Origin: Enterobacteria phage GiZh
Sequence record: NC_054903.1
Direction: 5' to 3' (one strand)
Length of the DNA: 64,000 nt
Shown here: one piece after another, positions 1 to 64,000 of the stretch
Layout of the letters: the number at the start of each line of letters is the position of its first letter
Numbering within the stretch: position 1 is the stretch's first letter
The notes under the pieces: generated by a model
What the model was told of the DNA's origin: nothing
The model's database searches: none
The model's input: the letters and a program-made list of their open reading frames with translations, nothing else
Translations under genes and position numbers: made by a program

Positions 1-400
1 GATTTAAATTATTCCATACATAATAAATAAAGTATGATAAAGCATCTTCACTCGCAATTATAAATTTATTTCCTTCATTTATTTTCCAGTCATATACTGA
101 ATCGTACGAATAAAAAGATAAAGGATTACCATTATATTGTTCTGCGCTAACATTAATGTATTCGGATTTAGTAAATGCTTCAATTGCTCTAAACGGACTA
201 TTTGGCACAGTTTCAATAATTCCGATCTTTTTAAGTTTTATTTCAACATCTTCTGGAACTGGCATTGAAACGAAATTTTCTACGAGATACATAGGGTTAC
301 AATAACCCTTATCAATCACTACGGCTACAGTAATTGGAACATCTTTAGCAAACGACATGCTATTACTGCTAATATACATTTCAAACAAAATCGCTTCCAT
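1..400 (-). CDS. hypothetical protein, 3' end beyond window edge
   Basis: ATG at 400-398 (minus) with GAGGAAAA RBS; 133 codons open to position 1 ([21 protein letters not shown]...); absent from ORF track because no stop in window. Confidence 0.5.
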
Positions 401-408
401 AATTTTCC

Positions 409-750
409 TCAATCACAAGATGTAGATGAACAACTAGAATCACAAGAACTTCCACATGAATCACCTGCCCATACATGAACAGGAACATTGGTGTCATATG
501 AATCAGAACTAGACTGTGTATTCTGTGCATTAGATGATGTAGTAGGTACTGACCAGCGCCAAGGATTTTTATAATATTCTTGGGCTTCTTCATAAGTCAT
601 AGTAACTGCTTCTACTGTTCCATCTCCCATATAAACATATTCAACTACAGTTAAAGGAAGATAGTCATTTGAAATAGGAACTACACCTTCTCCCGGAGTT
701 GTAGAGAAAAAATCTGTAAAGAAATTTTTAAACCAATTAAAGATAAACAT
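409..750 (-). CDS. hypothetical protein with Ser/Cys-rich C-terminal tail
   Basis: 113-aa ORF, stop abuts next gene start; C-terminus [17 protein letters not shown]. Confidence 0.5.
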
Positions 751-962
751 TACAAAAAGCCTCTTTGAAATTCGACTCTTTGAAATCCACCCCAGTCAGT
801 ATATCGCATTTCAGCATTGAACTCGACTGAACCATCTGCATGCATCATGAATGAATGCGTGACGACATCACAATCCCAGCTTTTCATACCCCATTTATCA
901 GAGATAGCTTTATCAAGAACCTTCTGAAGGTCTTCATTTGGTTTAATCCAACGATTTAACAT
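750..962 (-). CDS. hypothetical protein
   Basis: 70-aa ORF, ATGA-type junction with downstream ORF in same-strand operon. Confidence 0.45.
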   Translation of the reverse strand: MLNRWIKPNEDLQKVLDKAISDKWGMKSWDCDVVTHSFMMHADGSVEFNAEMRYTDWGGFQRVEFQRGFL

Positions 963-1060
963 AGTGTTCTCCTCTATAAGATATTTTTATTATACCACAC
1001 TCATTTTGACATGTAAACCATAAAATGAAAAAAGGAATCCCGAAGGATTCCTTAAATTAT

Positions 1061-1318
1061 TTAACCACCTACACCAGGTGTAGGTGTAACAGTCCAAAGA
1101 CCTTCATTAGCAGTGATCCATTCAGTACGCTGATTTTCTTCATATACTGTAGAATATGCTGCTTTTTCAGAAGGGAATGTCTGATAATGAGCACCAGAAA
1201 TTTTGTGAACATCAGAATAAAGAGGGAAAGCTACAGAAATTTCTTTACCCTGAATTGTACCACCATCAACTGCTTGGTCAAATGTTTTGATATTAACATA
1301 ACCGCGAGTACTAGCCAT
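1061..1318 (-). CDS. soc: small outer capsid protein Soc
   Basis: MASTRGYVNIKTF...ISVAFPLYSDVHKISGAHYQTFPSEKAAYSTVYEENQRTEW matches recalled T4 Soc; ATG verified at 1318-1316. Confidence 0.9.
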   Translation of the reverse strand: MASTRGYVNIKTFDQAVDGGTIQGKEISVAFPLYSDVHKISGAHYQTFPSEKAAYSTVYEENQRTEWITANEGLWTVTPTPGVGG

Positions 1319-1334
1319 GTAATTCTCCTTTTAT

Positions 1335-1544
1335 TTAAATTACATGATTATTTATAATAAATTCTCGCGGAACGTTAAAATACCCGATTTTAGTTAATAT
1401 AACAACATCGCCGTTAATAATTACCGGAGAATAATCTTCTGGAGCATTAAATTTCCAATGGGCTCTAATATTATATCCATCAGAACCAAATGCTCGCGTA
1501 GCTGGTCTCCCAGCTTTTTGCCATGCGTAGAAATCAAATTTCAT
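1335..1544 (-). CDS. hypothetical protein (soc.1 position)
   Basis: 69-aa ORF between soc and gene 56; this interval holds soc.1/soc.2 in T2-type phages (segF in T4). Confidence 0.5.
   Translation of the reverse strand: MKFDFYAWQKAGRPATRAFGSDGYNIRAHWKFNAPEDYSPVIINGDVVILTKIGYFNVPREFIINNHVI
1349..1356 (-). promoter_or_regulatory. T4-type late promoter (TATAAATA on minus strand) upstream of soc
   Basis: plus-strand tatttata about 30 nt upstream of soc ATG; soc is a late gene in T4. Confidence 0.55.
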
Positions 1545-1735
1545 TTTGAATGCTCTATAATTAATTTTAAAGCTTCTTCACTGACAAAAATTTCGTCAGG
1601 ACCTTCTATAACTTCAACCATACGAAGTTGATTAGTTAAGAGCTCACATACGAGCTCCTTGTTATAATCTTTAAATAGCTGGTCAATACGTTTCTTATGG
1701 GCTTTCTTGAGCTGACGCTTATTTAAACGAGCCAT
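1541..1735 (-). CDS. hypothetical protein (soc.2 position)
   Basis: 64-aa ORF, overlapping stop/start junctions with neighbours. Confidence 0.5.
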   Translation of the reverse strand: MARLNKRQLKKAHKKRIDQLFKDYNKELVCELLTNQLRMVEVIEGPDEIFVSEEALKLIIEHSK

Positions 1736-2253
1736 TAATAACCTCGGTCTTGACGAGCGAAGTTTTCAGCATTTTTCAGATAATAAAGTTTAAATATTTC
1801 TTCAGCTGACATTCCAAGAGCAATGAATTTATTCATGAAAAAGTGAAATTGATCAATCAGTTCAAATTTAATTTCAAGCTGATCTTCAGGAGATAAATCT
1901 TGAATTTTCTTGGATTGCATTTCAGAATAACGTTTCTTCCAAGGTTTCCATACAGCAGAAGCTTCTTTTTCGCCATTACTCATACCACCGAGAGAAGTAT
2001 ATAGCTCGCGAGTTTCGTCTGCGATATAATCGTCTTGGTTTCGCAACCAAGCAAGAACTTCTCCCGCAGTTTCAAGTGAATCAGGATGACGATTTGTTTC
2101 TGGTTTATCATTAGCCAAACGAATCTGTAAATGCCGCTGCATGTCAAGCATAACCTGCAGTGGGTCAATATTGTGCATAATATTCTCAGCATATGCACGA
2201 TTTGCTTTATCAACACCTTCGATCAAATGAGCACATTCATTAAAGTAAGCCAT
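1735..2253 (-). CDS. 56: dCTP pyrophosphatase (dCTPase/dUTPase) gp56
   Basis: From internal ATG at 2253-2251 (RBS AAAGGAAA): MAYFNECAHLIEGVD...KNAENFARQDRGY, 172 aa, matches recalled T4 gp56; track N-terminal extension judged artifact. Confidence 0.85.
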   Translation of the reverse strand: MAYFNECAHLIEGVDKANRAYAENIMHNIDPLQVMLDMQRHLQIRLANDKPETNRHPDSLETAGEVLAWLRNQDDYIADETRELYTSLGGMSNGEKEASAVWKPWKKRYSEMQSKKIQDLSPEDQLEIKFELIDQFHFFMNKFIALGMSAEEIFKLYYLKNAENFARQDRGY

Positions 2254-2287
2254 TATTTTTCCTTTCAATTCATGGGTTAGTAGATTA

Positions 2288-2312
2288 ATTATACAATAAA
2301 TATATAAAGCAA
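2288..2312 (-). promoter_or_regulatory. candidate MotA-dependent middle promoter for gene 56
   Basis: minus-strand TTGCTTTA (MotA box) then ~11 nt then TATAAT, about 35 nt upstream of gene 56 ATG. Confidence 0.4.
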
Positions 2313-2324
2313 TAAGGAGGACAT

Positions 2325-2525
2325 ATGGTACAAAAATTAATGGCACTTGTTAATGCCATCAAAGGTAATAAGAAACGTATAGCTTTTACTATTTCTGCTA
2401 TGGTAGGAATTTTACTCTGGAACTTTATTTTATCACCAATTGCAATTGCACATGGTGTTAATATTCCAGTAGTTACTCTTGATACATTTGTAGATTTAGC
2501 ATTTGCTTTAGTTGGGTTAATTTAA
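2325..2525 (+). CDS. hypothetical small hydrophobic protein (opposite strand)
   Basis: ATG 2325 preceded by AAGGAGG at optimal spacing; 66 aa, hydrophobic; only plus-strand ORF with a strong RBS in the early region. Confidence 0.3.
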   Translation: MVQKLMALVNAIKGNKKRIAFTISAMVGILLWNFILSPIAIAHGVNIPVVTLDTFVDLAFALVGLI

Positions 2526-3550
2526 ATCTTAGCATATTTAGATAACCGCATTTTAGCCATCAACCCCTGGGCAATATTATTTTTCATATATTCCATAATT
2601 TGTTCAGGGGTTGCACCTTCCTTTCTAATCATATCATTAACATCTTTTGATTTCCAGGGAGATTTATCCCAAAACATAACCCTTTCTCCTGCATCAACTA
2701 ATTTAGTCATTCGCTTAATAGTGTCAGGATGACGAGGTTCATTATCTAAGACCCACACACGCCTATCTTTAAATGGAACAACTTCTAGGTCTAATTGACC
2801 ACCCGTAATAGCTATACCATTTTCAATAAAAAGTGAATCTATAGGTCCTTCTAAAACATATACATCACCATCTTTAACTCGTTCGACTCCATATATTTTT
2901 GTTGCCTCAGGATAAGCTTTGATGGTGATATATTTTTGAGGAGCATCTTTCTTTAATGCACGTCCTTGAAAAGACTCAGCTTTTCCATTAGCATTATAAA
3001 TTGGAATAACAAGACGAGGCTCAGAAATTTCCTTTTTGTATGTTCCCGGTGCTATGCTATTAACTAATTTAGGCCATTCAGTTGTAAACCAAAGATATTT
3101 CCATTTATCCTTTGGAATACAACGAGCTTTTACATATTTTATAATTGCATGGTCTTCCGCCAGTTTATCTAATCGAACACATGACGGAAGAGATTTAATT
3201 ATTTTCTTCTCAGGTTGTTTAGGAAGTTCTTTAGGTTTTTCTACTGGACGACTTTTACCTTTTTCTTTTCTTATTTCAAAGATATACTCACGATATAAAT
3301 CAGGTTCAAACTCCTTTAAATATATTCCGATTGGTGCATGATAGTTACAGTTATAACAATGAATATTTCCTTCATTATTATCACCATAATACCATCCACG
3401 AGCTTTATTCTGGTCGGTTTTTGAATCTCCACAAACAGGACATCTAAACCGTAATTTAAAAGTTGAACTATTATTTACTTGTGTGAATTTAGGTAAATGA
3501 GCTAATGCACGGTATGCAAACTCATTATCAATCCAAGGTATTGATGACAT
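2522..3550 (-). CDS. 61: DNA primase gp61
   Basis: 342 aa; MSSIPWIDNEFAYRALAHL..., zinc ribbon CPVCG...CYNC, TOPRIM-like VLDNEPRH; ATG verified at 3550-3548. Confidence 0.9.
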   Translation of the reverse strand: MSSIPWIDNEFAYRALAHLPKFTQVNNSSTFKLRFRCPVCGDSKTDQNKARGWYYGDNNEGNIHCYNCNYHAPIGIYLKEFEPDLYREYIFEIRKEKGKSRPVEKPKELPKQPEKKIIKSLPSCVRLDKLAEDHAIIKYVKARCIPKDKWKYLWFTTEWPKLVNSIAPGTYKKEISEPRLVIPIYNANGKAESFQGRALKKDAPQKYITIKAYPEATKIYGVERVKDGDVYVLEGPIDSLFIENGIAITGGQLDLEVVPFKDRRVWVLDNEPRHPDTIKRMTKLVDAGERVMFWDKSPWKSKDVNDMIRKEGATPEQIMEYMKNNIAQGLMAKMRLSKYAKI

Positions 3551-3713
3551 TTTTACTCTTCTTTTTCTTTAGATTCCTCTTTTTTTTAGGAATCTGTTCA
3601 GGACCTTTATTTACTACAGCGCCTGATGTTGTTCCAGTAGAGATATTTTCAGGATTACCACCTGAATCTCCAGCTACCATATCTTCTTTAATAAATTCTT
3701 TATATGTTTTCAT
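3528..3713 (-). CDS. small basic protein with capsid-targeting-like N-terminus
   Basis: ATG 3713-3711 with AGAGGT RBS; N-terminus MKTYKEFIKE; C-terminal KKKRNLKKKKSKN; 23-nt out-of-frame overlap with gene 61 start. Confidence 0.5.
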   Translation of the reverse strand: MKTYKEFIKEDMVAGDSGGNPENISTGTTSGAVVNKGPEQIPKKKRNLKKKKSKNVINTLD

Positions 3714-3714
3714 A

Positions 3715-4071
3715 TTAACCTCTATTCATAAAAGCATTAAAAATTTGGTCATCAATAGATGGAATAGCAACCTTTTCGGCATCATTTAGCAAATCATTAA
3801 TTTCATCAGATAGCATAACACATGTGCCTTTATTTCCTGTAATTGTTACTGCGCAATTACGAACGTTTTCTTTATCAAATTTTAGGTTAATATTTTCGTA
3901 GTGAAAATCCTTTAATGCCGAATATATCTTTAAAATGAAATTGTCTTTTACTACAATAAACCCAACCTCACTATTAAAACGCGGTTCATGGAAACTGTAA
4001 TAAACCTTTTCATCTATAAAATCGTATGAAATTTTTTCCATTTTTAAATATGAAAATTCAGAACTATACAT
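3715..4071 (-). CDS. hypothetical protein (61.1 position)
   Basis: 118 aa; ATG verified; C-terminus SIDDQIFNAFMNRG shared with next gene. Confidence 0.55.
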   Translation of the reverse strand: MYSSEFSYLKMEKISYDFIDEKVYYSFHEPRFNSEVGFIVVKDNFILKIYSALKDFHYENINLKFDKENVRNCAVTITGNKGTCVMLSDEINDLLNDAEKVAIPSIDDQIFNAFMNRG

Positions 4072-4072
4072 A

Positions 4073-4705
4073 TTAACCTTTATTCATAAAAGCATTAAAA
4101 ATTTGATCGTCAATAGAAACTTTTACTTTAGGCTGTTCTTCAAACGGTAATTCATATCCACATATTACAATTTTGTGATCGATACCAAAATACACAGAAG
4201 CAATATTATTAATATTATTTTCAGTGAAATCTAAATCAACATCAATATCTTTTTGACTAACGCTCAAAGGATAATTAATACGAATAATTCGATTATCTTT
4301 AACAAAGATTCCACCGACATACTCTGTGCTGCGTTTAAAGTTTACACGTTTCCTAAATGAAAAATATTCAGGTTCTTTATGCGCTCGACTCATAGGGCTT
4401 AAAGTGTATTCCGAATATGAAATATCAAATCCTACACCTTCAATATGAGCCAAAGTGTCATGATTAAACCAATTATAATCGTATGCCAAATCCATTAAAT
4501 TGTAATATGTGAAAGGCACCGGATTAACATCATATGTTGTACCTTTAAAATCTGCCCAGGCAACGATTTCGTTATCTTTAACAATTACAAAAATTGTGCC
4601 AATAAGATATCCACGGTTATTTTCATCAGGTGTTATATTATAACATTGTGCATCAGGAAATTTACCGTATTTAAACGGTGGATTTTTGTGCATATAATAA
4701 ATCAT
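4073..4705 (-). CDS. hypothetical protein (61.2 position), two internal repeats of a VKDN module
   Basis: 210 aa; ATG verified; GTIFVIVKDNEIV and GGIFVKDNRIIRI modules; C-terminus SIDDQIFNAFMNKG. Confidence 0.55.
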   Translation of the reverse strand: MIYYMHKNPPFKYGKFPDAQCYNITPDENNRGYLIGTIFVIVKDNEIVAWADFKGTTYDVNPVPFTYYNLMDLAYDYNWFNHDTLAHIEGVGFDISYSEYTLSPMSRAHKEPEYFSFRKRVNFKRSTEYVGGIFVKDNRIIRINYPLSVSQKDIDVDLDFTENNINNIASVYFGIDHKIVICGYELPFEEQPKVKVSIDDQIFNAFMNKG

Positions 4706-4706
4706 A

Positions 4707-5000
4707 TTATTCGCCTGTGATTTCGGTTACGATATTTTTGTTATTAAAGTTTTTATCGCAATACAGAACATAATTATACTGCATTACACCACCAGACTTA
4801 AGCTGTTTTTGTACTTCAGCTTTCATTTCAGGACGATCGCGCTCAACGATATTCATAATATCCGCTTCAATTTGAGTTTCAACTTCAGTCTGATCTGCAG
4901 TCATAGACCATTCACACAAATCTTTATCATAGCCTGCCATAGCAGGCTGAGCAGCACAAGAAGCCAAAGTAAAAATTGTAGCAAAAATAAATTTTTTCAT
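4707..5000 (-). CDS. sp: Spackle-like periplasmic protein
   Basis: 97 aa with signal peptide MKKFIFATIFTLASCAAQPAMA; size and position between 61 and dmd as in T4. Confidence 0.75.
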   Translation of the reverse strand: MKKFIFATIFTLASCAAQPAMAGYDKDLCEWSMTADQTEVETQIEADIMNIVERDRPEMKAEVQKQLKSGGVMQYNYVLYCDKNFNNKNIVTEITGE

Positions 5001-5060
5001 GATAATCTCCTCAGTAGTTTATGTTTATATAGTATCTCAATTTCCAACAAAAGTAAACAG

Positions 5061-5318
5061 CTATTTTAAAACTTCTGCGTAATCACATGTTACAAACTGT
5101 TTCTCTAGCTTAACGATTTTACGAAAATGCCTTTTACACTGACGAATCTGCCTCTTCGTAGGACGTACAACAAACTTAATAAATTCCACTCGACCAAATG
5201 GAGGACTTTCTTCTGCTGGAATATCTAACACCAATTCCCATGTATCCGCAATAAGCGCTTTGAATTGCGTATTTTTCCTGACGTTATACGGAGTAGGTTT
5301 AAATAAAACAATATGCAT
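5061..5318 (-). CDS. hypothetical protein (61.4 position)
   Basis: 85-aa ORF, ATG verified, 2-nt gap to dmd. Confidence 0.5.
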   Translation of the reverse strand: MHIVLFKPTPYNVRKNTQFKALIADTWELVLDIPAEESPPFGRVEFIKFVVRPTKRQIRQCKRHFRKIVKLEKQFVTCDYAEVLK

Positions 5319-5319
5319 A

Positions 5320-5502
5320 TTATCCTCGGCAATCTACTTCACATACTTTCTTGTCATCAATGAAAGCTTTAACTAATGCTTTATTAACTTCAGCATATTG
5401 AGTAGTAGCCCATTGAACGTCATCTTTCATCATTGTGATTTCTTTAGTAAACATGCTTTCATTCTTAAACCACCCCATAAAAACTACCTTTACCAATTCC
5501 AT
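5320..5502 (-). CDS. dmd: Dmd antitoxin-type protein (discrimination of mRNA degradation)
   Basis: 60 aa MELVKVVFMGWFKNESMFTKEITMMKDDVQWATTQYAEVNKALVKAFIDDKKVCEVDCRG; size and position match T4 Dmd. Confidence 0.8.
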   Translation of the reverse strand: MELVKVVFMGWFKNESMFTKEITMMKDDVQWATTQYAEVNKALVKAFIDDKKVCEVDCRG

Positions 5503-5531
5503 AACAATCTCCTCATTTAACCAACAAGACT

Positions 5532-5561
5532 ACTATACCATAGTCTTGTCAGCTTGTAAAC
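5532..5561 (-). promoter_or_regulatory. T4-type early promoter upstream of dmd
   Basis: minus strand: AT-rich UP, GTTTACA, 17-nt spacer, TATAGT. Confidence 0.5.
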
Positions 5562-6988
5562 TAAAATTTTAATTCATTTGCCAAAGCATCTAACTGAGCT
5601 CGAGCGGATTCGTTTCTTTGATAGCGATTCTGTTCAGCCTGAATCTGCTGTGAACCTGCTACTTCGTTCACTTCAGTTGGAGTAGAATCTTGTTCAATTT
5701 CTACCCATTTTTGATTTCCTTTTTGAACACCCATCAAAAACTTATTCCACTTATTCTTATCACCATATCGTGATTTGATTTGCTTAATAAGTTGTTGTTC
5801 AGCAGCTGCCAACTCCTCGGTTTCAATGACCGCAAGCATAAAATCGGCTGTCGCTGGAAGACCAGCAGATTCTGCGATATCACTCATGTTAACATCAGAA
5901 GAATCCCAAGCTTGTTTACCAACCTGTGCTGCAGTCCAAAGAACAGTTTCGGTTTCAACAGCAAGAGCACGCAATTCCTCTGCAATAGCTTTAACAGTTG
6001 TGTAACTATTTTCTGAATAAACTCTAATGCGGCAAGATTTACAAATACCTAGATAGTCGACAATAATGATTGTTGGAACAAAATTCTTTTTGAGCTTCAA
6101 TTCATTCAAGAGAGACCTGAATGTGTTAGCATCTGCTCCACCAGTAGGGTACTGTTTAACGATTAAACGACCAAGAGTAGATTTCTCACGCCATTTTTCC
6201 ATTTTTCCTTTATACTCAGCGTAAGAAATATGTCCATCATCAATATCGTCAAGAGAAACATCGAGCATGTTAGCATCAATACGTTTAGCACAGACTTCTT
6301 CTGCCATTTCCATGGAAATGTAAAGAACATTATGTCCGAGCTGTAAATAATCTGCTGCCAATGAACACAATCCTAATGACTTACCAACGTTAACGCCAGC
6401 CATTAAAACGTTCAGCGTTCCAGTTTCAGCTCCGCCTTTCGTAATTTTGTTTAGAATTCTGAGTTTAAATGGAACCTTACGAGCTTTATTCATATAAGAT
6501 AGCCAACGTGCTTCGTAGTCATCCATCCAATCATGACCAACGTAGCTATCAAATGAAATTGATAATGCTTGACGCATGATGTCAGGAATAGCACCAACAT
6601 CCGGCATTTTCTTATTTCGTTTTTCCGGAGGAAGCTCAGCATTAGTTTGAATTTCGATTATTTTAGACGTAGCATTAAACATCGCCCTTTGCTGAACATA
6701 TTTTTCTGTTTCTTTTACTAACCAGCTGTGGTCTTCTGGAGAATCGGCTAGTTTTGAAATAAGTGTTTTTACACCAGAATATTCCGTTTCAGTAAATGAA
6801 CTATTTTCTAATGCAACATTTAACGCATTAATAGATGGAACGCTATGATACTCATTAACATGAGATTTAATTAATTTGAATGTATTTTTAGCTGGACCAC
6901 TTTCAAAATATTCTGAATCCATATATGGCCAAACTTTTGAAAAATAAGCTTGATCAAATATGAGATGAGAAAGAATAATTTCTACCAC
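5561..6988 (-). CDS. 41: replicative DNA helicase gp41 (DnaB-like)
   Basis: 475 aa; Walker A GVNVGKS; MVEIILSHLIFDQAYF...; apparent GTG start. Confidence 0.95.
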   Translation of the reverse strand: MVEIILSHLIFDQAYFSKVWPYMDSEYFESGPAKNTFKLIKSHVNEYHSVPSINALNVALENSSFTETEYSGVKTLISKLADSPEDHSWLVKETEKYVQQRAMFNATSKIIEIQTNAELPPEKRNKKMPDVGAIPDIMRQALSISFDSYVGHDWMDDYEARWLSYMNKARKVPFKLRILNKITKGGAETGTLNVLMAGVNVGKSLGLCSLAADYLQLGHNVLYISMEMAEEVCAKRIDANMLDVSLDDIDDGHISYAEYKGKMEKWREKSTLGRLIVKQYPTGGADANTFRSLLNELKLKKNFVPTIIIVDYLGICKSCRIRVYSENSYTTVKAIAEELRALAVETETVLWTAAQVGKQAWDSSDVNMSDIAESAGLPATADFMLAVIETEELAAAEQQLIKQIKSRYGDKNKWNKFLMGVQKGNQKWVEIEQDSTPTEVNEVAGSQQIQAEQNRYQRNESARAQLDALANELKF

Positions 6989-6997
6989 ACTTACTCC

Positions 6998-7360
6998 TTA
7001 AAAGAATTTAAATTTTTTCTTTGACCTTTTATTAAATGCATCTTGTAGTTGCATTGTAATACATTTTTCTACATGAGGAGCTAACTCAGCTTTTCTTTCT
7101 TGGTCAAGAACAGCAAAGTCCATTACGACTTTTCCATCAACCCAATCTAATTTTGTCACATACACAATGTGTGTAGAACCGTCTTCTAGTTTAATGACAA
7201 TCTCCTGGATAACATTTTCCATGGCAGATTTAATTATCTTAAGAGATTCATTAAAAAGACGTTCTTTTCTTTCTTCTTCCCCCTCCGAAGAGGGGGATTC
7301 ATCGATAATTTCTAGATCTAAATCTAAATCATCTTTATTCATTAAATTCTTCCATATCAC
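6998..7360 (-). CDS. 40: gp40-like head vertex assembly chaperone
   Basis: 120-aa ORF between uvsX and 41 as in T4; acidic N-terminus DLDLDLEIIDESPSSEGEEE. Confidence 0.6.
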   Translation of the reverse strand: MIWKNLMNKDDLDLDLEIIDESPSSEGEEERKERLFNESLKIIKSAMENVIQEIVIKLEDGSTHIVYVTKLDWVDGKVVMDFAVLDQERKAELAPHVEKCITMQLQDAFNKRSKKKFKFF

Positions 7361-8516
7361 TTAACTGCTCGAGGTCAGTTTCTAAATCAGCAGCTGATTT
7401 ACTTTTACTTTCTGGAGATTTAAATTTTTCAACCTTTGAGTTAATCAATTCATCAACTTCAGCTTCAACAATTTCATTACTATCAATAGCACCTAACTGA
7501 TAAGCACGTTTAATAGCATCTCGGAATGGTTGATGCTTAAATAAAGGACCCCAGAATGTGGTGCAGTTGGTATCTTTTGCACGCCAAGATTTTTCTTCGC
7601 GAATCATCTCACCGGTTTCTTCATCAAGAAATTCACGAGCATACCAACCATTTTTAGGTTTTACCACGAATCCTAATTCTAGAGCCATATCTAACAATCC
7701 AGAATAAGGATCGATACCGCCGTCAAATTTAACATCAATAAAGAATTTACTTTTTTCTTTAACGGTACGAGATTTTTCTACATTTAGAACAAATTGATAC
7801 CCCTGAAGATCAGAACCATCTTTAATCTGGCGTTTACCGATAATGAATACAGTATCAGCCGAATACATTACGCCTGTACCACCTGTCATCACGGTTTTAC
7901 TAAACATTTCAATTGTTTCAATTGTATGGTTAACCGCAACACATGGAATATTTTTAATGCTAAAATAAGGAGTAACAATACGGAATAATGACTTCAGTGA
8001 TTTAGCACGAGTCATATCTGCCACAGATTTTTCATTCAAGGCATCTTCCGTTTCTTTCTTAGAAGCCATATTACCGATTGAGTCGATGAATACAATAACC
8101 TTTTCACCACGCTCAATAGCTTCAAGCTGATTCACCATATCAATTTTCAGCTGTTCAACTGACTGGATTGGCGTATGAATTACTCGTTCCGGGTCAACTC
8201 CCATGGATCGCAAATAAGCTGGAGTAATACCAAATTCGCTATCATAGAATAGACAAACCGCGTCAGGATATTTGTTCAAATACGCCGCAACCATAGTCAA
8301 AGACATATTTGATTTAAAGTGTTTAGAAGGACCTGCAAAAATAGTTAAACCAGACTGCATGCCGCCATCAATCGCACCAGAAATAGCAATATTAAGCATT
8401 GGAATTTTTGTACGAATTACATCCTTTTCATTAAAGAATTTAGATGTAGTCAGTTCAGCAGTCATTTTAGAAGTGGAAGCTTTAATCAAACGGGATTTTA
8501 AATCTGCAATAGACAT
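7335..8516 (-). CDS. uvsX: recombinase UvsX (RecA/Rad51 family)
   Basis: 393 aa; ATG verified; Walker A GPSKHFKS; near-identical to recalled T4 UvsX over most of its length. Confidence 0.95.
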   Translation of the reverse strand: MSIADLKSRLIKASTSKMTAELTTSKFFNEKDVIRTKIPMLNIAISGAIDGGMQSGLTIFAGPSKHFKSNMSLTMVAAYLNKYPDAVCLFYDSEFGITPAYLRSMGVDPERVIHTPIQSVEQLKIDMVNQLEAIERGEKVIVFIDSIGNMASKKETEDALNEKSVADMTRAKSLKSLFRIVTPYFSIKNIPCVAVNHTIETIEMFSKTVMTGGTGVMYSADTVFIIGKRQIKDGSDLQGYQFVLNVEKSRTVKEKSKFFIDVKFDGGIDPYSGLLDMALELGFVVKPKNGWYAREFLDEETGEMIREEKSWRAKDTNCTTFWGPLFKHQPFRDAIKRAYQLGAIDSNEIVEAEVDELINSKVEKFKSPESKSKSAADLETDLEQLSDMEEFNE

Positions 8517-8593
8517 TCATTTTTTCCATAGGCATCATTATATTTTCCTCACTGGTTAAAGATAGAGTAATTATAACACAATAAATTTAGGCA

Positions 8594-9436
8594 TTAATCA
8601 ACTGCTATTGGATGAATAGCATTAAACTTATGAAATGCTTCTGATTTTTCTTTACGCGAAACACACATGCGAAGAACCTTTAGTGGTTCATCTTCTTCAC
8701 CCAACGATTTTCGTTTTTCAATATTAGAAGTTTTCCAACGAGCTTGCTCTGGAAACTCTCTATTGATTTGCTCAAGCGCTCTATTATGTTTAGAATTACT
8801 GCGAATTGAACTGCACCCGCCAGGAGCTTGTGCTTTTCCAGATACAACCAGATATTTGAACAAGGCCAAATGCGGATAACCTTGATTAATTAAATTGAGA
8901 AATGCATACATATCTTCGCACAAATCAATTTTTCCATACCCAATTTGTTCTGTCGTAAGTTTTCCAAGGTCATACCATGTATTCGTGAATCCATATGAAT
9001 TTTCACGATAATTACCCCAAGATGAAGTAATTTTAAAAATAGGTAGACGAGCATGGCCATGATAATACCCACAATCCATGGCATCCTCAACATATTGAAT
9101 CAATTCATAGAACTGTTCACGAGTCAATTGATTGACTTTATCCACACAACGACGATCATCTCTTTTTCGCATTGAACTCATACGAATAGTAGTATCATCG
9201 TCAATCATCCAGATTCGTTGACCTGCATACATATCAGTAATTGCTTTACGAGTGCCGGCAATTCCGTTTACATCATCAGGAATAGTTACAATTTTAGCTC
9301 TAGACCCGTAAGCGTCATAATAAGCTTTTTCTTCGTGTTCACGCACTACAATATGGGGTTCATAATCAGTCGGAAACATATCAAGGGCAGAAACTGCCCC
9401 TACACGTTGATAGCTCGGAATTACGAATTGAATCAT
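8594..9436 (-). CDS. putative glycosyltransferase (occupies the T4 segA/beta-gt position)
   Basis: 280 aa from verified ATG 9436-9434 (ATGA overlap with gene 42 stop); DxD-like IDDDTT motif; does not resemble recalled T4 beta-gt. Confidence 0.45.
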   Translation of the reverse strand: MIQFVIPSYQRVGAVSALDMFPTDYEPHIVVREHEEKAYYDAYGSRAKIVTIPDDVNGIAGTRKAITDMYAGQRIWMIDDDTTIRMSSMRKRDDRRCVDKVNQLTREQFYELIQYVEDAMDCGYYHGHARLPIFKITSSWGNYRENSYGFTNTWYDLGKLTTEQIGYGKIDLCEDMYAFLNLINQGYPHLALFKYLVVSGKAQAPGGCSSIRSNSKHNRALEQINREFPEQARWKTSNIEKRKSLGEEDEPLKVLRMCVSRKEKSEAFHKFNAIHPIAVD

Positions 9437-10173
9437 TTCCACTCACCGTTATAATCTTTTTTCACAATATGAGTTTCGCCAGTATTCCACCAATGATCAA
9501 CCAAGTAAAAATGACGAGAATATACATGAAGACTTCCAACATTCCATATAATAGAACCTGCTTTATACTGACGAGTTGAATCGCCTGCATTCAAATCAGA
9601 TACTAATTTATCTAATACGTATTTTTGCCATGCATAATCATTACGGAATCCGAAGACCACGTCATTTGAGCGCATGCTTACTACTGCATTGACTTTCTTA
9701 TCACGAATCAGGTACTGTACTGTATTAGTACACATGAAATCTGACATACCATCTTTATTGTAGTCAAATTGCATGGATGGACGAGTATAAATCATGATAC
9801 CACGTCGAGAATCAGGATTTTGACCAAGTTCAGCTAAACACATATCATACTGGGCATAGTTATCTTCTGACCAAATAGCCCAACCATAATTCGAGTTAAT
9901 TTCGCCTTTAGAAGATGCTACCTGCTGCCAAATCTTTGGTGTTTCACCTGGAATATCTTTAACAAACAAGCTCTTAGATTTATACCATTCAAGTTCACGC
10001 TGAATGTATTCATCATTAAGAGCGCCAAAAATAAACGGTTCATCTGCTACAAATGATGCGCCAATAATTTCAATAGTTTTAACACCAGTTTTATCAACTA
10101 CGAAATCTTTTTCCTTTAATGCAAGCCCCAAATGAAGACGGATTTCTTCAACTGTCATAGAGTCACTAATCAT
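9433..10173 (-). CDS. 42: dCMP hydroxymethylase gp42
   Basis: 246 aa; MISDSMTVEEIRLHLGLALKEKDFVVDKTG...; ATG verified. Confidence 0.9.
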   Translation of the reverse strand: MISDSMTVEEIRLHLGLALKEKDFVVDKTGVKTIEIIGASFVADEPFIFGALNDEYIQRELEWYKSKSLFVKDIPGETPKIWQQVASSKGEINSNYGWAIWSEDNYAQYDMCLAELGQNPDSRRGIMIYTRPSMQFDYNKDGMSDFMCTNTVQYLIRDKKVNAVVSMRSNDVVFGFRNDYAWQKYVLDKLVSDLNAGDSTRQYKAGSIIWNVGSLHVYSRHFYLVDHWWNTGETHIVKKDYNGEWK

Positions 10174-10326
10174 TTAAACCTCAATTGATGCATTCATATT
10201 TAAATTGTAACAGTAATAAACCCCACCCTATGATAAGAGTTGGAATCATAGCAGGAACTGTTACGCTATAGTATATACTTATTATAACCATCAAGATTAA
10301 AAGCAACACTGTTATAATTTTGCTTT

Positions 10327-10578
10327 TCATTCTTTCTCTCTGATGATAATTACCTGATTTGGCTGTGCAGACTTTTTAGTTTCACTAGCAATTGACCAAA
10401 TAAATGTAATAAACCAACCAATAATTGACCAGTTAAACAGTAAAGACGTGAAAAAGATTCCTACTGTCGATTTTGACCCACGCATCAAGGCGATAAACCA
10501 TGGAAGCATGTATATAATAATAGCCAACACACCTGAAACTAAAACCATAAAAATTGAACCTGCTACTAAAGTTTCCAT
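10327..10578 (-). CDS. imm: Imm superinfection immunity membrane protein
   Basis: 83 aa, two hydrophobic helices (METLVAGSIFMVLVSGVLAIIIYMLPWFIALM...); ATG verified. Confidence 0.8.
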   Translation of the reverse strand: METLVAGSIFMVLVSGVLAIIIYMLPWFIALMRGSKSTVGIFFTSLLFNWSIIGWFITFIWSIASETKKSAQPNQVIIIREKE

Positions 10579-10593
10579 GTTTTCCTCACTTAG

Positions 10594-10968
10594 TCAATTT
10601 TTTTTTACACATGAATTATAAGAATTCACTACATACTCCATCGGAGCATTTTTACCAGTACGCCATTGGTAATTATTAGCCCAATTAGCCCAAATTTCGG
10701 CGCAGTAGTTTTCAATTTTTTCTTCGCGTGTAATTACATCAGAATTACGATATGCTTGAGCAGATTCATCTGGACGAATAGCTTCGTCAAAATTCGCCTG
10801 CATTTGTTCTACTGTTTGCTTTGGAGCTTCTTTATAACACTTGACATTAGGATTATAAAATTTGCTTGAACAGTTTACAATTTTTCCTACACCAGACTGA
10901 TTTACTACCGGTCCTTGAGCTACACAACCAGTAAGACCTAATGCAATAACCAAAATAGCGATTTTCAT
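10594..10968 (-). CDS. predicted lipoprotein
   Basis: 124 aa; signal peptide with lipobox MKIAILVIALGLTGC; ATG verified. Confidence 0.6.
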   Translation of the reverse strand: MKIAILVIALGLTGCVAQGPVVNQSGVGKIVNCSSKFYNPNVKCYKEAPKQTVEQMQANFDEAIRPDESAQAYRNSDVITREEKIENYCAEIWANWANNYQWRTGKNAPMEYVVNSYNSCVKKN

Positions 10969-10978
10969 AATAATTTCC

Positions 10979-11215
10979 TCAAATGCAAGTAGTAATTACT
11001 CCAGTAGTGCTTATGCAGGTATTACCCATTTGCACACCTAAAGATCCATTTGTATTCACATGAAGATTATCATCAATTTTAACTGATATTTTACCATTAG
11101 TGTGAATAACGGTGCTAGATTCAATCACAGGTTGAGTATCATTTTCAACACTAACAAATGGAACTGCTGCTAATGCAACTAAACAAACTGCTAAGCATCC
11201 CATAACAATTTTCAT
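10979..11215 (-). CDS. small secreted protein
   Basis: ATG 11215-11213 with GGAG RBS gives MKIVMGCLAVCLVALAAV... signal peptide; track start 11227 is TTG inside the promoter leader. Confidence 0.5.
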   Translation of the reverse strand: MKIVMGCLAVCLVALAAVPFVSVENDTQPVIESSTVIHTNGKISVKIDDNLHVNTNGSLGVQMGNTCISTTGVITTCI

Positions 11216-11252
11216 TTTATTCTCCAAATCTGTATCAGTAGTTGATAGTTGT

Positions 11253-11282
11253 ATAGTACCATGGAAGAACAGTCTTGTAAAC
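11253..11282 (-). promoter_or_regulatory. T4-type early promoter
   Basis: minus strand GTTTACA, 17 nt, TACTAT plus AT-rich UP; part of a 34-nt block identical to 54261-54294. Confidence 0.55.
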
Positions 11283-11369
11283 AGTTTTGTGAAAATTTTT
11301 TAGGGAATTCTAAAGGTCCAGAATCATCTGTTTTTCATAAGTATAGATTTATATTACTTGTATGAAAAA

Positions 11370-11385
11370 GGGACCCGGAGGTCCC
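11370..11385 (-). terminator. intrinsic terminator downstream of gene 43
   Basis: GGGACC-tccg-GGTCCC hairpin followed by U-run on minus strand. Confidence 0.6.
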
Positions 11386-11398
11386 TAGATTTATTCTA

Positions 11399-14095
11399 TC
11401 AGCCAAACAGGAAGTCTAACGAAGCTTTTTCTTCATAGTCCATACCAGCCGATTCACACATGCCTGCAAGCGGTTTAACAAACGATTTTTGGAACAAAGT
11501 TGAGTAGTCAATCCAAGACAATACGTCAGAACGAATTTCTTTTGGAAGTTCTGTGCCCGACGGCCAAGCAATGCACTTGTCACCAAATGGATTTCCTTCA
11601 CGCAATGGAAGAACCATTACTTTATTTCCATCCAAAATTGGAGCTACACCTAAACCGTTAACAGCTCGACGATAAGTTAGCACACCACGAATATGGAACG
11701 GGCATTTAAATCCTGGCCAACCTTTATCATCATATTTCGCTATATCGTTCGCAGTTTTTACTTCAGCGATAACTTTATAGTCAAGTTGACGATATTCTTT
11801 CTCGAAGTTCTTGTAGTATTCTTGAACAGACTCTTCACCTTCCTGAAGAATACGACGAATACTTTCTTCGAGTGCTTCTTGCACTGCTTTTGGTGTTGAA
11901 CTCTGCTGAGTTTCCATACCCATGATTTTTAGATGCGGTTCAGCAAATCGCTTATCTTCCATATCATAAACGTTCAGAGCATAACGCTTTTTCGCTTTCC
12001 AAAATCCGCCAACGCCCTTTGAACCAAGTGGAGGGCAAGAAATAGCTTCACGGTCCATATGCATCAGATGCTCGCGGTTATTCATATAATCACATAACTC
12101 ACGATATGCAACATCAATCATAGGTTCCATCTTTTTCTTACCGAATTGATTCATGAATTCAACTAAATCGTTCTGCTCTTTGAATCGGTCAAGACCAACT
12201 TTTTCAATAACTTTATCTACACAAACATATACCGAATCAGTATCACCTGCTGCGATGAAATCTTCGCCATTAGTTCCACATACTTTATTCAGATACTCAT
12301 TAATTTTACGAGCAATCCACTGAATACCAACTTGACCAAAAATTGTGATAGCAGTAGCATTTCGCAAATCATAGTAACGGAAATGAATGTTACCAAGAGC
12401 ACCATAAAGACTATTAATAAGAATTTTACGGTTCAGCTGATTTGTGTTAGCAAGTGTAGCTGCTTTTTCACATTCTTCAATCAAACTATTGAGAACAGAT
12501 TCAGTATAATTCGATAGTTCATTTAAGAAATCATCACTGAACTTAACATATCGTTCAACTTCAGGTTTAGTTGAACAAGACCCTGCGCCTTTCATAATAA
12601 TCTTTTTAATAGCTTCGGCATTCATTTCTTCAGCGAACATTTTCTTTTTCCAATCTTTACGCTGGAAAAATACTTTAGCGATTTCCTTTGGAATGATACC
12701 TTCTTGATGCTTATCGTACATCCATCCATTCGGAGAACAAGAATATTCATCACTCGGTTTAGGAGCTGTTCCTGCGATATATTCATGAATTGGATGAACT
12801 TTAAACTGCCCACGAATAGTCTCAGGACTAATGTTAACCTGACGAATAATGCTCGGATACAGAGACGTCAAGTCAAAACTCATAATATATCGACGAGCAA
12901 TTGGTTTAGGTTCAAACACAAATGCACCCGGAAAACTCTGTTTAACATGCGAACCTTGTTGAGGAATAACCTTATGTTCACCTTTCAATGAGTTAAAAAT
13001 AATAGCATCCCAGGTTTTAATAGGACTCATTACACCAGAAAAAGGCATTTTAGCGTAATAAGACATACTTAAAACTAGATCGATAAACCCGCGGATTTTA
13101 TCAATTGCTTGAACTGATTCTACGTCAATGATGTTATAACTAATGTATCGTTGATGATTAGTCTCACGAAGTTTATTAATAGGACCGTCGTATGGTAATT
13201 TACCTTTTTTGGTTTCATGCTGAGCAACTGATTCCAAAGAGAATGACGGCAAATTAGTAAATGCGAATTTCTTATACAAATCTAAATAATCAAGAATAGA
13301 TACGCCATCAATAGAATAAATTTCTTTGCTACCGTACATATTTTGGATAAGTTTAGATTTTACTCGACCGATTGGAGAGAAGCGTTTCATACTACGTTCA
13401 CCGAGAACCATTTTAACGCGATTCATGATATACGGAACGTCAAATCCCTCAATATTCCAACCAGTAAAAATAGCAGGTCGTTTCTGTTCCCAAAGATTGA
13501 TATATTCCATGAGCATATCACGCTCGTTATCGAATGGCATATAAATTACTCGGTCAAGAATTTCTTGAGGAACTTCATCACCACCTTCACAGTCAAGCTT
13601 AGCAGCTAACTTTGCATCCCATTTTGATACTGAACCGTACATTGAATTCAAAAGGTCGAAAACATAAAAACGGTCATCAATTGAATCGTAATGAGTGATA
13701 GCATCAATTTCATATTCTGCTTTCATTGGGTCAGGAAATTTATCACCAGTAACCTCAATGTCACAGTTAGCTACACGAACAAATTTTCGGTCATAAACAA
13801 TTTCTGAACCATATGTATCACTGATATAAGCGAGTTTAAAATCGTTCATACCGAGAGCTTCGAGACCGATGTCTTCCATTCGCTTCATCCAGTCTCGAGC
13901 ATCTTTCATTGATGGAAATTTTTGAGGAGCGCAATTTTTACCATAGATGTCTTTGTATTTTGACTCTTCCTTACAATGTCTAAACATAGTTGGAAGATAT
14001 TCTACTTCACGAGTACGTTCCTTTCCGTTTTCATCAATATAACGTTCAACAATGTTATTTCCGACTGTTTCAATAGAGATATAAAATTCTTTCAT
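11399..14095 (-). CDS. 43: DNA polymerase gp43 (family B, with 3'-5' exonuclease)
   Basis: 898 aa; MKEFYISIETVGNNIVERYID...; exo and polymerase motifs (DIE, YGDTDS); ATG verified. Confidence 0.97.
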   Translation of the reverse strand: MKEFYISIETVGNNIVERYIDENGKERTREVEYLPTMFRHCKEESKYKDIYGKNCAPQKFPSMKDARDWMKRMEDIGLEALGMNDFKLAYISDTYGSEIVYDRKFVRVANCDIEVTGDKFPDPMKAEYEIDAITHYDSIDDRFYVFDLLNSMYGSVSKWDAKLAAKLDCEGGDEVPQEILDRVIYMPFDNERDMLMEYINLWEQKRPAIFTGWNIEGFDVPYIMNRVKMVLGERSMKRFSPIGRVKSKLIQNMYGSKEIYSIDGVSILDYLDLYKKFAFTNLPSFSLESVAQHETKKGKLPYDGPINKLRETNHQRYISYNIIDVESVQAIDKIRGFIDLVLSMSYYAKMPFSGVMSPIKTWDAIIFNSLKGEHKVIPQQGSHVKQSFPGAFVFEPKPIARRYIMSFDLTSLYPSIIRQVNISPETIRGQFKVHPIHEYIAGTAPKPSDEYSCSPNGWMYDKHQEGIIPKEIAKVFFQRKDWKKKMFAEEMNAEAIKKIIMKGAGSCSTKPEVERYVKFSDDFLNELSNYTESVLNSLIEECEKAATLANTNQLNRKILINSLYGALGNIHFRYYDLRNATAITIFGQVGIQWIARKINEYLNKVCGTNGEDFIAAGDTDSVYVCVDKVIEKVGLDRFKEQNDLVEFMNQFGKKKMEPMIDVAYRELCDYMNNREHLMHMDREAISCPPLGSKGVGGFWKAKKRYALNVYDMEDKRFAEPHLKIMGMETQQSSTPKAVQEALEESIRRILQEGEESVQEYYKNFEKEYRQLDYKVIAEVKTANDIAKYDDKGWPGFKCPFHIRGVLTYRRAVNGLGVAPILDGNKVMVLPLREGNPFGDKCIAWPSGTELPKEIRSDVLSWIDYSTLFQKSFVKPLAGMCESAGMDYEEKASLDFLFG

Positions 14096-14155
14096 AGATA
14101 TTCCTTAGTTTATAGCCCGAGTTATTAGGCTCTTGATATATTATACTCCAAATAA

Positions 14156-14169
14156 GGGGCCGAAGCCCC
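14156..14169 (-). terminator. UUCG-tetraloop hairpin / terminator upstream of gene 43
   Basis: minus strand GGGGC-UUCG-GCCCC followed by U-rich tract. Confidence 0.55.
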
Positions 14170-14173
14170 TTGC

Positions 14174-14437
14174 TTAAATTAGTACTATTTGTCGGTGAAA
14201 AATTGTCATTCCATCTGCATTAATTGACTTAACGACTGCAGTAAAGTGTTTTTGTTCTGGGTGAATTAATTTTTGAAATTCTACCTGAAATTTTAGTTGA
14301 AGGTTTTCTGGTAAATCGAAAAGTGTTTCTGTTGCAGAAAGATTATATTTTTCTTTAAGAGACGCCATGTATTCTTGTGGAGTTATAGCAGTCATATTAA
14401 TTACCAATCGTATATTTAGGAACGAGTTTCCATTCAT
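14174..14437 (-). CDS. hypothetical protein between regA and 43
   Basis: 87-aa ORF; alternative ATGs at 14395 and 14368; start uncertain; overlaps regA 3' end. Confidence 0.4.
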   Translation of the reverse strand: MNGNSFLNIRLVINMTAITPQEYMASLKEKYNLSATETLFDLPENLQLKFQVEFQKLIHPEQKHFTAVVKSINADGMTIFHRQIVLI

Positions 14438-14765
14438 GTTTTTGTTTAAAAGAAATAACTCGGAAGTTATTAGTTAAATCTTTCATAAAAGTTCTTTGAC
14501 CAGGAACGATTTCAATCAGCCCCCAATCTTCTAACAACCATGCAATCGAATCACGACGAACTTCATCTTCTTCTGTCATTTCAACTTGACGACCATCCAT
14601 ACGAAGCATTTCTTTAAAATGAACGATATAGTATAGTCCTTTTTTCTGAAGAATATGACAGGACTGATACAGAACTTTATCTTTATTATTAGCAATTCCC
14701 ATACGAGTCAAAGTTTCTTTTACTTTCAGAAAATCTTCAGGTTTTTTAAGAGTAATTTCAATCAT
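14397..14765 (-). CDS. regA: translational repressor RegA
   Basis: 122 aa, size and position as T4 RegA; ATG verified. Confidence 0.85.
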   Translation of the reverse strand: MIEITLKKPEDFLKVKETLTRMGIANNKDKVLYQSCHILQKKGLYYIVHFKEMLRMDGRQVEMTEEDEVRRDSIAWLLEDWGLIEIVPGQRTFMKDLTNNFRVISFKQKHEWKLVPKYTIGN

Positions 14766-14766
14766 T

Positions 14767-15330
14767 TTACCATTCCAATGCTAGTTTTTTGAGTTGTTTC
14801 TGTTCTTTTACGTTCTTAGTCACTTCTTTCAAAAAATCATCCGTGACTAAACCTTTTAGTTCTTTTAATACTAAAGGAAGTTTTCCATTTTTAGTAAGAA
14901 TTGATTTATAGTTAATTGCATCATTTGTATTAACTTGATACCGCTTAGCAATTAACTTAATAATCAATACTTCGGTGGAATCTTCAACTAGTTTTGCCCA
15001 TTTACCATATCTTTTACCACGAGGAACTGCAGCCATTAGATAATTAAAATGAGCTTCATCACTTAAGCCTGATCCAATTAAATTCATAGCATATACAGCT
15101 GGCATGCACTCTGGAAATTGTGATAATGCATTTTCAACCATGAATTTTGAATAATCTTTTTGAGCAATAGAGCATTTAGTTTTATTATTAATAGCTCCAA
15201 TTATTTCAAAAAACTCATTTTCAGCTTTTTCTTTAAAAGAATCAGCAGCGGATTGGACAGCTGTCCAATCTTTTGAATACCAAGCAACTTGATGCTCGTT
15301 TAATTGAATATCATCTTCAAATAAGCTCAT
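14767..15330 (-). CDS. 62: clamp loader small subunit gp62
   Basis: 187 aa; [22 protein letters not shown]...; between regA and 44. Confidence 0.9.
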
Positions 15331-15331
15331 A

Positions 15332-16291
15332 TCACTTCCACTGCATTTCGCATGCTAATTGAATGAAAAGATATGCTAAATGTAATTCCGTATTAGCCGC
15401 AATTCCATGATACTGGTTATTTTCACCAACAATTTCATACATACGAATAATACTTTGCGGAGTTACGCGTGTATAGATTTCTTCGGCAAGTTTACCAACG
15501 AACCACGAATAATCAGCCGCATATTTTGGTGCTAAAGCTCTGAGTTGTTTAACATCTTTATTTTTGAGAGACTCAAGAACATCATCAATAGCACCACGAT
15601 CGTTAGTAACCAGTGATAAAATACCAGCATCCAAAACACCTTTAGACGAATAACTATCGAGCTCGCCAATAGTTTTACGAAAATCAGGAAAATTCTTTTT
15701 AACCAAAGCTGCTACAACTTTCATATCAGCTATAGCAATTCCTTCATGCTTACAGATTTCAGTCAATCGACGAATCATCTGCTTCATCATTTCAATTTTA
15801 TCTTCATCGGTTGGTTGACCGAACGTAATAACTCGGCAGCGTGACTGAAGTGGTTTAATAATACCATCAATATTGTTAGCAGTAATAATAATACTACAGT
15901 TTGAACTATAAGCTTCCATAAAGGAACGAAGATGTCGCTGAGACTCTGCTAACCCTGAACGGTCAAATTCATCAATAACGATTACTTTTTGACGACCATC
16001 AAATGAAGCTGCACTAGCAAAATTAGTTAAAGGACCACGAACGAAATCAATTTTACAATCTGACCCATTCACAAACATCATATCAGCATTTACATCATGA
16101 CACAATGCTTTTGCTACAGTTGTTTTACCTGTTCCTGGAGAAGGAGAATGAAGAATAATATGTGGAATCTTACCTTTACTTGTAATAGATTTAAAGGTTT
16201 CTTTATCAAAGGCGGGAAGAATACATTCATCGATAGTAGATGGACGATATTTCTGTTCAAGAATGTGTTCTTTTTCATTTACAGTAATCAT
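15332..16291 (-). CDS. 44: clamp loader ATPase gp44 (AAA+)
   Basis: From ATG 16291-16289 (RBS GAGGAAA): [18 protein letters not shown]..., Walker [11 protein letters not shown]; track start 16306 is TTG. Confidence 0.95.
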
Positions 16292-16325
16292 AATTTCCTC
16301 ATTCAAGTTTTAGTGTAAATTATAA

Positions 16326-16339
16326 AGGGCCGAAGCCCT
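16326..16339 (-). terminator. UUCG-tetraloop hairpin between genes 45 and 44
   Basis: minus strand AGGGC-UUCG-GCCCT; could attenuate or structure the 45-44 transcript. Confidence 0.5.
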
Positions 16340-16342
16340 CTA

Positions 16343-17029
16343 TTAAAAATCGTGGGTAGAATCAGCTTCAAGAGCTACTACATAATTCGCATGTTCACCT
16401 TCAAATTTAGCAGCACCTTGTTTACCTTTTGCCCAGAGCAGAAGTTTATAATTTCCTGGTTGCATTTTCATATTTGCCATATTGATAATGAAATTAAATG
16501 TATTTTCACCATCATAATCACCAAGAGTCAAAGAATATTTAACACGAGTCAAAGCAGAATCTTCTACTTTATTAAAACCGTTAATTACGATTTTACCTTC
16601 TTTTACCGTGATAGCAATTGTATCAATTTGCAGACCACGAGATACACGCAACAGTTGTTGAAGGTCTTCAGCTTTAATTTCAGTAACAACAGATGCTACC
16701 GGGAATGGAATTGGTTTATTAGGAGCAACTACTGTACTCGGATCGGCTGCTGGCCAAAAAATTGTTGAACGAGCATCAGCAATTTTAATATTTCCATCTT
16801 CTGACTGGGAAATTTCTGCATCATCATTAACTAGAGACAGAATACCAAGAAAACCGTTCAAATCGTAAATCGCTACATCAAAATCAATAGTGTCAGAAAT
16901 ATTTGCTTCTGCATAAGTTGTACCATTAACTGCGCGAGTCATAATAAATTGACCTGATTTAAGCATAATGCCAGAGTTAATAGTAGCGAAATTTTTCAAA
17001 ATATTCAGTGTGTCTTTAGATAATTTCAT
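16343..17029 (-). CDS. 45: sliding clamp gp45
   Basis: 228 aa; MKLSKDTLNILKNFATINSGIMLKSGQFIMTRAVNGTTYAEANISD...; ATG verified. Confidence 0.95.
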   Translation of the reverse strand: MKLSKDTLNILKNFATINSGIMLKSGQFIMTRAVNGTTYAEANISDTIDFDVAIYDLNGFLGILSLVNDDAEISQSEDGNIKIADARSTIFWPAADPSTVVAPNKPIPFPVASVVTEIKAEDLQQLLRVSRGLQIDTIAITVKEGKIVINGFNKVEDSALTRVKYSLTLGDYDGENTFNFIINMANMKMQPGNYKLLLWAKGKQGAAKFEGEHANYVVALEADSTHDF

Positions 17030-17913
17030 TTCAATTTCCTATTTACATAATAGTTAGACCAGGACCGTACAGCACCCTGATAAGATTCGTCGTTAAACCC
17101 ATTAGCTACTGCAATTTTACGAAATTTATTATAACTTGGTTTTCCGTAAGCATGCCATAAAGATTTTAATTCATCTTCATGTTCAATCCAAGTTCCTCTA
17201 GCTTTAGATTTTCTAAATTTTGATTTGAATTCCGGTAAATTATTTCTAACAGTTGCTTGAATTGAAGCTCTCTGTCTTCTTTCAGCATTATTCCATAATT
17301 CTTTTTGAGATTTAGAAATTTTTGATCTTACACTTTCTGAATTCATTATATCACTAAACTTTTTAGCATAACTACAATCAAGATATTTCAATTTCATCTT
17401 ATTTGAGAGTTTAAGCTTTTTCTCATCGGTCCAGTGATTCTTCATTGAATTAGATATTTTGTATTTTACTTCAGAACTATGTTTGTAACCTTTACGAATA
17501 CCGACATACTCAGGCGTAATTTCAGATTGCGAAAGCTTTACAATTTTTCCAGTTAAAACATTTTTATATGTTCCATATCCTTTAGCACCAATTAAAGTAT
17601 TTTCATCTGCGTATGCTTTATTAAAATATTTTATATTACTCTTTGCTTTAACTTTTAATTGAAAAAATCTCTCCAATTTTCTTGGATCTAATATAGTTTC
17701 AGCTAAAATTTTGACGGTATATTTAGTGGTTTTAATAAGTTCAAAATATTCATCGCTATAACTCGATGACACGCTTCCAGTATAAATCTTTCCAGCTGAA
17801 TCAATTATATTTGTTCCATCGAAAATTGCGTTAATTTTTGAACCTATATAATAACACGGAAAAATATTTTTAGCTTCCCGCTCTGGAAAGCTAATAAGAT
17901 ATACTAAATTCAT
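17026..17913 (-). mobile_element. freestanding GIY-YIG-like homing endonuclease gene (between rpbA and 45)
   Basis: 295 aa; N-terminal VYLISFP-(10)-YYIGSK (GIY-(X10)-YIG pattern); Lys-rich C-terminal half with NUMOD-like repeats; no gene sits here in recalled T4 order. Confidence 0.55.
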
Positions 17914-18299
17914 TTATTAAACTCGGCCACAATTGTTTCCGCAACAATTTGTGCAGCAACAATCAGACGTTCATCTGCATTACCGCAATAATCATCTTCA
18001 AGGCGTTCACCACATGAAGTCATAATAAATTTAGCACCGGCGTTTAGGGATTCTGTAGTATGTTTGCGCATTAGTTCAATCCATTTATTACTTACTTCAC
18101 GATCGATAGCTTCATAATACGCATGACGAGCAGGTGCAGATTTAATTTTGTTCTGAATAACTTCCATTGCGTTATCAGAAAGAGACAAAACCCATGCGCG
18201 ACGAATTTTATTTTGGTTTTGTGGATTTGATTCAGAACGCACGTGTTTTGGCTGAATATCTTTTACATCAACAGTATAATTCACAGTAATTTTAGTCAT
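17910..18299 (-). CDS. rpbA: RNA polymerase-binding protein RpbA
   Basis: 129 aa, position between 46 and 45 as in T4; ATG verified. Confidence 0.75.
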
Positions 18300-18308
18300 A
18301 ATACACCT

Positions 18309-18497
18309 TTAGTCATAATAATCAGTAACAGTCCAAGCTTCATTTCTATTGGACATTATTTTTGTATATTCTGCTTTAAATGCATTCCTAAGCATAGATT
18401 CAGTAACTATATGCTCTTCATTAGAAAAATTATTTCTCAGAATATATCGTTTTATTTCAGGAAAAGTTAATAAATGCTGTCCAGTTGAATATTCCAT
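18309..18497 (-). CDS. hypothetical protein (45.2 position)
   Basis: 62-aa ORF between gene 46 and rpbA. Confidence 0.5.
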   Translation of the reverse strand: MEYSTGQHLLTFPEIKRYILRNNFSNEEHIVTESMLRNAFKAEYTKIMSNRNEAWTVTDYYD

Positions 18498-18552
18498 GTT
18501 TTTCCTCCATAGAGATTATACTCTAATAAATTAAAGCATAATCTCTTATAAA

Positions 18553-20235
18553 TTAAACCATTACAGTAAATCGACCAACTTTCTTCATTTGAAGATGCTG
18601 ACCATATTCTTGCGGGTCATGGTCTTTATGCGAAATTATAAAAACATTAGTGTTTTTCATTGAATTTATAATATTAGCTACACCTTTAATACCTTCGGCA
18701 TCAAATGACCCATCAAACACTTCATCGAGTATTAACGTACTAATACTAACACCAGATACAATAGAAGCAATATCACGCCAAGTAAATAAAAGAGCAATAT
18801 CAATTCGTGCTTTTTCACCTTCACTAAATGAAGCATAACTAAAATCTTCACGACCACGGGATTTAATTGTCTCATTAAATTCTTCATCTAATGTAAACAC
18901 ATAATCCGCTTCCATTATTTTAAGATAATGGTTAATCTGCTTATTAAATAATGGAATGTACTTTTTAATAATAGCACCTTTAATACCAGAATCTTTGAGC
19001 ATATCAGTCAAAATTCCTCGGTGGTATTTTTCCATTACTAAATTAGTTTTTGTCTTAACAATTTTATCAAGTTCTTCTTGAAGCAGTGCTATTTCATCAG
19101 CATGGTCAATAAACTCAGAAGATGCTTTTTCTATAGCTGCTTTAACTTTTTTAGCTTTATCTACCGTCGTGATTAGAGATTGCTTTTTATTGCGAATATC
19201 ATTTGCCAACGACTGCTGGGTTTTAATATTATCTCGGTATTCATCAACAAGAACTTTTAAATTATCACGGTGCGTTGAAAGCTGTTCAAACGAATGCGTA
19301 CATTCAGAAACTTTATCTTTAATTTTAGAAACAACTTTATCGCCGGAACTTAATTGTGACAAACAGGTTGGACATAATCCACCTTCGTGATACATATTAA
19401 TGACTTTATTATACGAGTCAATTTTTGATTTAATTAAAACTGCTTCTTGACCGATTTTATTAAATGCATCAGTCGGGTCTTCATCTAAAACAATATTAAC
19501 TAATCTTTCGTTAGCTTCTTCTATTTCCGATTTTAACGTTCTAGCTTCTTTTGCCAAATCATCATACATATTTTGCAGACGAGTAAGGTTGTCACCAGAC
19601 AATTTTTTCTGGCGTTCAACATTATCATTATATATTTTAATTTGTTGGATAATACTATCTTTTTTAACATCAAGCACTTGGTTTTGTGAATTTAATTCAC
19701 GTATTAGTGCTTTATTAAGCTTATCCATTTCAGCTAATGTTCCTACCTCAAGCAGGTCTTCCACAAGCTTTCTTCGTGCAGGGGTCGACAAACCCATGAA
19801 AGGGGTATACCCTGCTGTACCAAGGACAACAATCTGCTTGAAACTGGCATATGACATTCCGATAAGCTGTTCAAATTCTGCTTGGAAATCTTTACTGCTG
19901 GCAGATTCATTAAGACGTGTACCGTTAACGGTGATTTCGAAAACGTTCGGTTTTTGTCCTCTTTTGATATAGTACTTTTTCTCATCATATTCCATCCACA
20001 ATTCAACTAAAAGTTCTTTCTTATTTGTGCTGTTTATTAATTGACCTTTCTTTACATCACGAAATGGCTTGCCAAAAAGCCCAAATGTGATGGCTTCTAA
20101 CATAGTAGACTTACCACCGCCATTTCGTCCAGTAATAAGAGTTTTTTGAACCTTATCTAATTGAATGTCAATAGGATTTCCACCTACTGACATTATATTT
20201 TGATACCTAACTCGGTTTAGTTTAAAATTCTTCAC
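18553..20235 (-). CDS. 46: recombination endonuclease subunit gp46 (Rad50/SbcC-like ATPase)
   Basis: 560 aa; Walker A GRNGGGKST, coiled-coil middle with CPTC zinc hook, signature and Walker B near C-terminus; apparent GTG start. Confidence 0.95.
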   Translation of the reverse strand: MKNFKLNRVRYQNIMSVGGNPIDIQLDKVQKTLITGRNGGGKSTMLEAITFGLFGKPFRDVKKGQLINSTNKKELLVELWMEYDEKKYYIKRGQKPNVFEITVNGTRLNESASSKDFQAEFEQLIGMSYASFKQIVVLGTAGYTPFMGLSTPARRKLVEDLLEVGTLAEMDKLNKALIRELNSQNQVLDVKKDSIIQQIKIYNDNVERQKKLSGDNLTRLQNMYDDLAKEARTLKSEIEEANERLVNIVLDEDPTDAFNKIGQEAVLIKSKIDSYNKVINMYHEGGLCPTCLSQLSSGDKVVSKIKDKVSECTHSFEQLSTHRDNLKVLVDEYRDNIKTQQSLANDIRNKKQSLITTVDKAKKVKAAIEKASSEFIDHADEIALLQEELDKIVKTKTNLVMEKYHRGILTDMLKDSGIKGAIIKKYIPLFNKQINHYLKIMEADYVFTLDEEFNETIKSRGREDFSYASFSEGEKARIDIALLFTWRDIASIVSGVSISTLILDEVFDGSFDAEGIKGVANIINSMKNTNVFIISHKDHDPQEYGQHLQMKKVGRFTVMV

Positions 20236-20495
20236 AAAAGATTCCTTTTAATGTATCTTTTAGACCATTCTATCATATCATCATAATCTAAAAAGTATTC
20301 ATCAAATTCAGCCATGCAAACAACACCTTGTGCTGTTTTTGATGTAATATAAATTATTCCAACATATCTAGAATCTTCTTCGGTATAATCAATATTTGCT
20401 ATGAATTCATCATTAATGTCAAATGTCGAAAACTTCACAGTATGCATCCTTAATACAAGATACAGCCATATCTCGTAATGATTTAGGTGTGTCAT
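20232..20495 (-). CDS. hypothetical protein (46.1/46.2 position)
   Basis: 87-aa ORF; alternative ATG at 20447; overlaps upstream ORF. Confidence 0.45.
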   Translation of the reverse strand: MTHLNHYEIWLYLVLRMHTVKFSTFDINDEFIANIDYTEEDSRYVGIIYITSKTAQGVVCMAEFDEYFLDYDDMIEWSKRYIKRNLL

Positions 20496-20682
20496 TATCT
20501 AAAATGTTGAAGTTAAAAGATACAGCCCAGTCAGTGCAGACTGTAACCTTTTTAATACAATTATCTTCAACCTCTAGCGGTTCAAACCAATATTCAATAA
20601 TTTCTTTATGTCCAATATCATCTTTTACTTCGCATTCAAAATGCTGACTCATCATAACATTTTTAAATTCATCAAAAGTCAT
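20419..20682 (-). CDS. hypothetical protein (46.1/46.2 position)
   Basis: 87-aa ORF, ATG verified, ATGA-type overlap with gene 47 stop. Confidence 0.5.
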   Translation of the reverse strand: MTFDEFKNVMMSQHFECEVKDDIGHKEIIEYWFEPLEVEDNCIKKVTVCTDWAVSFNFNILDNDTPKSLRDMAVSCIKDAYCEVFDI

Positions 20683-21698
20683 TGTGTTGCCTCTACATAT
20701 AGCTGATTTGCATATTGAATAAGTGCTTCGCGATCAGAATCAGTGATGTCTGGAATTGCATTAATGTATTCTTCCATCAATGTCTGAAGAGATTGAACTT
20801 CAACTTCTTCACTGTCATCTGACTCAACAGAGTTATCAATCTTTGACACAACTCGTAATGAATGCACAACTTTTTCTAGTTCAGATTCGAACTTCGTTAG
20901 ATTTTTGTCTACTTCAGTTACTATAACACGTACTGATAGATTTGTAAAATCTTTATAGTCAATTTTTCCTTTAAATGGATAATGAATTCTACGATGCCAT
21001 GTAGTATTGTTTGGAATAAATTCCATTCGTTCTGTTTCTGTATCAAACATCCAGAACCCGCGAGGGTCATTCTCGTCACCTGCAGTTAGTGTCCATGGTG
21101 TCCCAATATATCTGACGTTAGCAGCCTCAGAAATAGTATGGAAGTGACCAGACCACACTTCCTTATAAGTCTTAAGGAAATCAGGTTCAAGACCGTGAGA
21201 TTTCATTCCTTTATAAAAATAAAATCCGTTCAGTTCCCAGTGACCAACACAAAAAGAAGCAGAAGAAGTTTTTATGTGCTCGAGAATTTCACCAGTATTT
21301 TCTTCACACATCCAAGGAATTAAATCAATTAAACATCCGTCAAAATCTACTGTAGTAGGCTTATCATATACTTTAACATTAGGATATTTAGCCAAAAGCT
21401 CAGTAGAGGCATTTGGATGCATTACATTTTTGTAGTGGAGATCGTGATTTCCTACAATAGTATGTAATGTGATTCCAGCATCATCAAGCATTTGAACTAT
21501 TTCACGAGCAAACTCCATAGTTTTATGCGTGATTGCTTTTCGCACATCAAAAATATCACCGTATTGAATCCAGGTAGTAATTCCATTTTTCTTAGAATAT
21601 TCTATCGCTTGTTTAATTCCATCAATTTGAATACCGCGAATCCACTCATCATCAGCTTTAACGCCTAAATGCCAATCACCCAAGTTTAGTATTTTCAT
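20679..21698 (-). CDS. 47: recombination endonuclease subunit gp47 (Mre11/SbcD-like)
   Basis: 339 aa; phosphoesterase motifs GDWHLG, GDIFD, GNHD; ATG verified. Confidence 0.95.
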   Translation of the reverse strand: MKILNLGDWHLGVKADDEWIRGIQIDGIKQAIEYSKKNGITTWIQYGDIFDVRKAITHKTMEFAREIVQMLDDAGITLHTIVGNHDLHYKNVMHPNASTELLAKYPNVKVYDKPTTVDFDGCLIDLIPWMCEENTGEILEHIKTSSASFCVGHWELNGFYFYKGMKSHGLEPDFLKTYKEVWSGHFHTISEAANVRYIGTPWTLTAGDENDPRGFWMFDTETERMEFIPNNTTWHRRIHYPFKGKIDYKDFTNLSVRVIVTEVDKNLTKFESELEKVVHSLRVVSKIDNSVESDDSEEVEVQSLQTLMEEYINAIPDITDSDREALIQYANQLYVEATQ

Positions 21699-22299
21699 GG
21701 TGTCTTTTCCATCCTAATTTAGCTGCTTTTGAAACCAGTTCTTTAATTTTTCCTTTTGTCCATTCAGGACCAGGAGGTTCATGACATAACATTTGCTTAA
21801 CTCCGTTATTATACCATTTTTTACCTTTATTATGTGATGAAGCTTTAAATTTATTTGACCTTCCTTTTACATAACCTTCTGGAATATAAGGTAAAAATGC
21901 AGATTTTCCTGTTAATGGATCATGTGAATGTATATTTCCTTTACAATTATGAGAACCATATAATGGATGATTTTTTCCTTTAATATCTCTTCCAAATGAA
22001 CCTTTTGGAGCAGCATATGACATATTAAAGAATAATGGATTTTTAACTGCATCATGCAATCGTTGATAATATAACTCGCATTTAATAGCTTCTTCACGCG
22101 TATCAAATTCAGCTAAAATGCATGAATCAAATAAGTGAGGATTATCTGAAAGCTCTTTATTATAAATTTTCTTATACTTTTTAGATAAAACTGAACCATG
22201 ATATCCAGCTAAATGCCTATCTAAAGACGTAGATCCAATATAAAAAGGAGGAAGTTTATCTCCACTATATATTGTTAAATAAGTTATATATTTTTTCAT
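21676..22299 (-). mobile_element. freestanding GIY-YIG-like homing endonuclease gene (between 47 and a-gt)
   Basis: 207 aa; YLTIYSGDKLPPFYIGSTS, then R/H (DRHLAGYHG), E (REEAIKCE), N (KNPLFFN); basic Gly/Lys-rich C-terminus; ATG verified. Confidence 0.55.
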
Positions 22300-22460
22300 A
22301 TATCAAGAACCGTCATTGAAATGCAAAATAAAATTATTGAAATAAATCCATCTGGCGTGCTAAAGAACCCAATCCAACATGCTCTAGCAAATAGATAAAA
22401 TGCAAGAAAAAGTATCACATATCCAAGAAATATCATTATATCAAACTCCGTATAAAGCTA

Positions 22461-22477
22461 AAGGGCCGAAGCCCTTT
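22461..22477 (-). terminator. UUCG-tetraloop terminator at the end of a-gt
   Basis: minus strand AAAGGGC-UUCG-GCCCUUU followed by U/A-rich tract. Confidence 0.55.
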
Positions 22478-23678
22478 ATTTTGTAATAATGTCAAACTGT
22501 TCTTTAAAGCAGAAGCTTGAATCTTGGTGCTGATACAAAAATTCATATGCTTTTTCTCGCTCACGGTCATAAAGAGCTCGGTCAGATGACAGTTCTTTAA
22601 TACGTTCAAATGTTGATTCCATATCATTTTCATCAAACCAAATGATACCGCTATCATGCGAGGTCAAAGGAGTATTATCAACACGGAATTTTAAATTTTC
22701 GCCAGTAGATTTCCAAAATACCGGAATTGTTCCACATGCACCAAGCTCGAGATGAGTATATTCTAAAGAGCGCTGTAGATATTTTTTATCCAACTTACTC
22801 AACTGATAACCAAAACCGGATTTACTCATACGTTCAAGCATTTCGCTATTTACATAACGGTCAAGAATTTGCGTTGGCAAATTAGGAGCAATTTTAATTT
22901 GGTCTACTTGATGAAGACGATAATACTCGTATGGAATTCCTTTTTCTTTAATAGGAATGAACGCTGGAGAACGTTCCAGACCTTCCATAATAGTACTTAG
23001 TCCTGCAGGTTTAAGATGTTTTTCATGAAAATCAAACATCTGATAAAAACCTTTCCATGTAGTCGTACGACCAATCCAACGGTTGATATTCATGTTAATT
23101 TCAGAAACATCTTTCCAGTAGGTTGATCGAACCTTCGCAATATCCATAGGAGGCTGAAAGTTATATACTGTCGGTGCTTCTTCAATATCATCAAACAGAG
23201 AAACAGTTTCTGGATACCACTCTTTCATCAGAACTTTATTAAAATCACCATTATCAGAATGGCTAAAAATAACATCAGCTCGACGAACAGTTTCTTCTAA
23301 TCCCAAATTTCGACGCAAAGAAAGAGAAGAATGGTCATGCTGATAAACTACAACACGAACAGAAGGTTTAATGTTATCAATAATTTTTTTATAGTTATTA
23401 ATAGTGTCTTCTTCAACCGAAGTAGCAGGAACTGAATTGATAATTAGAATATCACAATCATTTACCAGCTTAAGTGTTTTATCGTATTCTTTTGCCAATA
23501 AAACCGGAATTGAAAATGATTTATAATCATGCGCGCAATTACGAGTAAATGATTTATCTTTAGCATAAACCAAAGTTACTTCATGACCATTTTTAATAAA
23601 CCAATCACGTTGCTCGAGTGAGAATTTTGTTACACCACAACCTTCAAGACCTCGAGCCATAAAAATACATACTTTCAT
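22476..23678 (-). CDS. agt: DNA alpha-glucosyltransferase
   Basis: 400 aa; MKVCIFMARGLEGCGVTKFSLEQRDWFIKNGHEVTLVYAKDKSF... matches recalled T4 a-gt; ATG verified. Confidence 0.9.
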   Translation of the reverse strand: MKVCIFMARGLEGCGVTKFSLEQRDWFIKNGHEVTLVYAKDKSFTRNCAHDYKSFSIPVLLAKEYDKTLKLVNDCDILIINSVPATSVEEDTINNYKKIIDNIKPSVRVVVYQHDHSSLSLRRNLGLEETVRRADVIFSHSDNGDFNKVLMKEWYPETVSLFDDIEEAPTVYNFQPPMDIAKVRSTYWKDVSEINMNINRWIGRTTTWKGFYQMFDFHEKHLKPAGLSTIMEGLERSPAFIPIKEKGIPYEYYRLHQVDQIKIAPNLPTQILDRYVNSEMLERMSKSGFGYQLSKLDKKYLQRSLEYTHLELGACGTIPVFWKSTGENLKFRVDNTPLTSHDSGIIWFDENDMESTFERIKELSSDRALYDREREKAYEFLYQHQDSSFCFKEQFDIITK

Positions 23679-23702
23679 TTAATATCCTCATTGTTTTGGT
23701 TT

Positions 23703-23727
23703 ATTTTACCAAAAATTTATAAAGCAA
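23703..23727 (-). promoter_or_regulatory. candidate MotA-dependent middle promoter for a-gt
   Basis: minus strand TTGCTTTA box, ~11 nt, TAAAAT, about 25 nt upstream of a-gt ATG. Confidence 0.4.
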
Positions 23728-23729
23728 TA

Positions 23730-23747
23730 TAGGAGCCGAAGCTCCTA
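23730..23747 (-). terminator. UUCG-tetraloop hairpin
   Basis: minus strand UAGGAGC-UUCG-GCUCCUA. Confidence 0.45.
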
Positions 23748-23921
23748 TCCGCATAATACACCGTATAGAGGCTCATTAGAGCTTCTAAATTTTATACGCT
23801 TATATGTTATAGTTCCTTCTGCTTTAGCTTTATCATGAGACTCTTTAAAGCGTCTCATCATTTCCTCTTTAGAGGAACGAATTTTATTATAATCTATTTC
23901 AGAAGTCTGGGTGTTCATCTT

Positions 23922-24128
23922 TCATAGTTGCCACCATTTTTTGACTTGATAGGAATCAACCCACACTTTCATATTAGGGTCTGCTCTTACAATAGGAGGA
24001 TTAACTTCTTTAATTGAACTATCATGGTATTCTTTTTCAGAAATTTTCACACAAAGATGACCATTCAAAGATTCAGTAAATCCTGCATTAATTTTAAGAC
24101 GCTTGAATTTTACGTGTGTAAGCATCAA
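23922..24128 (-). CDS. hypothetical protein
   Basis: 68-aa ORF in same-strand operon between 55 and a-gt. Confidence 0.4.
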   Translation of the reverse strand: MMLTHVKFKRLKINAGFTESLNGHLCVKISEKEYHDSSIKEVNPPIVRADPNMKVWVDSYQVKKWWQL

Positions 24129-24411
24129 TCATATCCTCAATTTGCGATCTAGTAGTCTTCCAAAGAATACTGATGAGTTCATCGTTATATGGCTGTTTTA
24201 GAATATCCCGACTTTTCTTGATAGCATATTCGTATTGAGCAAAATTATTATTTTCAGCTGCGATCTGAGCGTGCTTATAAAGACGATTCAGTTCACGTTT
24301 GTTTTTAGACAATAACTTATTTGCTTTTCTTTCTGCTTCAAGACGGTTCTTTTCTTCAATAGAAGAAATAAGCTTTTCCACTTCATCATTAATTTCGGGT
24401 TTATCAGTCAT
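24094..24411 (-). CDS. hypothetical protein
   Basis: 105-aa ORF, charged/helical; overlaps neighbours. Confidence 0.45.
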   Translation of the reverse strand: MTDKPEINDEVEKLISSIEEKNRLEAERKANKLLSKNKRELNRLYKHAQIAAENNNFAQYEYAIKKSRDILKQPYNDELISILWKTTRSQIEDMIDAYTRKIQAS

Positions 24412-24412
24412 A

Positions 24413-24631
24413 TTATTTCTCTAATATAAAATAAAAATCATCATCTGTTAAATGATACCTGTAATTTAATTCTACACCATTAGATTTAAAAGCGGTATCA
24501 TACGGATTTTCTGGATCAATATCAATGTCAAGAGCTAAAACTTCCCTGAGATACATTTTAAGCAAATAGGGAATAGCTTCAACTTCAGGTATTTCTTCCA
24601 AGAATCCGGAGAGGTTAATCGTTAGCCTCAT
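24413..24631 (-). CDS. hypothetical protein
   Basis: 72-aa ORF immediately downstream of gene 55. Confidence 0.45.
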
Positions 24632-25172
24632 ATAAAAAATCCAAACTAGGAGAATCGTCTACAACACTTTTCTTTTCAGCCCCCGGTGTTCTATAGGTTG
24701 ATTCTTCGTAATGCGTCATTTTATCGTAGATGTCTTGAATAAAAGTTTCATCTACTAACGCAACCATATCGTCGTCACGACTGTCATAGACATTGTGAAC
24801 GAAGTAACTATATTTCTTTGCAACTTCCTTACGTTCTTTTTTAATACGCTGGACGAATGCATTAAAACAAGCTTGAGTTATATACGCATGTGGGTTTTTA
24901 TATTTCGTTTCATCAAAATTATGAAGCCCCTTAATAGAAGCTTCTATACCATCTGCAATCATTTCTTGTTTCCAAGACTGGGTGTATCCTGAAAAGTTGA
25001 AACGTTTAGATAAGCCTTCTGCAATAAGCATAATGGCTAATCCGATAGTATCATTCTGACGAACTACTTTATTTGGGTCTTTATTATTTGCTAATTCTGT
25101 TTTCCAATCAATAATAGCTTGTAAAAGCTCTTTATTGTTTACGTAATTATATTTAGGCTTAGTTTCTGACAT
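24615..25172 (-). CDS. 55: late-transcription sigma factor gp55
   Basis: From ATG 25172-25170: [54 protein letters not shown]..., 185 aa. Confidence 0.9.
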
Positions 25173-25250
25173 TTTCACCTCTTAGCTCAATTCATAGATC
25201 TATTATATCATAATATTTGAAGATCTATCTTAAAGCATAGAGGATATCAG

Positions 25251-25520
25251 TTATCTAAGTAAACAGTATGCTTGGAATACTTTCTCCATCATCTTTTTAA
25301 ATTCATGAATATCTATATAATGACTAGTTAGATCAGCATGATATAAAAAGTCTAAAAACTTTTCATGTGTACTAACATATTCACTTTCATTTAATTCAGA
25401 AACATGGCTTTCCCAATATCCAACACCAGTCTTATTTGGGAAAAATGAAATTTTCATGTATTGGTCAACATAGAAAATGCCATAATTTTCAATAGTAATA
25501 GAAATATTAATAAATTTCAT
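25251..25520 (-). CDS. hypothetical protein
   Basis: 89-aa ORF upstream of 55 in same operon direction. Confidence 0.45.
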   Translation of the reverse strand: MKFINISITIENYGIFYVDQYMKISFFPNKTGVGYWESHVSELNESEYVSTHEKFLDFLYHADLTSHYIDIHEFKKMMEKVFQAYCLLR

Positions 25521-25732
25521 ACATTCATCAACTTAGCCGCTCCAAGAGCTGCATCTAGTGAATCAAATTGGTCAACATATTCAATCAATTCGCCGTAATT
25601 GGCATATAACCACCATTGGCTAAATTCATACTCAAGGATGAATCCATTTCCTTCAATTTGAGTTAAACCATTGCCGTTTGTATTTACTTCATATCCGGCA
25701 AGACGCAAATCGTTAATAAGAGCTTCGTTCAT
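25517..25732 (-). CDS. hypothetical protein
   Basis: 71-aa ORF, ATGA-type overlap. Confidence 0.45.
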   Translation of the reverse strand: MNEALINDLRLAGYEVNTNGNGLTQIEGNGFILEYEFSQWWLYANYGELIEYVDQFDSLDAALGAAKLMNV

Positions 25733-25734
25733 AA

Positions 25735-26061
25735 TTATACCTTAGTAATTTTCAGGTCTGCAAATTTTTTCTTGCGTTGATTTTTCATGCGACGAATAGT
25801 TTTATCGGAAATTTCATGCTTTTGATAAGCTTTAGATTCTACACCAAAAGCTTTAACATCAAATTCTGACAAGATATATTGAACCAACAATTCACGGACA
25901 GTATTGCGTCCAATCTTCTGATCATTCTGTTTCATCATTTGATGAAGCTCTTTTTCCCATTTATCCAAAATTTGAGGAGTTACAATATCGCCTTTTTCTA
26001 GCAAAGAAACTACTTTATCATATGCGTAAGAATTGATGGCGTTTTTAATTTGAATAGTCAT
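25735..26061 (-). CDS. hypothetical protein
   Basis: 108-aa ORF, basic C-terminus. Confidence 0.45.
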   Translation of the reverse strand: MTIQIKNAINSYAYDKVVSLLEKGDIVTPQILDKWEKELHQMMKQNDQKIGRNTVRELLVQYILSEFDVKAFGVESKAYQKHEISDKTIRRMKNQRKKKFADLKITKV

Positions 26062-26099
26062 ACATTATCCTCAATTGCATTAAAATTTTATTATCCAAA

Positions 26100-26115
26100 A
26101 AGGGCCGAAGCCCTT
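26100..26115 (-). terminator. UUCG-tetraloop hairpin / terminator
   Basis: minus strand AAGGGC-UUCG-GCCCUU directly after stop of 26114-26314 ORF. Confidence 0.5.
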
Positions 26116-26314
26116 AGCTAAACTTTTTGGCACCCTTCCAGCCTTCGTACATCATTGCGGCTGATATTAATATTGCTCCTGAGCAACTTGAATATTTGTG
26201 ATTCCAAAACCAGTTTAGAAAAACTTCATCATCAATACCTTGGGCTATCATATTTTCAAAGAACTGACGACGAGATTCGGCAATTCGTTGTGATAATTTA
26301 GATTCAGGATTCAT
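26114..26314 (-). CDS. hypothetical protein
   Basis: 66-aa ORF. Confidence 0.45.
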   Translation of the reverse strand: MNPESKLSQRIAESRRQFFENMIAQGIDDEVFLNWFWNHKYSSCSGAILISAAMMYEGWKGAKKFS

Positions 26315-26530
26315 TTAAATTTTCCAGTTACCATTTTCATCAATAAATTTAATCCAGTCATTTACTGACCACTTAGTTGTATCGCCTTTTGGAGTAACAT
26401 TTAAAGTATATAGCCCTTGCTTAAAAAGCATTCGTTTGATATTCATATTTTCCTCAGCTGTAACGATAACACTCGTTTGATTTACGTTTAGCAACTCGTT
26501 GAGAAGTATTATAATCAAAATCATCGTCAA
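26315..26530 (-). CDS. hypothetical protein
   Basis: 71-aa ORF; start probably the internal ATG near 26446 because of overlap. Confidence 0.35.
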   Translation of the reverse strand: MTMILIIILLNELLNVNQTSVIVTAEENMNIKRMLFKQGLYTLNVTPKGDTTKWSVNDWIKFIDENGNWKI

Positions 26531-26792
26531 TGTAAACTGATTTTTTCAACTTTCTTACTTCACCACGTAATTGGCGATTTAGCTCATCTTTAACTTCTGA
26601 ATCAATACCTTTCATTCTACGCCATTTATCTGAGCGAAAAATGTTTTCAACCATATCTTTATGACTTACCCCATCAGGAGCTTTACGCTTTCCGAAATAG
26701 TCATAATCACGAACTTTCAAGTCTTTACGACGATACGTTTTACCCATGGAGTTTAATTTCCTTAGCAACTGAACTAAATACAGCACGATCAC
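26454..26792 (-). CDS. hypothetical protein
   Basis: 112-aa ORF, basic. Confidence 0.45.
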   Translation of the reverse strand: MIVLYLVQLLRKLNSMGKTYRRKDLKVRDYDYFGKRKAPDGVSHKDMVENIFRSDKWRRMKGIDSEVKDELNRQLRGEVRKLKKSVYIDDDFDYNTSQRVAKRKSNECYRYS

Positions 26793-26922
26793 AAATCATG
26801 TGTTTATGTAACTTGAGTATAATATAGCAAACTTCAAAACTATTTACATGAGTAACACGAACAGCATTACCATTAATGAGATAATACTGTCCCTTTTTAA
26901 TTTCTTTATCAACCACAACCAT
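26740..26922 (-). CDS. hypothetical protein
   Basis: 60-aa ORF just downstream of an early promoter. Confidence 0.4.
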   Translation of the reverse strand: MVVVDKEIKKGQYYLINGNAVRVTHVNSFEVCYIILKLHKHMICDRAVFSSVAKEIKLHG

Positions 26923-26946
26923 ATCAATTCCTCAAAGGTAATTCAT

Positions 26947-26977
26947 GTGTTAATAATACCACAGTTTGAGCTCGTTG
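26947..26977 (-). promoter_or_regulatory. T4-type early promoter
   Basis: minus strand UP, GTTTACA, 17 nt, TATTAT. Confidence 0.5.
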
Positions 26978-27063
26978 TAAACAACTTTGTGAAAATTATT
27001 TTAGGGAATGATAAGAAGGGAACGATAGCTTAGAATGGTAATATACAGAATGTAAGAAAGAAA

Positions 27064-27076
27064 GGCCCAGAGGGCC
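27064..27076 (-). terminator. intrinsic terminator downstream of nrdH
   Basis: GGCCC-ucu-GGGCC hairpin then UUUCUUUCUU on minus strand. Confidence 0.55.
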
Positions 27077-27080
27077 CGTC

Positions 27081-27389
27081 TTAGTCTTCTATGATATCTC
27101 TATCATATCCAAGTGAAATGAGAGTTTCTTTGAAGTGTTTAATGTTCTTTTGTCTAGAATCATTAATGAAAATGACTGGATAACGAATGTTAAGAGATGT
27201 GAATCCAGCGCGTTTAGCAAGAGATACAATCAGCGGACGATCATACTCAATCTTACCATTATTTGTAAGAACTTTATAGAAAGTAAAAGGAGCATTGAGC
27301 TCCTTTAGAAGTTTTGTAACTGATTGACATCCAGGACAACGACCTACTTCATCTGGAATTCCATAAACTTCAATCTTATTTTGTTTCAC
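27081..27389 (-). CDS. nrdH: glutaredoxin-like protein NrdH
   Basis: 102 aa; redox motif CPGCQS; adjacent to nrdG/nrdD; apparent GTG start. Confidence 0.75.
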   Translation of the reverse strand: MKQNKIEVYGIPDEVGRCPGCQSVTKLLKELNAPFTFYKVLTNNGKIEYDRPLIVSLAKRAGFTSLNIRYPVIFINDSRQKNIKHFKETLISLGYDRDIIED

Positions 27390-27391
27390 AA

Positions 27392-27604
27392 CTATTCCTT
27401 ACTAAGAGCAGCATTCAGCTTGTTAGTAATTTTATCCAGACGCTTATTGAACTCACTAGAAGATAAGCCCTTTTCTGGAGAAATTAAACTAATAACGAAA
27501 AATACAACAATAAAAGGAATAAGGAAAATAGCTCCAACTGCCATGAACAAAAAGAATGTTACAGTTGTAAGAAAATCAGCTAAACCTTTACGAAATTTAT
27601 ACAT
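27392..27604 (-). CDS. small membrane protein
   Basis: 70 aa, two predicted TM helices. Confidence 0.45.
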   Translation of the reverse strand: MYKFRKGLADFLTTVTFFLFMAVGAIFLIPFIVVFFVISLISPEKGLSSSEFNKRLDKITNKLNAALSKE

Positions 27605-27719
27605 ATTTTACCCTTAATTGATTAACCAAGCATTGATAAGCACTAAACTATACTGTGAATAAAATTCTGGACCAAAATGAAAAATCATATCATTTATAGT
27701 ATCCATAATATAATTCAAT

Positions 27720-28190
27720 TTAATCATGTTTCCACACCCCATCGGTATTTGACCAAAGTCGCTGATTATCTGATCCTCGCCACAGCTTTTTGGTCGGAAG
27801 ATTTTTCTCATACTTCCCATCAATAATAACATCAACATATTTAAGCATTTCTAGTTGTTTAATATCTTCAAACTTATATCCTGTCCACAACCAAATGCTT
27901 TTACTGGGATAAAGATTTTTTACTGTTTGAACGATGCAATGAATAACATCTCGGTTATCAGGATAGAGAGGGTCTCCTCCAGTTATAGTTAATCCTTCTA
28001 TATAATCATTATTCAAACATTCAATTAATTGCTCTAGTGTTTCACCAGTGAATGGAATACCATTTCTAGCATTCCATGTTGATTTATTATAACACCCTTC
28101 ACATTTATGCAAACAACCTGTAACGAAAAGAACGACCCTGCAACCAGGGCCATTCACAAAATCACAGGGATAAAATCTATCGTAATTCAT
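27720..28190 (-). CDS. nrdG: anaerobic ribonucleotide reductase activating protein NrdG (radical SAM)
   Basis: 156 aa; N-terminal Cys cluster CDFVNGPGCRVVLFVTGCLHKCEGCYN; overlaps nrdD stop. Confidence 0.9.
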   Translation of the reverse strand: MNYDRFYPCDFVNGPGCRVVLFVTGCLHKCEGCYNKSTWNARNGIPFTGETLEQLIECLNNDYIEGLTITGGDPLYPDNRDVIHCIVQTVKNLYPSKSIWLWTGYKFEDIKQLEMLKYVDVIIDGKYEKNLPTKKLWRGSDNQRLWSNTDGVWKHD

Positions 28191-30004
28191 TGGTGTTTAA
28201 CCCTATGCATGATTTCTTTATTTTTACCGAGATTAAATCCGCGCTCGTTCGGATTTCCCAAATAACCACATGTTCTTCTTATGGTATTCATCTTTTTAGG
28301 ATCAGTTTCTCCACAAATAGAACAAACAAATCCGTTTTCAGTAGGAGTCATTTCATGGGTACTTCCACATGTAAAACATTTATCTACTGGCATATTAACA
28401 CCAAAATAATCTAAATGTTGTGCAGCATAATCCCATACGGCCTCAAGACCTTTTAAGTTATTTTTCATATCAGGAAGTTCAACATAAGAAATGTGACCAC
28501 CTGTCGCAATGAAATGATATGGCGCTTCACGAGAAATCTTTTCAAACGGAGTAATATTTTCTTCTACTGAAACATGGAAACTGTTAGTGTACCAGCCTTT
28601 ATCAGTAACATCTTTTACACTTCCATATTTTTCTGTATCAAGTTTACAGAAGCGATAACAAAGGTTTTCAGCAGGAGTCGAATATAAACTAAAAGCAAAT
28701 CCAGTTCTTTCAGTCCACTGTTTAAGATGAGCATTCATTTTAGTTAAAATTTCTCGTCCAATATCACGACCGACAAGAATATTCAATTCGTGAATACCAA
28801 TGTATCCTAAAGACACTGAACTTCTACCGTTTTTAAATAACTCAATTATGTCGTCATCAGGTTTAAGACGAACCCCGAATGCACCTTCTTGGTAAAGAAT
28901 AGGAGCAACAGTAGCTTTAACTCCTTTTAAGGAACTAATTCTACACATCAAAGCTTCAAAACACAGATCCATTCGTTCATTGAATAATTCAACAAATTTC
29001 TGTTCATTGAACTGTGTTCCAATATAAGAATCTAACGCGATGCGAGGAAGATTCAGTGTTACAACACCAAGATTATTACGTCCATCAAGAATTTCATTAC
29101 CAGTCGAATCTTTCCATACGCTCAAGAAACTACGGCAGCCCATTGGAGAAACCGGAACTGAAGAACCAGTAATAGCTTTATTATTCTTAGCTGAAATAAT
29201 ATCAGGATACATTCTTTTGCTTGCACATTCTAGAGCAAGCTGTTTAATATCATAGTTCGGATCGTCTTTATAAAGATTAACACCTTCTTCAACGAACATA
29301 ACAAGCTTAGGGAAAATAGGAGTTATCCCATCACGACCGAGACCTTTAATACGATTTTTCAGAATTGCTTTCTGAATCATTCGTTCAGTCCAGTCAGTTC
29401 CTGTACCAAATGTAATTGTTACAAAAGGTGTTTGTCCGTTTGAACTAAAGAGAGTATTTACTTCATATTCATAAGCTTGGAATGCATCGTATACGTCTTT
29501 TTCTGTTTTAGATTGAGCATAATTCAACGCATCAGCGATTTGCCATTTTTCTGCATCCTCAATATGTTTTGCATAGGTGCGTTTAACATAAGGAGAAAGT
29601 ACTTTATCTACATTCGCAAAAGTCGTTCCGCCATATTGATGGGAAGCAACTTGCGCAGTAATTTGTGCCATAATTGCAGTAGCAACGCCAATTGATTTAG
29701 GAGTTTCAATCTGTGCATTACCAAGCTTAAATCCGTTCTCAAGCATTCCTTTTAAATCTACTAAACAGCAATTAGTAAATGGAAGAGCAGGGGAATAATC
29801 AATATCATGGAAATGAATAATTCCGCTTTCATGCGCTTTCATAATAAAAGACGGGACCATATTTTTGGCAATGTGTTTAGACACAATACCAGCCATAAGG
29901 TCCCGTTGAGTTGGAAAAACACGAGAATCTTTATTAGCATTCTCGTTTAAAAGGTCTTTATTAGTTTTATGAATCAATCCTTCAATTTCTTTTTCAATTG
30001 TCAT
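28187..30004 (-). CDS. nrdD: anaerobic ribonucleoside-triphosphate reductase NrdD (glycyl radical enzyme)
   Basis: 605 aa uninterrupted; C-terminal glycyl radical motif RTCGYLGNP and Zn-ribbon CFTCGSTHE...CSICG. Confidence 0.95.
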   Translation of the reverse strand: MTIEKEIEGLIHKTNKDLLNENANKDSRVFPTQRDLMAGIVSKHIAKNMVPSFIMKAHESGIIHFHDIDYSPALPFTNCCLVDLKGMLENGFKLGNAQIETPKSIGVATAIMAQITAQVASHQYGGTTFANVDKVLSPYVKRTYAKHIEDAEKWQIADALNYAQSKTEKDVYDAFQAYEYEVNTLFSSNGQTPFVTITFGTGTDWTERMIQKAILKNRIKGLGRDGITPIFPKLVMFVEEGVNLYKDDPNYDIKQLALECASKRMYPDIISAKNNKAITGSSVPVSPMGCRSFLSVWKDSTGNEILDGRNNLGVVTLNLPRIALDSYIGTQFNEQKFVELFNERMDLCFEALMCRISSLKGVKATVAPILYQEGAFGVRLKPDDDIIELFKNGRSSVSLGYIGIHELNILVGRDIGREILTKMNAHLKQWTERTGFAFSLYSTPAENLCYRFCKLDTEKYGSVKDVTDKGWYTNSFHVSVEENITPFEKISREAPYHFIATGGHISYVELPDMKNNLKGLEAVWDYAAQHLDYFGVNMPVDKCFTCGSTHEMTPTENGFVCSICGETDPKKMNTIRRTCGYLGNPNERGFNLGKNKEIMHRVKHQ

Positions 30005-30474
30005 TTTAAACTCTTTCTAAGCTGCTTCTTAAATGAAGCTATTAATTGTGTTTTAGTGTCAGATTCATTATATTCAAATCCTCTTTGAAGCATCTCAGCC
30101 ATCATTTCCTCTTTTCCTAAACGAGAAAATTCCTTTGATTTATCTCCAACGAAGTTAGGGTGAATATTATTTTGGGTGTAATCGGATTTTAAATAAGTAA
30201 GTAAATTTTCTAGCCATTCAAGATAATCAACGCCTTGTCCCTTTAAGCCAGAACGATTAAATTTATGCTTCATTTGACCTTCCGCAGCATTGCAGAGATT
30301 ACAGAGCAATCCACGTACCTTTCCTGCTTTTGGTCCATTTAATTCATGGTCATGGTCAAGGTGATTAGCTTGAACATCAGGATTTAGTTCTCGTTGGCAA
30401 ATTAAGCATTTACCGTTTTGTGCATTATAAAATTTTTGTTTTTCTTCTTTATATAATTTGCCAGTCAATAACAT
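30001..30474 (-). CDS. 49: endonuclease VII (Holliday junction resolvase) gp49
   Basis: 157 aa; MLLTGKLYKEEKQKFYNAQNGKCLICQ...HLDHDHELNG matches recalled T4 gp49. Confidence 0.95.
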   Translation of the reverse strand: MLLTGKLYKEEKQKFYNAQNGKCLICQRELNPDVQANHLDHDHELNGPKAGKVRGLLCNLCNAAEGQMKHKFNRSGLKGQGVDYLEWLENLLTYLKSDYTQNNIHPNFVGDKSKEFSRLGKEEMMAEMLQRGFEYNESDTKTQLIASFKKQLRKSLK

Positions 30475-30523
30475 AATAAAACCCTTACCTTAAATAGATA
30501 AGGGTATTTATTATTTTCAAGTA

Positions 30524-30988
30524 TTAAAACGCTCGGTCAGAAAAAGAAATTTGAGTTTCAAGCCATTCAATATATTCTGCCGCGGCTTGCATTAAATTTC
30601 CTTCATAATCATCAATATCTTTTTTCAACGCCGATTTAGATAATGCATATGAAATTCGTTCACCCTGAAATCCAGCTTTAGGTTTATGAAGAACTTGATC
30701 AATTCGTTCTACAACTTCTTCAATTTCGCCATTTTCTGCGGATTCAGTATTCCACAAGCACCAATACGTAATTGGCTTATCATAGATGTTAATAATCTTT
30801 CCATCAGAAAGTTCAATTTCAATAATTCCAGTATCAGGTTCTATATCATCTTCGCATTCTTTTGCAAGTTCACGAACTTTAAAGACAGTACCTGCACTAA
30901 GTTCCGGCCAGTAATTACACAGCCCTTTATCAGCACGATTAATTCTAAACCACTTATCTACTGCAATCATGTCCCATCTCCATATCAA
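30524..30988 (-). CDS. hypothetical protein (possible pin position)
   Basis: 154-aa ORF immediately downstream of gene 49; synteny only. Confidence 0.45.
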   Translation of the reverse strand: MIWRWDMIAVDKWFRINRADKGLCNYWPELSAGTVFKVRELAKECEDDIEPDTGIIEIELSDGKIINIYDKPITYWCLWNTESAENGEIEEVVERIDQVLHKPKAGFQGERISYALSKSALKKDIDDYEGNLMQAAAEYIEWLETQISFSDRAF

Positions 30989-31093
30989 TTAAGTCATTTA
31001 TTGTTGGTTCATTATATACTGTTTCTTCATCAGTGTAAACCGGTTCTTCCGGCTCTGGCTCTACAGTTTCCCATCTAGCCGCCCACCAAGGTT

Positions 31094-31414
31094 TTATAGC
31101 GTAATCCATTCTCGTACTGTCTGAGTTACTACACGTTCATGGGGCTCGACTAGTTCAACAGTCGGAACTGCATAATACCAGTCAGAATGATAAGAACCTG
31201 ACCGAGATTCATTTACAGCCACATGTACATTATGTTTTGGACTAAAGTAAACACACTGACGATATTGACATTTACCATCTTGCACCCAGTCTTCTATTTC
31301 GACAGGTTTAAGATAATCGGAAAAATCGAAATCATAGTTTTCCGAAAATGCATCATGGTCTTCAATGATTTCGCTCAGAACTGCATCAACATCTAATTTA
31401 TTTTCAATAGTCAT
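31094..31414 (-). CDS. hypothetical protein
   Basis: 106-aa acidic ORF. Confidence 0.45.
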   Translation of the reverse strand: MTIENKLDVDAVLSEIIEDHDAFSENYDFDFSDYLKPVEIEDWVQDGKCQYRQCVYFSPKHNVHVAVNESRSGSYHSDWYYAVPTVELVEPHERVVTQTVREWITL

Positions 31415-31597
31415 TTTTCACCAATTAATTTCGCAATTTATTAAGTTCTTCATCATCAATCCAGGATTCTAGTCCTGATGGCAGGGCACATTCAATTTCC
31501 CAAAGAAGTTCTTCAATTTTCTGAAGACGTTCTAGTTCTTCGGCTGGAATAGCAACCATTGACGGAGCTCGTGATACATTAATATCGTAAATCATAT

Positions 31598-31813
31598 TTA
31601 CCCCAATTTAACCATACAATCGCCGTATTTCCACTTAGAAATAGACTTTTCACCATTAGAATAATAAACTTCGAGTTTAGCACGATTATTTTTAATTTGA
31701 ATAACCTTTGCTGTCATCAAAGTTCCATACCCATAATAAACTGCAACTTCATCACCTACATATACCGCGCTTCCACGATAATCATGGATATAATCAGTTC
31801 CTTCGAGCATCAT
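31598..31813 (-). CDS. hypothetical protein
   Basis: 71-aa ORF, ATGA overlap with nrdC stop. Confidence 0.45.
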   Translation of the reverse strand: MMLEGTDYIHDYRGSAVYVGDEVAVYYGYGTLMTAKVIQIKNNRAKLEVYYSNGEKSISKWKYGDCMVKLG

Positions 31814-32073
31814 TTAAAGTATTCTCGCAGTTGGTCAAATCCACCAATATGACTTCCATCAGGAGCAAATACCTGAGGCATTGTCAAGCCGATTTGAGTA
31901 TCACGACCTAGTTTAGTCAGAAGCTCAGCGATTTTCTCATCATCAAAAACACCTTTTTCCGGCATAATGTTGATAAATTCAAACGGCTGTTTCTTCACAG
32001 TCAAAAGACGTTTTGCATTATCGCAATACACGCATTTATGAATGTTGCTATCATAACCATATACTTTAAACAT
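31810..32073 (-). CDS. nrdC: thioredoxin/glutaredoxin NrdC
   Basis: 87 aa MFKVYGYDSNIHKCVYCDNAKRLL... with CVYC redox motif. Confidence 0.9.
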   Translation of the reverse strand: MFKVYGYDSNIHKCVYCDNAKRLLTVKKQPFEFINIMPEKGVFDDEKIAELLTKLGRDTQIGLTMPQVFAPDGSHIGGFDQLREYFK

Positions 32074-32074
32074 A

Positions 32075-32317
32075 TTATTCCTTAATTCCTAGTACTTGTT
32101 TAAAAGTCTCGTCGTAATCAAGACTTTGGCCCGTTTGTTCTTTATGTTTGTATATAATATCACTTACTTCTGATAGCATATTTTTATATGAACGAGTTAA
32201 AGCAGATTTAAGCACGCTGTATCTATCAGGAAATTTACCATGTTCATTATAATAAGCTATTGCTAATTCACGGACTGCCTTTTCAGCAGTCTCCATATAT
32301 TCTTTACGCTTGGTCAT
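32075..32317 (-). CDS. hypothetical protein
   Basis: ATG verified at 32317-32315 ([18 protein letters not shown]...); track extension overlaps upstream gene. Confidence 0.45.
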
Positions 32318-32621
32318 TTTCTTCTCGGTCAAATCGGTGTTTACAATGGCGACATTTATAACGAAGATTATTAGTCTGCCAATGGACCAATTGCACCTGT
32401 TCAGTTCCACATTCAGGGCAATTAGGAACGTTTTTAGAAGCCCTTTCGCGACGTTCAACCATAGCCATAATAGCATCCCATGCTGGAGGTTTAAAGTCTA
32501 AATCATCACAACCATGAATCTTTCCACGCATTTCCAGATCGTCTTCTTCACCAGCCATAATAATTTTAATTAGACTGGAATTACTTGAAGCTGCAATATC
32601 TTCTAATAGACGCTTTTTCAT
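32304..32621 (-). CDS. zinc-ribbon protein
   Basis: 105 aa; CPECG...CRHCKH four-Cys motif. Confidence 0.5.
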
Positions 32622-33547
32622 TTCAATACCTCAATAGCATTACGTAAACCATTTGCTTTTGCATTAAGAGCTTTTAACAATTTGGTGTGTTCGGCAATCT
32701 GGGCTTCAACTTCAATCAAACGGGCATTGAGATATTCACGTTCTTCACTCAGATTATCAACCTTTTCTACTTTAGGTTCTTTTACAACTGTCTTATATGT
32801 ATTAGGGTTCTTCAGTTTAATTAGAATGCGTGAACTGTATAACATTGAACCATTATCTTCGGTTTCGTCATACATTTCCACTACGTCCATAATTTTTAAC
32901 ATCATGCGGAGTTTATAAGACAACGAACGAATAGTTTTGTTGTGCTTATTAATTTCTTTAGCTGTCATGGTGCCAAGATTACGTGAGTAATAATAAGGAA
33001 CCTGGATATTAATTAATACTGATGAACCACCTGGCTTGTGTGTTACTTCATCAGCAATAACCCAGTCCTTAACATGAACTGTATTTGTACGGTCATCGCC
33101 CGCGGTAAATAGTTTGCGAGCATGCTTAAAAAGCATATTCACTTGGTCATTGAATTGACAAGCAAATTTATCAGCAAATTTAGTTTCAGGAATGGTAGAT
33201 AACCAATCAGCCAAATGAGTCTTTTTAACATCGTTAACAATAGTAAATTCAACCAAATCGGTTATAGATGTCTCAGATTTAATAAAGCTCGGCTTCATAA
33301 AGTTTTTAATGTTATCGTGAGCTACAGTAGAAGATAACATACGAGAACGTTTAAACCATTCAAGCAAATTACCTAACGAATGAGAATAAGCGTTTTGAGT
33401 ATCTTTACAGATATGATTTTCCTGGCCAACATATTGAAGGAAATCACGAAGAATATTATTGATTACTGCTCTGTGTCCGATCTGATAATTACGATGTTTA
33501 GTAATAAGACTGTCAAAATAATCAATGTAATGTTTACGAGTTTTCAT
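32618..33547 (-). CDS. hypothetical protein with C-terminal coiled coil
   Basis: 309 aa; N-terminus MKTRKHY; C-terminal heptad-like helix [37 protein letters not shown]. Confidence 0.55.
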   Translation of the reverse strand: MKTRKHYIDYFDSLITKHRNYQIGHRAVINNILRDFLQYVGQENHICKDTQNAYSHSLGNLLEWFKRSRMLSSTVAHDNIKNFMKPSFIKSETSITDLVEFTIVNDVKKTHLADWLSTIPETKFADKFACQFNDQVNMLFKHARKLFTAGDDRTNTVHVKDWVIADEVTHKPGGSSVLINIQVPYYYSRNLGTMTAKEINKHNKTIRSLSYKLRMMLKIMDVVEMYDETEDNGSMLYSSRILIKLKNPNTYKTVVKEPKVEKVDNLSEEREYLNARLIEVEAQIAEHTKLLKALNAKANGLRNAIEVLK

Positions 33548-33599
33548 GTTCTTCTCACTTGGTTAATGATTTATGCTCCGAGCCATCCTTGGCTTTAAA

Positions 33600-34601
33600 T
33601 TACTTAATTAACTGTAAAGCTTGTTCAAGACGATCCAAGCGATTGACAGATTCTTCCCAAATCTTTTTAGCCTGCTCATATTCTTTCTGCGCTTTATTAG
33701 AAATTTCTAGAACTTCTTTATAAGCTTTTTCTAATGCAATAACTTCTGGACGAATTTCTGCCGGTTCAGGCGAATCATCAAGATTATCCATTAGTTCCTC
33801 AAGGGTAGTTTCTTCTTTAGGAGTATTCACAATTTCCTCACATTTTTGTTGATAAATTTCTTTATCAGTAGGTGAATAAGCACATTTCACTTCACGAAGA
33901 CTAATTACAATTTTATATCCTTCCCATCCGCATATATTCTTAAAAGGATATGTATGAATATTTTCTACTGTTTCCATACAAAGTAATGCAGTCTCTAACT
34001 GACGAGTTATAGTGCTAGCAATTGAGAAAAATTTATTAATATTCTTTTGGTTAGCGTTTGGTGTAAAAAATCCATAATTCACAAAAATAGCTACTTTATT
34101 TTCATCAAGCTCATATTCTTTTACGATAATCATATCAGAAGCCAAAGGATGAATTTGACGATAATCGCCATAACATAATTTAGAAGCTGATTTTAGAATT
34201 TGTCCTTTGAAAAGTCTGAAATTACTAATCCAACGACGAGTAAAAATATTCTCAGGGTCTTCTTTATTATTAAGATGATAAGAATTAACATCACCGAACC
34301 AATTATATCCTACTACATCTTTGGTTCGTTTAATTTCTTTCCCAAAATTACCAAGAATATCCCGATTAACCAAATATGAAAGAAGACGAGACTCTTTAAA
34401 AGTTTTCTTGATAACATCTTTATCTACACGGCTAGAAATTTTACGAATTTCATGAATAAATTTAGTAGAAGAAACAATACTTGCATCAACACTATTGAGC
34501 CATTGATTGATAATAGAAAGAACGATATTTTGACCAAACATCGGTATAGCTTTATCATCAATAACGCTATTGAATGATTTGATATATTCGTTACGAGTCA
34601 T
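33600..34601 (-). CDS. hypothetical protein with C-terminal coiled coil
   Basis: ATG 34601-34599 with GAGGAGA RBS (MTRNEYIKSF...); track N-terminal extension covers the early promoter; C-terminal amphipathic helix. Confidence 0.55.
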   Translation of the reverse strand: MTRNEYIKSFNSVIDDKAIPMFGQNIVLSIINQWLNSVDASIVSSTKFIHEIRKISSRVDKDVIKKTFKESRLLSYLVNRDILGNFGKEIKRTKDVVGYNWFGDVNSYHLNNKEDPENIFTRRWISNFRLFKGQILKSASKLCYGDYRQIHPLASDMIIVKEYELDENKVAIFVNYGFFTPNANQKNINKFFSIASTITRQLETALLCMETVENIHTYPFKNICGWEGYKIVISLREVKCAYSPTDKEIYQQKCEEIVNTPKEETTLEELMDNLDDSPEPAEIRPEVIALEKAYKEVLEISNKAQKEYEQAKKIWEESVNRLDRLEQALQLIK

Positions 34602-34629
34602 ATTAATCTCCTCAGTAGAAAGTAAGAAC

Positions 34630-34659
34630 ATTATACCACATCCTTGTGGCAAAGTAAAC
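34630..34659 (-). promoter_or_regulatory. T4-type early promoter
   Basis: minus strand GTTTACT, 17 nt, TATAAT. Confidence 0.5.
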
Positions 34660-35663
34660 TAGTTCAGTGCATTTAGTGCATTGTTCAGTTTAGAACGTTG
34701 CTTCGTGAGATTTTTGACTTTTTCTTGTGCTTTTTCTAGCATCTTTTCAGCTTCTAACACTTCATTGGTCGCTTTAACGAGTTCATCATCTACTGCCTTG
34801 ATGGACTTCTCAATCGCATCCGCGTGCCATTTTTCAACAGGTTTAAGACTCGGATTTTCAACAGGAAGAAAATTCACTTTATTAAATTTCCATGCATCTT
34901 TATTACCTGAACTATACATCCAAAATTTAGGATCGTTTGATGAGTAATTAGTTTGGGGTTCAGGTTTTTTCTCTTGTGTAACTTCGTCCTTTCTCAAAAA
35001 ATCATATTTAAATGAAACGATCATATCAAGTTCATATGTTGTCGTATCTAATTTAAATCGTTCGAAATGCTGCGAAATCTTAGATTGAACAGCAGCAACA
35101 ACATCCATATACTTAAATGCTTCTGTCAGCTGTGATTTAAGACATTCACAAATTGAAAGAGAATTTTTTGTATTAGGTTTAAAGCTAATTCGTGCAGTTC
35201 TATTATTTTCTTTAGATGGTCTTACTTCCATTTGAAGAGTATAACCATCAAATTTCAGATTCTTTAAGTTAATATCAGAACCTTTTAATCGACTAGCAGT
35301 AGACAAAATTTGCTTTAATTGTTTACGGAATAGAGCAATAAATCTCCATTCAAGACGATAATGATTTGGATTGAAAAATCCAGATGATAAATCGACCTTA
35401 CTCTGACCGACGCCTTGAACAAATAGAGGATTTTTATAATCAATAGTTTTACAGAAATCGGTGAGCTGCTCACGAGCAGTCATTTGTGTAATATATCCCG
35501 CTTTACTAAAATGACGTAACCATTCACTGCTATTCATATATTTAAAGTGAATATCACGATTAACTTTATCAGGGTCTAAATTATTTTGGCACAAAAATGT
35601 CATAACATTACGGGTATAGCTGGCATTACGAACCATATCTTCAATTTGAGAACGAGTTTTCAT
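34659..35663 (-). CDS. hypothetical protein with C-terminal coiled coil
   Basis: 334 aa; N-terminus MKTRSQI; C-terminus KMLEKAQEKVKNLTKQRSKLNNALNALN. Confidence 0.55.
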   Translation of the reverse strand: MKTRSQIEDMVRNASYTRNVMTFLCQNNLDPDKVNRDIHFKYMNSSEWLRHFSKAGYITQMTAREQLTDFCKTIDYKNPLFVQGVGQSKVDLSSGFFNPNHYRLEWRFIALFRKQLKQILSTASRLKGSDINLKNLKFDGYTLQMEVRPSKENNRTARISFKPNTKNSLSICECLKSQLTEAFKYMDVVAAVQSKISQHFERFKLDTTTYELDMIVSFKYDFLRKDEVTQEKKPEPQTNYSSNDPKFWMYSSGNKDAWKFNKVNFLPVENPSLKPVEKWHADAIEKSIKAVDDELVKATNEVLEAEKMLEKAQEKVKNLTKQRSKLNNALNALN

Positions 35664-35671
35664 AGTGTTCC

Positions 35672-36580
35672 TTAAGATTTAAGTAAATCAACAATTTTAA
35701 TTAATTTTTCACGCTCAGATTTAGCTTTACTACTCAATCCAGATAGTCTGAAAATTTCATCGTCATACTGTTGAATAGAAATATTCAGCTCTTCAATTTG
35801 CTTATTAAAATAATCAATTTGTTCAGAATGTTTTTCGTTACTACGAACTGGTACAGGTTTTGTAGGCAATTTAGTTGAACTGGATTCATCCGGGCGATAA
35901 ATTAAAATACAACTTGAACCAATTGGACATTTTGCACCAGATGAATATTCTAACGTTCCAGCTTCTTTTAAAACTTCAAAAGCTAAACAGAGATGATGCC
36001 CCATATTAACATAATCTGTAGAGCGAGCTCTGACGTAATAATCATCGCCGCGAATACTAAATTTAAAGCATTTAAGGTCTTCTGTATTATTGGTCTTAAA
36101 AATCATTTGTTTATCTAGACCTTTAGCTAATCGAGCGCCTAATGCTAATAATCGTCGTTGATTTTCCCACAAATCTGCGATCATTTGGTCAAATGATAAT
36201 TTCGGCATTAGTCGACCATAAAGGTCATATCCTTTATTATAATTACGAAGAATTTCACTCGCGTTAATACGAGACAATGCTCCAATTTTATTAAGGGCTT
36301 TCATAATGCGATTAGATAAACCCATTCCAGACCCGTTTGTTCGCTGTAAATGTTTTTCTAATCCAAATCCAATATCAACTTTAAACTTATCTAAAATTTC
36401 TGCATGAACATCTCTGTCAATAACATTCAAATCCAAAGTTGGGTTAAATCTATGAAAAAATTTATCTGGCTCTCCACGACGAAGTATAGTCCATTCATTC
36501 AATTTTTTATTAACTAAAGATTTAATTACTGCATTGACATTATTAATTACTACTGACATATTTTCCTCACTCAATTTCAA
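35672..36580 (-). CDS. hypothetical protein with C-terminal coiled coil
   Basis: 302 aa; C-terminus QIEELNISIQQYDDEIFRLSGLSSKAKSEREKLIKIVDLLKS. Confidence 0.55.
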   Translation of the reverse strand: MKLSEENMSVVINNVNAVIKSLVNKKLNEWTILRRGEPDKFFHRFNPTLDLNVIDRDVHAEILDKFKVDIGFGLEKHLQRTNGSGMGLSNRIMKALNKIGALSRINASEILRNYNKGYDLYGRLMPKLSFDQMIADLWENQRRLLALGARLAKGLDKQMIFKTNNTEDLKCFKFSIRGDDYYVRARSTDYVNMGHHLCLAFEVLKEAGTLEYSSGAKCPIGSSCILIYRPDESSSTKLPTKPVPVRSNEKHSEQIDYFNKQIEELNISIQQYDDEIFRLSGLSSKAKSEREKLIKIVDLLKS

Positions 36581-36974
36581 TTTTACTAAATATACAGAAT
36601 ATGATGGAAAAGACTATATAAGCACCACACACAGATTGAACTAATACCATTCCAAAGAACCAAACAATATTATCAAACAATGTCTGTTTTACGTCGAAAG
36701 GACGTAAACTTACAGTAATATTATCACCTTTTTCTATTGAAGAATACATCTCCGGTGAAATATATTCGCTAAATCTATAACCGTCTTTAAGTTCATATAC
36801 GGCAATAAACGATAAACTAGACCCCTTTCCTTGAGTTCCTGTAAGGGTATTAACTACAGTAACATCATAATCTTTATAATGCATATAATCATTAATAGCA
36901 TAATAACCATATGCAATTACTATACATAAACAACATATCAATAAATTCAATCTTTTAATTATCAACTGTTTCAT
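36567..36974 (-). CDS. membrane protein
   Basis: 135 aa with N- and C-terminal hydrophobic helices. Confidence 0.5.
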   Translation of the reverse strand: MKQLIIKRLNLLICCLCIVIAYGYYAINDYMHYKDYDVTVVNTLTGTQGKGSSLSFIAVYELKDGYRFSEYISPEMYSSIEKGDNITVSLRPFDVKQTLFDNIVWFFGMVLVQSVCGAYIVFSIIFCIFSKIEIE

Positions 36975-37029
36975 AATAATCTCAGTTAAAAGGGCTTAGA
37001 ACCATTATACCATCCTTGGTATAAAGCGG

Positions 37030-37557
37030 TTATGCGAGTACCGTCTTTAACCGTTCTTCAAACTTCCGAAGAGTATTCTGGCGTTCAGCTCTTTGCTTTT
37101 TGTAAGTTTCAATACGCTCTGAAATGAGAGTGTATCGTTCATTTACTGATTCTTTCATAAAATCAGGAATTTCACGAGAAGCTTTAATCTCGTCAAATTT
37201 ATCAATAACTGCTTGCTCTTCAGCAATTAAGTTATCATACATCAAAATATCTTTCTTGATGAACTCAATATCTTCTTGAGTTACACGAGATAATTTAGAT
37301 GCTTTATCCTTTTTGTACTGTTCGTTAGTATCACGAGACCAGTGTAATGTACGATTTTTATTCGTATTCTTGTAAATTTCTACAATACCAATCTCATCGA
37401 TAATAATGATCCAATTCCAACGGGATTTGTAAATTTGTCCTCCATCAACCGTGATTTCACCTCCAATTGAGATGTCATTAAAGAACTTGCTTTGTGCTTC
37501 AGATTTAAATTTACCATCGTTGTAATTTACCAAGTTAAAAATATCTTTAGCATTCAT
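37030..37557 (-). CDS. hypothetical protein with C-terminal coiled coil
   Basis: 175-aa ORF just downstream of an early promoter; helical charged C-terminal half. Confidence 0.5.
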   Translation of the reverse strand: MNAKDIFNLVNYNDGKFKSEAQSKFFNDISIGGEITVDGGQIYKSRWNWIIIIDEIGIVEIYKNTNKNRTLHWSRDTNEQYKKDKASKLSRVTQEDIEFIKKDILMYDNLIAEEQAVIDKFDEIKASREIPDFMKESVNERYTLISERIETYKKQRAERQNTLRKFEERLKTVLA

Positions 37558-37584
37558 TTTTGTTCCTCCGTAGTTGATAGTTGT

Positions 37585-37615
37585 ATAGTACCACAGAGGA
37601 ACGGTCTTGTAAACA
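37585..37615 (-). promoter_or_regulatory. T4-type early promoter
   Basis: minus strand GTTTACA, 17 nt, TACTAT; contains the conserved agttgatagttgtatagtacca block. Confidence 0.55.
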
Positions 37616-37616
37616 A

Positions 37617-37931
37617 CTAAAAGAAACTTCTTTCACAATTTTTTCCACTGAACCATGCGCTCACTGCTTTCTTAGTCTCAGGAGCGGTGTTATCCATAAA
37701 CCATTCAAATGCAGCCTTTTTATGATTCTGGAGGGCTTCTCGGGCTTTAATCTGCTCACGGTCTATTAACACTAACATATGAGCCTTTCTTGTCACCAAG
37801 GGCTTCTTATGATTTTTTGAATATTCCCAATCATTTGTCCAACGCATTGTCGTTGCGAACTGAAATACTGCTTCTTTAATTTTAGTTTCGTAAATTTCAC
37901 GAGCCTTTGAGTATAACATCACTACCTCCAT
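37617..37931 (-). CDS. hypothetical protein
   Basis: 104-aa ORF. Confidence 0.45.
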   Translation of the reverse strand: MEVVMLYSKAREIYETKIKEAVFQFATTMRWTNDWEYSKNHKKPLVTRKAHMLVLIDREQIKAREALQNHKKAAFEWFMDNTAPETKKAVSAWFSGKNCERSFF

Positions 37932-38020
37932 TTACCAGTTTAATTCTAGTCATCTTTTTGATGGCAGTCCATATAATCTATTTCTGAACTGCCTTTTTGT
38001 CTTAGAAGTCCTCTTATGAA

Positions 38021-39001
38021 TTATTTCAGAAGAGTAACCTCAGCAATTTCTTCCCAACCATTTTTGTCGGTCATAATAAAGTCAGCAAGATAAAGAGCAG
38101 TACGCAGTGAAACATTGCGTAAACGATTAACATTGACTTTCATCCATGATAATGCTTTATAAGTTTCTTCATCAGAAAGACCACGCTTTTGCATCATGTC
38201 GGTTGAAAGAATAACATCTTCAACCCTGACCATAATTTCTTCATTAGTGTGAACACCCAAATCTAAATAAACTGAGCGGGACACTAATGCTTGTAAGTGT
38301 GGAGCAAGTTTAGTACCACGGTCTAATTCGCGGTCAATGTCAACGTTTGTGATAAAAACAATCGTTCCTTTAAATTCAAACTCACGGTCAATGCCTTTTT
38401 CTTCTAAGTAAGAAGACGCAGTGCTCCAGCAGACTTTACGGGTCTCTCCAGTGTCCAGAGCAGCTTTTAGAAGATTAAGAATGTCCATATCAGAGAAAAC
38501 ATCCACATCATCAATCAAAAGGACAGAATTCTCTTCACGATTATTCCAAAGCTGCTCATAAAGACCAATACCAGAGATTTTACCATTAATGCTTTTATAT
38601 TCAATGTATCCAATATCATTTGCTTTATTTAAAGCTTTATCTAAAGAATACGTTTTACCAATACCTGCTGCGCCGGAGATAATTAATGAACGAATATTTC
38701 CATTAATAATACCATTCGTCATCATTCCCATAACATTAAATCTTTTATTAATGCGGGTTTTCATATCTTCATATGATTCTTTAACTTCTTCAACTTTTAC
38801 ACCATCATATGAAATATCTGATTTGTAAACCCAAACACCGCGACGTTTACCGTCAATTTCAACAAAAACTTTACCATCTCCTTGTGCATCTACCGGAGCA
38901 TTATCTGGGAACCATTCGCCTAAGAGCTCAAAAGTTCCAGAGATTTCTTTACCGAAGTAGATACCCTTATTGATAGTTACAGTTTTCATTTTATTCTCCA
39001 A
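38021..39001 (-). CDS. P-loop NTPase (AAA-like)
   Basis: 326 aa; Walker A GAAGIGKT, Walker B VLLIDDVD. Confidence 0.6.
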   Translation of the reverse strand: MENKMKTVTINKGIYFGKEISGTFELLGEWFPDNAPVDAQGDGKVFVEIDGKRRGVWVYKSDISYDGVKVEEVKESYEDMKTRINKRFNVMGMMTNGIINGNIRSLIISGAAGIGKTYSLDKALNKANDIGYIEYKSINGKISGIGLYEQLWNNREENSVLLIDDVDVFSDMDILNLLKAALDTGETRKVCWSTASSYLEEKGIDREFEFKGTIVFITNVDIDRELDRGTKLAPHLQALVSRSVYLDLGVHTNEEIMVRVEDVILSTDMMQKRGLSDEETYKALSWMKVNVNRLRNVSLRTALYLADFIMTDKNGWEEIAEVTLLK

Positions 39002-39023
39002 ATCCGTATCAGTTGATAGTTGT

Positions 39024-39054
39024 ATAGTACCATAAAGCTTTATGCTTGTAAACC
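39024..39054 (-). promoter_or_regulatory. T4-type early promoter
   Basis: minus strand GTTTACA, 17 nt, TACTAT, AT-rich UP; conserved block copy. Confidence 0.55.
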
Positions 39055-39086
39055 GTTTTGTGAAAAATTTTTGAAATAAAAAAAAA

Positions 39087-39104
39087 GGGAGCCCGAAGGC
39101 TCCC
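39087..39104 (-). terminator. intrinsic terminator
   Basis: minus strand GGGAGCC-UUCG-GGCUCCC followed by nine U. Confidence 0.7.
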
Positions 39105-39106
39105 TA

Positions 39107-40120
39107 TCATTTATAATAACTTCGGTGGTTTTCAAGATAGACCTTCTCAAGGAAGTCATCCCAGAAACTCATGTCTACTGTTTTAGGCATACCGTTCTTA
39201 GAAGCTTCAGTAGATGCTGCTTCTACTTGATCGACCACATCTTCCAAAAACTCTTGAACTGTTTTAAATGGATGTTTACCCAACTTCACGTCGAGAATAA
39301 ATGGAGCATCTTGAAGTGGATAGACTAAGTCACCAGTTTTGTAAATTTCCAATAGTTGGAGTCCACCACGACAAGCATGACTCAAAGCTTTCCAGTCAAT
39401 ACCTTCATTGGCTTCGGCCTTACGAGCACGTTCACCATATTCAGCATCTAATTTGTTCAGTGACTGCTTAAGCTCAATAAGAGAAAGCGTTGTCTGATAT
39501 TTACGACCCAACACAGTGTAGAACGTTTGTGGGCCTGTTTTCTCATGATTATGGAACACCCATTCACAGAATTCGTTTTCTGGAAGACGATGCTTAATAT
39601 CTTCAACTTTAGTGCGACGCTGCTTAATAGAACCATCTTCTTGGTAATCAATCCACTGCTCAGGGATTTGATTAACTACTTTCAATACATCACGTAATGC
39701 AGCCAAACGAGAACCTTTGACACCGTATTTAGAAGCTTGCTTGCGGACATATCCTAAATATGATTTCATGTTAGTCGTATAAAAACGAGAACGGTTGTCT
39801 TGAATAAACTTCCACACATCAGGCAAATCAGATTTAACCACTAGTTCAGGTGGAGTGTGAAGCATATCTAATGCTACGGTTTCACCATCTGCTGCTAATT
39901 TAAAGAAATATTTAAGACTGTATAGTTCATGGTCAATATCATCTTTAGTGTTTTTAGATGATGTGTTGTTAGTGTTTTTACTCATATGCTCTTTAACATT
40001 TCCGATAAGAATATCGCGAGCAGGAGGAACAAAGATTTCTTTAAAATCTACATCAGATTCTGGAGTAGAAGTTCCATAAAGATGACTACCAAAATAGCTT
40101 TTCATTACTGTTTTCATCAT
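39107..40120 (-). CDS. hypothetical protein
   Basis: 337-aa ORF; stop directly followed by strong terminator. Confidence 0.55.
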   Translation of the reverse strand: MMKTVMKSYFGSHLYGTSTPESDVDFKEIFVPPARDILIGNVKEHMSKNTNNTSSKNTKDDIDHELYSLKYFFKLAADGETVALDMLHTPPELVVKSDLPDVWKFIQDNRSRFYTTNMKSYLGYVRKQASKYGVKGSRLAALRDVLKVVNQIPEQWIDYQEDGSIKQRRTKVEDIKHRLPENEFCEWVFHNHEKTGPQTFYTVLGRKYQTTLSLIELKQSLNKLDAEYGERARKAEANEGIDWKALSHACRGGLQLLEIYKTGDLVYPLQDAPFILDVKLGKHPFKTVQEFLEDVVDQVEAASTEASKNGMPKTVDMSFWDDFLEKVYLENHRSYYK

Positions 40121-40578
40121 TCAGCCTTATATTCAATAACAGGACATACTTTAGCTTTACGCGCTTTTAAAAATTCGACGATAACCGATTTCTTGGGTTG
40201 AATAGGAGGTAAACCTTTATACGCCCTATCAATATTTTCTACGTGTAAAGCATAATCCTTTTTCCATTTATAATCTTTATATTTTTCACGCAAATGTGCA
40301 GGAATAACAAATGAACCGATAATAAGTAAAACAACCAAAAGCGCAAGTATAAATGCCGATGGAAGAAGAGTCCATAAACTACCGAAAATAAGCCAACGTT
40401 GTAGGCTTTCTGCACAAATAATTGTTAGCCCTACGAGTATAGCACATCCAAAAATAGAAACGAAAAATGTAGGAATGGCAATAGACCAAAAATATGCGCA
40501 TAGTGTCTTAGGTCGTTGCCATTCATCGTTAAACAATTTGAATAATTTATAATGCCAAGAGTTTTCATTAATAATCAT
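40117..40578 (-). CDS. membrane protein
   Basis: 153 aa, two or three predicted TM helices. Confidence 0.5.
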   Translation of the reverse strand: MIINENSWHYKLFKLFNDEWQRPKTLCAYFWSIAIPTFFVSIFGCAILVGLTIICAESLQRWLIFGSLWTLLPSAFILALLVVLLIIGSFVIPAHLREKYKDYKWKKDYALHVENIDRAYKGLPPIQPKKSVIVEFLKARKAKVCPVIEYKAE

Positions 40579-40580
40579 AA

Positions 40581-41102
40581 TTATCCTTTCATTGAAGGTG
40601 TAACAGTTGTTAAATACTTAATCATAGCCTCAGCTTCTGATTTTGATAGTGAAATTTCTTCACCGTTTTGGCGAATAGAAACAAAATCTGGATGACGATC
40701 ACCACCAGCTTTTAAAACACACATATAAGTATCAGCTTCGCCTTCAATATTTGAAATGATTGAAGCAGTTCCACACGAATGTGGTTTTTGATAAATCAAT
40801 ACAGCTTTTCTTCCACCATTTGACTGTTCATAGGCTTTTAATACATCAAACAAATCAGTTCTTTTATCAATAGCTAAAATGTTATTTTCATCTTCAATGT
40901 TAAATCCTTCGGATACTTCATAAAGCGTTACCCATAAATCACCAATGTCAATAACAGCATTTACTTTTCCACGGCTTTCAAGAGTATGACAAATTTTCTT
41001 GATTTCGTCATAACTCATTTTAATAATATCATCTCCTTGAATAAGAAAGATGTCATTTTTAAATTCAACACGAATTAAACCACTTTCACTTGAAATAAAC
41101 AT
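40581..41102 (-). CDS. hypothetical protein (paralog of 41109-41480)
   Basis: 173 aa; C-terminus KSEAEAMIKYLTTVTPSMKG parallels the neighbour's KDEAIALKTYLDSVIPTMISK. Confidence 0.5.
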   Translation of the reverse strand: MFISSESGLIRVEFKNDIFLIQGDDIIKMSYDEIKKICHTLESRGKVNAVIDIGDLWVTLYEVSEGFNIEDENNILAIDKRTDLFDVLKAYEQSNGGRKAVLIYQKPHSCGTASIISNIEGEADTYMCVLKAGGDRHPDFVSIRQNGEEISLSKSEAEAMIKYLTTVTPSMKG

Positions 41103-41108
41103 ATTTCC

Positions 41109-41480
41109 TCACTTTGAAATCATAGTTGGAATGACAGAATCAAGATAAGTCTTTAGTGCAATAGCTTCGTCTTTGGTAAATGTGACAATATGTGCTCGAG
41201 AATCATCATTTTGGCGAACAAGTACGACATCGCCATCTTCATAAGAAGTCTTGACATCCAAAGTCGTAGTATAGTTTGCAGCTACTGGATTAATAATGTT
41301 AGCACCGCGATCTTTAGCCCATTGAAGTTTAGCCTTTTCGGGTGTTTCGGCTGTTTCAGATTCTAAGAATTCTTTCACCTTGGCAACGAATGTTGCCCAA
41401 TTGTTGATAGAAAGACACATAAATTCAGTTTCAAATATTACCGCCGTAAAGGCCACGATAAAAACGAACTTGGAGGTCAC
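41109..41480 (-). CDS. hypothetical protein (paralog of 40581-41102)
   Basis: 123 aa; shared C-terminal motif with neighbour. Confidence 0.5.
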   Translation of the reverse strand: MTSKFVFIVAFTAVIFETEFMCLSINNWATFVAKVKEFLESETAETPEKAKLQWAKDRGANIINPVAANYTTTLDVKTSYEDGDVVLVRQNDDSRAHIVTFTKDEAIALKTYLDSVIPTMISK

Positions 41481-41664
41481 CTGTAATATTAGTTACACCG
41501 GTAACTCCTGAGGGAGCATAAGATAAAATCGCAGCCAGTTCCATAGGAAGAATAGTAATACTATCGTCTTCCTGCGTCAGAACGTATACATTACCGCGTT
41601 TTTCGATAACTAGGTCACCGAACAAATCAGTTGTTTCAATTACAGCTTTCATATTATTTACCAA
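41431..41664 (-). CDS. hypothetical protein
   Basis: 77-aa ORF overlapping neighbours; start uncertain. Confidence 0.4.
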   Translation of the reverse strand: MVNNMKAVIETTDLFGDLVIEKRGNVYVLTQEDDSITILPMELAAILSYAPSGVTGVTNITGDLQVRFYRGLYGGNI

Positions 41665-41839
41665 TTAAAGTTTCAATATAAGAATCAAGATTTACTTTAG
41701 CTTCTTCCATAAGAGTTTTGTATTTAATCTTGTTAGCATGTCCGGAGAAAGCTGATTCATCAATAATTGTTGATGTATGAACAGCTTTACTATACGTCTC
41801 AATTAATTCTCTTAATTTAAAAGCCTGCTCACTTGTCAT
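41654..41839 (-). CDS. hypothetical protein
   Basis: 61-aa ORF, first gene downstream of early promoter at 41972-42002. Confidence 0.45.
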   Translation of the reverse strand: MTSEQAFKLRELIETYSKAVHTSTIIDESAFSGHANKIKYKTLMEEAKVNLDSYIETLIGK

Positions 41840-41971
41840 TACATACTCCTCTGAATCATATCAATAATGTTGTTTACCAAATTATAAGTAAACATTGGGT
41901 AATTATATTGAATCATCACATACACAACAAACAAAACTTTCATTCTCTTCTCCTTGGCAGTTGACAAGATT

Positions 41972-42002
41972 ACTATACCATAACCTTGCCAACTTGTAAA
42001 CC
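41972..42002 (-). promoter_or_regulatory. T4-type early promoter
   Basis: minus strand GTTTACA, 17 nt, TATAGT. Confidence 0.5.
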
Positions 42003-42003
42003 A

Positions 42004-42177
42004 TTAAATGACGTTTTCAATAAAATTCTGAAGCTTTGTGTGAGCATCAACCATGATTTTCATTTCTTCTTTGGCGAAAGCTGTACCTCTTTCCCGAGCA
42101 GAATACTCATAGTCAGAAACTGCATTAGCATATTCTTCAATTAGCTTCATTAAAAACATCTGCTTTTCAGTTTTCAT
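42004..42177 (-). CDS. small hypothetical protein (57 aa, below ORF-track cutoff)
   Basis: ATG 42177-42175, MKTEKQMFLMKLIEEYANAVSDYEYSARERG..., stop at 42004; ATGA-type junction with upstream ORF. Confidence 0.4.
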   Translation of the reverse strand: MKTEKQMFLMKLIEEYANAVSDYEYSARERGTAFAKEEMKIMVDAHTKLQNFIENVI

Positions 42178-42361
42178 TATTCCACCTAATCATTTCAAGA
42201 TATTGAACTAATTTAGCTTTAGATTTGTCCAAATCCTTTTTAGCTGCTTCTATACCGTCGTATGAATATCCTTCACAATGCTCAACTGCTAATTGGTATG
42301 AATCTATTTCAATATCATGCGCTAATTTAATGATTTTTTCAAACTGTTCGCGTGTTAGCAT
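42167..42361 (-). CDS. hypothetical protein
   Basis: 64-aa ORF. Confidence 0.45.
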   Translation of the reverse strand: MLTREQFEKIIKLAHDIEIDSYQLAVEHCEGYSYDGIEAAKKDLDKSKAKLVQYLEMIRWNNEN

Positions 42362-42363
42362 AA

Positions 42364-42603
42364 TTAAACTCTCGTATTATGATCGATAATTTCATCAAGA
42401 AACATATCTAACGCTTCTAAAGCATTATCAACTTTAGCTTCAAGTTCATCAATACCTTTATTTGCAATGCCTGACGAAAACCAAGCAAAGTCACTAAGTT
42501 CCTCGTCTGCTTTACGAATTAAAGCTACCAATTCTTTAATCTTATCCGCTTGCTCTATACTAATCATTATTCCACCACATATGACAGAGAGAATATTGCA
42601 CAC
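42364..42603 (-). CDS. hypothetical protein
   Basis: 79-aa acidic helical ORF. Confidence 0.45.
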
Positions 42604-42800
42604 GCCATGTGAGTTGCAACTTCATCACACATATTATAACGTTTCTTAAGAAATTCTACAAGTTCTTCACTAGTAACTTCATCCATGTCGACGAAAAAAT
42701 CACCATTAATGATGACGTAGATATTTCCTTCTTGATTGAGTGCTTCAATTTTCATGATGTTCTCCTCTTTATCCGATAGTTGTATAGTATCACAGCTCAA
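42567..42800 (-). CDS. hypothetical protein
   Basis: 77-aa ORF downstream of early promoter. Confidence 0.4.
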
Positions 42801-42814
42801 ACGGAAAGTAAACC
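42784..42814 (-). promoter_or_regulatory. T4-type early promoter
   Basis: minus strand GTTTACT, 17 nt, TACTAT. Confidence 0.5.
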
Positions 42815-42829
42815 GGTAAAATGAAAAAA

Positions 42830-42845
42830 GTCTCCCGAAGGAGAC
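42830..42845 (-). terminator. intrinsic terminator
   Basis: minus strand GUCUCC-UUCG-GGAGAC followed by UUUUUU. Confidence 0.65.
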
Positions 42846-42850
42846 TAATG

Positions 42851-43237
42851 TTATTCGAGGGAAAGAAGATACTTACTCTGGTAAAACATTCCAGTAATAT
42901 CATCTATCGTGCTTTGGATGGCTGGAGGCATTTCTTTATAAATGCTGTTAGATTGGTCTAGTATGTGATCAATCATTTTAATTGTGTCGGTAGGAAGTTT
43001 ACTGGCATCTGGAATTGAAGGCGTGTATTTTCTACCAGAATACCCCAAATATTGCTCACCAAATTTATCAATCAAATCTGGCAACTCGGAGAAAATAAAA
43101 TCGTATGCTTTGTGTCTAGCATAACTTTTAGTTTCAAAATGTGCAGAATGAAAATAAGCTTGTGCAGCCATTAATAAACCTAAGTATTCATCTGCCTTTG
43201 AAGGTTTTCCACTTTGTGAAAAGTCGCTGAATTTCAT
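42851..43237 (-). CDS. hypothetical protein
   Basis: 128-aa ORF, stop just upstream of terminator. Confidence 0.5.
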
Positions 43238-43527
43238 TCAGTCTCCAATTTAATGTTCATAATTCTAGCGTATGATTGTGCCATCTCCGCGCCTCGTTCT
43301 ATACATTCAAAATCAGAAGAGCACGGGTCATTTTTATAGGTCGTTCTCATAAAACTATAGAATTGTTCAGACGATTCTACGCTTTTATTTTCAAAAAGTG
43401 TATAAACGTGCCTAATACCAGATTCCATAAATTTATCAAAATGAGGATCGACATTCGCTTCAATCGATGGAGATAAAACAAATGACAATCCTAGCATGGC
43501 AAAAAGTGCCGTTGCTTTTAAGGCCAT
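43234..43527 (-). CDS. secreted protein
   Basis: 97 aa with signal peptide MALKATALFAMLGLSFVLSPSIEA. Confidence 0.5.
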   Translation of the reverse strand: MALKATALFAMLGLSFVLSPSIEANVDPHFDKFMESGIRHVYTLFENKSVESSEQFYSFMRTTYKNDPCSSDFECIERGAEMAQSYARIMNIKLETE

Positions 43528-43539
43528 AAAGGCCTCCTA

Positions 43540-43752
43540 TCATTTTTGTCCTGTATTTACTTTATGCCGATGCACGGCCTTAACTTTATCAAGGTATTTT
43601 TCAAAATTTCGCAATCTAGTATAGTCTGCCGGAGATTGGTTGAGTGATACTTCTCGACGCAAAGCTGAAATGATATTTCCAACTTCCCTACGAATTTCAT
43701 CTAATTGAAGAACAGTAAGATTGCGAAGTTGCTTTTCAGTTAATTGTAGCAT
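43540..43752 (-). CDS. hypothetical protein
   Basis: 70-aa basic ORF. Confidence 0.45.
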
Positions 43753-43794
43753 ATATACCCCTTTAGTTAGATAAACCTATTTATAACTTTTGCA

Positions 43795-44376
43795 CTAACC
43801 GAGCTTTTTAGTTAATTCATTCCAATGTTTTCTGCACAAAGAAACATAAATTTCATCACCAATACAGATTTGATTACCTTCTTTAACTGGTGTTCCATCT
43901 TCCATTAATCGAGCTGTCATAATCGCTTTTTTGCCGCAATGACAAACTGCCTTTAGTTCAATAAGTTTATCTGCAATCGCTAAAAGTTCTTTAGAACCTT
44001 CAAACAATTTTCCAGCGAAATCAGTCCTTAATCCATAAGCCATAACAGGAACATTATATGTATCAACAATTCGGCTCAATTGATGCACCTGTTCAGTTTT
44101 TAAAAACTGAGCTTCATCTACAAATACGCAATGAATATCTTTTTGTGCTTCAGCCCATTTATAGAACTCGAAAATATCCATATCATCTGTAATAATATTC
44201 GCTTCCTGTTTAATTCCAATGCGAGAAACAACTTCACAGACAGAATCGCGAGTATCAATAGCAGGCTTAAGAACTAATACACTCATTCCACGTTCTTTAT
44301 AATTATGTGCAGCAGTCAAAAGAGAAGCAGATTTTCCAGCATTCATTGCTGCATAAGTAAAAATTAAACTCGCCAT
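43795..44376 (-). CDS. tk: thymidine kinase
   Basis: 193 aa; Walker A AAMNAGKS; C-terminal Zn motif CHCGKK...C; ATG verified. Confidence 0.9.
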   Translation of the reverse strand: MASLIFTYAAMNAGKSASLLTAAHNYKERGMSVLVLKPAIDTRDSVCEVVSRIGIKQEANIITDDMDIFEFYKWAEAQKDIHCVFVDEAQFLKTEQVHQLSRIVDTYNVPVMAYGLRTDFAGKLFEGSKELLAIADKLIELKAVCHCGKKAIMTARLMEDGTPVKEGNQICIGDEIYVSLCRKHWNELTKKLG

Positions 44377-44385
44377 ATCACCTTC

Positions 44386-44571
44386 TTAAAGCGTATTCAC
44401 ATAAGCTATTAATTCATTTTCTTTCTTATCAAACCGATCAGCAAATTCTTCCTGCTGTTCTGGAGATAGCGGGCCGTATTCATCATAAAAGGTGTTTGCT
44501 TCTATATGCTCATCTAGAAGTTCATGGATAAGCTCAAACAATTTATCTTTTTGTTCTTTGCTTAGACTCAC
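44386..44571 (-). CDS. hypothetical protein
   Basis: 61-aa acidic ORF upstream of tk. Confidence 0.45.
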   Translation of the reverse strand: MSLSKEQKDKLFELIHELLDEHIEANTFYDEYGPLSPEQQEEFADRFDKKENELIAYVNTL

Positions 44572-44740
44572 AGTATGTCAATCCCCAAAAGTTTTAAAAT
44601 GACTCGTTTCTGATTCATAACCGCTACGATTGAATGACCGTTGGGGTCTTTTTGACCTGATCCAATTATAAATCCTTTTTGCGCAGAAAGTTCAATCAAA
44701 ACATCAAGTTCACGTAATAATTGATATTTTAAATCATCAT

Positions 44741-44968
44741 TCATTTTGGTTTACCTTCTTTAACGAAATCAGGATAAGGATAAAATCCTGAATAAAATCC
44801 TTCACCTTTATGATTGATGCATCCTTTATTAGAACAATAGCACCAATAATCGAAATCACAAGCCATTTCATCGTTGCATAAAGCAAAAACAACCGGCCAC
44901 TTACACTTTTCACAGTGGGCATTTTTAAGAATACTAGTTTGGCTCATAACCATGTAACCTTTAAGCAA
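44741..44968 (-). CDS. Cys-rich small protein (putative zinc-binding)
   Basis: 75 aa with CEKC...C..C and C..C.C...C..H patterns; competing overlapping frame 44737-44922 not preferred. Confidence 0.4.
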   Translation of the reverse strand: MLKGYMVMSQTSILKNAHCEKCKWPVVFALCNDEMACDFDYWCYCSNKGCINHKGEGFYSGFYPYPDFVKEGKPK

Positions 44969-45156
44969 TATTCTTCTACATGTTGTTTACGACCTTTCTT
45001 ATCAATAAAGGTATATTCAACGAATGTTCCAATGTAGTCTTTATCTACATCATGTGGACTATTAATTGGACATTTAGTACGGCAAATGCGTTCCCATTGA
45101 CGAATAATTACTGCTTTGTTTTTAGGATCAAACGGATGCGGGTAATGTACTTTCAT
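44944..45156 (-). CDS. hypothetical protein
   Basis: 70-aa ORF. Confidence 0.4.
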   Translation of the reverse strand: MKVHYPHPFDPKNKAVIIRQWERICRTKCPINSPHDVDKDYIGTFVEYTFIDKKGRKQHVEEYCLKVTWL

Positions 45157-45607
45157 AATCCACCACTATTAAATCAATATCAGGAGTAAACATGTCGATT
45201 AATTTAGAAACCTTATCCCAATCGCCGCCAGCAATACCACAACCTATGCGTGGAATGTAAATTACCGGTTTAAACAAAAGGGTTTCTGCCTGTAGATTTA
45301 ATTCTATCATGCAGTTTACTAAAGCACCATAATCAAGATTAGGACCTGGTTCGTATTGCGTATACAAGTTATAACATATGCCAAAACCATTAGGTTTATG
45401 TTTAAAAACAATAGACATATCGCCTAATTTATCACGAGAACCGTACTCAGTAGTGGTTTTATCTATTTCTAAAATTTTGGGATAGGCTCTTGCTAATTGA
45501 CCCGCTACACCTGAACCCATAGTATGAAAACAATTGCACCCGTGCGCAATAATATTACCTTGAAGAAATAGGGCGACAATATCGCCCTTGATATATTTTG
45601 CAATCAT
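45128..45607 (-). CDS. macro domain protein (ADP-ribose binding/processing)
   Basis: 159 aa; Gly-rich motifs NCFHTMGSGVAGQL and IGCGIAGGDW typical of macro domains. Confidence 0.6.
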   Translation of the reverse strand: MIAKYIKGDIVALFLQGNIIAHGCNCFHTMGSGVAGQLARAYPKILEIDKTTTEYGSRDKLGDMSIVFKHKPNGFGICYNLYTQYEPGPNLDYGALVNCMIELNLQAETLLFKPVIYIPRIGCGIAGGDWDKVSKLIDMFTPDIDLIVVDYESTLPASV

Positions 45608-45945
45608 CTAGTACTCAATCCTCGATTATAAGAATCTACCAAACGGTCAACCATTGAATGACAAGCGGCTTTATCTTTCTCCTCCGCAACTGAACATTCT
45701 AAGGTATTCCACTTTTTAGCATATCGTTTTAATAATGTATCGTTTTTGTATCTACTTGATTTATCTCTTTCTCCGTCTTTATATGCATATATTAATTTCT
45801 GCGCAAATTCAGCTTGGCATGCTTTATTTTTCCCGCAATAATCCGCTGCAGTACGGTTTACATACTCTCTAATTTCAGTATATGATGTATCTGCTAACGC
45901 AGAAAATGAAATTAATCCTATACATAAAACCAAAATTTTAGTCAT
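45604..45945 (-). CDS. secreted Cys-containing protein
   Basis: 113 aa; signal peptide MTKILVLCIGLISFSALA. Confidence 0.5.
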   Translation of the reverse strand: MTKILVLCIGLISFSALADTSYTEIREYVNRTAADYCGKNKACQAEFAQKLIYAYKDGERDKSSRYKNDTLLKRYAKKWNTLECSVAEEKDKAACHSMVDRLVDSYNRGLSTR

Positions 45946-46483
45946 TTACTATTTCCAAAAGTTTATTATTTTTAAGGTAATTAGCCTTTTCTAGGACTTC
46001 AGAAGCATATTTAGAACCTGCTTTAACATTCCATCCCGAATTATAAGAGGATATTGCTTTTCTTATATCGCCCTTATGTATATTTAACCAATAAGAAAGT
46101 TCAATGTACGCCCAGGAAGCTGAATTGGATCGTTTATTCAACATTCTTTTTATTTCAGCATCGGTCATATTATAACCAAGTTCCTTAACTCTTGCTCGCA
46201 TAGTAGGCAAATAATTTTGGAACATTCCATAAGCGTGATGCTTTGGTTTAGATTTTAAATTAACTCCGCCAGAGCTTTCTTGCCATAAAATAGCAGCCAT
46301 TATATGACCTAATCCGCTCTTGTGGATATTTTTGTGTGTTTTATATTTTCCATCCTTAGAAAACTGTTCCCCGAATTGATACGCGTAACGCATGTTATCG
46401 AGTTGGACATTACTGAAAGTATGCTCGGAGCTATGTGCCATCATTGAAATGGCCAATAGACCAGCGAGTAGTGCTTTTCTCAT
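45938..46483 (-). CDS. putative secreted lytic transglycosylase (SLT-like)
   Basis: 181 aa; signal peptide MRKALLAGLLAISMMAHS; catalytic-type ILWQESSGG and downstream YGMFQ. Confidence 0.5.
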   Translation of the reverse strand: MRKALLAGLLAISMMAHSSEHTFSNVQLDNMRYAYQFGEQFSKDGKYKTHKNIHKSGLGHIMAAILWQESSGGVNLKSKPKHHAYGMFQNYLPTMRARVKELGYNMTDAEIKRMLNKRSNSASWAYIELSYWLNIHKGDIRKAISSYNSGWNVKAGSKYASEVLEKANYLKNNKLLEIVND

Positions 46484-46490
46484 GCTTACC

Positions 46491-46952
46491 TCATTGAGTT
46501 TTAATTACTGCTTTAGAAGCCTTTCCTGGTAAACGACGACTGTTGATAATTGCCATCCTGCATTGAAGTGACGGGTTTTTGAACTTCTCATTAGGCTTAC
46601 AAACCGTAAATCCAAGCCAAAGATTTCCATCTGTGATTTCTAAACGTCCAGGACGATATTCAACCCCATCAATAAAATCCTCGTCAATGTCAGGACGCGG
46701 AGGCATACTCAGGAATTCATTAACTTCTAAAACATGGTCTTTTATTTTATGGAATAATTCAAAAACATATGTCTCATCAATCTCCCGTTGAATTGCACGA
46801 TCAAGAAGATGCTGAGAATATTTTAGATGAAACGATGAGACCCCTGCTGCTTTTGATGCCTCACGAATCTCATTGTTAATTTGACGAAACTCCGACTCAA
46901 AATGACGACGAAGCTTATTTCGACGGATAAAAACTTCTGTGTTGATAGTCAT
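46491..46952 (-). CDS. regB: endoribonuclease RegB
   Basis: 153 aa, size and position as T4 regB; early promoter immediately upstream; ATG verified. Confidence 0.7.
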   Translation of the reverse strand: MTINTEVFIRRNKLRRHFESEFRQINNEIREASKAAGVSSFHLKYSQHLLDRAIQREIDETYVFELFHKIKDHVLEVNEFLSMPPRPDIDEDFIDGVEYRPGRLEITDGNLWLGFTVCKPNEKFKNPSLQCRMAIINSRRLPGKASKAVIKTQ

Positions 46953-46979
46953 GTTATTCTCCTCTTAACTGATAGAAAA

Positions 46980-47010
46980 ATTATACCACAGTCAAGAGGA
47001 AAAGTAAACA
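46980..47010 (-). promoter_or_regulatory. T4-type early promoter upstream of regB
   Basis: minus strand GTTTACT, 17 nt, TATAAT. Confidence 0.55.
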
Positions 47011-47011
47011 G

Positions 47012-47332
47012 TTATTCTTTAAATCTAATCAATTTATTCATAGACTTTGAAACTTCTGCACGAACCTCACGTAAGTTTTTAAGCTGTTCAAGACGCTGCT
47101 CATAGTAAGCAATTTCATCTTCTTCGAGACAGTCCTGTGAATCTTCTTTAAGATAACGTGCATAGTCCTGAAAAGCTTTACGGACTACTTCCTGAAAGTC
47201 ATCAAGACTTTGAATTTTCTTAGGAGCGGCAGATACACGACGAGGTGCAGTATAATACTCATAACCAAACCCTGCACTTAATTGAGCCATTAGTATTTTT
47301 CCTCTGGTTGGAACACTGCACGACAAGCCCAC
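47012..47332 (-). CDS. hypothetical protein (vs.3 position)
   Basis: 106-aa ORF. Confidence 0.45.
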
Positions 47333-47592
47333 ATACTGGCTTCTTTGAGTTTCGTTTTAGCAATAGTTAACTGATCGAGGCTTTCAGCGTAATTCTTCGC
47401 GAGTTCATCATCTTCACAGCTATCAAATGCTTCCCAAAATTCATCGTATAAAGCATCAAAGATAAGTCCTAAACGAACTTCAGCGTCTTTAATAGCATTT
47501 ACTTTACCGATTTTTTCGTCGGTATGCGGCTTATAACCTTTAATATCTTCAATCATATTTGACTTCCTCACCAGTGCATAAATCATATTCAA
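47290..47592 (-). CDS. hypothetical protein (vs.4 position; possible Acb2-type cyclic-nucleotide sponge)
   Basis: 100-aa ORF; call by synteny with T4 vs.4 only. Confidence 0.35.
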
Positions 47593-47770
47593 CTAAACGA
47601 ATAGGTTCATGAATGCCATATCCTTGAACAGAAATTTCTGTCGTAGGATAAATTCCATCAATATCACCCATATTCCAGGCTTCATTAAATTGCTGTTCGC
47701 CTGAATTACTAAACCACTCGGCGAAAGCATTTAGCACATCTTTAGAACCTTCAATAATTATCTTTGCCAT
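47549..47770 (-). CDS. hypothetical protein
   Basis: 73-aa ORF. Confidence 0.45.
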   Translation of the reverse strand: MAKIIIEGSKDVLNAFAEWFSNSGEQQFNEAWNMGDIDGIYPTTEISVQGYGIHEPIRLVEYDLCTGEEVKYD

Positions 47771-48132
47771 TACAAACTCTCGGTGAAGGTACGAGCGATA
47801 ACGTCGCGCTGCTGTTCCGGAGTCAGAGAATTAAAGCGAACTGCATAACCTGATACACGGATGGTCAGCTGCGGATATTTTTCCGGATGCTTAACTGCAT
47901 CTTCCAGAGTTTCACGACGCAGAACGTTAACGTTCAGGTGTTGACCACCTTCAATTTTAACTGTAGGCTGTGGTTCAATTTCAATTTCACGGGCATGCAA
48001 ACCGTAGAAAATTTCTGGGTCTACAAAAGAGTCCTCTTTAAAGGTTTTAGAGACAATAATTCGTGCTTGAATACCATCTTCAAAATAAATAGTACCTTTA
48101 TGTGTGCCTTCAAGAATTTGATATGCTTTCAT
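47770..48132 (-). CDS. autonomous glycyl radical cofactor (GrcA/YfiD-like)
   Basis: 120 aa; C-terminal glycyl radical motif [25 protein letters not shown]. Confidence 0.75.
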
Positions 48133-48138
48133 ATAACC

Positions 48139-48519
48139 TCAATTAGAAAATAAATTTATCCAAGATTGTTCTTTAATTAAAAATGGCTCAGAATCATATG
48201 CCATTAAACTTTGGGTAATTAGTCCTTTAAAAGGCCCATCAATAAATTCCATGGTAAAATATGGAATTTTATTCATTAATCTTGCATTAGGAGCAGTGCA
48301 CAAAACTCTGCATCCTTTGAATACGCCTTTTTGTAATTTGTATTGCTTGGGATAAAATTCGCTTAAAATGTTATTATTTGCCAAAATTTCAAAATGATTT
48401 ACCAATTTATTTTTAATAGTTTTTGGCGAAAAATAGAGATATTCGAAAAGCTGTGTGTCTGTCATCATTGCATTCCGATTACGAAAAACTGTGGACGAGT
48501 AATACCACCAATGCAACAT
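48139..48519 (-). CDS. hypothetical protein
   Basis: 126-aa ORF; overlaps upstream ORF by 55 nt. Confidence 0.4.
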   Translation of the reverse strand: MLHWWYYSSTVFRNRNAMMTDTQLFEYLYFSPKTIKNKLVNHFEILANNNILSEFYPKQYKLQKGVFKGCRVLCTAPNARLMNKIPYFTMEFIDGPFKGLITQSLMAYDSEPFLIKEQSWINLFSN

Positions 48520-49052
48520 TTACTATTACAGCAGTAGTGTACAGTGTCAATATGGACGCTATAAATCTTATCCATATCAGGAGATTTGACAGGCTCATCA
48601 ATTATATACAAAATTCGCGAAAGCGATAAACCTCTGAACTTGCTTCCTTTATTACCGATAAAACTACGGACAGAATCGGTAAATAAACGGAATCGAATAT
48701 CATCGCTAGAATAACGAGAAAATTCTTTTTTAATGTGGCCTGCAGAAATTTTAGCGTAAGCTGAAGTATTAGAAAGAACAATAACTGTTCCACCATCATA
48801 CAGCCAATTAGCGGCAAAGTTAGTTACTGCAGTTGATTTACCGGATTGACGTCCACCATCTATACGAAGTGTGCAGTACTGTTTAAGTAATTCTTCAAAT
48901 GGTGGGATATAATCGTTTTTACAAATTTCTTCTACTCTAGCATCAGAATGGTGTGTAAAAGCATTCATCAGGGATAGATAAGGACCAGTTAAAAATGTTC
49001 TCATTTTATTCTCTCTAAATTTGGGCCATTCCGTGGCGCATGAATTGTCCAT
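48465..49052 (-). CDS. P-loop NTPase
   Basis: 195 aa; Walker A GGRQSGKST, Walker B-like LYIIDEP; start may be internal Met. Confidence 0.5.
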   Translation of the reverse strand: MDNSCATEWPKFRENKMRTFLTGPYLSLMNAFTHHSDARVEEICKNDYIPPFEELLKQYCTLRIDGGRQSGKSTAVTNFAANWLYDGGTVIVLSNTSAYAKISAGHIKKEFSRYSSDDIRFRLFTDSVRSFIGNKGSKFRGLSLSRILYIIDEPVKSPDMDKIYSVHIDTVHYCCNSKCCIGGITRPQFFVIGMQ

Positions 49053-49145
49053 TTCTGTATTTACCCATTACCGCACTCAGGCTCGACCTTATCACAGGTT
49101 GGCGGGAATCCCTCACAGAATCATGAGGTCCAGCTTGTTCCCATA

Positions 49146-49619
49146 TTATTTGAACGATTTAACGTACTGAATAGAACCTTTACTATTCACAAAGGCAATT
49201 TTACCATTTTTATTATACATGGTAGCAGTACGTTGATAACCATAAGTTTGTTTACCAGATTGATAACCAACTAATGCGAAATTATCTTCGCCCATTTTAT
49301 TCTGTTTAGCGCGAATGCGTTCATGACCATGTGCCATAAGAACCTTAGCATCACCAGTTGCAATGGATCGACGAGTTTTTTCATCTTCAACTGTATTAAC
49401 AAAGTCGTCAAATGAATCAAATTTAGCATGAGATTTATTATACAATTTTCCATCTACTGCATAATTATATCCCTGTACATCCATCTCAACTTCTGTACCA
49501 TCATCCAATACAGCAGTGATTTTTTGACCTTTTTTAAATTTCAAAAGATCAGTAAAAGATTCAGCAATAATTTGAGAATTAATAGCTGCTTCAGTGATAA
49601 ATTCTTGATATGTTTTCAT
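49146..49619 (-). CDS. internal protein candidate (capsid-targeting-like N-terminus)
   Basis: 157 aa; N-terminus MKTYQEFITEA matches the recalled CTS of T4 internal proteins. Confidence 0.6.
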   Translation of the reverse strand: MKTYQEFITEAAINSQIIAESFTDLLKFKKGQKITAVLDDGTEVEMDVQGYNYAVDGKLYNKSHAKFDSFDDFVNTVEDEKTRRSIATGDAKVLMAHGHERIRAKQNKMGEDNFALVGYQSGKQTYGYQRTATMYNKNGKIAFVNSKGSIQYVKSFK

Positions 49620-49628
49620 ATGTTTCCT

Positions 49629-50045
49629 TTAAATGTAAATATTTTTACCGTAATACTTATACCAATGTGGTTTCATTAAAATTTTTTCATCAAGTCGTTG
49701 TTGACTCAATTTAATAGCTGATTTGCATGGATTATAATCATTTTTCCATTCTACTGGAATATCGCTGATGTCAGGAACTTCAGTATCTTTTATACTGAAC
49801 CCGCGTTTTAAGCATTCCGTTATAATGTCTAATTGACTCTTTCGCAAAAATTCTAACTTATCGTAAAAGAACGTAACATGACCAGAACCTAAAATAAACT
49901 CGGAAGATATTTTAAAATCTTTAACGCGCTTACCGTTTGCCACATGCTTACGAACTATACCAAAAACACGCGGCAATTCACGGTATTCTGCGATTAAATG
50001 TTGATCAGCAAGTTCAGATACTAAAGTCAAATTAATACGAGTCAT
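49629..50045 (-). CDS. denV: endonuclease V (pyrimidine dimer glycosylase) DenV
   Basis: 138 aa; [29 protein letters not shown]... matches recalled T4 endo V. Confidence 0.95.
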
Positions 50046-50070
50046 TTTATCCCTCCAATTAACTGTGAAT

Positions 50071-50101
50071 ATACTATCACAATTCTAGGAGAAAGTAAAC
50101 A
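50071..50101 (-). promoter_or_regulatory. T4-type early promoter upstream of denV
   Basis: minus strand GTTTACT, 17 nt, TAGTAT. Confidence 0.5.
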
Positions 50102-50104
50102 ACT

Positions 50105-50635
<531 letters not shown>

Positions 50636-51091
50636 TTAAAAGAGGCTGTTCATTATTCGGTAAAGTGAAGGACCCATCACATATTGCCACTGAGTACGAG
50701 GAATAAGAGCAAAAGCATCCATCTCTGGAATCATAACACCATCTTTATTTTCAAAATAAGACTCGCAATGGCAATTTCTAAACATCTCATGCTCTACTGG
50801 AATCGTATAATAAAACAGCTGTAAGTCTTTATTACTAGAATATTTAAATACACCTAGGTCTTCTAGAAGGTCTGGATTATAATTGCTAAAACCGGTCTCT
50901 TCTAAGCATTCTCTTCGTGCTGCATCTAGTGCGCTCAAATCAGAATTTTCTACACGGCCTTTTGGAATATCCCAACGATGTGCCATCATTCCAGGCTTAC
51001 GAGAACCAGTAACCCGTCCCATGAATAAATCTTTATCTTCTGTCATAAAGATAATACCAGCTGATAATGTTTTCATTTTAATTTCCTGCAT
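50636..51091 (-). CDS. nudE: Nudix hydrolase NudE
   Basis: 151 aa; Nudix box GRVENSDLSALDAARRECLEETG. Confidence 0.85.
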   Translation of the reverse strand: MQEIKMKTLSAGIIFMTEDKDLFMGRVTGSRKPGMMAHRWDIPKGRVENSDLSALDAARRECLEETGFSNYNPDLLEDLGVFKYSSNKDLQLFYYTIPVEHEMFRNCHCESYFENKDGVMIPEMDAFALIPRTQWQYVMGPSLYRIMNSLF

Positions 51092-51561
51092 TCGGTGATA
51101 AAATTATTTAAATTTTGAGTGTATTTCTTTTCATCAAAAATCTTTTGCTGCCTACGTAAACGCCATGGCATTTCAATGAACACGCACCATATTCCTGATA
51201 GTACTGCTGCTGTAAAAATATTAACAAGTATAATTAAAAGAATCCAATCTTCCGTTCTGCCTACTGGACTTTCTCCAAAGAAGCAAAATACAAATGATGT
51301 CACAGGAAAACTAATAATATACCACAGAATAACCTTCTTATCTGTGAACCAATCAGCGTTCGTTAACTTAGCACGACCATTTTGAATACACACGAATTTA
51401 TCATCTGTTACAGTAGATGGCTTAACTGCTTGATATCCCATTCTAAACTCCCTAATTAATCGTTTCTTTGTATCTTCAGAACAGCCGCTCCAGTCAACTC
51501 TATCGACTGAAATGCCATCGTCCCCATCATCTAAATCATACCAGCGAGTTTTTAAAATCAT
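51073..51561 (-). CDS. membrane protein
   Basis: 162 aa, several hydrophobic helices. Confidence 0.5.
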   Translation of the reverse strand: MILKTRWYDLDDGDDGISVDRVDWSGCSEDTKKRLIREFRMGYQAVKPSTVTDDKFVCIQNGRAKLTNADWFTDKKVILWYIISFPVTSFVFCFFGESPVGRTEDWILLIILVNIFTAAVLSGIWCVFIEMPWRLRRQQKIFDEKKYTQNLNNFITECRKLK

Positions 51562-51932
51562 TTGATTTTCCTACAATCATTCACGAATTCTTTCATTGAT
51601 TCATTTTCAATATAAGACATGTAGTTATTATATTCTTTTAATTGTATTTTGTAATCCTTTTTTCTTTGCCAATTTATTTTAAAATTATCATAATGAAAAT
51701 ATAAAATAATACCAAAGAATGAAAATAATGAAATCGCTATAGTATAATGAAGTTCACTCCAAACTTCTATTATATCTACTATACCGCTGACATTACTGCG
51801 GATGTTTAAAATAATACAGTCAATCATTAATCCAATAAGACTACCAGCAAGAGCTGCAGCCAACGCCACAGCAAAAATTAAAAATGACTCAGAAAAAGAA
51901 TATTTGTCTTTATTTAGTTTTGGCTTTTGCAT
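51558..51932 (-). CDS. membrane protein
   Basis: 124 aa, hydrophobic helices. Confidence 0.5.
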   Translation of the reverse strand: MQKPKLNKDKYSFSESFLIFAVALAAALAGSLIGLMIDCIILNIRSNVSGIVDIIEVWSELHYTIAISLFSFFGIILYFHYDNFKINWQRKKDYKIQLKEYNNYMSYIENESMKEFVNDCRKIK

Positions 51933-52306
51933 CGTGATTCCTTAACAAATTTCATAATTTCGTTAAATTCATGCATATCTAATTTAAGCTGGTGTTCCTT
52001 TTTAATCTTTTTACACTGAGCTTTCCATTCACGTACACGTTTACGATAATGCCTTCCTTGATACCAATATCCTACCCAATTTACAGGTACCAATAAAAAT
52101 GGAACTACTAATGGAAGAATTAGTGTTGCTCCAAATATTGCACCAGATTCAATATCAGTCATAACGTCTATAACTATTCCAGCAATCAACAGAATCACAA
52201 ATGATACGGCTACCACAGGACCTATTAACACATCAGTAGAAATTATCTGACGCTTTAATTCATACTTTAAGGGTTTACTTGGAAGATACATTGATGGCTT
52301 TGACAT
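51914..52306 (-). CDS. membrane protein
   Basis: 130 aa, two TM helices. Confidence 0.5.
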   Translation of the reverse strand: MSKPSMYLPSKPLKYELKRQIISTDVLIGPVVAVSFVILLIAGIVIDVMTDIESGAIFGATLILPLVVPFLLVPVNWVGYWYQGRHYRKRVREWKAQCKKIKKEHQLKLDMHEFNEIMKFVKESRCKSQN

Positions 52307-52880
52307 ATTCTCTGCATTCCTTCACAAATTTTTCTAATAATAAATCGCTTTCAAAATTGGGATTTTCTACGAATTTATCAAAAAGATTATCGACAATAGT
52401 TAAGATATTCTTTTTACTAAGAATACGTTTATTTTCATGCTTCGTTTCAGAATCAACTATAAGAGTAAAGAAATATTTCTTGCCCTGAAATTTTACAGTA
52501 GTATCAATATAGAATAAATTTGACTTTTGTAAATTACGTTTAAACCATGCATCACTTAAACTATAAACGCCAAGATAATCATAATCGTCGTTTAAATAAC
52601 AGACCGTCCATTCAGGAGAAACAAAATCAGTAAATTCAACGTCAAAATCGCATGTTAATAAATGAATTGATTCAATACTGTTAATAAGTATTCCAGGACG
52701 TATTAAAGACTTTTTACCTTTATAAAATCCAGAAAGACTTTCATCAGTTTCATATGAAGAACCCCAATAATAATTACGTCCTTCTGCCATACGTTTAAGA
52801 GCATTTAATAATTGGTCTGGAACATCAACCTGTCTTTGGAACTCTTCAAACATTGAATTGAAATCACTTTGCATTTTCAT
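52275..52880 (-). CDS. hypothetical protein
   Basis: 201-aa ORF. Confidence 0.5.
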   Translation of the reverse strand: MKMQSDFNSMFEEFQRQVDVPDQLLNALKRMAEGRNYYWGSSYETDESLSGFYKGKKSLIRPGILINSIESIHLLTCDFDVEFTDFVSPEWTVCYLNDDYDYLGVYSLSDAWFKRNLQKSNLFYIDTTVKFQGKKYFFTLIVDSETKHENKRILSKKNILTIVDNLFDKFVENPNFESDLLLEKFVKECREYVKAINVSSK

Positions 52881-52900
52881 TCCTACTTACTCCAAGTAAT

Positions 52901-52916
52901 AGGGGCCGAAGCCCCT
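52901..52916 (-). terminator. UUCG-tetraloop terminator
   Basis: minus strand AGGGGC-UUCG-GCCCCU then U-rich. Confidence 0.55.
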
Positions 52917-52921
52917 TATCA

Positions 52922-53515
52922 TTATTTCAGAGAATTAATGTATTCCTGAACATCGGCAGAGGTAGTTTCAACCCCAGAAATATTGCCATTAAAGGTTTCA
53001 ACTCGAGCAAGAGTATCTTCAATATCAACCTTAGTCAGTGCTGCAATTTCAACTACATCATCAGCAGTACTAATTCCGAGGGCATTCGCGGCGCGAGTTT
53101 CACGGATATATTCCAATTTAACTGCAAGTTCTTGGCGAGCATCATCTAACTCAACTACTTTCTTGGCAATTTCAATTCGCATTTCAGCATAACCATCAGC
53201 TTTAGTAGTCAACTGCTCAGCTGTTCGACGATATAGTAAACCGAGTTTAGCATGCATTGTTACATCTTGACCTTCAGAAAGAAGCTTGCGAATTTCACGC
53301 TCTTTTGATTCGGCCTGCTTATTCTTTTCGACAATAAGTTCACGAATACGCTTTTCTTCATTAATAGATTTAACAGAAGCAGTTTTTAGATCTTTAATCT
53401 TATCAAGTAGTTTTGCTGCCGCAGCAGTATACTGTTCTTCAACAGATAGATTTTTAGCCATAGCAGAACCAAGTTTAGTGCGAATAAACTCAACAATTTT
53501 CTTCAGCATGTTCAT
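52922..53515 (-). CDS. coiled-coil protein (PspA/IM30-like architecture)
   Basis: 197 aa, long heptad-rich helices; first gene after early promoter at 53560-53590. Confidence 0.45.
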
Positions 53516-53559
53516 AGCATTTCCTTTAGTTAATTAAGGGTTTTATAATCCGTGGGAGT

Positions 53560-53590
53560 ATTATACTCTACTCCCAAGAGTTTGTAAACT
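53560..53590 (-). promoter_or_regulatory. T4-type early promoter
   Basis: minus strand GTTTACA, 17 nt, TATAAT. Confidence 0.5.
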
Positions 53591-53919
53591 TATTCTTCGT
53601 CCAATTCATCAATAAATTTATCGATACTACTATTAATAGACTCATCGATGATTAACAAAGCATCATCTATAATATTAATATTTTCTAAAGCATCAATATA
53701 AGCTTGATTGACTATAGACCATGCCCTTTGAAAATATGGGGCTTCATCATCAGGACTGAACCAACGTACACCTTCAAAGATACGTTTAGCATAATCCAAC
53801 ACCCATTGTACAGGCATGTTTTGAGAGCGTTCATTAAACTCTTCAAAGTCCTTAGATTCAAAAAGCTCTTCAGGATAATAATTTCTATTACAAAAAGCTT
53901 TACTAAAGTTACGTTTCAT
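53590..53919 (-). CDS. hypothetical protein
   Basis: 109-aa acidic ORF. Confidence 0.45.
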   Translation of the reverse strand: MKRNFSKAFCNRNYYPEELFESKDFEEFNERSQNMPVQWVLDYAKRIFEGVRWFSPDDEAPYFQRAWSIVNQAYIDALENINIIDDALLIIDESINSSIDKFIDELDEE

Positions 53920-53975
53920 AATGTTCTCCTCAAAGTTATAGGCTCATAATATCTCAATCATGAGCCTGTGTAAAC

Positions 53976-54239
53976 TTATTTCATATTATTGAAATATTCT
54001 TCAGCAATTTCATCATTATCATGATAAACTTTAGAAGACAGTTTAACATAACTTTCAGCAGTGAACATGTTAATCACAACCTTTACAGTATACCACTGAC
54101 CATCTTCATTACCCATTACTGCGTAAGTTTCAAACAACGGATGATCAGGACCGATAACTTTAATATCATTCACTGTACGACCGAAATCTTCTGAAACACA
54201 TTTCATAAAGAAGTTGAACAGCTCACCGTAATTATCCAT
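53976..54239 (-). CDS. hypothetical protein
   Basis: ATG 54239-54237 with GGAGAA RBS (MDNYGELFNFF...); track start 54302 lies upstream of the promoter -10. Confidence 0.5.
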   Translation of the reverse strand: MDNYGELFNFFMKCVSEDFGRTVNDIKVIGPDHPLFETYAVMGNEDGQWYTVKVVINMFTAESYVKLSSKVYHDNDEIAEEYFNNMK

Positions 54240-54282
54240 TTCATTCTCCAAGTTATTTTCTGTATCAGTAGTTGATAGTTGT

Positions 54283-54313
54283 ATAGTACCATGGAAGGAC
54301 AAGGATGTAAACC
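54283..54313 (-). promoter_or_regulatory. T4-type early promoter
   Basis: minus strand GTTTACA, 17 nt, TACTAT; 34-nt block 54261-54294 identical to 11231-11264. Confidence 0.55.
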
Positions 54314-54445
54314 GTTTTGTGAAAAAATTTTTAAAAAGTTTTGGGGAATTCTAGGGCAGGGAGGGGAAATCAAAGGATAGGATAATATATTATAAAGGGT
54401 AGAAACTAAATGATGTCTAGAGAGGCCTGGAAAGGCCTAGATACC

Positions 54446-54475
54446 AAAAAGCCCCAACCTTTCGGCTAGGGCTAA
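54446..54475 (-). terminator. intrinsic terminator downstream of internal-protein gene
   Basis: GC-rich hairpin with GAAA loop and UUUUU on minus strand; near-duplicate of 55001-55027. Confidence 0.6.
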
Positions 54476-54480
54476 GAATG

Positions 54481-54954
54481 TTATTTGATTTGTTTAGCAG
54501 ACCAAATGCGGTCTTTAATAATTTTTTGGATGTCTTCAACATATTCAAGAGAGTGAACATGTGGGTTATCTTTGAAACTATAAGCACGAGCTAGCTTTTG
54601 GCCTTCAGTTTTAATTACTAAAAGCTCTTTAAGGATAGCTTCATATTTGGAGATAATTCCTTTAACAATATTTTTCTCTTGTGCGACTTTAGGATCTGCT
54701 TTAGGAGCAGGTTTACCTGAAGCCTTTGCAAAAGCAGCTCCAGTAGCAACTAAACTTTTCCAGGCCATACTAACTGCATTTCCCGTAAATCCTTCCGCTT
54801 TCATATCGCGAGCAAATTGGAATCGTGACTCATCGGAAGCATCTTTATAGGAATATTTACCCGCGGCAATGGCAGCTTTTGCAACAGCTTGAATTTCAGT
54901 GCTAGATGCTTCATTTAACACCGCTTCATTTAAAAATTGAGCATATGATTTCAT
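54481..54954 (-). CDS. internal protein candidate (capsid-targeting-like N-terminus)
   Basis: 157 aa; N-terminus MKSYAQFLNEA; Ala/Lys-rich; own late promoter and terminators on both sides. Confidence 0.55.
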   Translation of the reverse strand: MKSYAQFLNEAVLNEASSTEIQAVAKAAIAAGKYSYKDASDESRFQFARDMKAEGFTGNAVSMAWKSLVATGAAFAKASGKPAPKADPKVAQEKNIVKGIISKYEAILKELLVIKTEGQKLARAYSFKDNPHVHSLEYVEDIQKIIKDRIWSAKQIK

Positions 54955-54990
54955 CTTATTTCCTGTTTTAATTTGTAGATTTAATATACT

Positions 54991-54998
54991 TATTTATA
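54991..54998 (-). promoter_or_regulatory. late promoter (TATAAATA)
   Basis: plus tatttata about 40 nt upstream of ATG at 54954. Confidence 0.5.
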
Positions 54999-55000
54999 CT

Positions 55001-55027
55001 AAAAAGCCCCAACCTTTCGGTCGGGGC
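55001..55027 (-). terminator. intrinsic terminator at the end of the tRNA/stable-RNA transcript
   Basis: GCCCCGACC-gaaa-GGUUGGGGC plus UUUUU on minus strand. Confidence 0.65.
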
Positions 55028-55030
55028 TAA

Positions 55031-55344
55031 GCCTTGCGGCAACCTTGTCGGGGTTCCACCTGCTAAGGCAAGTGTTTGTACGAAACGCCGGGATTCGAAC
55101 CCGGTTATTAAGTAGTTGACGCTACTCAATATTTTTAAAAGGCCATATCTCGACCATATCCGAACGTTCCGTCAAAAACGCTACTCGGCTTACGGCAAAG
55201 ATATTTCCTCGAATCGATAATTCGGTGCGCCGTTTCTGCTGTGATGTAAGGGGGCATTAACCGATCGTAAAGATTTGTTAATGCCAGTCCTTACCCAGGG
55301 AACATCAGTCCGACGACTTACCGGTAGCGACCCGGTTTCTTGTT
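55031..55344 (-). ncRNA. candidate small stable RNA region (T4 rnaC/rnaD-like) with tRNA-like 3' domain
   Basis: no credible ORF on either strand; minus-strand T-arm-like CCGGGTTCGAATCCCGG at 55088-55103 followed by acceptor-like strand; a complete cloverleaf could not be closed. Confidence 0.35.
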
Positions 55345-55420
55345 TGGTCGAGGCAGTAGGGATCGAACCTACGACCTAGGACTTAGAAGGTCCTTGCTCT
55401 TCCTTCTGAGCTATGCCTCG
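55345..55420 (-). tRNA. tRNA-Arg (anticodon UCU)
   Basis: cloverleaf folded by hand: acceptor CGAGGCA/TGCCTCG, anticodon loop CTTCTAA, T-arm GGTTCGATCC, 3' ACCA. Confidence 0.85.
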
Positions 55421-55424
55421 GATT

Positions 55425-55499
55425 TGGCGGACGTGATAGGATTCGAACCTATAACCAATCGCTTAACAGGCGATCGCTCTGCCATTGAGCTACACATCC
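55425..55499 (-). tRNA. tRNA-Asn (anticodon GUU)
   Basis: acceptor GGATGTG/CACGTCC, anticodon loop CTGTTAA, T-arm GGTTCGAATCC, 3' GCCA. Confidence 0.85.
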
Positions 55500-55503
55500 A
55501 AAT

Positions 55504-55590
55504 TGGTGGGGAGTGATGGAGTCGAACCACCCGAGTCGCAATGACAATGGATTTACAGTCCACACCGCTACCTCTACGGGATAACTCCCC
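55504..55590 (-). tRNA. tRNA-Tyr (anticodon GUA)
   Basis: acceptor GGGGAGT/ACTCCCC, anticodon loop CTGTAAA, long variable arm, T-arm GGTTCGACTCC, 3' ACCA. Confidence 0.85.
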
Positions 55591-55602
55591 TAATTCATAA
55601 TT

Positions 55603-55677
55603 TGGTGGCCCTGGGTGGAATTGAACCACCATCTGGCGATTATGAGTCGCTTGCTTGAACCTTCCAGCTACAGGGCC
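55603..55677 (-). tRNA. tRNA with anticodon CAU (Ile2 lysidine-type or Met)
   Basis: acceptor GGCCCTG/CAGGGCC, anticodon loop CTCATAA, T-arm GGTTCAATTCC, 3' ACCA. Confidence 0.8.
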
Positions 55678-55678
55678 T

Positions 55679-55754
55679 TGGTGCTGATTGACGGAATCGA
55701 ACCGCCGACCTTCTCATTACAAGTGAGTTGCTCTACCTACTGAGCTAAATCAGC
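55679..55754 (-). tRNA. tRNA-Thr (anticodon UGU)
   Basis: acceptor GCTGATT/AATCAGC, anticodon loop CTTGTAA, T-arm GGTTCGATTCC, 3' ACCA. Confidence 0.85.
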
Positions 55755-55759
55755 AAAAC

Positions 55760-55849
55760 TGGCGGAGGCGATAGGATTTGAACCTATGAGTCGCCGGAGC
55801 GACTGCCGGTTTTCAAGACCGGTGCATTAAACCACTCTGCCACGCCTCC
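55760..55849 (-). tRNA. tRNA-Ser (anticodon UGA)
   Basis: acceptor GGAGGCG/CGCCTCC, anticodon loop CTTGAAA, long variable arm, T-arm GGTTCAAATCC, 3' GCCA. Confidence 0.85.
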
Positions 55850-55851
55850 AG

Positions 55852-55925
55852 TCTCCATACAAGGATTTGAACCTTGGACCTCCTGATCCCAAATCAGGCG
55901 CTCTACCAAACTGAGCTACACGGAG
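55852..55925 (-). tRNA. tRNA-Pro (anticodon UGG)
   Basis: anticodon loop TTTGGGA, T-arm GGTTCAAATCC; CCA not encoded. Confidence 0.8.
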
Positions 55926-55935
55926 TAAATTAAAT

Positions 55936-56009
<74 letters not shown>

Positions 56010-56013
56010 AAAT

Positions 56014-56101
56014 TTGGTGCGAGAAGTGGGACTCGAACCCACAAGGAAATCATTCCGCAGCATTTTAAGTGCTGTACCTTTACCAATTTGACCATTCTCG
56101 C
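56014..56101 (-). tRNA. tRNA-Leu (anticodon UAA)
   Basis: acceptor GCGAGAA/TTCTCGC, anticodon loop CTTAAAA, long variable arm, T-arm GGTTCGAGTCC, 3' ACCA. Confidence 0.85.
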
Positions 56102-56102
56102 G

Positions 56103-56175
56103 CTGGGAATAAAGGACTCGAACCTTTGCATCCTGGAATCAAAATCCAGTGCCTTACCAACTTGGCTAATTCCCA
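56103..56175 (-). tRNA. tRNA-Gln (anticodon UUG)
   Basis: acceptor TGGGAAT/ATTCCCA, anticodon loop TTTTGAT, T-arm GGTTCGAGTCC; CCA not encoded. Confidence 0.85.
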
Positions 56176-56272
56176 ATTATTAACAAAGGCTCTTAAGCAA
56201 GAACCCTTGATGATAGAGGGTATTAATCAGTGCGATATGAGTTAATAATAACAAATAATTCTTAAAGCATAT

Positions 56273-56566
56273 TTACCATTTATGATAATACATATTTACG
56301 ATGCATTCAAGACCCAAAGGATTCTTGAAAATATCATATTCAAGAGGACCTTTTTCTGTTTCAATAAAGAAATCAAAATTTACTGTATTAAATTTACGGT
56401 CTTCCTTTACTAATTTAACTTGTGAAGATGAACGGTCAATGTAAACCTTTTCAACTTCAAAATATGTTAAAATGCCATAATCATCAATCAAGGCTTTAGC
56501 CGCGTCTTGATCATATTTATATCCATTTTCAATGGACGATACTTTCGCATAAAGAATCATTATCAA
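56273..56566 (-). CDS. hypothetical protein
   Basis: 97-aa ORF just upstream of the tRNA cluster. Confidence 0.45.
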   Translation of the reverse strand: MIMILYAKVSSIENGYKYDQDAAKALIDDYGILTYFEVEKVYIDRSSSQVKLVKEDRKFNTVNFDFFIETEKGPLEYDIFKNPLGLECIVNMYYHKW

Positions 56567-56943
56567 CCTTCATCAACAATAGTATGCGTATTGGCATTTA
56601 CAATTTGCCACCAATCAAAGCGATTGGAACCATAATCTGGTTTGTTTTCATTTTCTTTGATAATGTCACGGAGTTCATCTTCAGTGGCGGCTTTCGCGAT
56701 TAAATCAGCATATCCACCACGAGGATAATAATTATCACCTGCAAAAAGTAAAAAGTTTGGTTTAATGTTATTGAACTCTTCAAGAGTAATAACCTTTCCT
56801 GACGGTTGAACAATCTCTACATATTTATATCCCAATTTTTGAGCAGCATCTACTGCTTCAAGCAAAGTATCATGAGCCCATCCAATTTGACAACCTGGCT
56901 TTTCAGATGGATTAGCCTGATAATCCGCATACACTTTGTACAT
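56563..56943 (-). CDS. hypothetical protein
   Basis: ATG verified at 56943-56941 (MYKVYADYQANPSEKPG...); track extension overlaps upstream ORF. Confidence 0.5.
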   Translation of the reverse strand: MYKVYADYQANPSEKPGCQIGWAHDTLLEAVDAAQKLGYKYVEIVQPSGKVITLEEFNNIKPNFLLFAGDNYYPRGGYADLIAKAATEDELRDIIKENENKPDYGSNRFDWWQIVNANTHTIVDEG

Positions 56944-56944
56944 T

Positions 56945-57130
56945 CTATTCACCTTTAGAAATTTTATCCATAACGATAGCAATTAAACCAATTAAAAATG
57001 CTACTACAAGTGAAAACACATTTTCTGCTGTAGTCAATAATCCGCATATAAATCCAACAAACATTGAAAAACTAAAAGCAGAAGCAGAAATTGCAATAGC
57101 AACATTTCGAATTAATTCACAACGTTTCAT
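56945..57130 (-). CDS. small membrane protein
   Basis: 61 aa; ATG 57130-57128 with GAGGAGAA RBS; two hydrophobic segments; directly after early promoter. Confidence 0.5.
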   Translation of the reverse strand: MKRCELIRNVAIAISASAFSFSMFVGFICGLLTTAENVFSLVVAFLIGLIAIVMDKISKGE

Positions 57131-57158
57131 TTTATTCTCCTCGGTAGTTGATAGGGTA

Positions 57159-57189
57159 ATAGTATCACTACCCTATCTAAAAGTAAACT
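57159..57189 (-). promoter_or_regulatory. T4-type early promoter
   Basis: minus strand GTTTACT, 17 nt, TACTAT. Confidence 0.5.
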
Positions 57190-57422
57190 TATTTTTTACG
57201 AAAAATTGATTTATTTTCTGCTGCCCATTTTTCAATAACTGCAGCAGGACCAGTAACAACAATTTTATCACCGTAATCTTCTGCGGCGAGTTGACCGAAA
57301 TTATCTAATGCATCACGAAGAACTCCATGAGGCATTTCACCCATTTTATCTTTCTTGCCGGTGTAAATAAACTCAACTTTTACATCAGAAGATTCAGCGA
57401 TAAACTCTTTGAAAGTTTTCAT
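57189..57422 (-). CDS. internal protein I-like (capsid-targeting N-terminus)
   Basis: ATG 57422-57420 gives MKTFKEFIAESSDVKVEF... (77 aa); track start 57488 is TTG inside the promoter -35; position upstream of 57B/57A as T4 ipI. Confidence 0.6.
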   Translation of the reverse strand: MKTFKEFIAESSDVKVEFIYTGKKDKMGEMPHGVLRDALDNFGQLAAEDYGDKIVVTGPAAVIEKWAAENKSIFRKK

Positions 57423-57456
57423 TTTGATTTCCATTTGGTTTTGTTTTGATAGAGTA

Positions 57457-57487
57457 ATAGTATCACTACTAAAACCCTGTGTAAACA
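57457..57487 (-). promoter_or_regulatory. T4-type early promoter
   Basis: minus strand GTTTACA, about 18 nt, TACTAT. Confidence 0.5.
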
Positions 57488-57498
57488 ACTTTGTGAAA

Positions 57499-57756
57499 TT
57501 ATTTTAAATCTTCTAATCGTTTCTTCATCTTAGAACCATTTTTAGCAATTTCTCCTGCATCTGAGCATAATGCTAAAAGCGCTTTAACTTTAGTTTGGTC
57601 TCCTTTAAAAGATGAAGGATCGACTGCAGCAGCAAGTTCTTTAATACGAGAGAAAAGACGCTCAGCTTCAGCTAAAGCCATTCCAAGCTTTACTTCCATA
57701 CCGTGGGAAGATTCGGTGATAGTAGTTTTTGTAGCAAACTCTTTGAAAGTTTTCAT
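57499..57756 (-). CDS. internal protein candidate (capsid-targeting-like N-terminus)
   Basis: 85 aa; N-terminus MKTFKEFATKT; ATG verified; own early promoter. Confidence 0.55.
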   Translation of the reverse strand: MKTFKEFATKTTITESSHGMEVKLGMALAEAERLFSRIKELAAAVDPSSFKGDQTKVKALLALCSDAGEIAKNGSKMKKRLEDLK

Positions 57757-57786
57757 TTTATTTTCCTAATTAATTTTGATGAGATA

Positions 57787-57817
57787 ATAGTATCACTACC
57801 TCATCAACGTGTAAACA
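57787..57817 (-). promoter_or_regulatory. T4-type early promoter
   Basis: minus strand GTTTACA, 17 nt, TACTAT. Confidence 0.5.
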
Positions 57818-57828
57818 ACTTTGTGAAA

Positions 57829-58525
<697 letters not shown>

Positions 58526-58526
<1 letters not shown>

Positions 58527-59239
58527 TATAGTACCTTTAGTGTATTTTTAATTTTAGAAAAAAGTTCTTCAAGAGAACCATCGTTTGTAATTACTAAATC
58601 GCCATCACGAATTGGCAATCCAGCTTCTGTAATATGAGTATCATTGGATTTTTGACCAGGACGAACTACATGAATTACTGTAGCACCCATCTCCCTAGCC
58701 GCATCCATTTCATGATCTTGACGAGTATCAGGAACGATATAATAATCATAACCTGAGTTAAATTTATCAAGATAATCTAAAGCAAATAATTTTACCCAAT
58801 ACATGCGGTCGAAGTTATTAACAATCAAATCCGTACCTAGGGCTTGCATCAGACGACGGACTGACCATTGATCTTCAATATTATTTATAACGTCAGCAAT
58901 CTTATTAAATGCTACGAAATTAACTGCGTCATCAAAAACAAACACACCTTTAATTGGGCTTTTACTATTAAGATAGCAAAATGCTTGTTCCATAATCGTA
59001 ATTACTTCTAATTTAGTCAGATTTAAATTAGTCTCACGATCATAGTCAATTCCTTCAAACTCTTTACGAGTTAAGCAAGGATAGTCAGTGTTTTCTGCAA
59101 ATACGCCCCATGCATAAGCTAATGCATCTTTAATAGGACCAGCAAGTTGATATTTAACTGCAGAATAATTATTCATGATAAAATCTGCAGTAGTATCTTT
59201 TCCACTACGCTTTACACCGCTTAAAAAGATTAGTTTCAT
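58526..59239 (-). CDS. 1: deoxynucleoside monophosphate kinase gp1
   Basis: ATG 59239-59237 with GAGGAGAAACAC RBS: MKLIFLSGVKRSGKDTTADFI... (P-loop); track N-terminal extension rejected. Confidence 0.9.
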
Positions 59240-59288
59240 GTGTTTCTCCTCAAATTTAATTAAGATTATAACACACAAAACTGAAGCA

Positions 59289-59819
59289 TTAAACTTCTGC
59301 TATAATTTTACCATCTTTTTCTACTTGAAAATAGGTGTAAGGAATCGTTGCAGTACATACTAAAGCCGGGTCTGAATCTTCTGTGTAGCTAAATTCTACT
59401 TCAGACAGGTCAGAAACCCAAGGCTTATAAAAATTTATTGACATCACGATTTCAGTTTTGCTATTATCTAAGATGTAAAGCGTAATGTATTCAGGACCTG
59501 TTTTTTGAGCAGTATTTTCACCTGTAAGATAGTTGCTAGTTCCTAGCATCCATTCATACATTCCTATCCACGACTTAAGTTCTTCATCAACTATAAATCT
59601 CACAATGAGTGGATCATACTCGAATGTAACACCTGGACGTTGTGCTCGGCCCAGTCCAAACGGCCCAGTCACGGTATCAGTAACAGGTATTCTAATTCCT
59701 GGAATAGGAACTGACTGAGCATTTAAAGTAAAAGCAGATGTAGTATTACTATGTGGTATTGATACTACAAAGTTAGTTGTATTTGCTTGGTTAAAAATTT
59801 GTTGCAGAGCTTGCGACAT
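59289..59819 (-). CDS. 3: tail completion / sheath stabilizer gp3
   Basis: ATG verified at 59819-59817 (MSQALQQIFNQANTTNF..., 176 aa). Confidence 0.8.
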   Translation of the reverse strand: MSQALQQIFNQANTTNFVVSIPHSNTTSAFTLNAQSVPIPGIRIPVTDTVTGPFGLGRAQRPGVTFEYDPLIVRFIVDEELKSWIGMYEWMLGTSNYLTGENTAQKTGPEYITLYILDNSKTEIVMSINFYKPWVSDLSEVEFSYTEDSDPALVCTATIPYTYFQVEKDGKIIAEV

Positions 59820-59925
59820 ATATTCCTCATAATGCTTTATAACTGTTGGTGGTATAATGGGTCTAAGTCCCTTCCATTCAATTCCATTTAGAACAAACAA
59901 CAGAAAAGAATGGAAGATAATAGAA

Positions 59926-60750
59926 TTAGATATTTGACCAGACTTTGTTTGCAGAGAAACGTTTTCCTTTTGAAACGAACTGCTGAAGTGGCATCAACAC
60001 AACGTTCGCCCAATCTTTCGGGGCGATTTCAACAAGGCTACCCATAATATTACCAGGTATATATGCCTTAATCATTTGGTCTGCACCCCTAAATCCTTTC
60101 ACTTGACTCCAATCAATTTTTAATTTCGTTTTATTAGTAATAGTAGGTGTATTTGAATATTGCTTTAAAAGCTCTTCTAGAAATTGCTGACGAGCTTTAG
60201 GTGGAATATAGTGCAAGTTTAATCCGTACATTAAATTATGCTTACCTAAACCAAGGTAAATTATCAAAGGAAATTTATCCCAGTAAGGAAGAGTTTCCTT
60301 GTGTTTAGCATCATAAGCAAAAGCATATATTCGTCCCGGCTGCGGGCGAACAACTTTATGTCCTTTTACTTGCTTAATAGTTTCAGCAAACCACTTTCTG
60401 GTTTTATTATTAATTGCTGCGCCTTCATTACGAATTTTATCACGCAATGTTTGCCTGAATGAATTTATCATAAGCAGTTGTCTTTCTTGCTTATTGAGTT
60501 TATTCATTGGTTTTGATTCAAGCTTTTGAATCTTTTCAGCCGTTTTAATTCCTGAAGCATATTTTGACATTGCCGAAGTAAACGTAGAGTATTTGATTCC
60601 TCTTTCTTCAGCAAATTGTTTTCCTGTCATTCCTTTTGCTTTGGCCTTTTTATATTCAAGACCTATTTGAATCCATTTCTTTTCGTTTAATGATTGCTTA
60701 ACCTTTGGAACTTGGGGAGTGCTTTCATTAATTATTTGAAAAATAGCCAT
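59926..60750 (-). CDS. 2: DNA end protector protein gp2
   Basis: 274 aa basic protein; size and position as T4 gp2; ATG verified. Confidence 0.8.
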
Positions 60751-61202
60751 TATGCCCCCTTAAAGCCAAGAGCTCGTAATCCATCTTCTGTTAGAATTCT
60801 AAATTTTATTCCACGCTTTTCAGCTAAAGACTGTGCTGCTTTCCATTTGTCAGTATTAACAGAATATGTATAAATTTCATTCATAAATCTTTTCTTCGCT
60901 GCGGTTGTTAGATGTGCTGGTTTAACTGGTGGTTGTGTTTCTTTTTTAGGTTTTATTTCAATAAAAAATTCTTGTCCAGAAGAATCTTTCATCCAAATAT
61001 CCATGAAGTATCTACGTTTTTTCCCTTCTGCATTACAAAAATAAGGAATTACTGCTGTTTCACTACCCCATGCAATAATTTCTGGATTTTTATCTAACCA
61101 TTCAAAAAAGAATTTTTCCCAATTTGATCTATACGTAATTTTTTTAGGGTCACCTCTATACTTTGATATATTTTTAGGAACCCATTTTCCAGAATATGCC
61201 AT
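60750..61202 (-). CDS. 4: head completion protein gp4
   Basis: 150 aa; size and position as T4 gp4; ATG verified. Confidence 0.8.
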
Positions 61203-61213
61203 TGGATTCTCCT

Positions 61214-61221
61214 TATAAATA
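61214..61221 (+). promoter_or_regulatory. late promoter (TATAAATA) for gene 53
   Basis: tataaata about 30 nt upstream of gene 53 ATG. Confidence 0.6.
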
Positions 61222-61230
61222 GATAATATA

Positions 61231-61238
61231 TTTATAAA
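61231..61238 (-). promoter_or_regulatory. divergent late promoter (TATAAATA on minus strand) for gene 4
   Basis: plus tatttata about 30 nt upstream of gene 4 ATG. Confidence 0.55.
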
Positions 61239-61249
61239 CAGGAGGGCCC

Positions 61250-61840
61250 ATGCTCTTTACATTTTTTGATCCGATTGAATATGCGGCCAAAACGGTGAAT
61301 AAAAACGCGCCGACTATTCCTATGACAGATATTTTTAGAAACTATAAAGACTATTTTAAACGCGCTCTTGCGGGATACCGCTTACGTACTTATTATATTA
61401 AAGGTTCACCACGCCCGGAAGAATTAGCAAATGCTATATATGGAAATCCACAGCTGTATTGGGTTTTATTGATGTGTAATGATAATTATGATCCGTATTA
61501 TGGATGGATTACTTCGCAAGAAGCTGCTTATCAAGCATCTATACAAAAATACAAAAACGTAGGTGGAGACCAAATAGTATATCATGTGAATGAAAACGGT
61601 GAAAAATTTTATAATTTAGTATCATATGATGATAATCCATATGTTTGGTATGATAAAGGCGATAAAGCTAAAAAATATCCTCAATATGAAGGAGCGCTTG
61701 CTGCGGTCGATACGTATGAAGCTGCTGTTCTTGAAAATGAAAAACTTCGTCAAATAAAAATAATAGCAAAATCAGACATCAATTCATTTATGAACGACCT
61801 TATACGTATAATGGAGAAATCTTATGGAAATGATAAGTAA
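61250..61840 (+). CDS. 53: baseplate wedge protein gp53
   Basis: 196 aa; ATG 61250 with AGGAGGG RBS; MLFTFFDPIEYAAKTVNKNAPTIPMTDIF... Confidence 0.9.
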   Translation: MLFTFFDPIEYAAKTVNKNAPTIPMTDIFRNYKDYFKRALAGYRLRTYYIKGSPRPEELANAIYGNPQLYWVLLMCNDNYDPYYGWITSQEAAYQASIQKYKNVGGDQIVYHVNENGEKFYNLVSYDDNPYVWYDKGDKAKKYPQYEGALAAVDTYEAAVLENEKLRQIKIIAKSDINSFMNDLIRIMEKSYGNDK

Positions 61841-63551
61841 TAACCTCAATTGGTTTGTTGGTGTTGTTGAAGATAGAATGGACCCATTAAAATTAGGTCG
61901 TGTTCGTGTTCGTGTTGTTGGTCTGCATCCACCTCAAAGAGCACAAGGTGATGTAATGGGTATTCCAACTGAAAAATTACCATGGATGTCAGTTATTCAA
62001 CCTATAACTTCTGCAGCAATGTCAGGAATTGGAGGCTCCGTTACTGGTCCGGTAGAAGGAACTAGAGTTTATGGTCATTTTTTAGACAAATGGAAAACTA
62101 ACGGAATTGTCCTTGGCACGTATGGTGGAATAGTTCGCGAAAAACCGAATAGACTTGAAGGATTTTCTGACCCAACTGGGCAGTATCCTAGACGTTTAGG
62201 AAATGATACGAACGTATTAAACCAAGGCGGAGAAGTAGGATATGATTCGTCTTCTAATATTATCCAAGATAGCAATCTAGATACTGCGATAAATCCCGAT
62301 GATAGACCGCTATCAGAAATTCCAACTGATGATAATCCAAATATGTCAATGGCTGAAATGCTTCGCCGTGATGAAGGATTAAGACTAAAAGTTTATTGGG
62401 ATACTGAAGGATATCCGACAATTGGTATTGGTCATCTTATCATGAAGCAGCCAGTTCGTGATATGACTCAAATTAATAAAGTTTTATCAAAACAAGTTGG
62501 TCGTGAAATTACCGGAAATCCAGGTTCTATTACAATGGAAGAAGCGGTAGCTTTATTTGAACGTGATTTGGCTGATATGCAACGTGACATTAAATCACAT
62601 TCTAAAGTTGGCCCAGTTTGGCAAGCAGTTAATCGTTCTCGTCAAATGGCATTAGAAAATATGGCATTTCAGATGGGTGTTGGCGGTGTAGCTAAATTTA
62701 ACACAATGTTAACTGCTATGTTAGCCGGAGATTGGGAAAAGGCATATAAAGCTGGTCGTGATTCATTGTGGTATCAACAAACAAAAGGCCGTGCATCCCG
62801 TGTTACCATGATTATTCTTACGGGAAATTTAGAATCATATGGCGTTGAAGTGAAAACCCCAGCTAGGTCTCTATCAGCAATGGCTGCTACTGTAGCTAAA
62901 TCTTCTGACCCTGCTGACCCTCCTATTCCAAATGACTCGAGAATTTTATTCAAAGAACCAGTTTCTTCATATAAAGGTGAATATCCTTATGTGCATACAA
63001 TGGAAACTGAAAGTGGACATATTCAGGAATTTGATGATACCCCTGGGCAAGAACGATATAGATTAGTTCATCCAACTGGGACTTATGAAGAAGTATCACC
63101 GTCAGGGAGAAGAACAAGAAAAACTGTTGATAATTTGTATGATATAACCAACGCTGATGGTAATTTTTTGGTAGCTGGCGATAAAAAGACTAACGTCGGT
63201 GGGTCAGAAATTTATTACAACATGGATAATCGTCTCCACCAAATAGATGGAAGCAATACAATATTTGTGCGTGGCGATGAAACTAAGACGGTTGAAGGTA
63301 ATGGAACTATCCTAGTTAAAGGTAATGTTACTATTGTAGTTGAAGGTAATGCTGACATTACAGTTAAAGGAGATGCTACCACTTTAGTTGAAGGAAATCA
63401 GACTAATACAGTAAATGGAAATCTTTCTTGGAAAGTTGCTGGGACAGTTGATTGGGACGTTGGTGGTGATTGGACAGAAAAAATGGCATCTATGAGTTCT
63501 ATTTCATCTGGTCAATACACAATTGATGGATCGAGGATTGACATTGGCTAA
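61824..63551 (+). CDS. 5: baseplate hub / tail lysozyme gp5
   Basis: 575 aa; MEMISNNLNWFVGVVEDRMDPLKLGRVRVRVVGLHPP, central lysozyme domain, C-terminal beta-helix VEGN repeats. Confidence 0.97.
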   Translation: MEMISNNLNWFVGVVEDRMDPLKLGRVRVRVVGLHPPQRAQGDVMGIPTEKLPWMSVIQPITSAAMSGIGGSVTGPVEGTRVYGHFLDKWKTNGIVLGTYGGIVREKPNRLEGFSDPTGQYPRRLGNDTNVLNQGGEVGYDSSSNIIQDSNLDTAINPDDRPLSEIPTDDNPNMSMAEMLRRDEGLRLKVYWDTEGYPTIGIGHLIMKQPVRDMTQINKVLSKQVGREITGNPGSITMEEAVALFERDLADMQRDIKSHSKVGPVWQAVNRSRQMALENMAFQMGVGGVAKFNTMLTAMLAGDWEKAYKAGRDSLWYQQTKGRASRVTMIILTGNLESYGVEVKTPARSLSAMAATVAKSSDPADPPIPNDSRILFKEPVSSYKGEYPYVHTMETESGHIQEFDDTPGQERYRLVHPTGTYEEVSPSGRRTRKTVDNLYDITNADGNFLVAGDKKTNVGGSEIYYNMDNRLHQIDGSNTIFVRGDETKTVEGNGTILVKGNVTIVVEGNADITVKGDATTLVEGNQTNTVNGNLSWKVAGTVDWDVGGDWTEKMASMSSISSGQYTIDGSRIDIG

Positions 63552-63561
63552 TATACTTCCA

Positions 63562-64000
63562 ATGAGCGCTGATTTAGGAGAATCCATGGAAGGTTCTTCT
63601 ATCGACGTCACCTTTACCGCTCAATTAGAAACAGGTGAAACGTTAGTATCTATAAATATAACTAGTTACGAAGAAACTCCTGGGGTTTTAGTAGAAGAAA
63701 ATCGCTTATACGGAACGTATGAATCTGTATTTGGTTTTGGAAATGACGCGTTGAAATATCGTTTAGGTGATGAATTTAAAACTGCTGCTTCATGGGAAGA
63801 ACTTCCTACTGATTCTGACACTCAGTTGTATTTGTGGAAAGCTCCTCAAAATCTCCAGAAGACATTCACTTACGAAGTAACATTAATATATGACTACCAA
63901 GAACAAAGTGAATCTGGAGGTTCTGGCAGTAATTCTAGGTCATCTTCTGATACTACTGAACCGACGGATCCTCCTGCTCCAGTAAGAAAAACTCTAGTTA
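63562..64000 (+). CDS. hypothetical protein (5.1 position), 3' end beyond window edge
   Basis: ATG 63562 (MSADLGESMEGSSIDVTFTAQLETG...) open to end of window; Ser/Gly/Pro-rich segment near 63900. Confidence 0.5.
   Translation, partial: MSADLGESMEGSSIDVTFTAQLETGETLVSINITSYEETPGVLVEENRLYGTYESVFGFGNDALKYRLGDEFKTAASWEELPTDSDTQLYLWKAPQNLQKTFTYEVTLIYDYQEQSESGGSGSNSRSSSDTTEPTDPPAPVRKTLV

Follow-up and report, generated by a model that had tools for sequence, protein, structure and literature searches.

The junction between genes 56 and 61 raises two questions in Enterobacteria phage GiZh. One is whether the lack of dam at this place sets the phage apart from its relatives, and the other is whether the small open reading frame (ORF) that lies there on the opposite strand is a gene. 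Both were addressed in a 64-kb stretch of the phage DNA, referred to here as the window and used for all positions that carry no accession number; its source is a Tequatrovirus, a T-even-type (T4-like) phage. We are fairly confident that the locus represents a variable slot, lying between genes 56 and 61, in its common form without dam, combined with a conserved small gene on the opposite strand. Hundreds of genomes already carry annotations of this arrangement and of the ORF, and the finding is largely an ordinary one. The remaining interest lies in an annotation that is missing from T4 and in the nesting of a predicted middle promoter and a candidate late promoter on opposite strands of the same DNA.

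Organization of the 56-61 junction

The left border of the junction is gene 56 (dCTPase/dUTPase, 172 codons), which was recognized from the ORF list and from its homology to gene 56 of T4 and T2 and which occupies 1735..2253 on the minus strand, its ATG being read on that strand at 2253-2251. The right border is gene 61 (DNA primase, 342 codons; 2522..3550, minus strand), taken from the ORF list and near-identical to T4 gp61, with its stop codon at 2524-2522. The interval between them measures 268 bp (2254..2521), in agreement with the spacing of about 270 bp given in a preliminary description of this DNA, and represents the dam-less form of a variable insertion slot. The plus-strand hydrophobic ORF of 66 amino acids and its AAGGAGG ribosome binding site, both noticed in the same description, are found in the sequence as well. 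The ORF extends over 2325..2525 (ATG at 2325, TAA at 2523-2525), belongs to the protein family phrog_2024 and converges on gene 61. Its Shine-Dalgarno sequence AAGGAGG lies at 2314..2320 on the plus strand, 4 nt before the ATG, and has one base in common with a MotA box on the opposite strand.

On the far side of gene 56, the ORF list gives two small ORFs (1335-1544 and 1541-1735) and soc (1061-1318), all on the minus strand, which also carries the helicase gene 41 further to the right (5561-6988). The nearest relatives over positions 1000-3600 are phages JLBYU31 and JLBYU24 (99.2%), and phage wV7 is 100% identical to the window over 2254-2525.

Comparison with T4 and T2

According to the RefSeq record of T4 (NC_000866), the gene order is soc, segF, 56, dam, an unannotated gap of 309 bp and 61, while the T2 record (LC348380) has soc, two small ORFs, 56, dam, an ORF of 181 amino acids, a gap and 61. 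It had been claimed that T4 carries dam in the neighbourhood of genes 56 and 61, and an alignment with the T4 and T2 regions had been proposed as a check. The comparison places dam in the slot, between 56 and 61, in both phages, and reveals in both a shared ORF that abuts gene 61. Over these regions (NC_000866 16.2-19.0 kb; LC348380), T4, T2 and the window share gene 56, gene 61, a MotA-type promoter and the 66-amino-acid ORF at about 95-97% identity. The difference resides in what separates the promoter from the ORF: in T4 alone dam (780 bp) and about 110 bp that include a 20-codon gene remnant, in T2 dam and the intact 181-amino-acid ORF, and in the window nothing.

An intact copy of the 66-codon ORF, differing from that of the window by 2 or 3 amino acids, lies in each of the gaps left unannotated in T4 and T2. 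The T4 copy is located at NC_000866.4 17738-17938 with AAAGGAGG ahead of it, at a place where RefSeq has no feature, and in the T2 record LC348380 the ORF is likewise unannotated. Because these gaps hold the same intact ORF, it cannot be regarded as a substitute for dam. The preliminary description had set the small ORF "where T4 carries dam", a view that has to be abandoned: T4 and T2 have this ORF (95-97% protein identity) beside gene 61, and their dam sits between the ORF and gene 56.

Gene 69 had also been placed at this junction. This is a name of 1984 for what was a fused reading of the present gene 56 and segF, as a comparison of X01416 with RefSeq reveals, and it therefore belongs to the side of gene 56 and soc rather than to the interval between 56 and 61. 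In T4, segF stands between gene 56 and soc, whereas the window has two small ORFs there instead, as T2 does; no segF homolog was found by tblastn in the 64-kb window, and T2 is also without segF. As for oriA, which had been put in the same neighbourhood, the T4 RefSeq record marks it at the 5′ end of gene 56, with a note that the transcript of gene 56 serves as primer RNA; the homologous promoter is kept in the window.

The additional ORF of T2 deserves a remark of its own. This 181-amino-acid ORF (T2_032; LC348380 16006-16551, minus strand) corresponds to phrog_8706, and T4 keeps only its last 20 codons. In Pfam, it scores weakly and below threshold against DpnII, a restriction endonuclease (E 0.0096), and against further families of restriction enzymes; a D...E-I-K stretch is also present, and a comparison with the PDB gave no meaningful match. 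It is a possibility, suggested by these sequence features, that the dam insert descended from a GATC restriction-modification pair.

Occupancy of the slot and absence of Dam

When the 272-bp interval was used as a blastn query, 516 phage records were matched. In 333 of them (about 65%), a single match extends over 80% or more of the interval, so that the ORF has no insert beside it, and the remaining 183 match only from the Shine-Dalgarno sequence onward. A T4-type Dam at 90% identity or more was found in 182 records (tblastn with T4 Dam), a number close to that of the 183 records in which only the ORF part is matched. Outside Tequatrovirus, nothing is inserted in RB69 (Mosigvirus) or in EAWsc9 (Gaprivervirus), where the order is simply 56, ORF, 61. 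The slot of the Karamvirus CkP1 carries a 101-amino-acid fragment that resembles a gene 56-type pyrophosphohydrolase, and in fPS-90 the compact promoter-ORF block is kept with a homing endonuclease between this block and gene 56. The 56-61 slot is thus a hot spot for optional cargo; in most records it is empty, and this condition is probably also the more ancient. The compact junction is no oddity, being shared by the 333 records without insert and by RB69 and a Gaprivervirus.

The CkP1 fragment matches the C-terminal half of the nucleoside triphosphate pyrophosphohydrolase family phrog_4856 (E 4.9e-36). Judged by this match, part of a gene for an enzyme of the gene 56 type seems to have been duplicated beside gene 56.

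On this explanation, the junction has four fixed parts, which in the direction of early transcription are the gene 61 end, a hairpin that is strand-specific and resembles a terminator, the predicted MotA middle promoter and gene 56. In T4 and T2, dam, or dam together with a second ORF, is inserted between the small gene and the gene 56 promoter.

No Dam homolog was detected in the 64-kb window with T4 and T2 Dam as tblastn queries (best E 0.37), and T2_032 likewise has no homolog that tblastn could detect in the window. The closest complete genome over the window is that of PaulHMueller/Bas45, with about 93-98% identity in collinear blocks; tblastn against this whole genome gave no Dam match at E≤1, and no methyltransferase is annotated in it. 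Since Dam is missing from the window as well as from the genome of this relative, the source phage very probably lacks Dam genome-wide. The lack of Dam considered in the preliminary description, for which it suggested a search of the rest of the genome, is in this way upheld at the slot itself, over the 64-kb window and over the complete genome of Bas45.

It may be asked whether the compact junction arose in GiZh by a recent deletion of dam, in which case it would be an unusual derived state that affects DNA modification. Both reference phages, T4 and T2, have dam at this place, Dam homologs are present in other Tevenvirinae such as RB43 and Klebsiella phages, and the 20-codon remnant in T4 of the ORF that neighbours dam in T2 indicates that deletions do happen in the slot. 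We nevertheless find such a deletion improbable, given the prevalence of records with no insert beside the ORF, the empty junctions of RB69 and EAWsc9, and a window in which there is no remnant of either dam or T2_032. Moreover, the late box and the MotA box stand in opposite order in the compact and the T4-type forms, so that a single deletion cannot turn one form into the other. The common dam-less form of a variable slot is therefore the explanation that we retain, and with dam as an optional insert and the compact junction as the majority state, a "missing dam" tells little about GiZh itself. T-even dam mutants are viable. Without a Dam of its own the phage would not methylate GATC sites, of which the 64-kb window has only 85.

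GATC is in fact the most depleted 4-base palindrome of the window, with those 85 occurrences against 200 expected (ratio 0.43). In the dam-less genome of Bas45, 198 GATC sites were observed against 568 expected (ratio 0.35).

Coding evidence for the small ORF

In T4, T2, RB69, CkP1 and EAWsc9 the small ORF always lies on the strand opposite to gene 61 and beside its 3′ end. The ends of the two reading frames overlap by 4 nt at the gene 61 stop in the window, T4, T2, RB69 and CkP1, and in EAWsc9 the ORF is adjacent to gene 61. The protein matches the phrog_2024 profile with an E value of 1.5e-31, its residues 2-66 being aligned with positions 1-65 of the 65 in the profile, and it is 100% identical to wV7 AEM00694, the note of which cites RB32ORF030w. 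From the family of RB32ORF030w and RB69ORF029w it shows no substantial difference, agreeing with it in length, in placement and direction with respect to gene 61, and in having a predicted transmembrane segment. By tblastn, the ORF is intact (at least 80% coverage) in 690 of the 697 phage records matched. The amino-acid identity falls to 54% with RB69 ORF029w, to 46% with the Gaprivervirus EAWsc9 and to 31% with the Karamvirus CkP1.

One could argue that the plus-strand ORF is no gene at all, and that the interval is kept as the 3′ untranslated region or terminator of gene 61 and as the promoter of gene 56, with the open frame as a by-product. A strand-specific hairpin with a U tract does lie on the minus strand inside the ORF. 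A minus-strand frame (2346-2521) past the gene 61 stop also runs for about 65 codons without a stop codon, and it does the same in RB69. The T4 RefSeq record and one T2 record leave the ORF unannotated, and no transcript, ribosome-profiling or proteomic evidence for it in any phage was found in the literature searched, in which the names of the ORF, T4 ribosome profiling and T4 start sites likewise led to nothing relevant.

However, the pattern of substitutions speaks for selection on the plus-strand frame. A comparison of the window with the RB69 ORF gives 34 identical bases of 65 at the first codon position, 53 at the second and 26 at the third, so that the second position is the best conserved, and dN/dS is about 0.17, below the value of every other frame, although a part of this conservation signal is common to the antisense shadow frame. 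Within Tequatrovirus, 7, 2 and 12 sites are variable at the three codon positions and dN/dS is 0.1-0.3, and the only indels seen in the ORF are in-frame deletions of three codons (two variants). In three other genera the protein is still recognizable although the DNA has lost almost all similarity, the only blastn match there being a piece of 86 nt at 77-78%. T4, T2, RB69, CkP1 and EAWsc9 retain AGGAGG or AAGGAG, and all five contexts have a strong Shine-Dalgarno sequence together with an ATG. RB69 furthermore keeps the ORF without having the hairpin. A by-product frame is for these reasons very unlikely in our estimation, and the conservation by codon position together with the intactness of the ORF in nearly all matched records indicates that it is a real gene.

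A minus-strand gene in the frame that follows the gene 61 stop was considered and rejected, as this frame has no start codon, no Shine-Dalgarno sequence and a dN/dS of 0.38. We interpret it as an antisense shadow frame of the small gene, with which it shares wobble positions.

The small gene is conserved across at least four genera of Tevenvirinae and yet is absent from the T4 RefSeq record. Omics studies that rely on this record overlook it.

The middle promoter of gene 56 and its relation to oriA

A MotA/AsiA middle promoter of gene 56 is predicted at 2288..2314 on the minus strand from its consensus and from T4 homology. It is composed of the MotA box TATTGCTTTA (2314..2305), a spacer of 11 nt and the -10 element TATAAT (2293..2288). 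The consensus reported for such promoters is a MotA box wwwTGCTTtA at 12±1 bp from a sigma-70 -10 element TAtaaT (PMC2988021); TATTGCTTTA matches the box in 10 of 10 positions, and the spacing fits. The suggestion of a candidate MotA-type promoter for gene 56 is thus well founded in box, 11-nt spacing and TATAAT, as a prediction from sequence.

The promoter segment aligns base for base, and over the same length of 60 nt, with the region between dam and 56 in T4 and T2, which is why we regard the gene 56/oriA promoter as retained. At the corresponding place, directly after dam, the record X01416 of 1984 annotates the mot-box and the -10 element of P(M)16.53, and the fPS-90 record has a "predicted middle promoter" on the identical sequence. 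By this alignment, the predicted promoter is the positional homolog of the oriA-associated P(M)16.53 of T4. The two have the MotA box, the 11-nt spacer and TATAAT at the same position before gene 56 and differ at most positions of the spacer, which in the window, unlike in T4, encodes a candidate late box on the other strand. By homology with T4, MotA/AsiA-dependent initiation and oriA priming would take place at the window promoter.

A candidate late promoter on the opposite strand

The candidate late box AATAAATA, an A(-13) variant of TATAAATA, lies at 2295..2302 on the plus strand, 22 nt before the ATG of the small ORF. It is situated within the spacer of the opposite-strand middle promoter and is the reverse complement of the spacer sequence, so the two putative promoters occupy the same DNA on opposite strands. 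A late promoter needs no -35 element and is recognized by its 8-bp box, TATAAATA, which precedes the transcription start by about one helical turn. Compared with the late promoters of T4 (gp55/gp33/gp45, TATAAATA), the box in the window has the 8 bp and a typical distance before a clockwise-strand gene, but as an A(-13) variant it is imperfect and matches the consensus in 7 of 8 positions. A(-13) is found in 9 of 50 listed T4 late promoters and is the commonest variant class (PMC2988020).

A box of the form NATAAATA (ATAAATA core, variable -13) starts 24-30 nt before the ATG in T4, T2, RB69 and EAWsc9, and the sequences that flank these boxes are not homologous. The base at -13 is G in T4 and T2 and C in EAWsc9, neither of which is the common variant. 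The location also differs, the late box lying inside the middle-promoter spacer in the window and between dam and the ORF in T4 and T2. That the core recurs before the ATG in spite of unrelated flanks and a differing order of boxes argues for selection that keeps a late promoter before the ORF.

The polarity of transcription leads in the same direction. All early and middle transcripts of T4 run counterclockwise, and only late transcripts may have either polarity (Geiduschek and Kassavetis, PMC2988020). With early and middle transcripts running the other way, the plus-strand ORF could only be a late gene, and the sequence thus points to late expression of the small gene. A sigma-70 promoter for the ORF was considered and rejected, none being found by a pattern scan on the plus strand upstream of it. 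The literature examined reports no late promoter at the site in the window or at the corresponding RB69 site; for the latter, the HMM scan of Nolan et al. (PMC1524935) lists the strong middle promoter Pm:16038 and no late promoter.

We propose that transcription of the junction would proceed leftward, into gene 56, in the middle period, and that late in infection it would start from the AATAAATA box and proceed rightward into the small gene. If this is true, the same stretch of about 27 bp switches transcription from leftward (middle) to rightward (late) in phages with the compact junction. The late transcript would then run antisense into the primase gene, and a pattern scan found no plus-strand terminator after the ORF. 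Overlapping middle and late promoters on opposite strands would offer a compact and testable case of temporal promoter competition by a replication origin.

The motif WATAAATA is scarce in the 64-kb window, with only 5 occurrences on the plus strand. On both strands together 15 occurrences were found against 25±5 expected, with 15 or more in 100 of 100 shuffles, a depletion that is consistent with selection against stray late promoters. One of the minus-strand occurrences lies 30 nt before the start of soc, where X01416 places a putative late promoter.

A terminator-like hairpin downstream of gene 61

A pattern scan detected a terminator-like hairpin followed by TTTTTG at 2331..2362 on the minus strand (stem-loop 2362..2337), within codons 5-13 of the small ORF. 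The minus-strand RNA folds with -12.4 kcal/mol (z -3.75), and none of 200 shuffled sequences was as stable, whereas the plus-strand RNA of the same region reaches only -6.8 (z -0.5). The stem has 11 pairs, of which only 3 are G-C and 2 are G-U, and is followed by UUUUUG. The T4 version is less stable at -8.9 and RB69 has no equivalent; the fPS-90 record annotates the hairpin as a terminator. From these folds, it is plausible that the hairpin, which closely precedes the gene 56 promoter, acts as a weak terminator for transcripts of gene 61. Termination here is uncertain because the hairpin is weak, with its 3 G-C pairs, and absent in RB69.

The predicted small protein

An alignment of 17 relatives has the invariant residues L8, K16, W32, N33, P38, G44 and P48 and a core motif G-I-x-x-W-N-[FY]...P...A-[HNY]-G...P. 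The N-terminal 18 residues include five positive charges, hydropathy peaks over residues 19-41 and 45-66, and the C-terminus (...AFALVGLI) is hydrophobic and uncharged. The AlphaFold2 model (mean pLDDT 79) consists of helices at 2-14, 16-42 and 52-63. For RB69ORF029w, a transmembrane segment has been predicted at residues 21-41 (Nolan et al. 2006 supplement, PMC1524935). On the basis of this modelling, the product is likely an inner-membrane protein with a cytoplasmic N-terminus, one certain span (about 19-42) and a short, acidic and hydrophobic C-terminal helix.

Homology searches kept the protein within its own group. There was no match in Pfam (E≤1) or NCBIfam, and its PHROG family is without functional label. 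A HMMER search of 1.8 billion cluster representatives returned only close relatives and a few long proteins; the latter (1,255-1,822 amino acids) were rejected as homologs, their matches being scattered over 5 to 14 separate stretches and read as compositional. In a profile search of 5.8 billion proteins, all matches fell within the Tevenvirinae, a scan of IMG/VR gave only 7 loci, and a structure search against viral models gave nothing beyond the protein's own family.

Some records name the protein a holin, and a holin or pinholin would indeed be small and hydrophobic with one or two hydrophobic segments, as this protein is, and its late expression would be plausible. With class II holins and pinholins it has in common a length of about 65 amino acids, the hydrophobicity and the possible late expression. 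Yet these have a charged C-terminal tail and a lysis cassette, while the small protein has neither, its C-terminus being hydrophobic and its neighbours being the replication genes 56 and 61 rather than lysis genes. Where two spans would be expected, it has one certain transmembrane helix and a C-terminal helix of 12 residues. No holin family in Pfam, NCBIfam or the PHROGs is matched, and the structural search, as stated above, recovered only its own family. Bas45, moreover, already encodes a T-type holin, spanins and the lysis-inhibition proteins rI and rIII elsewhere. The holin name stands on one UniRef and one GenBank entry, and a further record labels the protein "head morphogenesis protein"; both names look like propagated automatic labels. 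We regard a holin or pinholin as highly improbable and keep to the reading of an inner-membrane protein with one certain span. Our best guess, held with low confidence, would be a role late at the inner membrane, for example in lysis timing, an envelope function or exclusion.

Taken further, it is conceivable, and we offer it only tentatively, that T4, T2, RB69 and their relatives encode a small late inner-membrane protein overlooked in the reference annotation, that in the compact-junction phages nested promoters switch the direction of transcription, and that its role concerns lysis, the envelope or exclusion.

Adjacent gp61.2-like ORFs

Beyond gene 61, the window has two adjacent minus-strand ORFs, at 3715-4071 (118 amino acids) and 4073-4705 (210 amino acids), which are gp61.2-like according to the wV7 annotation. 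T4 has only one 61.2 gene at this position. The C-terminal peptides of the two ORFs are almost identical, S-I-D-D-Q-I-F-N-A-F-M-N-[RK]-G, and a repeat of about 30 nt is found at the two 3′ ends (near 3715-3750 and near 4073-4108).

Follow-up and report, generated by a model that had tools for sequence, protein, structure and literature searches.

[quoted passage not shown]

The window analysed here is a stretch of 64,000 nucleotides of Enterobacteria phage GiZh (NC_054903.1), in which a short open reading frame (ORF) lies immediately ahead of the DNA primase gene. The original prediction had described a 61-residue basic protein with its own ATG and ribosome binding site (RBS), overlapping gene 61 out of frame by 23 nt. 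These features are indeed present: the start codon is ATG, GAGG stands at 3722..3719, and the overlap covers 3528..3550. The TAA stop codon of the upstream ORF falls 1 nt before the ATG, inside the Shine-Dalgarno spacer. The features of the locus are as follows.

3528..3713, minus strand: ortholog of T4 61.1, in a frameshifted allele of 61 aa where the T4 protein has 54 (ORF list, phrog_1823 match, alignment and position)
3719..3722, minus strand: Shine-Dalgarno sequence GAGG, 5 nt 5' of the 61.1 ATG (read from the sequence)
3684..3713, minus strand: leader MKTYKEFIKE, codons 1–10, resembling a capsid targeting sequence and ending in I-K-E, with a predicted gp21 cut after Glu10
3588..3683, minus strand: conserved module DMVAGDSGGNPENISTGTTSGAVVNKGPEQIP, residues 11–42, homologous to gp23* 66–97 (N-fist and start of the N-arm)
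3580..3587, minus strand: run of eight A, 4 nt fewer than in T4, RB51 and JLBYU31, the frameshift site (alignment columns 158–161)
3528..3579, minus strand: out-of-frame tail (…RNLKKKKSKNVINTLD and stop), whose final 23 nt (3528..3550) lie within gene 61
2522..3550, minus strand: gene 61 (DNA primase), directly 3' of 61.1 (ORF list, tblastn synteny)
3715..4071, minus strand: 118-aa ORF, a truncated AdfA/gp61.2 paralog (PF23813, phrog_4122)

ORF 3528..3713 is the ortholog of T4 gene 61.1 (NP_049649, 54 aa) and not an additional gene. It matches phrog_1823 with an E-value of 2.1e-32 over residues 1–53 of the 54-position profile, and the long-form profile phrog_2086 with an E-value of 3.6e-16 over the C-terminal 46 profile positions. 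Residues 1–45 are 96–100% identical to RB51 and T4 61.1, and strand, RBS and place directly upstream of gene 61 are the same; the window allele differs from T4 gp61.1 in that the last 9 residues are replaced by a 16-residue Lys-rich tail, which runs 23 nt into gene 61. The ORF had been counted as the sixth in the 61-to-41 interval, where T4 has five. The count of six stands, but the extra ORF is 3715..4071, ORF 3528..3713 being T4 61.1. Residues 22–118 of this extra ORF align to positions 113–211 of the PF23813 profile (E 2e-8), and its counterpart in RB51 is annotated RB32ORF033c, 'similar to gp61.2'; T4 lacks it. T4 gp61.1 itself is annotated as a hypothetical protein and is also labelled 'T4 GC1491'. 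A Pfam search with the window ORF and T4 61.1 assigned no family, and a literature search found gp61.1 named only in passing, in two papers.

In 26 loci from several Straboviridae genera, tblastn synteny places 61.1 immediately ahead of gene 61 and in the same orientation; the loci with this adjacency take in T4, RB51, PX29, PMBT1, fHyAci03, RB43 and GEC-3S as well as 21 IMG/VR loci. Unlike the position of 61.1 beside gene 61, the remainder of the 41-61 interval is variable. Both the module sequence (52–96% identity) and the gene position are kept across several genera of the family. Searching with a long form gave matches in 851 phage records, and a profile search of 1.84 billion representatives returned 50 relatives. 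None of these is of capsid-protein length, so the link to gp23 described below lies beneath the threshold of the whole-library search; it was detected by pairwise, profile-profile and PDB searches. Pfam and PHROGs assign no function to the N-terminal domain of the long forms, and the fHyAci03 paper contains no virion proteome.

The Lys-rich tail, KKKRNLKKKKSKNVINTLD, and the overlap with gene 61 arise because the A-run at 3580..3587 has lost 4 nt compared with T4, RB51 and JLBYU31. All 501 matching phage records lack the deletion and fall below 99% identity, and the best phage-record matches across the region all span 245 nt, versus 241 nt in the window. The exact 61-aa protein was not found in a collection of 15 billion proteins. 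In the common allele the C-terminus is KKKKEESKEKEE, which is mixed or acidic, and the stop codon lies 2 nt before the ATG of gene 61. T6-type phages reach the same tail frame via a different indel, a minority allele found in at least 17 contigs, and a T6-type protein in this frame (P0001) has one Lys more than the window tail. The part of the protein behind the leader had been described as largely a Lys-rich, DNA-binding tail. This description is not supported: residues 11–42 form a conserved Gly/Ser/Thr-rich module, and the tail is a frameshift product private to the window genome, with a similar minority allele in T6. Among relatives the tails vary freely and the gp23-like module is nearly invariant, the only conserved basic part of the tail being a short patch (KKKK/KKRK) after the module. 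As products of a private frameshift, the Lys-rich tail and the primase overlap should not be over-interpreted.

The leader, in contrast to chance expectation, is a real capsid targeting sequence (CTS)-like element. The pattern of MKTYKEFIKE was said to open four other ORFs of the window, and all four were found, at 49619 (MKTYQEFITE), 54954 (MKSYAQFLNE), 57422 (MKTFKEFIAE) and 57756 (MKTFKEFATK); three of them match PHROG families of internal virion or head proteins. A strict pattern, MK[TSA][YFW]x[ED][FVLIMY][LIVM]xE, occurs three times in the six-frame translation, against approximately 0.0007 occurrences expected and none in 200 shuffles. The proposed likeness to the CTS is also borne out residue by residue, eight of the ten being those of the IPIII CTS, with identity at positions 4, 7, 8 and 10. 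The CTS of IPI, IPII and IPIII is MKTYQEFIAE (Mullaney and Black 1996, summarised in PMC9026906), and mutagenesis of that of IPIII showed that positions 4 and 7 control targeting and positions 8 and 10 control processing by the gp21 protease (PMC9026906 section 2.6). The window leader has both targeting determinants, Y4 and F7, and its I8-K9-E10 corresponds to the gp21 L/I-x-E processing motif.

Essentially all relatives retain an [L/I/M/F]-x-E motif ahead of the conserved module; taken with the CTS-like leader, this motif makes a connection with the head and with the gp21 protease plausible. Within the 61.1 family the P1 Glu is found in 38 of 38 sequences and a Leu, Ile, Met or Phe at P3 in 33 of 38, and no residue at P2 or P4–P10 exceeds 7 of 38. 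The P1 Glu never varies across more than 60 relatives, comprising short forms and long forms of ~150 aa, and P3 stays hydrophobic, in the gp23 register. These two positions, P1 and P3, are the very ones on which processing of the CTS by gp21 depends. The segment before the cut takes the 10-residue CTS form in T-even phages, and other Straboviridae have an N-terminal domain of ~100 aa before the site. It had been proposed that a clear homolog without the leader would mark the N-terminal similarity as coincidence; the relatives without MKTY (P0016, L037/L038 and the ~150-aa long forms) retain L-x-E in an unchanged register, and the similarity is thus not coincidental. At the DNA level, the leaders of 61.1 and ip_49619 are identical at 25 of 30 nt with no likeness upstream, so that recombination and shared codon choice cannot be told apart as the source of this likeness. 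Matches to annotated internal-protein families were weak (phrog_5341 and phrog_2667, E 0.08–0.16) and confined to residues 1–24, the leader.

[quoted passage not shown] The matched stretch of gp23 includes the gp21 protease site, E65|A66, together with the N-arm/N-fist of gp23*. BLASTP of the 61.1 module against gp23 gives 46% identity with an E-value of 6e-9, and none of 3000 shuffles reaches the 61.1-gp23 score (z ~12). Each of eight long forms, aligned independently, matches that same segment of gp23. hhalign comparisons of 61.1 with gp23 gave 98.3% (E 1.7e-14) and 97.5% (E 8e-12), and set the leader MKTYKEFIKE on gp23 residues 55–65, IAQAFGSFLTE. When 177,635 PDB sequences were searched with hmmsearch, T4 gp23 chains were the sole significant matches (E 3.4e-11 and 1.2e-5). 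The two proteins are ~41–59% identical over 32–45 ungapped residues in the same register from the cleavage Glu, the P1 Glu being placed in both five residues before the G of GD.

The likeness does not extend to the rest of the capsid protein. The window protein has 61 residues and no Pfam match, all matches fall within gp23 residues 47–103, and near full-length similarity to the gp23 family was not found. gp61.1 differs from gp23 in having neither the HK97-fold body nor homology to the Delta-domain, in carrying a basic patch after the module at the place where gp23 has MVRRAIPN, and in its early expression. The label 'major capsid domain-containing protein' given in the database exaggerates the relationship. 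The possibility that the N-terminal domain of the long forms is the gp23 Delta-domain was rejected, since hhalign aligns the C-terminal module only and not gp23 1–56. Gol/Lit mimicry by 61.1 is considered unlikely, as the Gol region (gp23 ~93–122) lies just beyond the matched segment. A test for same-lineage covariation of gp61.1 modules with gp23 N-fists in five genera fell short of significance (the observed value is reached in 15 of 120 permutations) and gave no sign of recent gene conversion or co-evolution of 61.1 with gp23.

gp61.1 is predicted to be a small, intrinsically disordered protein. AF2 modelled the window protein with low confidence (pLDDT 61), with a helix at residues 4–13 and disorder elsewhere, and the gp23 N-terminal segment is likewise disordered on its own (PMC9546572). 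In the unexpanded head, gp23 residues 66–105 are disordered and 'probably interact with the scaffolding core' (PMC9546572), behaviour that the predicted leader helix and disorder of gp61.1 fit.

The T4 61.1 transcript is classed as early in a time-resolved omics supplement, which gives its proteomic class as 'none'. There is no TATAAATA late promoter on the coding strand from 3713 to 43778 (40 kb upstream); such a promoter precedes the IP gene at 54954. Matches to sigma-70-like promoters were not enriched over shuffles, and the sole convincing site is upstream of dmd. A T4 head mass-spectrometry study makes no mention of gp61.1. These four observations (early transcript, proteomic class, no late promoter, absence from the head report) lend the packaging that had been proposed no support, and count against a prohead role for gp61.1. 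The gene adjoins replication genes and the anti-toxin island, outside the head gene cluster and the IP loci; gene 40, which functions in head assembly, belongs to the same early cluster, and a head role for 61.1 would therefore not be out of place. gp21 expressed alone can cut a cytoplasmic target (PMC12991175), so the conserved cleavage site alone is no proof of a prohead location.

With the CTS-bearing internal proteins, gp61.1 has in common the leader and its I-x-E motif, but its cargo would be a 44–51-aa copy of the capsid protein N-terminus and not a folded basic internal protein; it is encoded away from the IP loci and any nearby late promoter, and some orthologs carry a ~100-aa domain or an unrelated N-terminus in place of the leader while keeping L-x-E. 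Like gp67, gp68 and peptides II and VII, gp61.1 is small and charged and is predicted to be processed by gp21 at L/I-x-E, but it has no sequence similarity to them in any search, and those proteins are proven core components with genes in the late head cluster. In the Pfam search 61.1 showed no similarity to the anti-toxin factors Dmd, TifA and AdfA; the AdfA matches are neighbouring ORFs.

The reading that we favour, tentatively and at a little less than an even chance, is that gp61.1 mimics the capsid protein N-terminus, associates with the prohead and is processed by gp21. The protein would be made from the early uvsX-40-41-...-61 transcription unit, persist into late infection, and join the assembling prohead core through the contacts also made by the gp23 N-terminal region and the CTS. 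Cleavage by gp21 after Glu10 would free a peptide of ~44 aa (51 aa in the window allele), consisting of the N-fist-like module and the basic patch; this peptide, with a non-tryptic N-terminus at Asp11, would contain DMVAGDSGGNPENIS[T/I]GTTSGAVVNK. It may act in head assembly or maturation, competing with or replacing gp23 N-termini, or may remain as an internal peptide. It is also conceivable, if unlikely, that gp61.1 is a copy of the gp23 N-terminus acting in trans, whose gp21-cut peptide fills N-fist sites without a gp23 neighbour (at gp24 pentons or the portal) or tunes those contacts between gp23 and the scaffold that determine head length. It would follow from this trans-acting reading that the CTS of internal proteins derives from the part of the capsid protein that precedes the cut, gp61.1 being the surviving intermediate.

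A serious contender, though on balance a rather unlikely one, is that the mimic is never packaged. An early, soluble copy of the gp23 junction could restrain free gp21 before proheads form, as a competitive substrate or regulator, or compete for a host or phage factor that binds the gp23 N-terminal segment; restraining gp21 in this way could shield against protease-sensing immunity such as CBASS CdnG. The timing of the T4 transcript, the lack of a late promoter near 61.1 and its place beside the proposed anti-TA island dmd/tifA/adfA all agree with this, and a substrate mimic predicts what is seen, namely that the gp23 cleavage site and its P' side are both conserved. Since gp21 on its own switches on a CBASS CD-NTase through cleavage of an L-x-E loop, free cytoplasmic gp21 activity is real and sensed by the host. 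However, 61.1 is kept across Straboviridae genera, unlike its variable anti-defence neighbours, and its leader retains the targeting positions 4 and 7 of the CTS, not the processing positions alone.

It is quite improbable that gp61.1 is a replication-linked small basic protein working with the primase-helicase, through DNA binding or primase loading by its basic patch, with the gp23 likeness a relic gene fragment lacking head function. Early expression, the conserved KKKK/KKRK patch and the constant, co-oriented and often translationally coupled adjacency to gene 61 fit such a role, but adjacency is weak functional evidence because synteny is generally conserved in T4-like genomes; moreover, the best-conserved residues are those common to gp23 and those at protease P1/P3, the basic tail is least conserved and tolerates frameshifts, and a head gene, gene 40, lies in the same cluster. 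Less probable again is the original version, with the Lys-rich tail as a functional DNA-binding peptide carried into the head by the CTS and injected with the DNA: the CTS-like leader and the presence of a basic patch in all relatives are in its favour, yet the long tail is limited to the window genome and the minority T6-type allele, the common allele ending in KKKKEESKEKEE, and tails differ freely where the module hardly changes. We give scarcely any credence to a non-functional leftover or annotation artefact, that is, a pseudogene in the window genome caused by frameshift or sequencing error. The 4-nt indel does lie in a homopolymer-rich stretch, is unique to the window sequence and alters the C-terminus, but it leaves the whole conserved module intact with similar tail charge, T6-type phages share the tail frame, and module and gene position are conserved between genera.

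Few small ORFs of T4-type phages are as widely conserved as gene 61.1, and its relationship to the cleavage junction and N-arm/N-fist of gp23 provides a concrete, testable hypothesis for its function. A gp23-like 61.1 bears on how the CTS works and how it originated, on how gp21 chooses its substrates and is kept from them, and on the unassigned peptide densities in head reconstructions. If instead gp61.1 were a cytoplasmic decoy, it would represent a novel way of countering immunity that senses proteases or capsids.

The window is part of a Tequatrovirus (T4-type) genome, and the 1-kb region around 3528..3713 has matches in 508 phage records, the closest being BECP11, wV7, RB51 and AR1 (98.3-98.6% identity). 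From gene 61 to gene 41 the following features are present.

Genes from 61 to 41 in the window
2522..3550, minus strand, gene 61 (primase)
3528..3713, minus strand, 61.1 ortholog, 61 aa
3715..4071, minus strand, 118-aa ORF, truncated AdfA/gp61.2 paralog
4073..4705, minus strand, 61.2/adfA, anti-TA island
4707..5000, minus strand, sp (spackle), anti-TA island
5061..5318, minus strand, 61.4/tifA, anti-TA island
5320..5502, minus strand, dmd, anti-TA island
5561..6988, minus strand, gene 41

The ORF at 3528..3713 has its own ATG and RBS (GAGG five bases 5' of the ATG), begins with MKTYKEFIKE and overlaps gene 61 by 23 nt, all as originally described. The original prediction also counted it as an additional, sixth gene of the 61-41 interval; it is in fact the ortholog of T4 61.1, and the extra ORF is the 118-aa one at 3715..4071. 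The latter matches PF23813 (residues 22-118 on profile positions 113-211, the C-terminal half of the AdfA profile), is annotated in RB51 as 'similar to gp61.2' and occurs in RB51/RB32-type phages but not in T4; its C-terminal SIDDQIFNAFMN[RK]G is nearly alike in full-length AdfA (4073..4705). The T4 'anti-TA island' is complete (4073..5502, minus strand), and upstream of dmd lies a strong sigma-70-like site (5560..5532) whose -10 element is of the extended type, which we judge a convincing early-type promoter. The interval between genes 56 and 61 (1735..2525) is without dam methyltransferase and the segF homing endonuclease, both T4 genes, and carries in their place a 66-aa hydrophobic ORF of the RB32ORF030w type (2325..2525, plus strand). 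A Phe/Leu-rich 94-aa ORF (3505..3789, plus strand) runs antisense to 61.1 and the last part of the 118-aa ORF; it seems to be a shadow of A-rich coding sequence on the other strand, not a gene.

Alignment with T4 61.1 recovered the orthology but not the tail. Compared to T4, RB51 and JLBYU31, four bases are missing from the run CCTAAAAAGAAAAAAGAGG, and the resulting frameshift converts KKKKEESKEKEE-stop into KKKRNLKKKKSKNVINTLD-stop and makes the ORF end 23 nt inside gene 61, while in other phages 61.1 stops short of the gene 61 ATG by two bases; the protein has 54 aa in T4 and RB51, versus 61 in the window. The Lys-rich tail, earlier taken as the character of the protein, is thus a product of this deletion and not a family feature. 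None of 501 matching phage records carries the deletion and the exact 61-aa protein does not occur in a 15-billion-protein collection; a private mutation and a sequencing error in the homopolymer could both explain the deletion in this genome. The T6-type protein, seen on at least 17 contigs, is read in this shifted frame too and, with an additional Lys, is 62 aa long; the 54-aa T4-type allele is seen on well over 1,400 contigs, indicating that the shifted frame is tolerated in nature, yet is a minority state.

Conservation lies elsewhere in the protein. The alignment of 15 relatives from a word-indexed search has 18 invariant columns, almost all within a core spanning residues 11-42 (DMVAGDSGGNPENISTGTTSGAVVNKGPEQIP), and the C-terminal tails vary freely. 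T4 gp61.1 (residues 2-38) aligns without gaps to residues 57-93 of T4 gp23, the major capsid protein, with 46% identity (pairwise E 6e-9), a score reached by none of 3000 shuffles (z about 12), and this gp23 segment is also where each of eight divergent relatives aligns on its own. Profile-profile comparison with the gp23 N-termini of eight Straboviridae gave 97.5% (E 8e-12) for the T-even short forms and 98.3% (E 1.7e-14) for the ~150-aa long forms, and in a sequence search of the whole PDB the T4 gp23 chains were the only significant matches (E 3.4e-11). The alignment places FIKE|DMVAGD of gp61.1 on FLTE|AEIGGD of gp23, where the prohead protease gp21 cuts after Glu65 to create the N-terminus of mature gp23*. 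In the T4 head structures, gp23 residues 66-105, which include the sites of the head-length mutations A66D, A94V and G97S, are disordered and lie within the unexpanded head, in probable contact with the scaffolding core; once the head has expanded they are on the outside, as an N-arm and an 'N-fist' of 25 residues, which connects four subunits and contributes to the Soc site (PMC9958956, PMC9546572). Cyanophage S-RIM2 gp23 is without most of the N-fist segment. We rejected gp61.1 as a capsid protein, the gp23 match being limited to residues ~57-101, and as a member of an annotated internal-protein (IP) family, since that match is weak and confined to the leader. It belongs to an already annotated, uncharacterised family whose relation to gp23 is hinted at only by automatic database names ('major capsid domain-containing protein' in some records); a literature search found no paper assigning a function to gp61.1 or describing this relation.

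Searched with a profile, 1.84 billion representatives yielded 50 relatives, many of them long forms of 120-165 aa (phrog_2086) in which a conserved ~100-aa N-terminal domain is followed by [L/I/M/F]-x-E, the core module and a C-terminal basic patch. The long forms are positional orthologs of 61.1: that of Aeromonas phage PX29, annotated gp61.1, is the sole gene between 41 and 61, and others hold the same position in Acinetobacter fHyAci03, RB43 and Klebsiella Slopekviruses. Across 21 IMG/VR loci the 61.1 position is kept, and the neighbours dmd, tifA, sp and adfA come and go. With the module as the anchor of the family alignment, Glu occupies P1 in 38 of 38 members and L/I/M/F occupy P3 in 33 of 38, and at P2 and P4-P10 no residue exceeds 7 of 38. 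This pattern is expected under selection for prohead-protease cleavage and is the main argument that gp61.1 is a gp21 substrate. Synechococcus phages, 388 of which have a gp23 match, are outside the ten commonest organisms of the long-form search. Six relatives (P0060, P0074, P0078, P0064, P0081 and P0086) carry a second element resembling the capsid targeting sequence (CTS) of T4 internal proteins (M.E..FKQFVE, KKTFDEFV, KSFLEF) directly after the basic patch, and in three relatives a further ~100-aa domain follows this element; their architecture suggests fused or tandemly arrayed CTS-led modules.

In six-frame translation the window holds three copies of the strict leader motif, versus ~0.0007 expected and none in 200 shuffles, so the resemblance of the leader to a CTS is not due to chance. 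Four other ORFs with this leader pattern had been noted, and all were found.

IP-type genes with CTS leaders in the window
49146..49619, minus strand
54481..54954, minus strand
57189..57422, minus strand
57499..57756, minus strand

For three of the four, the PHROG family carries an annotation as internal virion or head protein; the 157-aa ORF at 54481..54954 begins with MKSYAQFLNE, yet its PHROG is of unknown function (phrog_2280). Short forms of gp61.1 in other lineages often have CTS-like leaders (MKTIKELIE, MIKFKDFVE, MKTFNEFLKE), and a few start with unrelated N-termini, such as MTILQQYLDSLNE. In the CTS of IPIII, mutagenesis has linked residues 8 and 10 to the control of processing and residues 4 and 7 to that of targeting (PMC9026906, section 2.6); the latter two are identical in the GiZh leader, and the family's P3 and P1 are counterparts of the former. 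The segment before the gp23 cleavage site, [AS]F.[GS]F[LI].E|, is itself similar to the IP CTS, [TS][YF].EF[IL].E| (gp23 N-termini, related loci L004 and L008-L015). Judged by its sequence, gp61.1 works as a CTS-bearing substrate of gp21 would, and may be one.

The orthology, frameshift, gp23-junction homology, conserved cleavage motif and conserved position are shown; beyond them, we tentatively favor a prohead-associated, gp21-processed gp61.1 with a role in head assembly or maturation, or as an internal peptide. The protein would be made early, from the uvsX-40-41-...-61 unit, enter the assembling prohead core through contacts of the gp23 N-terminal region and the CTS, and be cleaved by gp21 after Glu10; the freed ~44-aa peptide would then act in head assembly or maturation, or stay inside. 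Apart from a short helix in the leader, AlphaFold predicts no fold with confidence, which fits a segment ordered only on docking, and gene 40 (head-vertex initiation), in the same early cluster, provides a precedent for a head function there. Against this reading, the 61.1 transcript is classed as early in the T4 omics supplement (proteomic class 'none'), and no late promoter TATAAATA lies upstream of 61.1 for 40 kb, versus one at 54991..54998 for the IP-type gene at 54954. A T4 head mass-spectrometry study does not mention 61.1, although a 4-5-kDa peptide could easily be lost in gel-based work.

A conserved gp21 site is no proof of prohead location, since gp21 expressed alone cleaves a cytoplasmic CBASS enzyme (preprint PMC12991175). 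This keeps alive a role for gp61.1 as a cytoplasmic substrate mimic or decoy, made attractive by the adjoining proposed anti-TA island but less so by the broad conservation of 61.1, which its neighbours lack; we consider it unlikely. Selection on the gp23-like module and cleavage positions, and not on the tail, weakens three further explanations: a replication-linked role, for which the adjoining primase gene speaks, is improbable, the Lys-rich DNA-binding cargo originally proposed is more doubtful still, and a dead ORF is very improbable indeed. The frameshifted tail is ordinary; it is the mimicry of a capsid protein by gp61.1 that merits experimental follow-up.

Follow-up and report, generated by a model that had tools for sequence, protein, structure and literature searches.

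The DNA analyzed here, called the window, is a stretch of 64,000 nucleotides of Enterobacteria phage GiZh (NC_054903.1). The source phage is T4-like and belongs to the genus Tequatrovirus; the region from 3400 to 5600 is 98.9% identical to Shigella phage SHBML-50-1 and has matches in hundreds of Tequatrovirus records. An island of small genes (dmd, tifA, sp, and adfA) sits there between helicase gene 41 and primase gene 61 (Table 1), and the adfA region has been termed a possible anti-TA island by Srikant et al. (PMC9391042). Two adjoining genes, coding for proteins of 210 and 118 aa, are located 3' of sp and 5' of 61.1 and 61, a position established by comparing the gene order with those of T4, T2, slur13, AugustSocin, AV122, and VR25. 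The original prediction had proposed a comparison with T4 61.1, but the 118-aa gene is not 61.1, whose true homologue is the 61-aa ORF that follows it. An Rfam search of positions 3000 to 6000 gave no matches, no terminator-like site was found from dmd to gene 61 (3300 to 5700), and a perfect 15-nt inverted repeat within adfA is not conserved among other alleles.

Table 1. Features of the adfA locus, with positions in the 64,000-nucleotide window; residue ranges of predicted strands (E) and helices (H) are those of the respective protein
Feature	Position	Strand	Remarks
Gene 41 helicase	5561-6988	minus	
dmd	5320-5502	minus	Pfam Dmd
tifA/61.4	5061-5318	minus	Pfam DUF7279
sp	4707-5000	minus	Pfam T4_Spackle
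adfA (T4 gene 61.2; anti-DarT factor A), 210 aa	4073-4705	minus	Pfam PF23813, phrog_3781
N-module hairpin GTIFVIVKDNEIV, AdfA residues 36-48	4562-4600	minus	strands E38-43 and E46-51, turn D-N
C-module hairpin GGIFVKDNRII, AdfA residues 131-141	4283-4315	minus	strands E127-136 and E139-145
AdfA codon 167 (Asn)	4205-4207	minus	equivalent to RB69 AdfA R164 and to a His in T4, by alignment numbering
Repeat copy 1 (direct repeat family D1)	4069-4117	minus	AdfA tail codons S-I-D-D-Q-I-F-N-A-F-M-N-K-G, TAA, one base, ATG of the short gene
Second P61-like motif, in the AdfA tail	4070-4097	minus	MotA box 4097-4088, -10 TAATAT 4075-4070; pattern match
Short single-domain AdfA paralog, 118 aa	3715-4071	minus	partial PF23813 match, phrog_4122
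Short-protein hairpin GFIVVKDNFIL, residues 37-47	3931-3963	minus	strands E34-42 and E45-51
Repeat copy 2	3711-3759	minus	short-gene tail codons ending M-N-R-G, TAA, one base, ATG of the 61.1 homologue
P61 orthologue	3712-3739	minus	MotA box TAATGCTTTT 3739-3730 (codons N-A-F), 12-bp spacer, -10 TAATAT 3717-3712
T4 61.1 homologue, 61 aa	3528-3713	minus	phrog_1823 (E 2e-32), T4 locus
Gene 61 primase	2522-3550	minus	
Predicted elements, short protein			E8-17, E22-29, E34-42, E45-51, E57-64, H67-78
Predicted elements, AdfA N-half			E2-11, E19-25, E38-43, E46-51, E57-64, H67-76
Predicted elements, AdfA C-half			E100-104, E114-120, E127-136, E139-145, E152-159, H162-173

The 210-aa protein covers the whole Pfam profile of AdfA, PF23813 (positions 1 to 211, E value of 3.2e-139, 461.7 bits against a gathering threshold of 27 bits), is 73% identical to T4 gp61.2, and fits the two-module architecture of ca. 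208 to 216 aa, which the 118-aa protein does not. By homology, the gene is adfA. AdfA is described as a small protein that neutralizes the DNA ADP-ribosyltransferase toxin DarT1 by binding to it, and its activity can be switched by one substitution, R164H in RB69 AdfA; T4 adfA provided in trans was sufficient yet not necessary (PMC11257639). It is among the few known phage inhibitors of DarTG defense. The equivalent of RB69 R164 maps to the first helix of the C-terminal (C) module and is occupied by His in most relatives and by Arg in RB69-type proteins. In the window, both proteins have an Asn there (Asn167 in AdfA and Asn72 in the 118-aa protein), so that neither carries the His equivalent to the DarT1-neutralizing allele.

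The 118-aa protein scores above the gathering threshold of the same profile (34.1 bits), with a match restricted to profile positions 113 to 211. Full-length BLASTP between the two proteins gave 38% identity over 106 aa (E value of 9e-12), and the short one aligned to residues 111 to 210 of AdfA, i.e., to its C-terminal half, whether its tail was kept or removed. The adjacent genes had originally been proposed to be paralogs, and removal of the tails confirmed that the similarity is neither tail-only nor insignificant, because it extends beyond the tail: BLASTP still gave an E value of 2e-4, and the Smith-Waterman score was 65, against 29 ± 5.5 in shuffled sequences, a value reached in none of 2,000 shuffles. 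Identity of the bodies without the tail is ca. 34% in the alignable core (23/67) or ca. 29% (27/92) when the full-length alignment minus the tail is counted. We therefore regard the 118-aa gene, on the strength of these alignments, as a single-domain gene that is an old paralog of the C-terminal module of AdfA, and since its product lacks the N-terminal module, we have filed it as an architectural variant of the AdfA family.

Both genes are found together in the window, slur13, AugustSocin, and AV122, and the short gene accompanies adfA in every close relative of the window-type adfA. In T4, 61.2 (208 aa) is directly followed by 61.1 (54 aa) without any 118-aa gene, and T2 lacks adfA and has the 118-aa gene, annotated as "61.2." There are thus three states of the locus, represented by T4 (adfA only), T2 (short gene only), and the window (both). 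In the phage collection, full-length adfA was present in ca. 485 records and the short gene, at 80% identity or more, in ca. 290; ca. 136 records matched AdfA only at <60% identity, and those that were sampled were short-gene-only phages. T2 had been counted as lacking an adfA homologue in published surveys (PMC11257639). In the literature covered, T2 and T4 become DarTG1-sensitive only upon the loss of adfN, and for this reason a role of the short protein against that particular DarT1 seems unlikely.

Since the two genes adjoin and have their 3' DNA in common, and T4 can dispense with the short one, the latter might be taken for a recent partial tandem copy of adfA, or for a gene in decay, and in either case for one that has no separate function. 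We find this scarcely credible. The tail-less bodies are too different for a recent copy (only ca. 29 to 34% identity to the AdfA C-half), intact orthologues exist not only in the ca. 290 phage records but also in Gaprivervirus, at 45 to 50% identity, and there are further, more divergent forms of 120 to 125 aa. Besides, the short protein has a confident predicted fold (pLDDT of ca. 90 for residues 11 to 100), and T2-type phages have retained its gene and lost adfA. The "local duplication" of the original prediction consequently holds as an ancient event and fails as a recent one: with bodies this diverged and with orthologues in Gaprivervirus, the near-identical 3' DNA is not the relic of a recent copy. 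From the sequence comparisons described below, three factors appear to account for it instead: selection that acts on the peptide, a promoter and Shine-Dalgarno (SD) sequence embedded in the DNA, and recombination of one copy with the other. The possibility that T2-type phages retain a remnant of adfA ahead of the short gene was also considered and rejected; homology begins at AdfA residue 111, and the longer extent suggested by tblastn could not be upheld.

A six-frame translation of the window contains the tetrapeptide VKDN at three places, all of them inside these two genes. In the predicted structures, it forms the end of one strand and the D-N turn of a hairpin, and in the family alignment, it is invariant at the C-module hairpin of AdfA. 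The AlphaFold models had pLDDT values of 82.5 overall for the short protein and 71 for AdfA. The short protein is predicted to consist of five strands, a helix, a strand, and a helix, and both halves of AdfA have the same predicted order of strands and helix (Table 1). The models thus suggest a module made of a five-stranded sheet followed by a helix, with VKDN as a hairpin turn. The count given in the original prediction, two copies of the VKDN module in the 210-aa protein and one in the 118-aa protein, was correct, and AdfA is probably made up of two such modules, with a profile comparison (HHalign) of its two halves giving a P value of 3.4e-4 (38% probability) and a single-sequence shuffle test giving a P value of ca. 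0.07. MAFFT placed the N terminus of the short protein onto AdfA helix 65-78, an alignment that was judged spurious because this stretch of the short protein is predicted to be a strand.

The C-terminal peptides of the two proteins, SIDDQIFNAFMNRG and SIDDQIFNAFMNKG, were confirmed in both ORFs, in agreement with the identical ends first noticed. We gathered 49 such tails from the window, annotated phages, viral contigs, and metagenomes. The core DDQIFNAFM was invariant in all 49, across three architectures (AdfA, the short form, and a 145-aa form of Gaprivervirus), within the consensus [S/A][I/V]DDQIFNAFM[N/K][R/K][G/D]. Synonymous variation affected seven of the nine core codons (GAT/GAC twice, CAA/CAG, ATT/ATA, AAT/AAC, GCT/GCC/GCA, and TTT/TTC) and 10 of the 14 codons of the tail. 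When the short forms were aligned with AdfA, nine of the 14 invariant columns were the nine residues of the tail core. By inspection, the tail resembles a capped amphipathic helix, with an N-terminal Ser-x-Asp-Asp cap, a hydrophobic face (I, I, F, F, and M), and a final Gly. Both AlphaFold models predict it as helical at low confidence (pLDDT of ca. 50 to 58), which may come from the shallow alignment of 18 sequences. It is preceded by a linker, likewise of low confidence, in which indels reach 7 residues.

When viral, bacterial-genome, and metagenome collections were scanned with degenerate DNA patterns, the AdfA family was the only one to have the motif at the C terminus. All other matches were internal or in unrelated frames, and host mimicry or portability of the tail was discarded; given its occurrence on the AdfA family only, the tail is not a portable tag beyond it. 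Being a short helix, acidic and aromatic, that sits at the C terminus on a flexible linker, the tail would nevertheless fit a targeting tag of some known class (gp45 clamp binding, SSB-tail-like, membrane helix, or protease tag) that takes the proteins to the replisome or some other machine, and as DarT acts on single-stranded DNA, localization to the fork would make sense. Such a tag seems highly improbable here. The gp45 clamp-binding motif, S-L-D-F-L-[F/Y], is absent from the tail, where SIDDQIFNAFMN has D and Q in place of F and L, and the gp43 (SLDFLFG) and gp55 tails encoded in the window differ from that of the family. There is no net positive charge, unlike in membrane helices of the MinD or FtsA type, and the exact-motif scans gave the tail at the C terminus of the AdfA family only.

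The tail could, on the other hand, be an integral part of the structure that packs on its own sheet or forms a dimer or hetero-oligomer interface, rather than a site for an external partner. The amphipathic character of the helix, whose positions i, i+4, i+5, i+8, and i+9 are hydrophobic (I, I, F, F, and M), and its helical prediction in both models would fit, and so would an N-to-K change in the tail that is common to both paralogs of the VR25 clade, as expected of tails that contact each other or coevolve. Still, we consider this doubtful. The tail is invariant while the bodies fall below 20% identity (in the 120-aa form P0029 and the 145-aa form), and an unchanged tail is hard to reconcile with packing on a surface that changes as the bodies diverge to this extent. 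The length of the linker varies, and AlphaFold gave no confident placement of the helix on the body. The shared interaction or targeting tag of the original prediction agrees with a capped amphipathic helix that is invariant and follows a variable linker, and a role of the tail as an interaction element is plausible; the interpretation given there is, on the whole, partly supported.

At the DNA level, the ca. 40 nucleotides originally reported to be shared by the two 3' ends turned out to be a direct repeat of 49 nt, with 46/49 identical positions and a longest exact run of 25 nt, whose copies are 358 nt apart. A 24-nt core of the repeat was present at these two places only in the window, with none expected from shuffled sequences. 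The short-gene copy is base-identical, over both tail and junction, to the adfA tail/61.1 junction of T4. In all 49 tails, the stop codon is followed by one base and an ATG, and inspection revealed a GAGG or AAGG in the final two codons, at SD distance from the next ATG.

This is also the place of a known promoter, which the original prediction missed. Table 1 of PMC2988021, with data from Marshall, Sharma, and Hinton (1999), lists the T4 MotA/AsiA-dependent middle promoter P61 with a start site at 19122, and the middle-promoter consensus is given as (a/t)(a/t)(a/t)TGCTTtA, 12 ± 1 bp before a -10 element, TAnnnT (PMC2988021). Position 19122 of T4 corresponds to the A within ATGAAAACA, where 61.1 starts, 7 nt downstream of a TAATAT located at -12 to -7, and TAATGCTTTT is found 12 bp further upstream, in the N-A-F codons. 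Both copies in the window have the same arrangement of TAATGCTTTT, 12 bp, and TAATAT, with nine of the 10 box positions fitting the consensus (the last A is a T). The -10 element is made of the stop codon, one base, and the AT of the next ATG, so that the ATG of the 61.1 homologue sits within the -10 element of P61. For the copy at 3711-3759, which corresponds to the mapped T4 start, transcription is predicted to begin at ca. 3705. The copy in the AdfA tail is a second, predicted promoter, without a mapped counterpart; its three base differences are all outside the box and the -10 element, and the predicted start (ca. 4063) falls within the 5' end of the short gene. The window contains 24 matches to the pattern TGCTTYW-N11-13-TANNNT, where 5 would be expected; most of them are on the coding strand, and they include both tails. 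In the record of phage Lutter, a 27-nt "promoter," AATGCTTTTATGAATA[A/G]AGGTTAATAT, is annotated at both gene ends. As read from the sequence, the tail DNA carries a peptide, a middle promoter, an SD sequence, and a stop/start junction at once, a clear case of overlapping codes in which the mapped middle promoter of the primase gene is inside an invariant protein tail. As the tail and P61 are in the same DNA, deletion of the adfA tail would also remove P61, and recoding is constrained.

Since the last nine codons and the junction contain all three elements of a mapped promoter (MotA box, spacer, and -10 element), and since the tail DNA is nearly invariant within Tequatrovirus, the peptide might be a mere passenger, conserved only because of the DNA signals (P61, SD, and stop/start junction). 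The variation among tails makes this highly unlikely. There was not a single amino acid change in the 49 DDQIFNAFM cores, in spite of seven of nine codons varying synonymously, and the codons for DDQI are upstream of any known middle-promoter element. Moreover, GCC and GCA codons alter the TGCTT core of the MotA box, and TGA or TAG stops convert the -10 element into TGATAT or TAGTAT; since these tails keep the peptide unchanged throughout, constraint on the promoter alone cannot explain it.

The repeat also marks the ends of the variable segment of the locus. When T4 and slur13 were compared, two aligned blocks overlapped by exactly the 49-nt repeat, and the 358-bp difference between them corresponded to a short-gene cassette. 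AV122 has an adfA body of the T4 type with tail DNA identical to that of the window adfA tail. In T2, the bases from the original sp stop to the ATG of the short gene read TTAGAGGTTAGT, which looks like a remnant of the end of a tail, AGAGGTTAAT.

Between genera, the bodies of the short-gene orthologues are more alike than those of the paralogs. The tails behave differently: paralogous tails within Tequatrovirus are identical at 39.6 of 42 positions, versus 35/42 for short-gene orthologues between genera. In Gaprivervirus, the two tails of UPEC01 are 40/42 identical, with 37 consecutive bases in common, and those of VR25 are 35/42 identical. Three of the VR25 differences are synonymous and located inside the 37-base stretch of UPEC01, where every UPEC01 state makes the copies alike. 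These patterns are signs of gene conversion between tails, as far as the aligned sequences allow. Only a few sites underlie the signal, part of which could be due to codon usage specific to each genus.

More members belong to the family than had been assumed. Nevertheless, when 1.84 billion representative proteins were searched exhaustively with a profile, only 10 matched, all of them from T-even phages, to which the family is restricted. Among the short forms, P0026 (125 aa) and P0029 (120 aa) have very different bodies, 42 and 32% identical to the window short protein, respectively. In gapriverviruses such as VR25 and UPEC01, a 145-aa protein is encoded after sp, followed by a short form of 117 to 119 aa, with the same tail on both. 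The body of the 145-aa protein had no Pfam match, and the protein makes up a separate PHROG family (8539). It weakly resembles the short protein/C module (HHalign P value of 8.6e-4; Foldseek E value of 2.7e-4, TM score of 0.57), and Foldseek connects the short form with both AdfA and the 145-aa protein of VR25. An interpretation of the latter as an AdfA N-half plus tail was rejected (HHalign P value of 0.21 against the N-half). The single-domain and 145-aa forms are thereby added to the family, and T2, which had been said to lack adfA, possesses the short form.

The explanation that we consider likely as a whole is that the locus contains AdfA and an old short paralog, that both end in an invariant tail helix, that the tail DNA carries P61, and that the repeat recombines. 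Recombination between the repeat copies would remove or add the 358-bp short-gene cassette and would at the same time hold the copies nearly identical, while the P61 copy after the short gene would serve the primase gene. For the proteins, we tentatively suggest, as one possibility, that the variable sheet domain chooses the target and that the invariant tail acts as a constant partner-binding or inhibitory helix. A more speculative and rather unlikely extension is that the AdfA superfamily is a modular anti-toxin platform, in which a fast-evolving sheet domain, occurring once or twice per protein, selects the host toxin, and the invariant helix is the constant working part, either a plug for a conserved site on DarT-like toxins or a handle for a conserved phage or host factor. 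The mobile unit would then be a dual-coded cassette, with the last codons of each gene also being the promoter and ribosome-binding site of the next gene. If true, the short protein (the sole family member in T2) and the 145-aa protein would be new counter-defense factors. In any case, the invariant tethered helix is an obvious first target for mutagenesis or structural work on toxin neutralization. While adfA and P61 were already known, the papers covered describe neither the two relatives (single-domain and 145-aa) nor the invariant helix on its tether, the overlap with P61, or the repeat-mediated cassette, and they likewise do not mention P61 as part of an invariant coding tail.

The closest known system is AdfA itself (T4 gp61.2 and its RB69 counterpart; PF23813), of which the 210-aa protein is a full member, in the same place after sp and with the same tail. 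For the 118-aa protein, the match is to the C-terminal half, including the helix with the R164H position; unlike AdfA, it has no N-terminal module and belongs to a PHROG family of its own (4122). AdfB (ICP1 Gp145), Dmd, and TifA are likewise small early proteins that neutralize, by binding, the toxins of toxin-antitoxin defense systems. Two of them, Dmd and TifA, come from the same island, and specificity is switched by single residues across AdfB, Dmd, TifA, and AdfA. However, AdfB, Dmd, and TifA have no sequence or fold relationship to AdfA, and for none of them has a conserved C-terminal helix common to paralogs been reported. With regard to T4 P61, the short-gene copy shares the MotA box, the 12-bp spacer, the -10 TAATAT, and the downstream bases; the window differs in having two copies 358 bp apart, of which the upstream one would initiate inside the short gene. 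The repeat recalls the PeSLs (PMC2839356 and PMC4122927), mobile cassettes behind the modular shuffling of T4-type phages, in which a short conserved regulatory sequence at gene boundaries also provides the homology through which small accessory genes are inserted, deleted, or replaced. A PeSL combines an early promoter with a stem-loop terminator, whereas the repeat has a middle promoter, has no stem-loop terminator, and is within the coding sequence, so that the exchanged unit carries the protein tail with it. To judge from its sequence, the repeat would act like a PeSL, as a recombination joint, without being one, and the locus would illustrate how small counter-defense genes are gained and lost through recombination at a repeat that is both coding and regulatory.

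The tail, i.e., the invariant C-terminal helix (core DDQIFNAFM) common to AdfA, its 118-aa single-domain paralog (the short protein) and a 145-aa Gaprivervirus protein, appears to lie next to different sequences in other genomes. In the Gaprivervirus-like metagenome contig OBRI01000039.1 (positions 1100-1540 of our locus L040), the 145-aa protein precedes a 122-aa short form whose N-terminus is different (MYIQSDLSYLNF...), and the gene 3' of the short-form tail also differs, a further sign that the tail junction connects varied neighbours. At the T2 locus (L002, 2440-2503), the original stop of sp is followed by TTAGAGGTTAGT, which looks like the final bases of a deleted adfA tail, and then by the ATG of the short gene, the start of which is set in the T2 record at Met11 and not at Met1. 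T2 sp itself appears to carry a frameshift close to its 3' end; it is annotated as 92 aa with NNHR* as terminal residues. A protein from Yersinia phage fPS-65 (BFVD A0A449C4E3, 157 aa) matched the model of the short protein with 30% identity (Foldseek E value of 5e-6), and may represent a fourth architecture or else a truncated adfA.

Within adfA, residue 167 is Asn, an allele also seen in P0006 (a cluster with 94 members) and in several metagenome contigs; DarT1-neutralising alleles have His at this position, and RB69 has Arg. The gene contains a perfect 15-nt inverted repeat, with arms separated by 323 nt, that is confined to window-type alleles. It is disrupted in T4-type and RB69-type adfA, with no compensating changes in either, and is probably due to chance.

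Features in and around the adfA region and examples of promoter-like sites
Feature	Position	Strand	Details
Primase gene 61	2522-3550
61.1 homologue	3528-3713		61 aa (54 aa in T4)
AdfA residue 167	4205-4207
Inverted repeat in adfA	4159-4173 and 4497-4511		CACATATTACAATTT / AAATTGTAATATGTG
Sigma-70-like site	5532-5560	minus	TTTACA, 17 bp, TATAGT, upstream TG
Middle-promoter pattern (examples)	2288-2311, 10281-10305, 18513-18538, 23703-23726, 59263-59288

Downstream of the short gene, the 61.1 homologue overlaps the start of the primase gene by 23 nt. The mapped start site of P61, a T4 middle promoter, is located at the third codon of this homologue and, therefore, the full 61.1 protein cannot be translated from P61 transcripts. 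The middle-promoter pattern (TGCTTYW-N11-13-TANNNT) has 24 matches in the whole window, mostly on the minus strand, versus 5 expected, and the examples in the table probably have their orthologues among the other T4 middle promoters that have been mapped. The top-scoring sigma-70-like site of the region is immediately upstream of dmd, which fits the early promoter reported as driving dmd-tifA in T4.

Follow-up and report, generated by a model that had tools for sequence, protein, structure and literature searches.

The uvsX/gene 42 slot of Enterobacteria phage GiZh very probably holds the gene of a T2/T6-type beta-alpha-glucosyltransferase

In phage T4, the slot between uvsX and gene 42 holds segA and the beta-glucosyltransferase gene b-gt. 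Which enzyme takes this place in Enterobacteria phage GiZh, and what does it add to the hydroxymethylcytosine (hmC) of the phage DNA? The analysis covered a stretch of 64,000 nucleotides (NC_054903.1; hereafter the window), for which the original prediction had put one 280-residue protein into the slot; ORF analysis and blastn proved the coordinates and the gene order to be exact. The gene, here designated ba-gt (beta-glucosyl-HMC-alpha-glucosyltransferase; beta-alpha-GT, TAGT family), is an intact ORF of 280 codons on the minus strand (8594..9436) that runs from an ATG at 9436 to a TAA at 8596-8594. The ORF listing also gives a 282-residue form that starts with a GTG at 9442, two codons upstream of the ATG. 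The ATG and the TGA stop codon of gene 42 share an ATGA motif, and 77 bp separate the end of ba-gt from the start of uvsX at 8516, with ba-gt lying upstream.

The downstream flank of the slot is the gene of the UvsX recombinase (7335..8516, minus strand), an ORF with 87.6% nucleotide identity to T4 uvsX that is annotated as such in near-identical phages, and genes 40 and 41 come after it. Gene 42 (9433..10173, minus strand) forms the upstream flank and encodes the dCMP hydroxymethylase that makes hm-dCMP. Its product matches PHROG 160, the thymidylate synthase/dCMP hydroxymethylase family (E 5e-67), the gene is 94% identical to its T4 counterpart at the nucleotide level, and the annotations of near-identical phages all call its homologue dCMP hydroxymethylase. 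Past gene 42 lie 42.1, imm, imm.1 and gene 43. When positions 7300-10400 of the window were compared with T4 19000-30000 by blastn, homology ended at 8504 and restarted at 9451. Therefore, a cassette of 946 bp (8505..9450) that is unlike T4 substitutes for the 1941 bp of segA and b-gt. A counterpart of segA, which is present beside uvsX in T4, is absent from the slot. Between imm.1 and gene 43 there is an ORF of 82 residues with a hydrophobic N-terminus (10979..11227, minus strand) that matches PHROG 4189, a family of unknown function; T2 has a gene of about this size, EcT2_00047, in the equivalent place, and the annotations of T4, T6 and RB32 are without one.

The ba-gt product matches PHROG 842, 'beta-glucosyl-HMC-alpha-glucosyltransferase', over residues 1-275 (E 3.3e-89) and Pfam PF20691 (TAGT, TET-associated glycosyltransferase) over profile positions 2-205 of 205 with 38.1 bits, which exceeds the gathering score of 27.5 bits; the NCBIfam search returned no match. 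Its sequence equals that of the protein annotated as beta-alpha-glucosyltransferase in Escherichia phages FelixPlatter and PaulHMueller (100% identity). Direct alignments gave 99% identity to the enzyme of T2 (AP018813), 98% to that of T6 (MH550421) and 99% to ORF041c of RB32, which is recorded as 'similar to T2, T6 b-gluc-a-gluc transferases', and the homologues of RB14, RB32, RB5 and RB51 are 99.3-99.6% identical. A tblastn search placed homologues in 687 phage records, of which 470 reach at least 95% identity; almost all homologues sit in this slot. The identical protein is encoded on 48 contigs, and the 90% cluster of 485 members to which it belongs also holds the T2 enzyme. The closest record to positions 1..25000 of the window is Escherichia phage PaulHMueller (98.0% identity, 99% coverage), and the stretch is identical to no listed record; this identity over the first 25 kb marks GiZh as an ordinary Tequatrovirus.

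We are thus highly confident that 8594..9436 encodes a T2/T6-type beta-alpha-glucosyltransferase (GT-A, TAGT) that adds a second glucose to give gentiobiosyl-hmC and, with it, DNA of the T2/T6 type. The original prediction had guessed at a T2/T6-type enzyme, and the identities to T2 and T6 together with the glycosyltransferase fold described below bear this out. Its broader expectation of a different second sugar modification is supported as well, with a refinement: the enzyme would not give hmC another kind of sugar but would extend the glucose placed by the alpha-glucosyltransferase with a further, beta-1,6-linked glucose. Position, fold class and role of the gene, like the gene itself, are already published and routinely annotated, and add no new biology.

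Three other identities were rejected because direct comparisons were without similarity. The protein is no divergent beta-glucosyltransferase: against T4 beta-GT, BLASTP gave only noise (best E 2.2), tblastn gave no match at E ≤ 10 anywhere in the T4 41-43 interval, neither the Pfam family of T4 b-gt (PF09198) nor a beta-GT in the PDB was matched, and the fold is GT-A instead of GT-B. That the protein does not resemble the N-terminus of T4 beta-GT had been anticipated correctly. An alpha-gt paralogue was dismissed as well, as the product has no similarity to the alpha-glucosyltransferase of the window. The RB69 arabinosyltransferases, named in the original prediction as a comparison to be made, are excluded as far as the uvsX-43 arabinosylation cluster is concerned: tblastn against RB69 18000-40000, a stretch that does not include ORF003c, gave a best E of 3.4. 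No genes for arabinose-5-P isomerase or for nucleotidyl-sugar synthesis were seen within the uvsX-to-gene-43 interval of the window, whose ORFs were assigned to imm, imm.1 and families without a known function.

The AlphaFold2 model of the ba-gt product (pLDDT 95.2, pTM 0.92) has a GT-A fold. The original prediction had left room for a protein without the fold of a glycosyltransferase, and the model speaks against that. It was built on a family alignment of 130 sequences; 336 family clusters were found at E ≤ 1e-3 among 1.84 billion representative proteins. In this alignment D80, D175 and G207 are invariant, and I6, P7, R11, R63, D79, D81, G186, G206 and R212 reach a conservation of 90% or more; the product of the window has every one of the family-invariant residues. 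The predicted DxD-like motif is indeed there and reads DDD (D79-D80-D81; codons at 9194..9202, minus strand), with its invariant residue in the middle. In the model it comes right after strand 74-78, which is its canonical place in GT-A enzymes, and it may bind the divalent metal and UDP-glucose. E174-D175, in the sequence CED (codons at 8912..8917, minus strand), stands at the N-terminus of model helix 174-184 and resembles the 'ED/TED' motif of GT2 enzymes; D175 is the putative catalytic base of an inverting GT2-like transferase. Neither the single sequence nor the family profile found a significant match in the PDB, where the best relevant match was a PglI-like GT2 at E 0.36 and no family member is represented; the assignment of catalytic residues therefore draws on the model and on conservation. 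The T6 enzyme has been modelled as a GT-A fold next to GT2, with alpha-GT and beta-GT being GT-B (PMC13216743); the model obtained here agrees with it.

Among known systems, the closest is ba-gt of T2 and T6 ('ggt'; ORF041c in RB32), which also has 280 residues, is 98-99% identical in amino-acid sequence and likewise carries the DDD and ED motifs. It also shares the uvsX/gene 42 slot, the start that overlaps the stop of gene 42, and alpha-gt, 42 and 56 as partner genes. Only three substitutions separate the product from the T2 enzyme (R11H, V50I, P251S) and four from the T6 enzyme over 261 residues (Y40N, V50I, D55G, R106H); these exchanges do not allow a functional difference to be deduced. 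With T4 b-gt (PF09198, PDB 1JG7) the gene has in common the position next to gene 42, UDP-glucose as donor and a beta linkage on modified phage DNA. However, the two proteins share neither sequence similarity nor fold, GT-A standing against the two Rossmann domains of GT-B, and the acceptor is the glucose of alpha-glucosyl-hmC rather than the hydroxymethyl group of hmC. Cellular inverting enzymes with a GT2-type GT-A fold (BcsA 4P00, PglI-like beta-1,3-glucosyltransferase 9JMA, TarP 6H1J, TarS 5TZE) are 7-16% identical, with no significant sequence or profile match, and they act on polysaccharide, lipid or teichoic acid, whereas the phage enzyme acts on glucosylated DNA. The RB69-type arabinosylation cluster of Mosigvirus likewise resides in the hypervariable uvsX-43 region and also builds mono- and disaccharide adducts of cytosine (PMC13390438). 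In contrast to ba-gt, this cluster uses a different sugar and a 5-hydroxy-dC ether linkage, has no sequence similarity to it and needs genes for sugar-nucleotide synthesis.

Is the acceptor for such an enzyme made in GiZh? As stated in the original prediction, a-gt is intact: the gene of the DNA alpha-glucosyltransferase, which makes the alpha-glucosyl-hmC acceptor, lies at 22476..23678 (minus strand), and its product of 400 residues matches the structure of T4 alpha-GT (1XV5) from end to end (E 6e-258). Gene 56, for the dCTPase/dUTPase that keeps unmodified C out of phage DNA, is found at 1735..2253 (minus strand); its product matches PHROG 173, nucleoside triphosphate pyrophosphohydrolase (E 2e-44), and its position is that of gene 56 in RB32. 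Since gene 56, gene 42 and a-gt are all present in the window, the acceptor of the second-step enzyme should be made by GiZh, and since they are intact, the DNA is predicted to be T2/T6-like, with hmC, alpha-glucosyl-hmC and gentiobiosyl-hmC and without beta-glucosyl-hmC.

This fits with what is known from related phages. The enzymes of T2 and T6 add glucose onto alpha-glucosylated hmC to give gentiobiosyl-hmC (PMC13216743), and deletion of ba-gt in T6 leaves only alpha-glucosyl-hmC and increases the sensitivity to the Brig1 glycosylase (PMC11078745). The expectation in the original prediction that sensitivity to restriction would be altered finds its counterpart in these T6 genetics. In Tequatrovirus phages with alpha-GT and TAGT, HPLC/MS revealed alpha-5-gentiobiosylmethyl-dC and no beta-glucosyl form, and T4 beta-GT is syntenic with TAGT (PMC13390438). 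The combination of alpha-gt and TAGT is the common arrangement in Tequatrovirus, and that of T4, alpha-gt with beta-gt, is rare (6/753 genomes; PMC13216743).

According to the pathway proposed for GiZh, gp56 would remove dCTP and gp42 would make hm-dCMP, so that replicated DNA contains hmC. Part of the hmC would then receive an alpha-linked glucose from the GT-B enzyme alpha-GT, and the ba-gt enzyme, probably active in GiZh, would use UDP-glucose to place a second glucose by a beta-1,6 linkage on the 6-OH of the first, giving gentiobiosyl-hmC. In this reaction, DDD 79-81 would hold the metal-UDP-glucose complex and D175 would activate the 6-OH group of the acceptor glucose for a single displacement with inversion. 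The bulkier gentiobiosyl sugar may then hide alpha-glucosyl-hmC from defences such as Brig1. Identity, family, fold, synteny and partner genes were computed in this work; the chemistry and the phenotype of the T6 knockout are taken from the literature.

How much of the DNA would be diglucosylated is a different matter. Gentiobiosyl-hmC amounts to about 5% in T2 and about 72% in T6 (PMC13390438), and since the two enzymes are nearly identical despite this gap, the diglucosylated fraction cannot be read from the sequence. Nor does the GiZh enzyme lean to one side: wherever T2 or T6 deviates, it keeps the consensus residue, and a T2-like or a T6-like level is therefore not predictable. It is very unlikely that the GiZh enzyme gives a different extent or pattern of diglucosylation, by way of expression or of an interaction with alpha-GT. 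If it did, the gap between T2 and T6 and the lesions in the T6 records would suggest an additional level of regulation or selection on ba-gt, as yet undescribed, of which the window gives no hint.

These lesions are found in both public T6 records. In MH550421 (4138-4980 of the compared stretch), ba-gt has an amber TAG at codon 10 (CAA to TAG), and the annotated gene starts at M20, giving 261 residues. In AP018814 (3135-3974 of the compared stretch), one Asp of DDD is lost in frame. The equivalent positions of the window are 9409..9407 for codon 10 and 9202..9194 for the DDD codons, and its copy is intact. With about 72% gentiobiosyl-hmC reported for T6, the lesions are odd; they may be mutations of laboratory stocks. 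Since each record shows an apparent lesion in ba-gt, the T6 reference sequences are imperfect comparators.

With regard to expression, the ATGA overlap would make translational coupling of ba-gt to gene 42 possible. Scans around ba-gt found 13 promoter-like sites (10.7 ± 3.8 in shuffled sequence) and 2 terminator-like sites (0.9 ± 0.9 in shuffled sequence); neither count is in excess, and no regulatory conclusion on ba-gt is drawn. Inside codons 12-18 of ba-gt there is a 9-bp GC-rich stem-loop followed by a T-rich run (9402..9382, minus strand; TAGGGGCAGTTTCTGCCCTTG), which was flagged as terminator-like and is kept in T2 and T6. This may reflect structure in the mRNA or be a chance feature. 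Elsewhere in the window, two ORFs for homing endonucleases were seen, both on the minus strand. One of 295 residues lies just upstream of gene 45 (17026..17913; PHROG 655, E 4e-33), the other, of 207 residues, between gene 47 and a-gt (21676..22299), where it matches PHROG 10820, annotated as HNH endonuclease (E 3e-94), and also PHROG 314, homing endonuclease. The annotations of RB32, T2 and T6 have no homing endonuclease at either place.

Could the enzyme act on bare hmC, as a primary transferase that functionally replaces T4 beta-GT? It does occupy the slot of T4 beta-GT, and distant TAGT homologues occur in phages without alpha-GT or beta-GT, some of which may use other acceptors (PMC13216743). 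However, we consider this highly improbable in view of the near-identity (98-99%) with the enzymes of T2 and T6, the alpha-monoglucosylated DNA that is left when T6 loses its enzyme (PMC11078745) and the absence of beta-glucosyl-hmC, by HPLC/MS, from Tequatrovirus phages with the same gene set (PMC13390438). The transfer of a different sugar, such as arabinose in RB69-type phages, is more improbable still, to the point of being nearly negligible: near-identical enzymes yield gentiobiose (PMC13390438), no reading frame of the RB69 uvsX-43 cluster is similar, and the arabinose-5-P isomerase and nucleotidyl-sugar genes were not seen in the uvsX-to-gene-43 interval, although the GT-A fold alone does not fix the specificity for the donor.

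There is also little reason to believe that ba-gt is inactive or unexpressed in GiZh and that the DNA contains only alpha-glucosyl-hmC and hmC. The damage in both public T6 records, at codon 10 or in DDD, indicates that the gene can become defective in laboratory stocks, and T2 reaches its low level of gentiobiosyl-hmC with an intact gene (PMC13390438). Yet the ORF is intact in GiZh with every family-invariant residue in place, its overlap with the stop of the essential gene 42 would allow coupled translation, and the very same protein sequence is carried by 48 contigs; an inactive gene thus appears most unlikely.

The assignment of a T2/T6-type beta-alpha-glucosyltransferase indicates which of the T-even DNA types GiZh makes, namely the T2/T6-like one. 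The DNA type, in turn, predicts the behaviour towards modification-dependent defences: GiZh is expected to be partly shielded from Brig1, the glycosylase that acts on alpha-glucosyl-hmC, and still to be a target of GmrSD-type enzymes. Typing of ba-gt is thus useful for annotation and for the choice of hosts or restriction enzymes.
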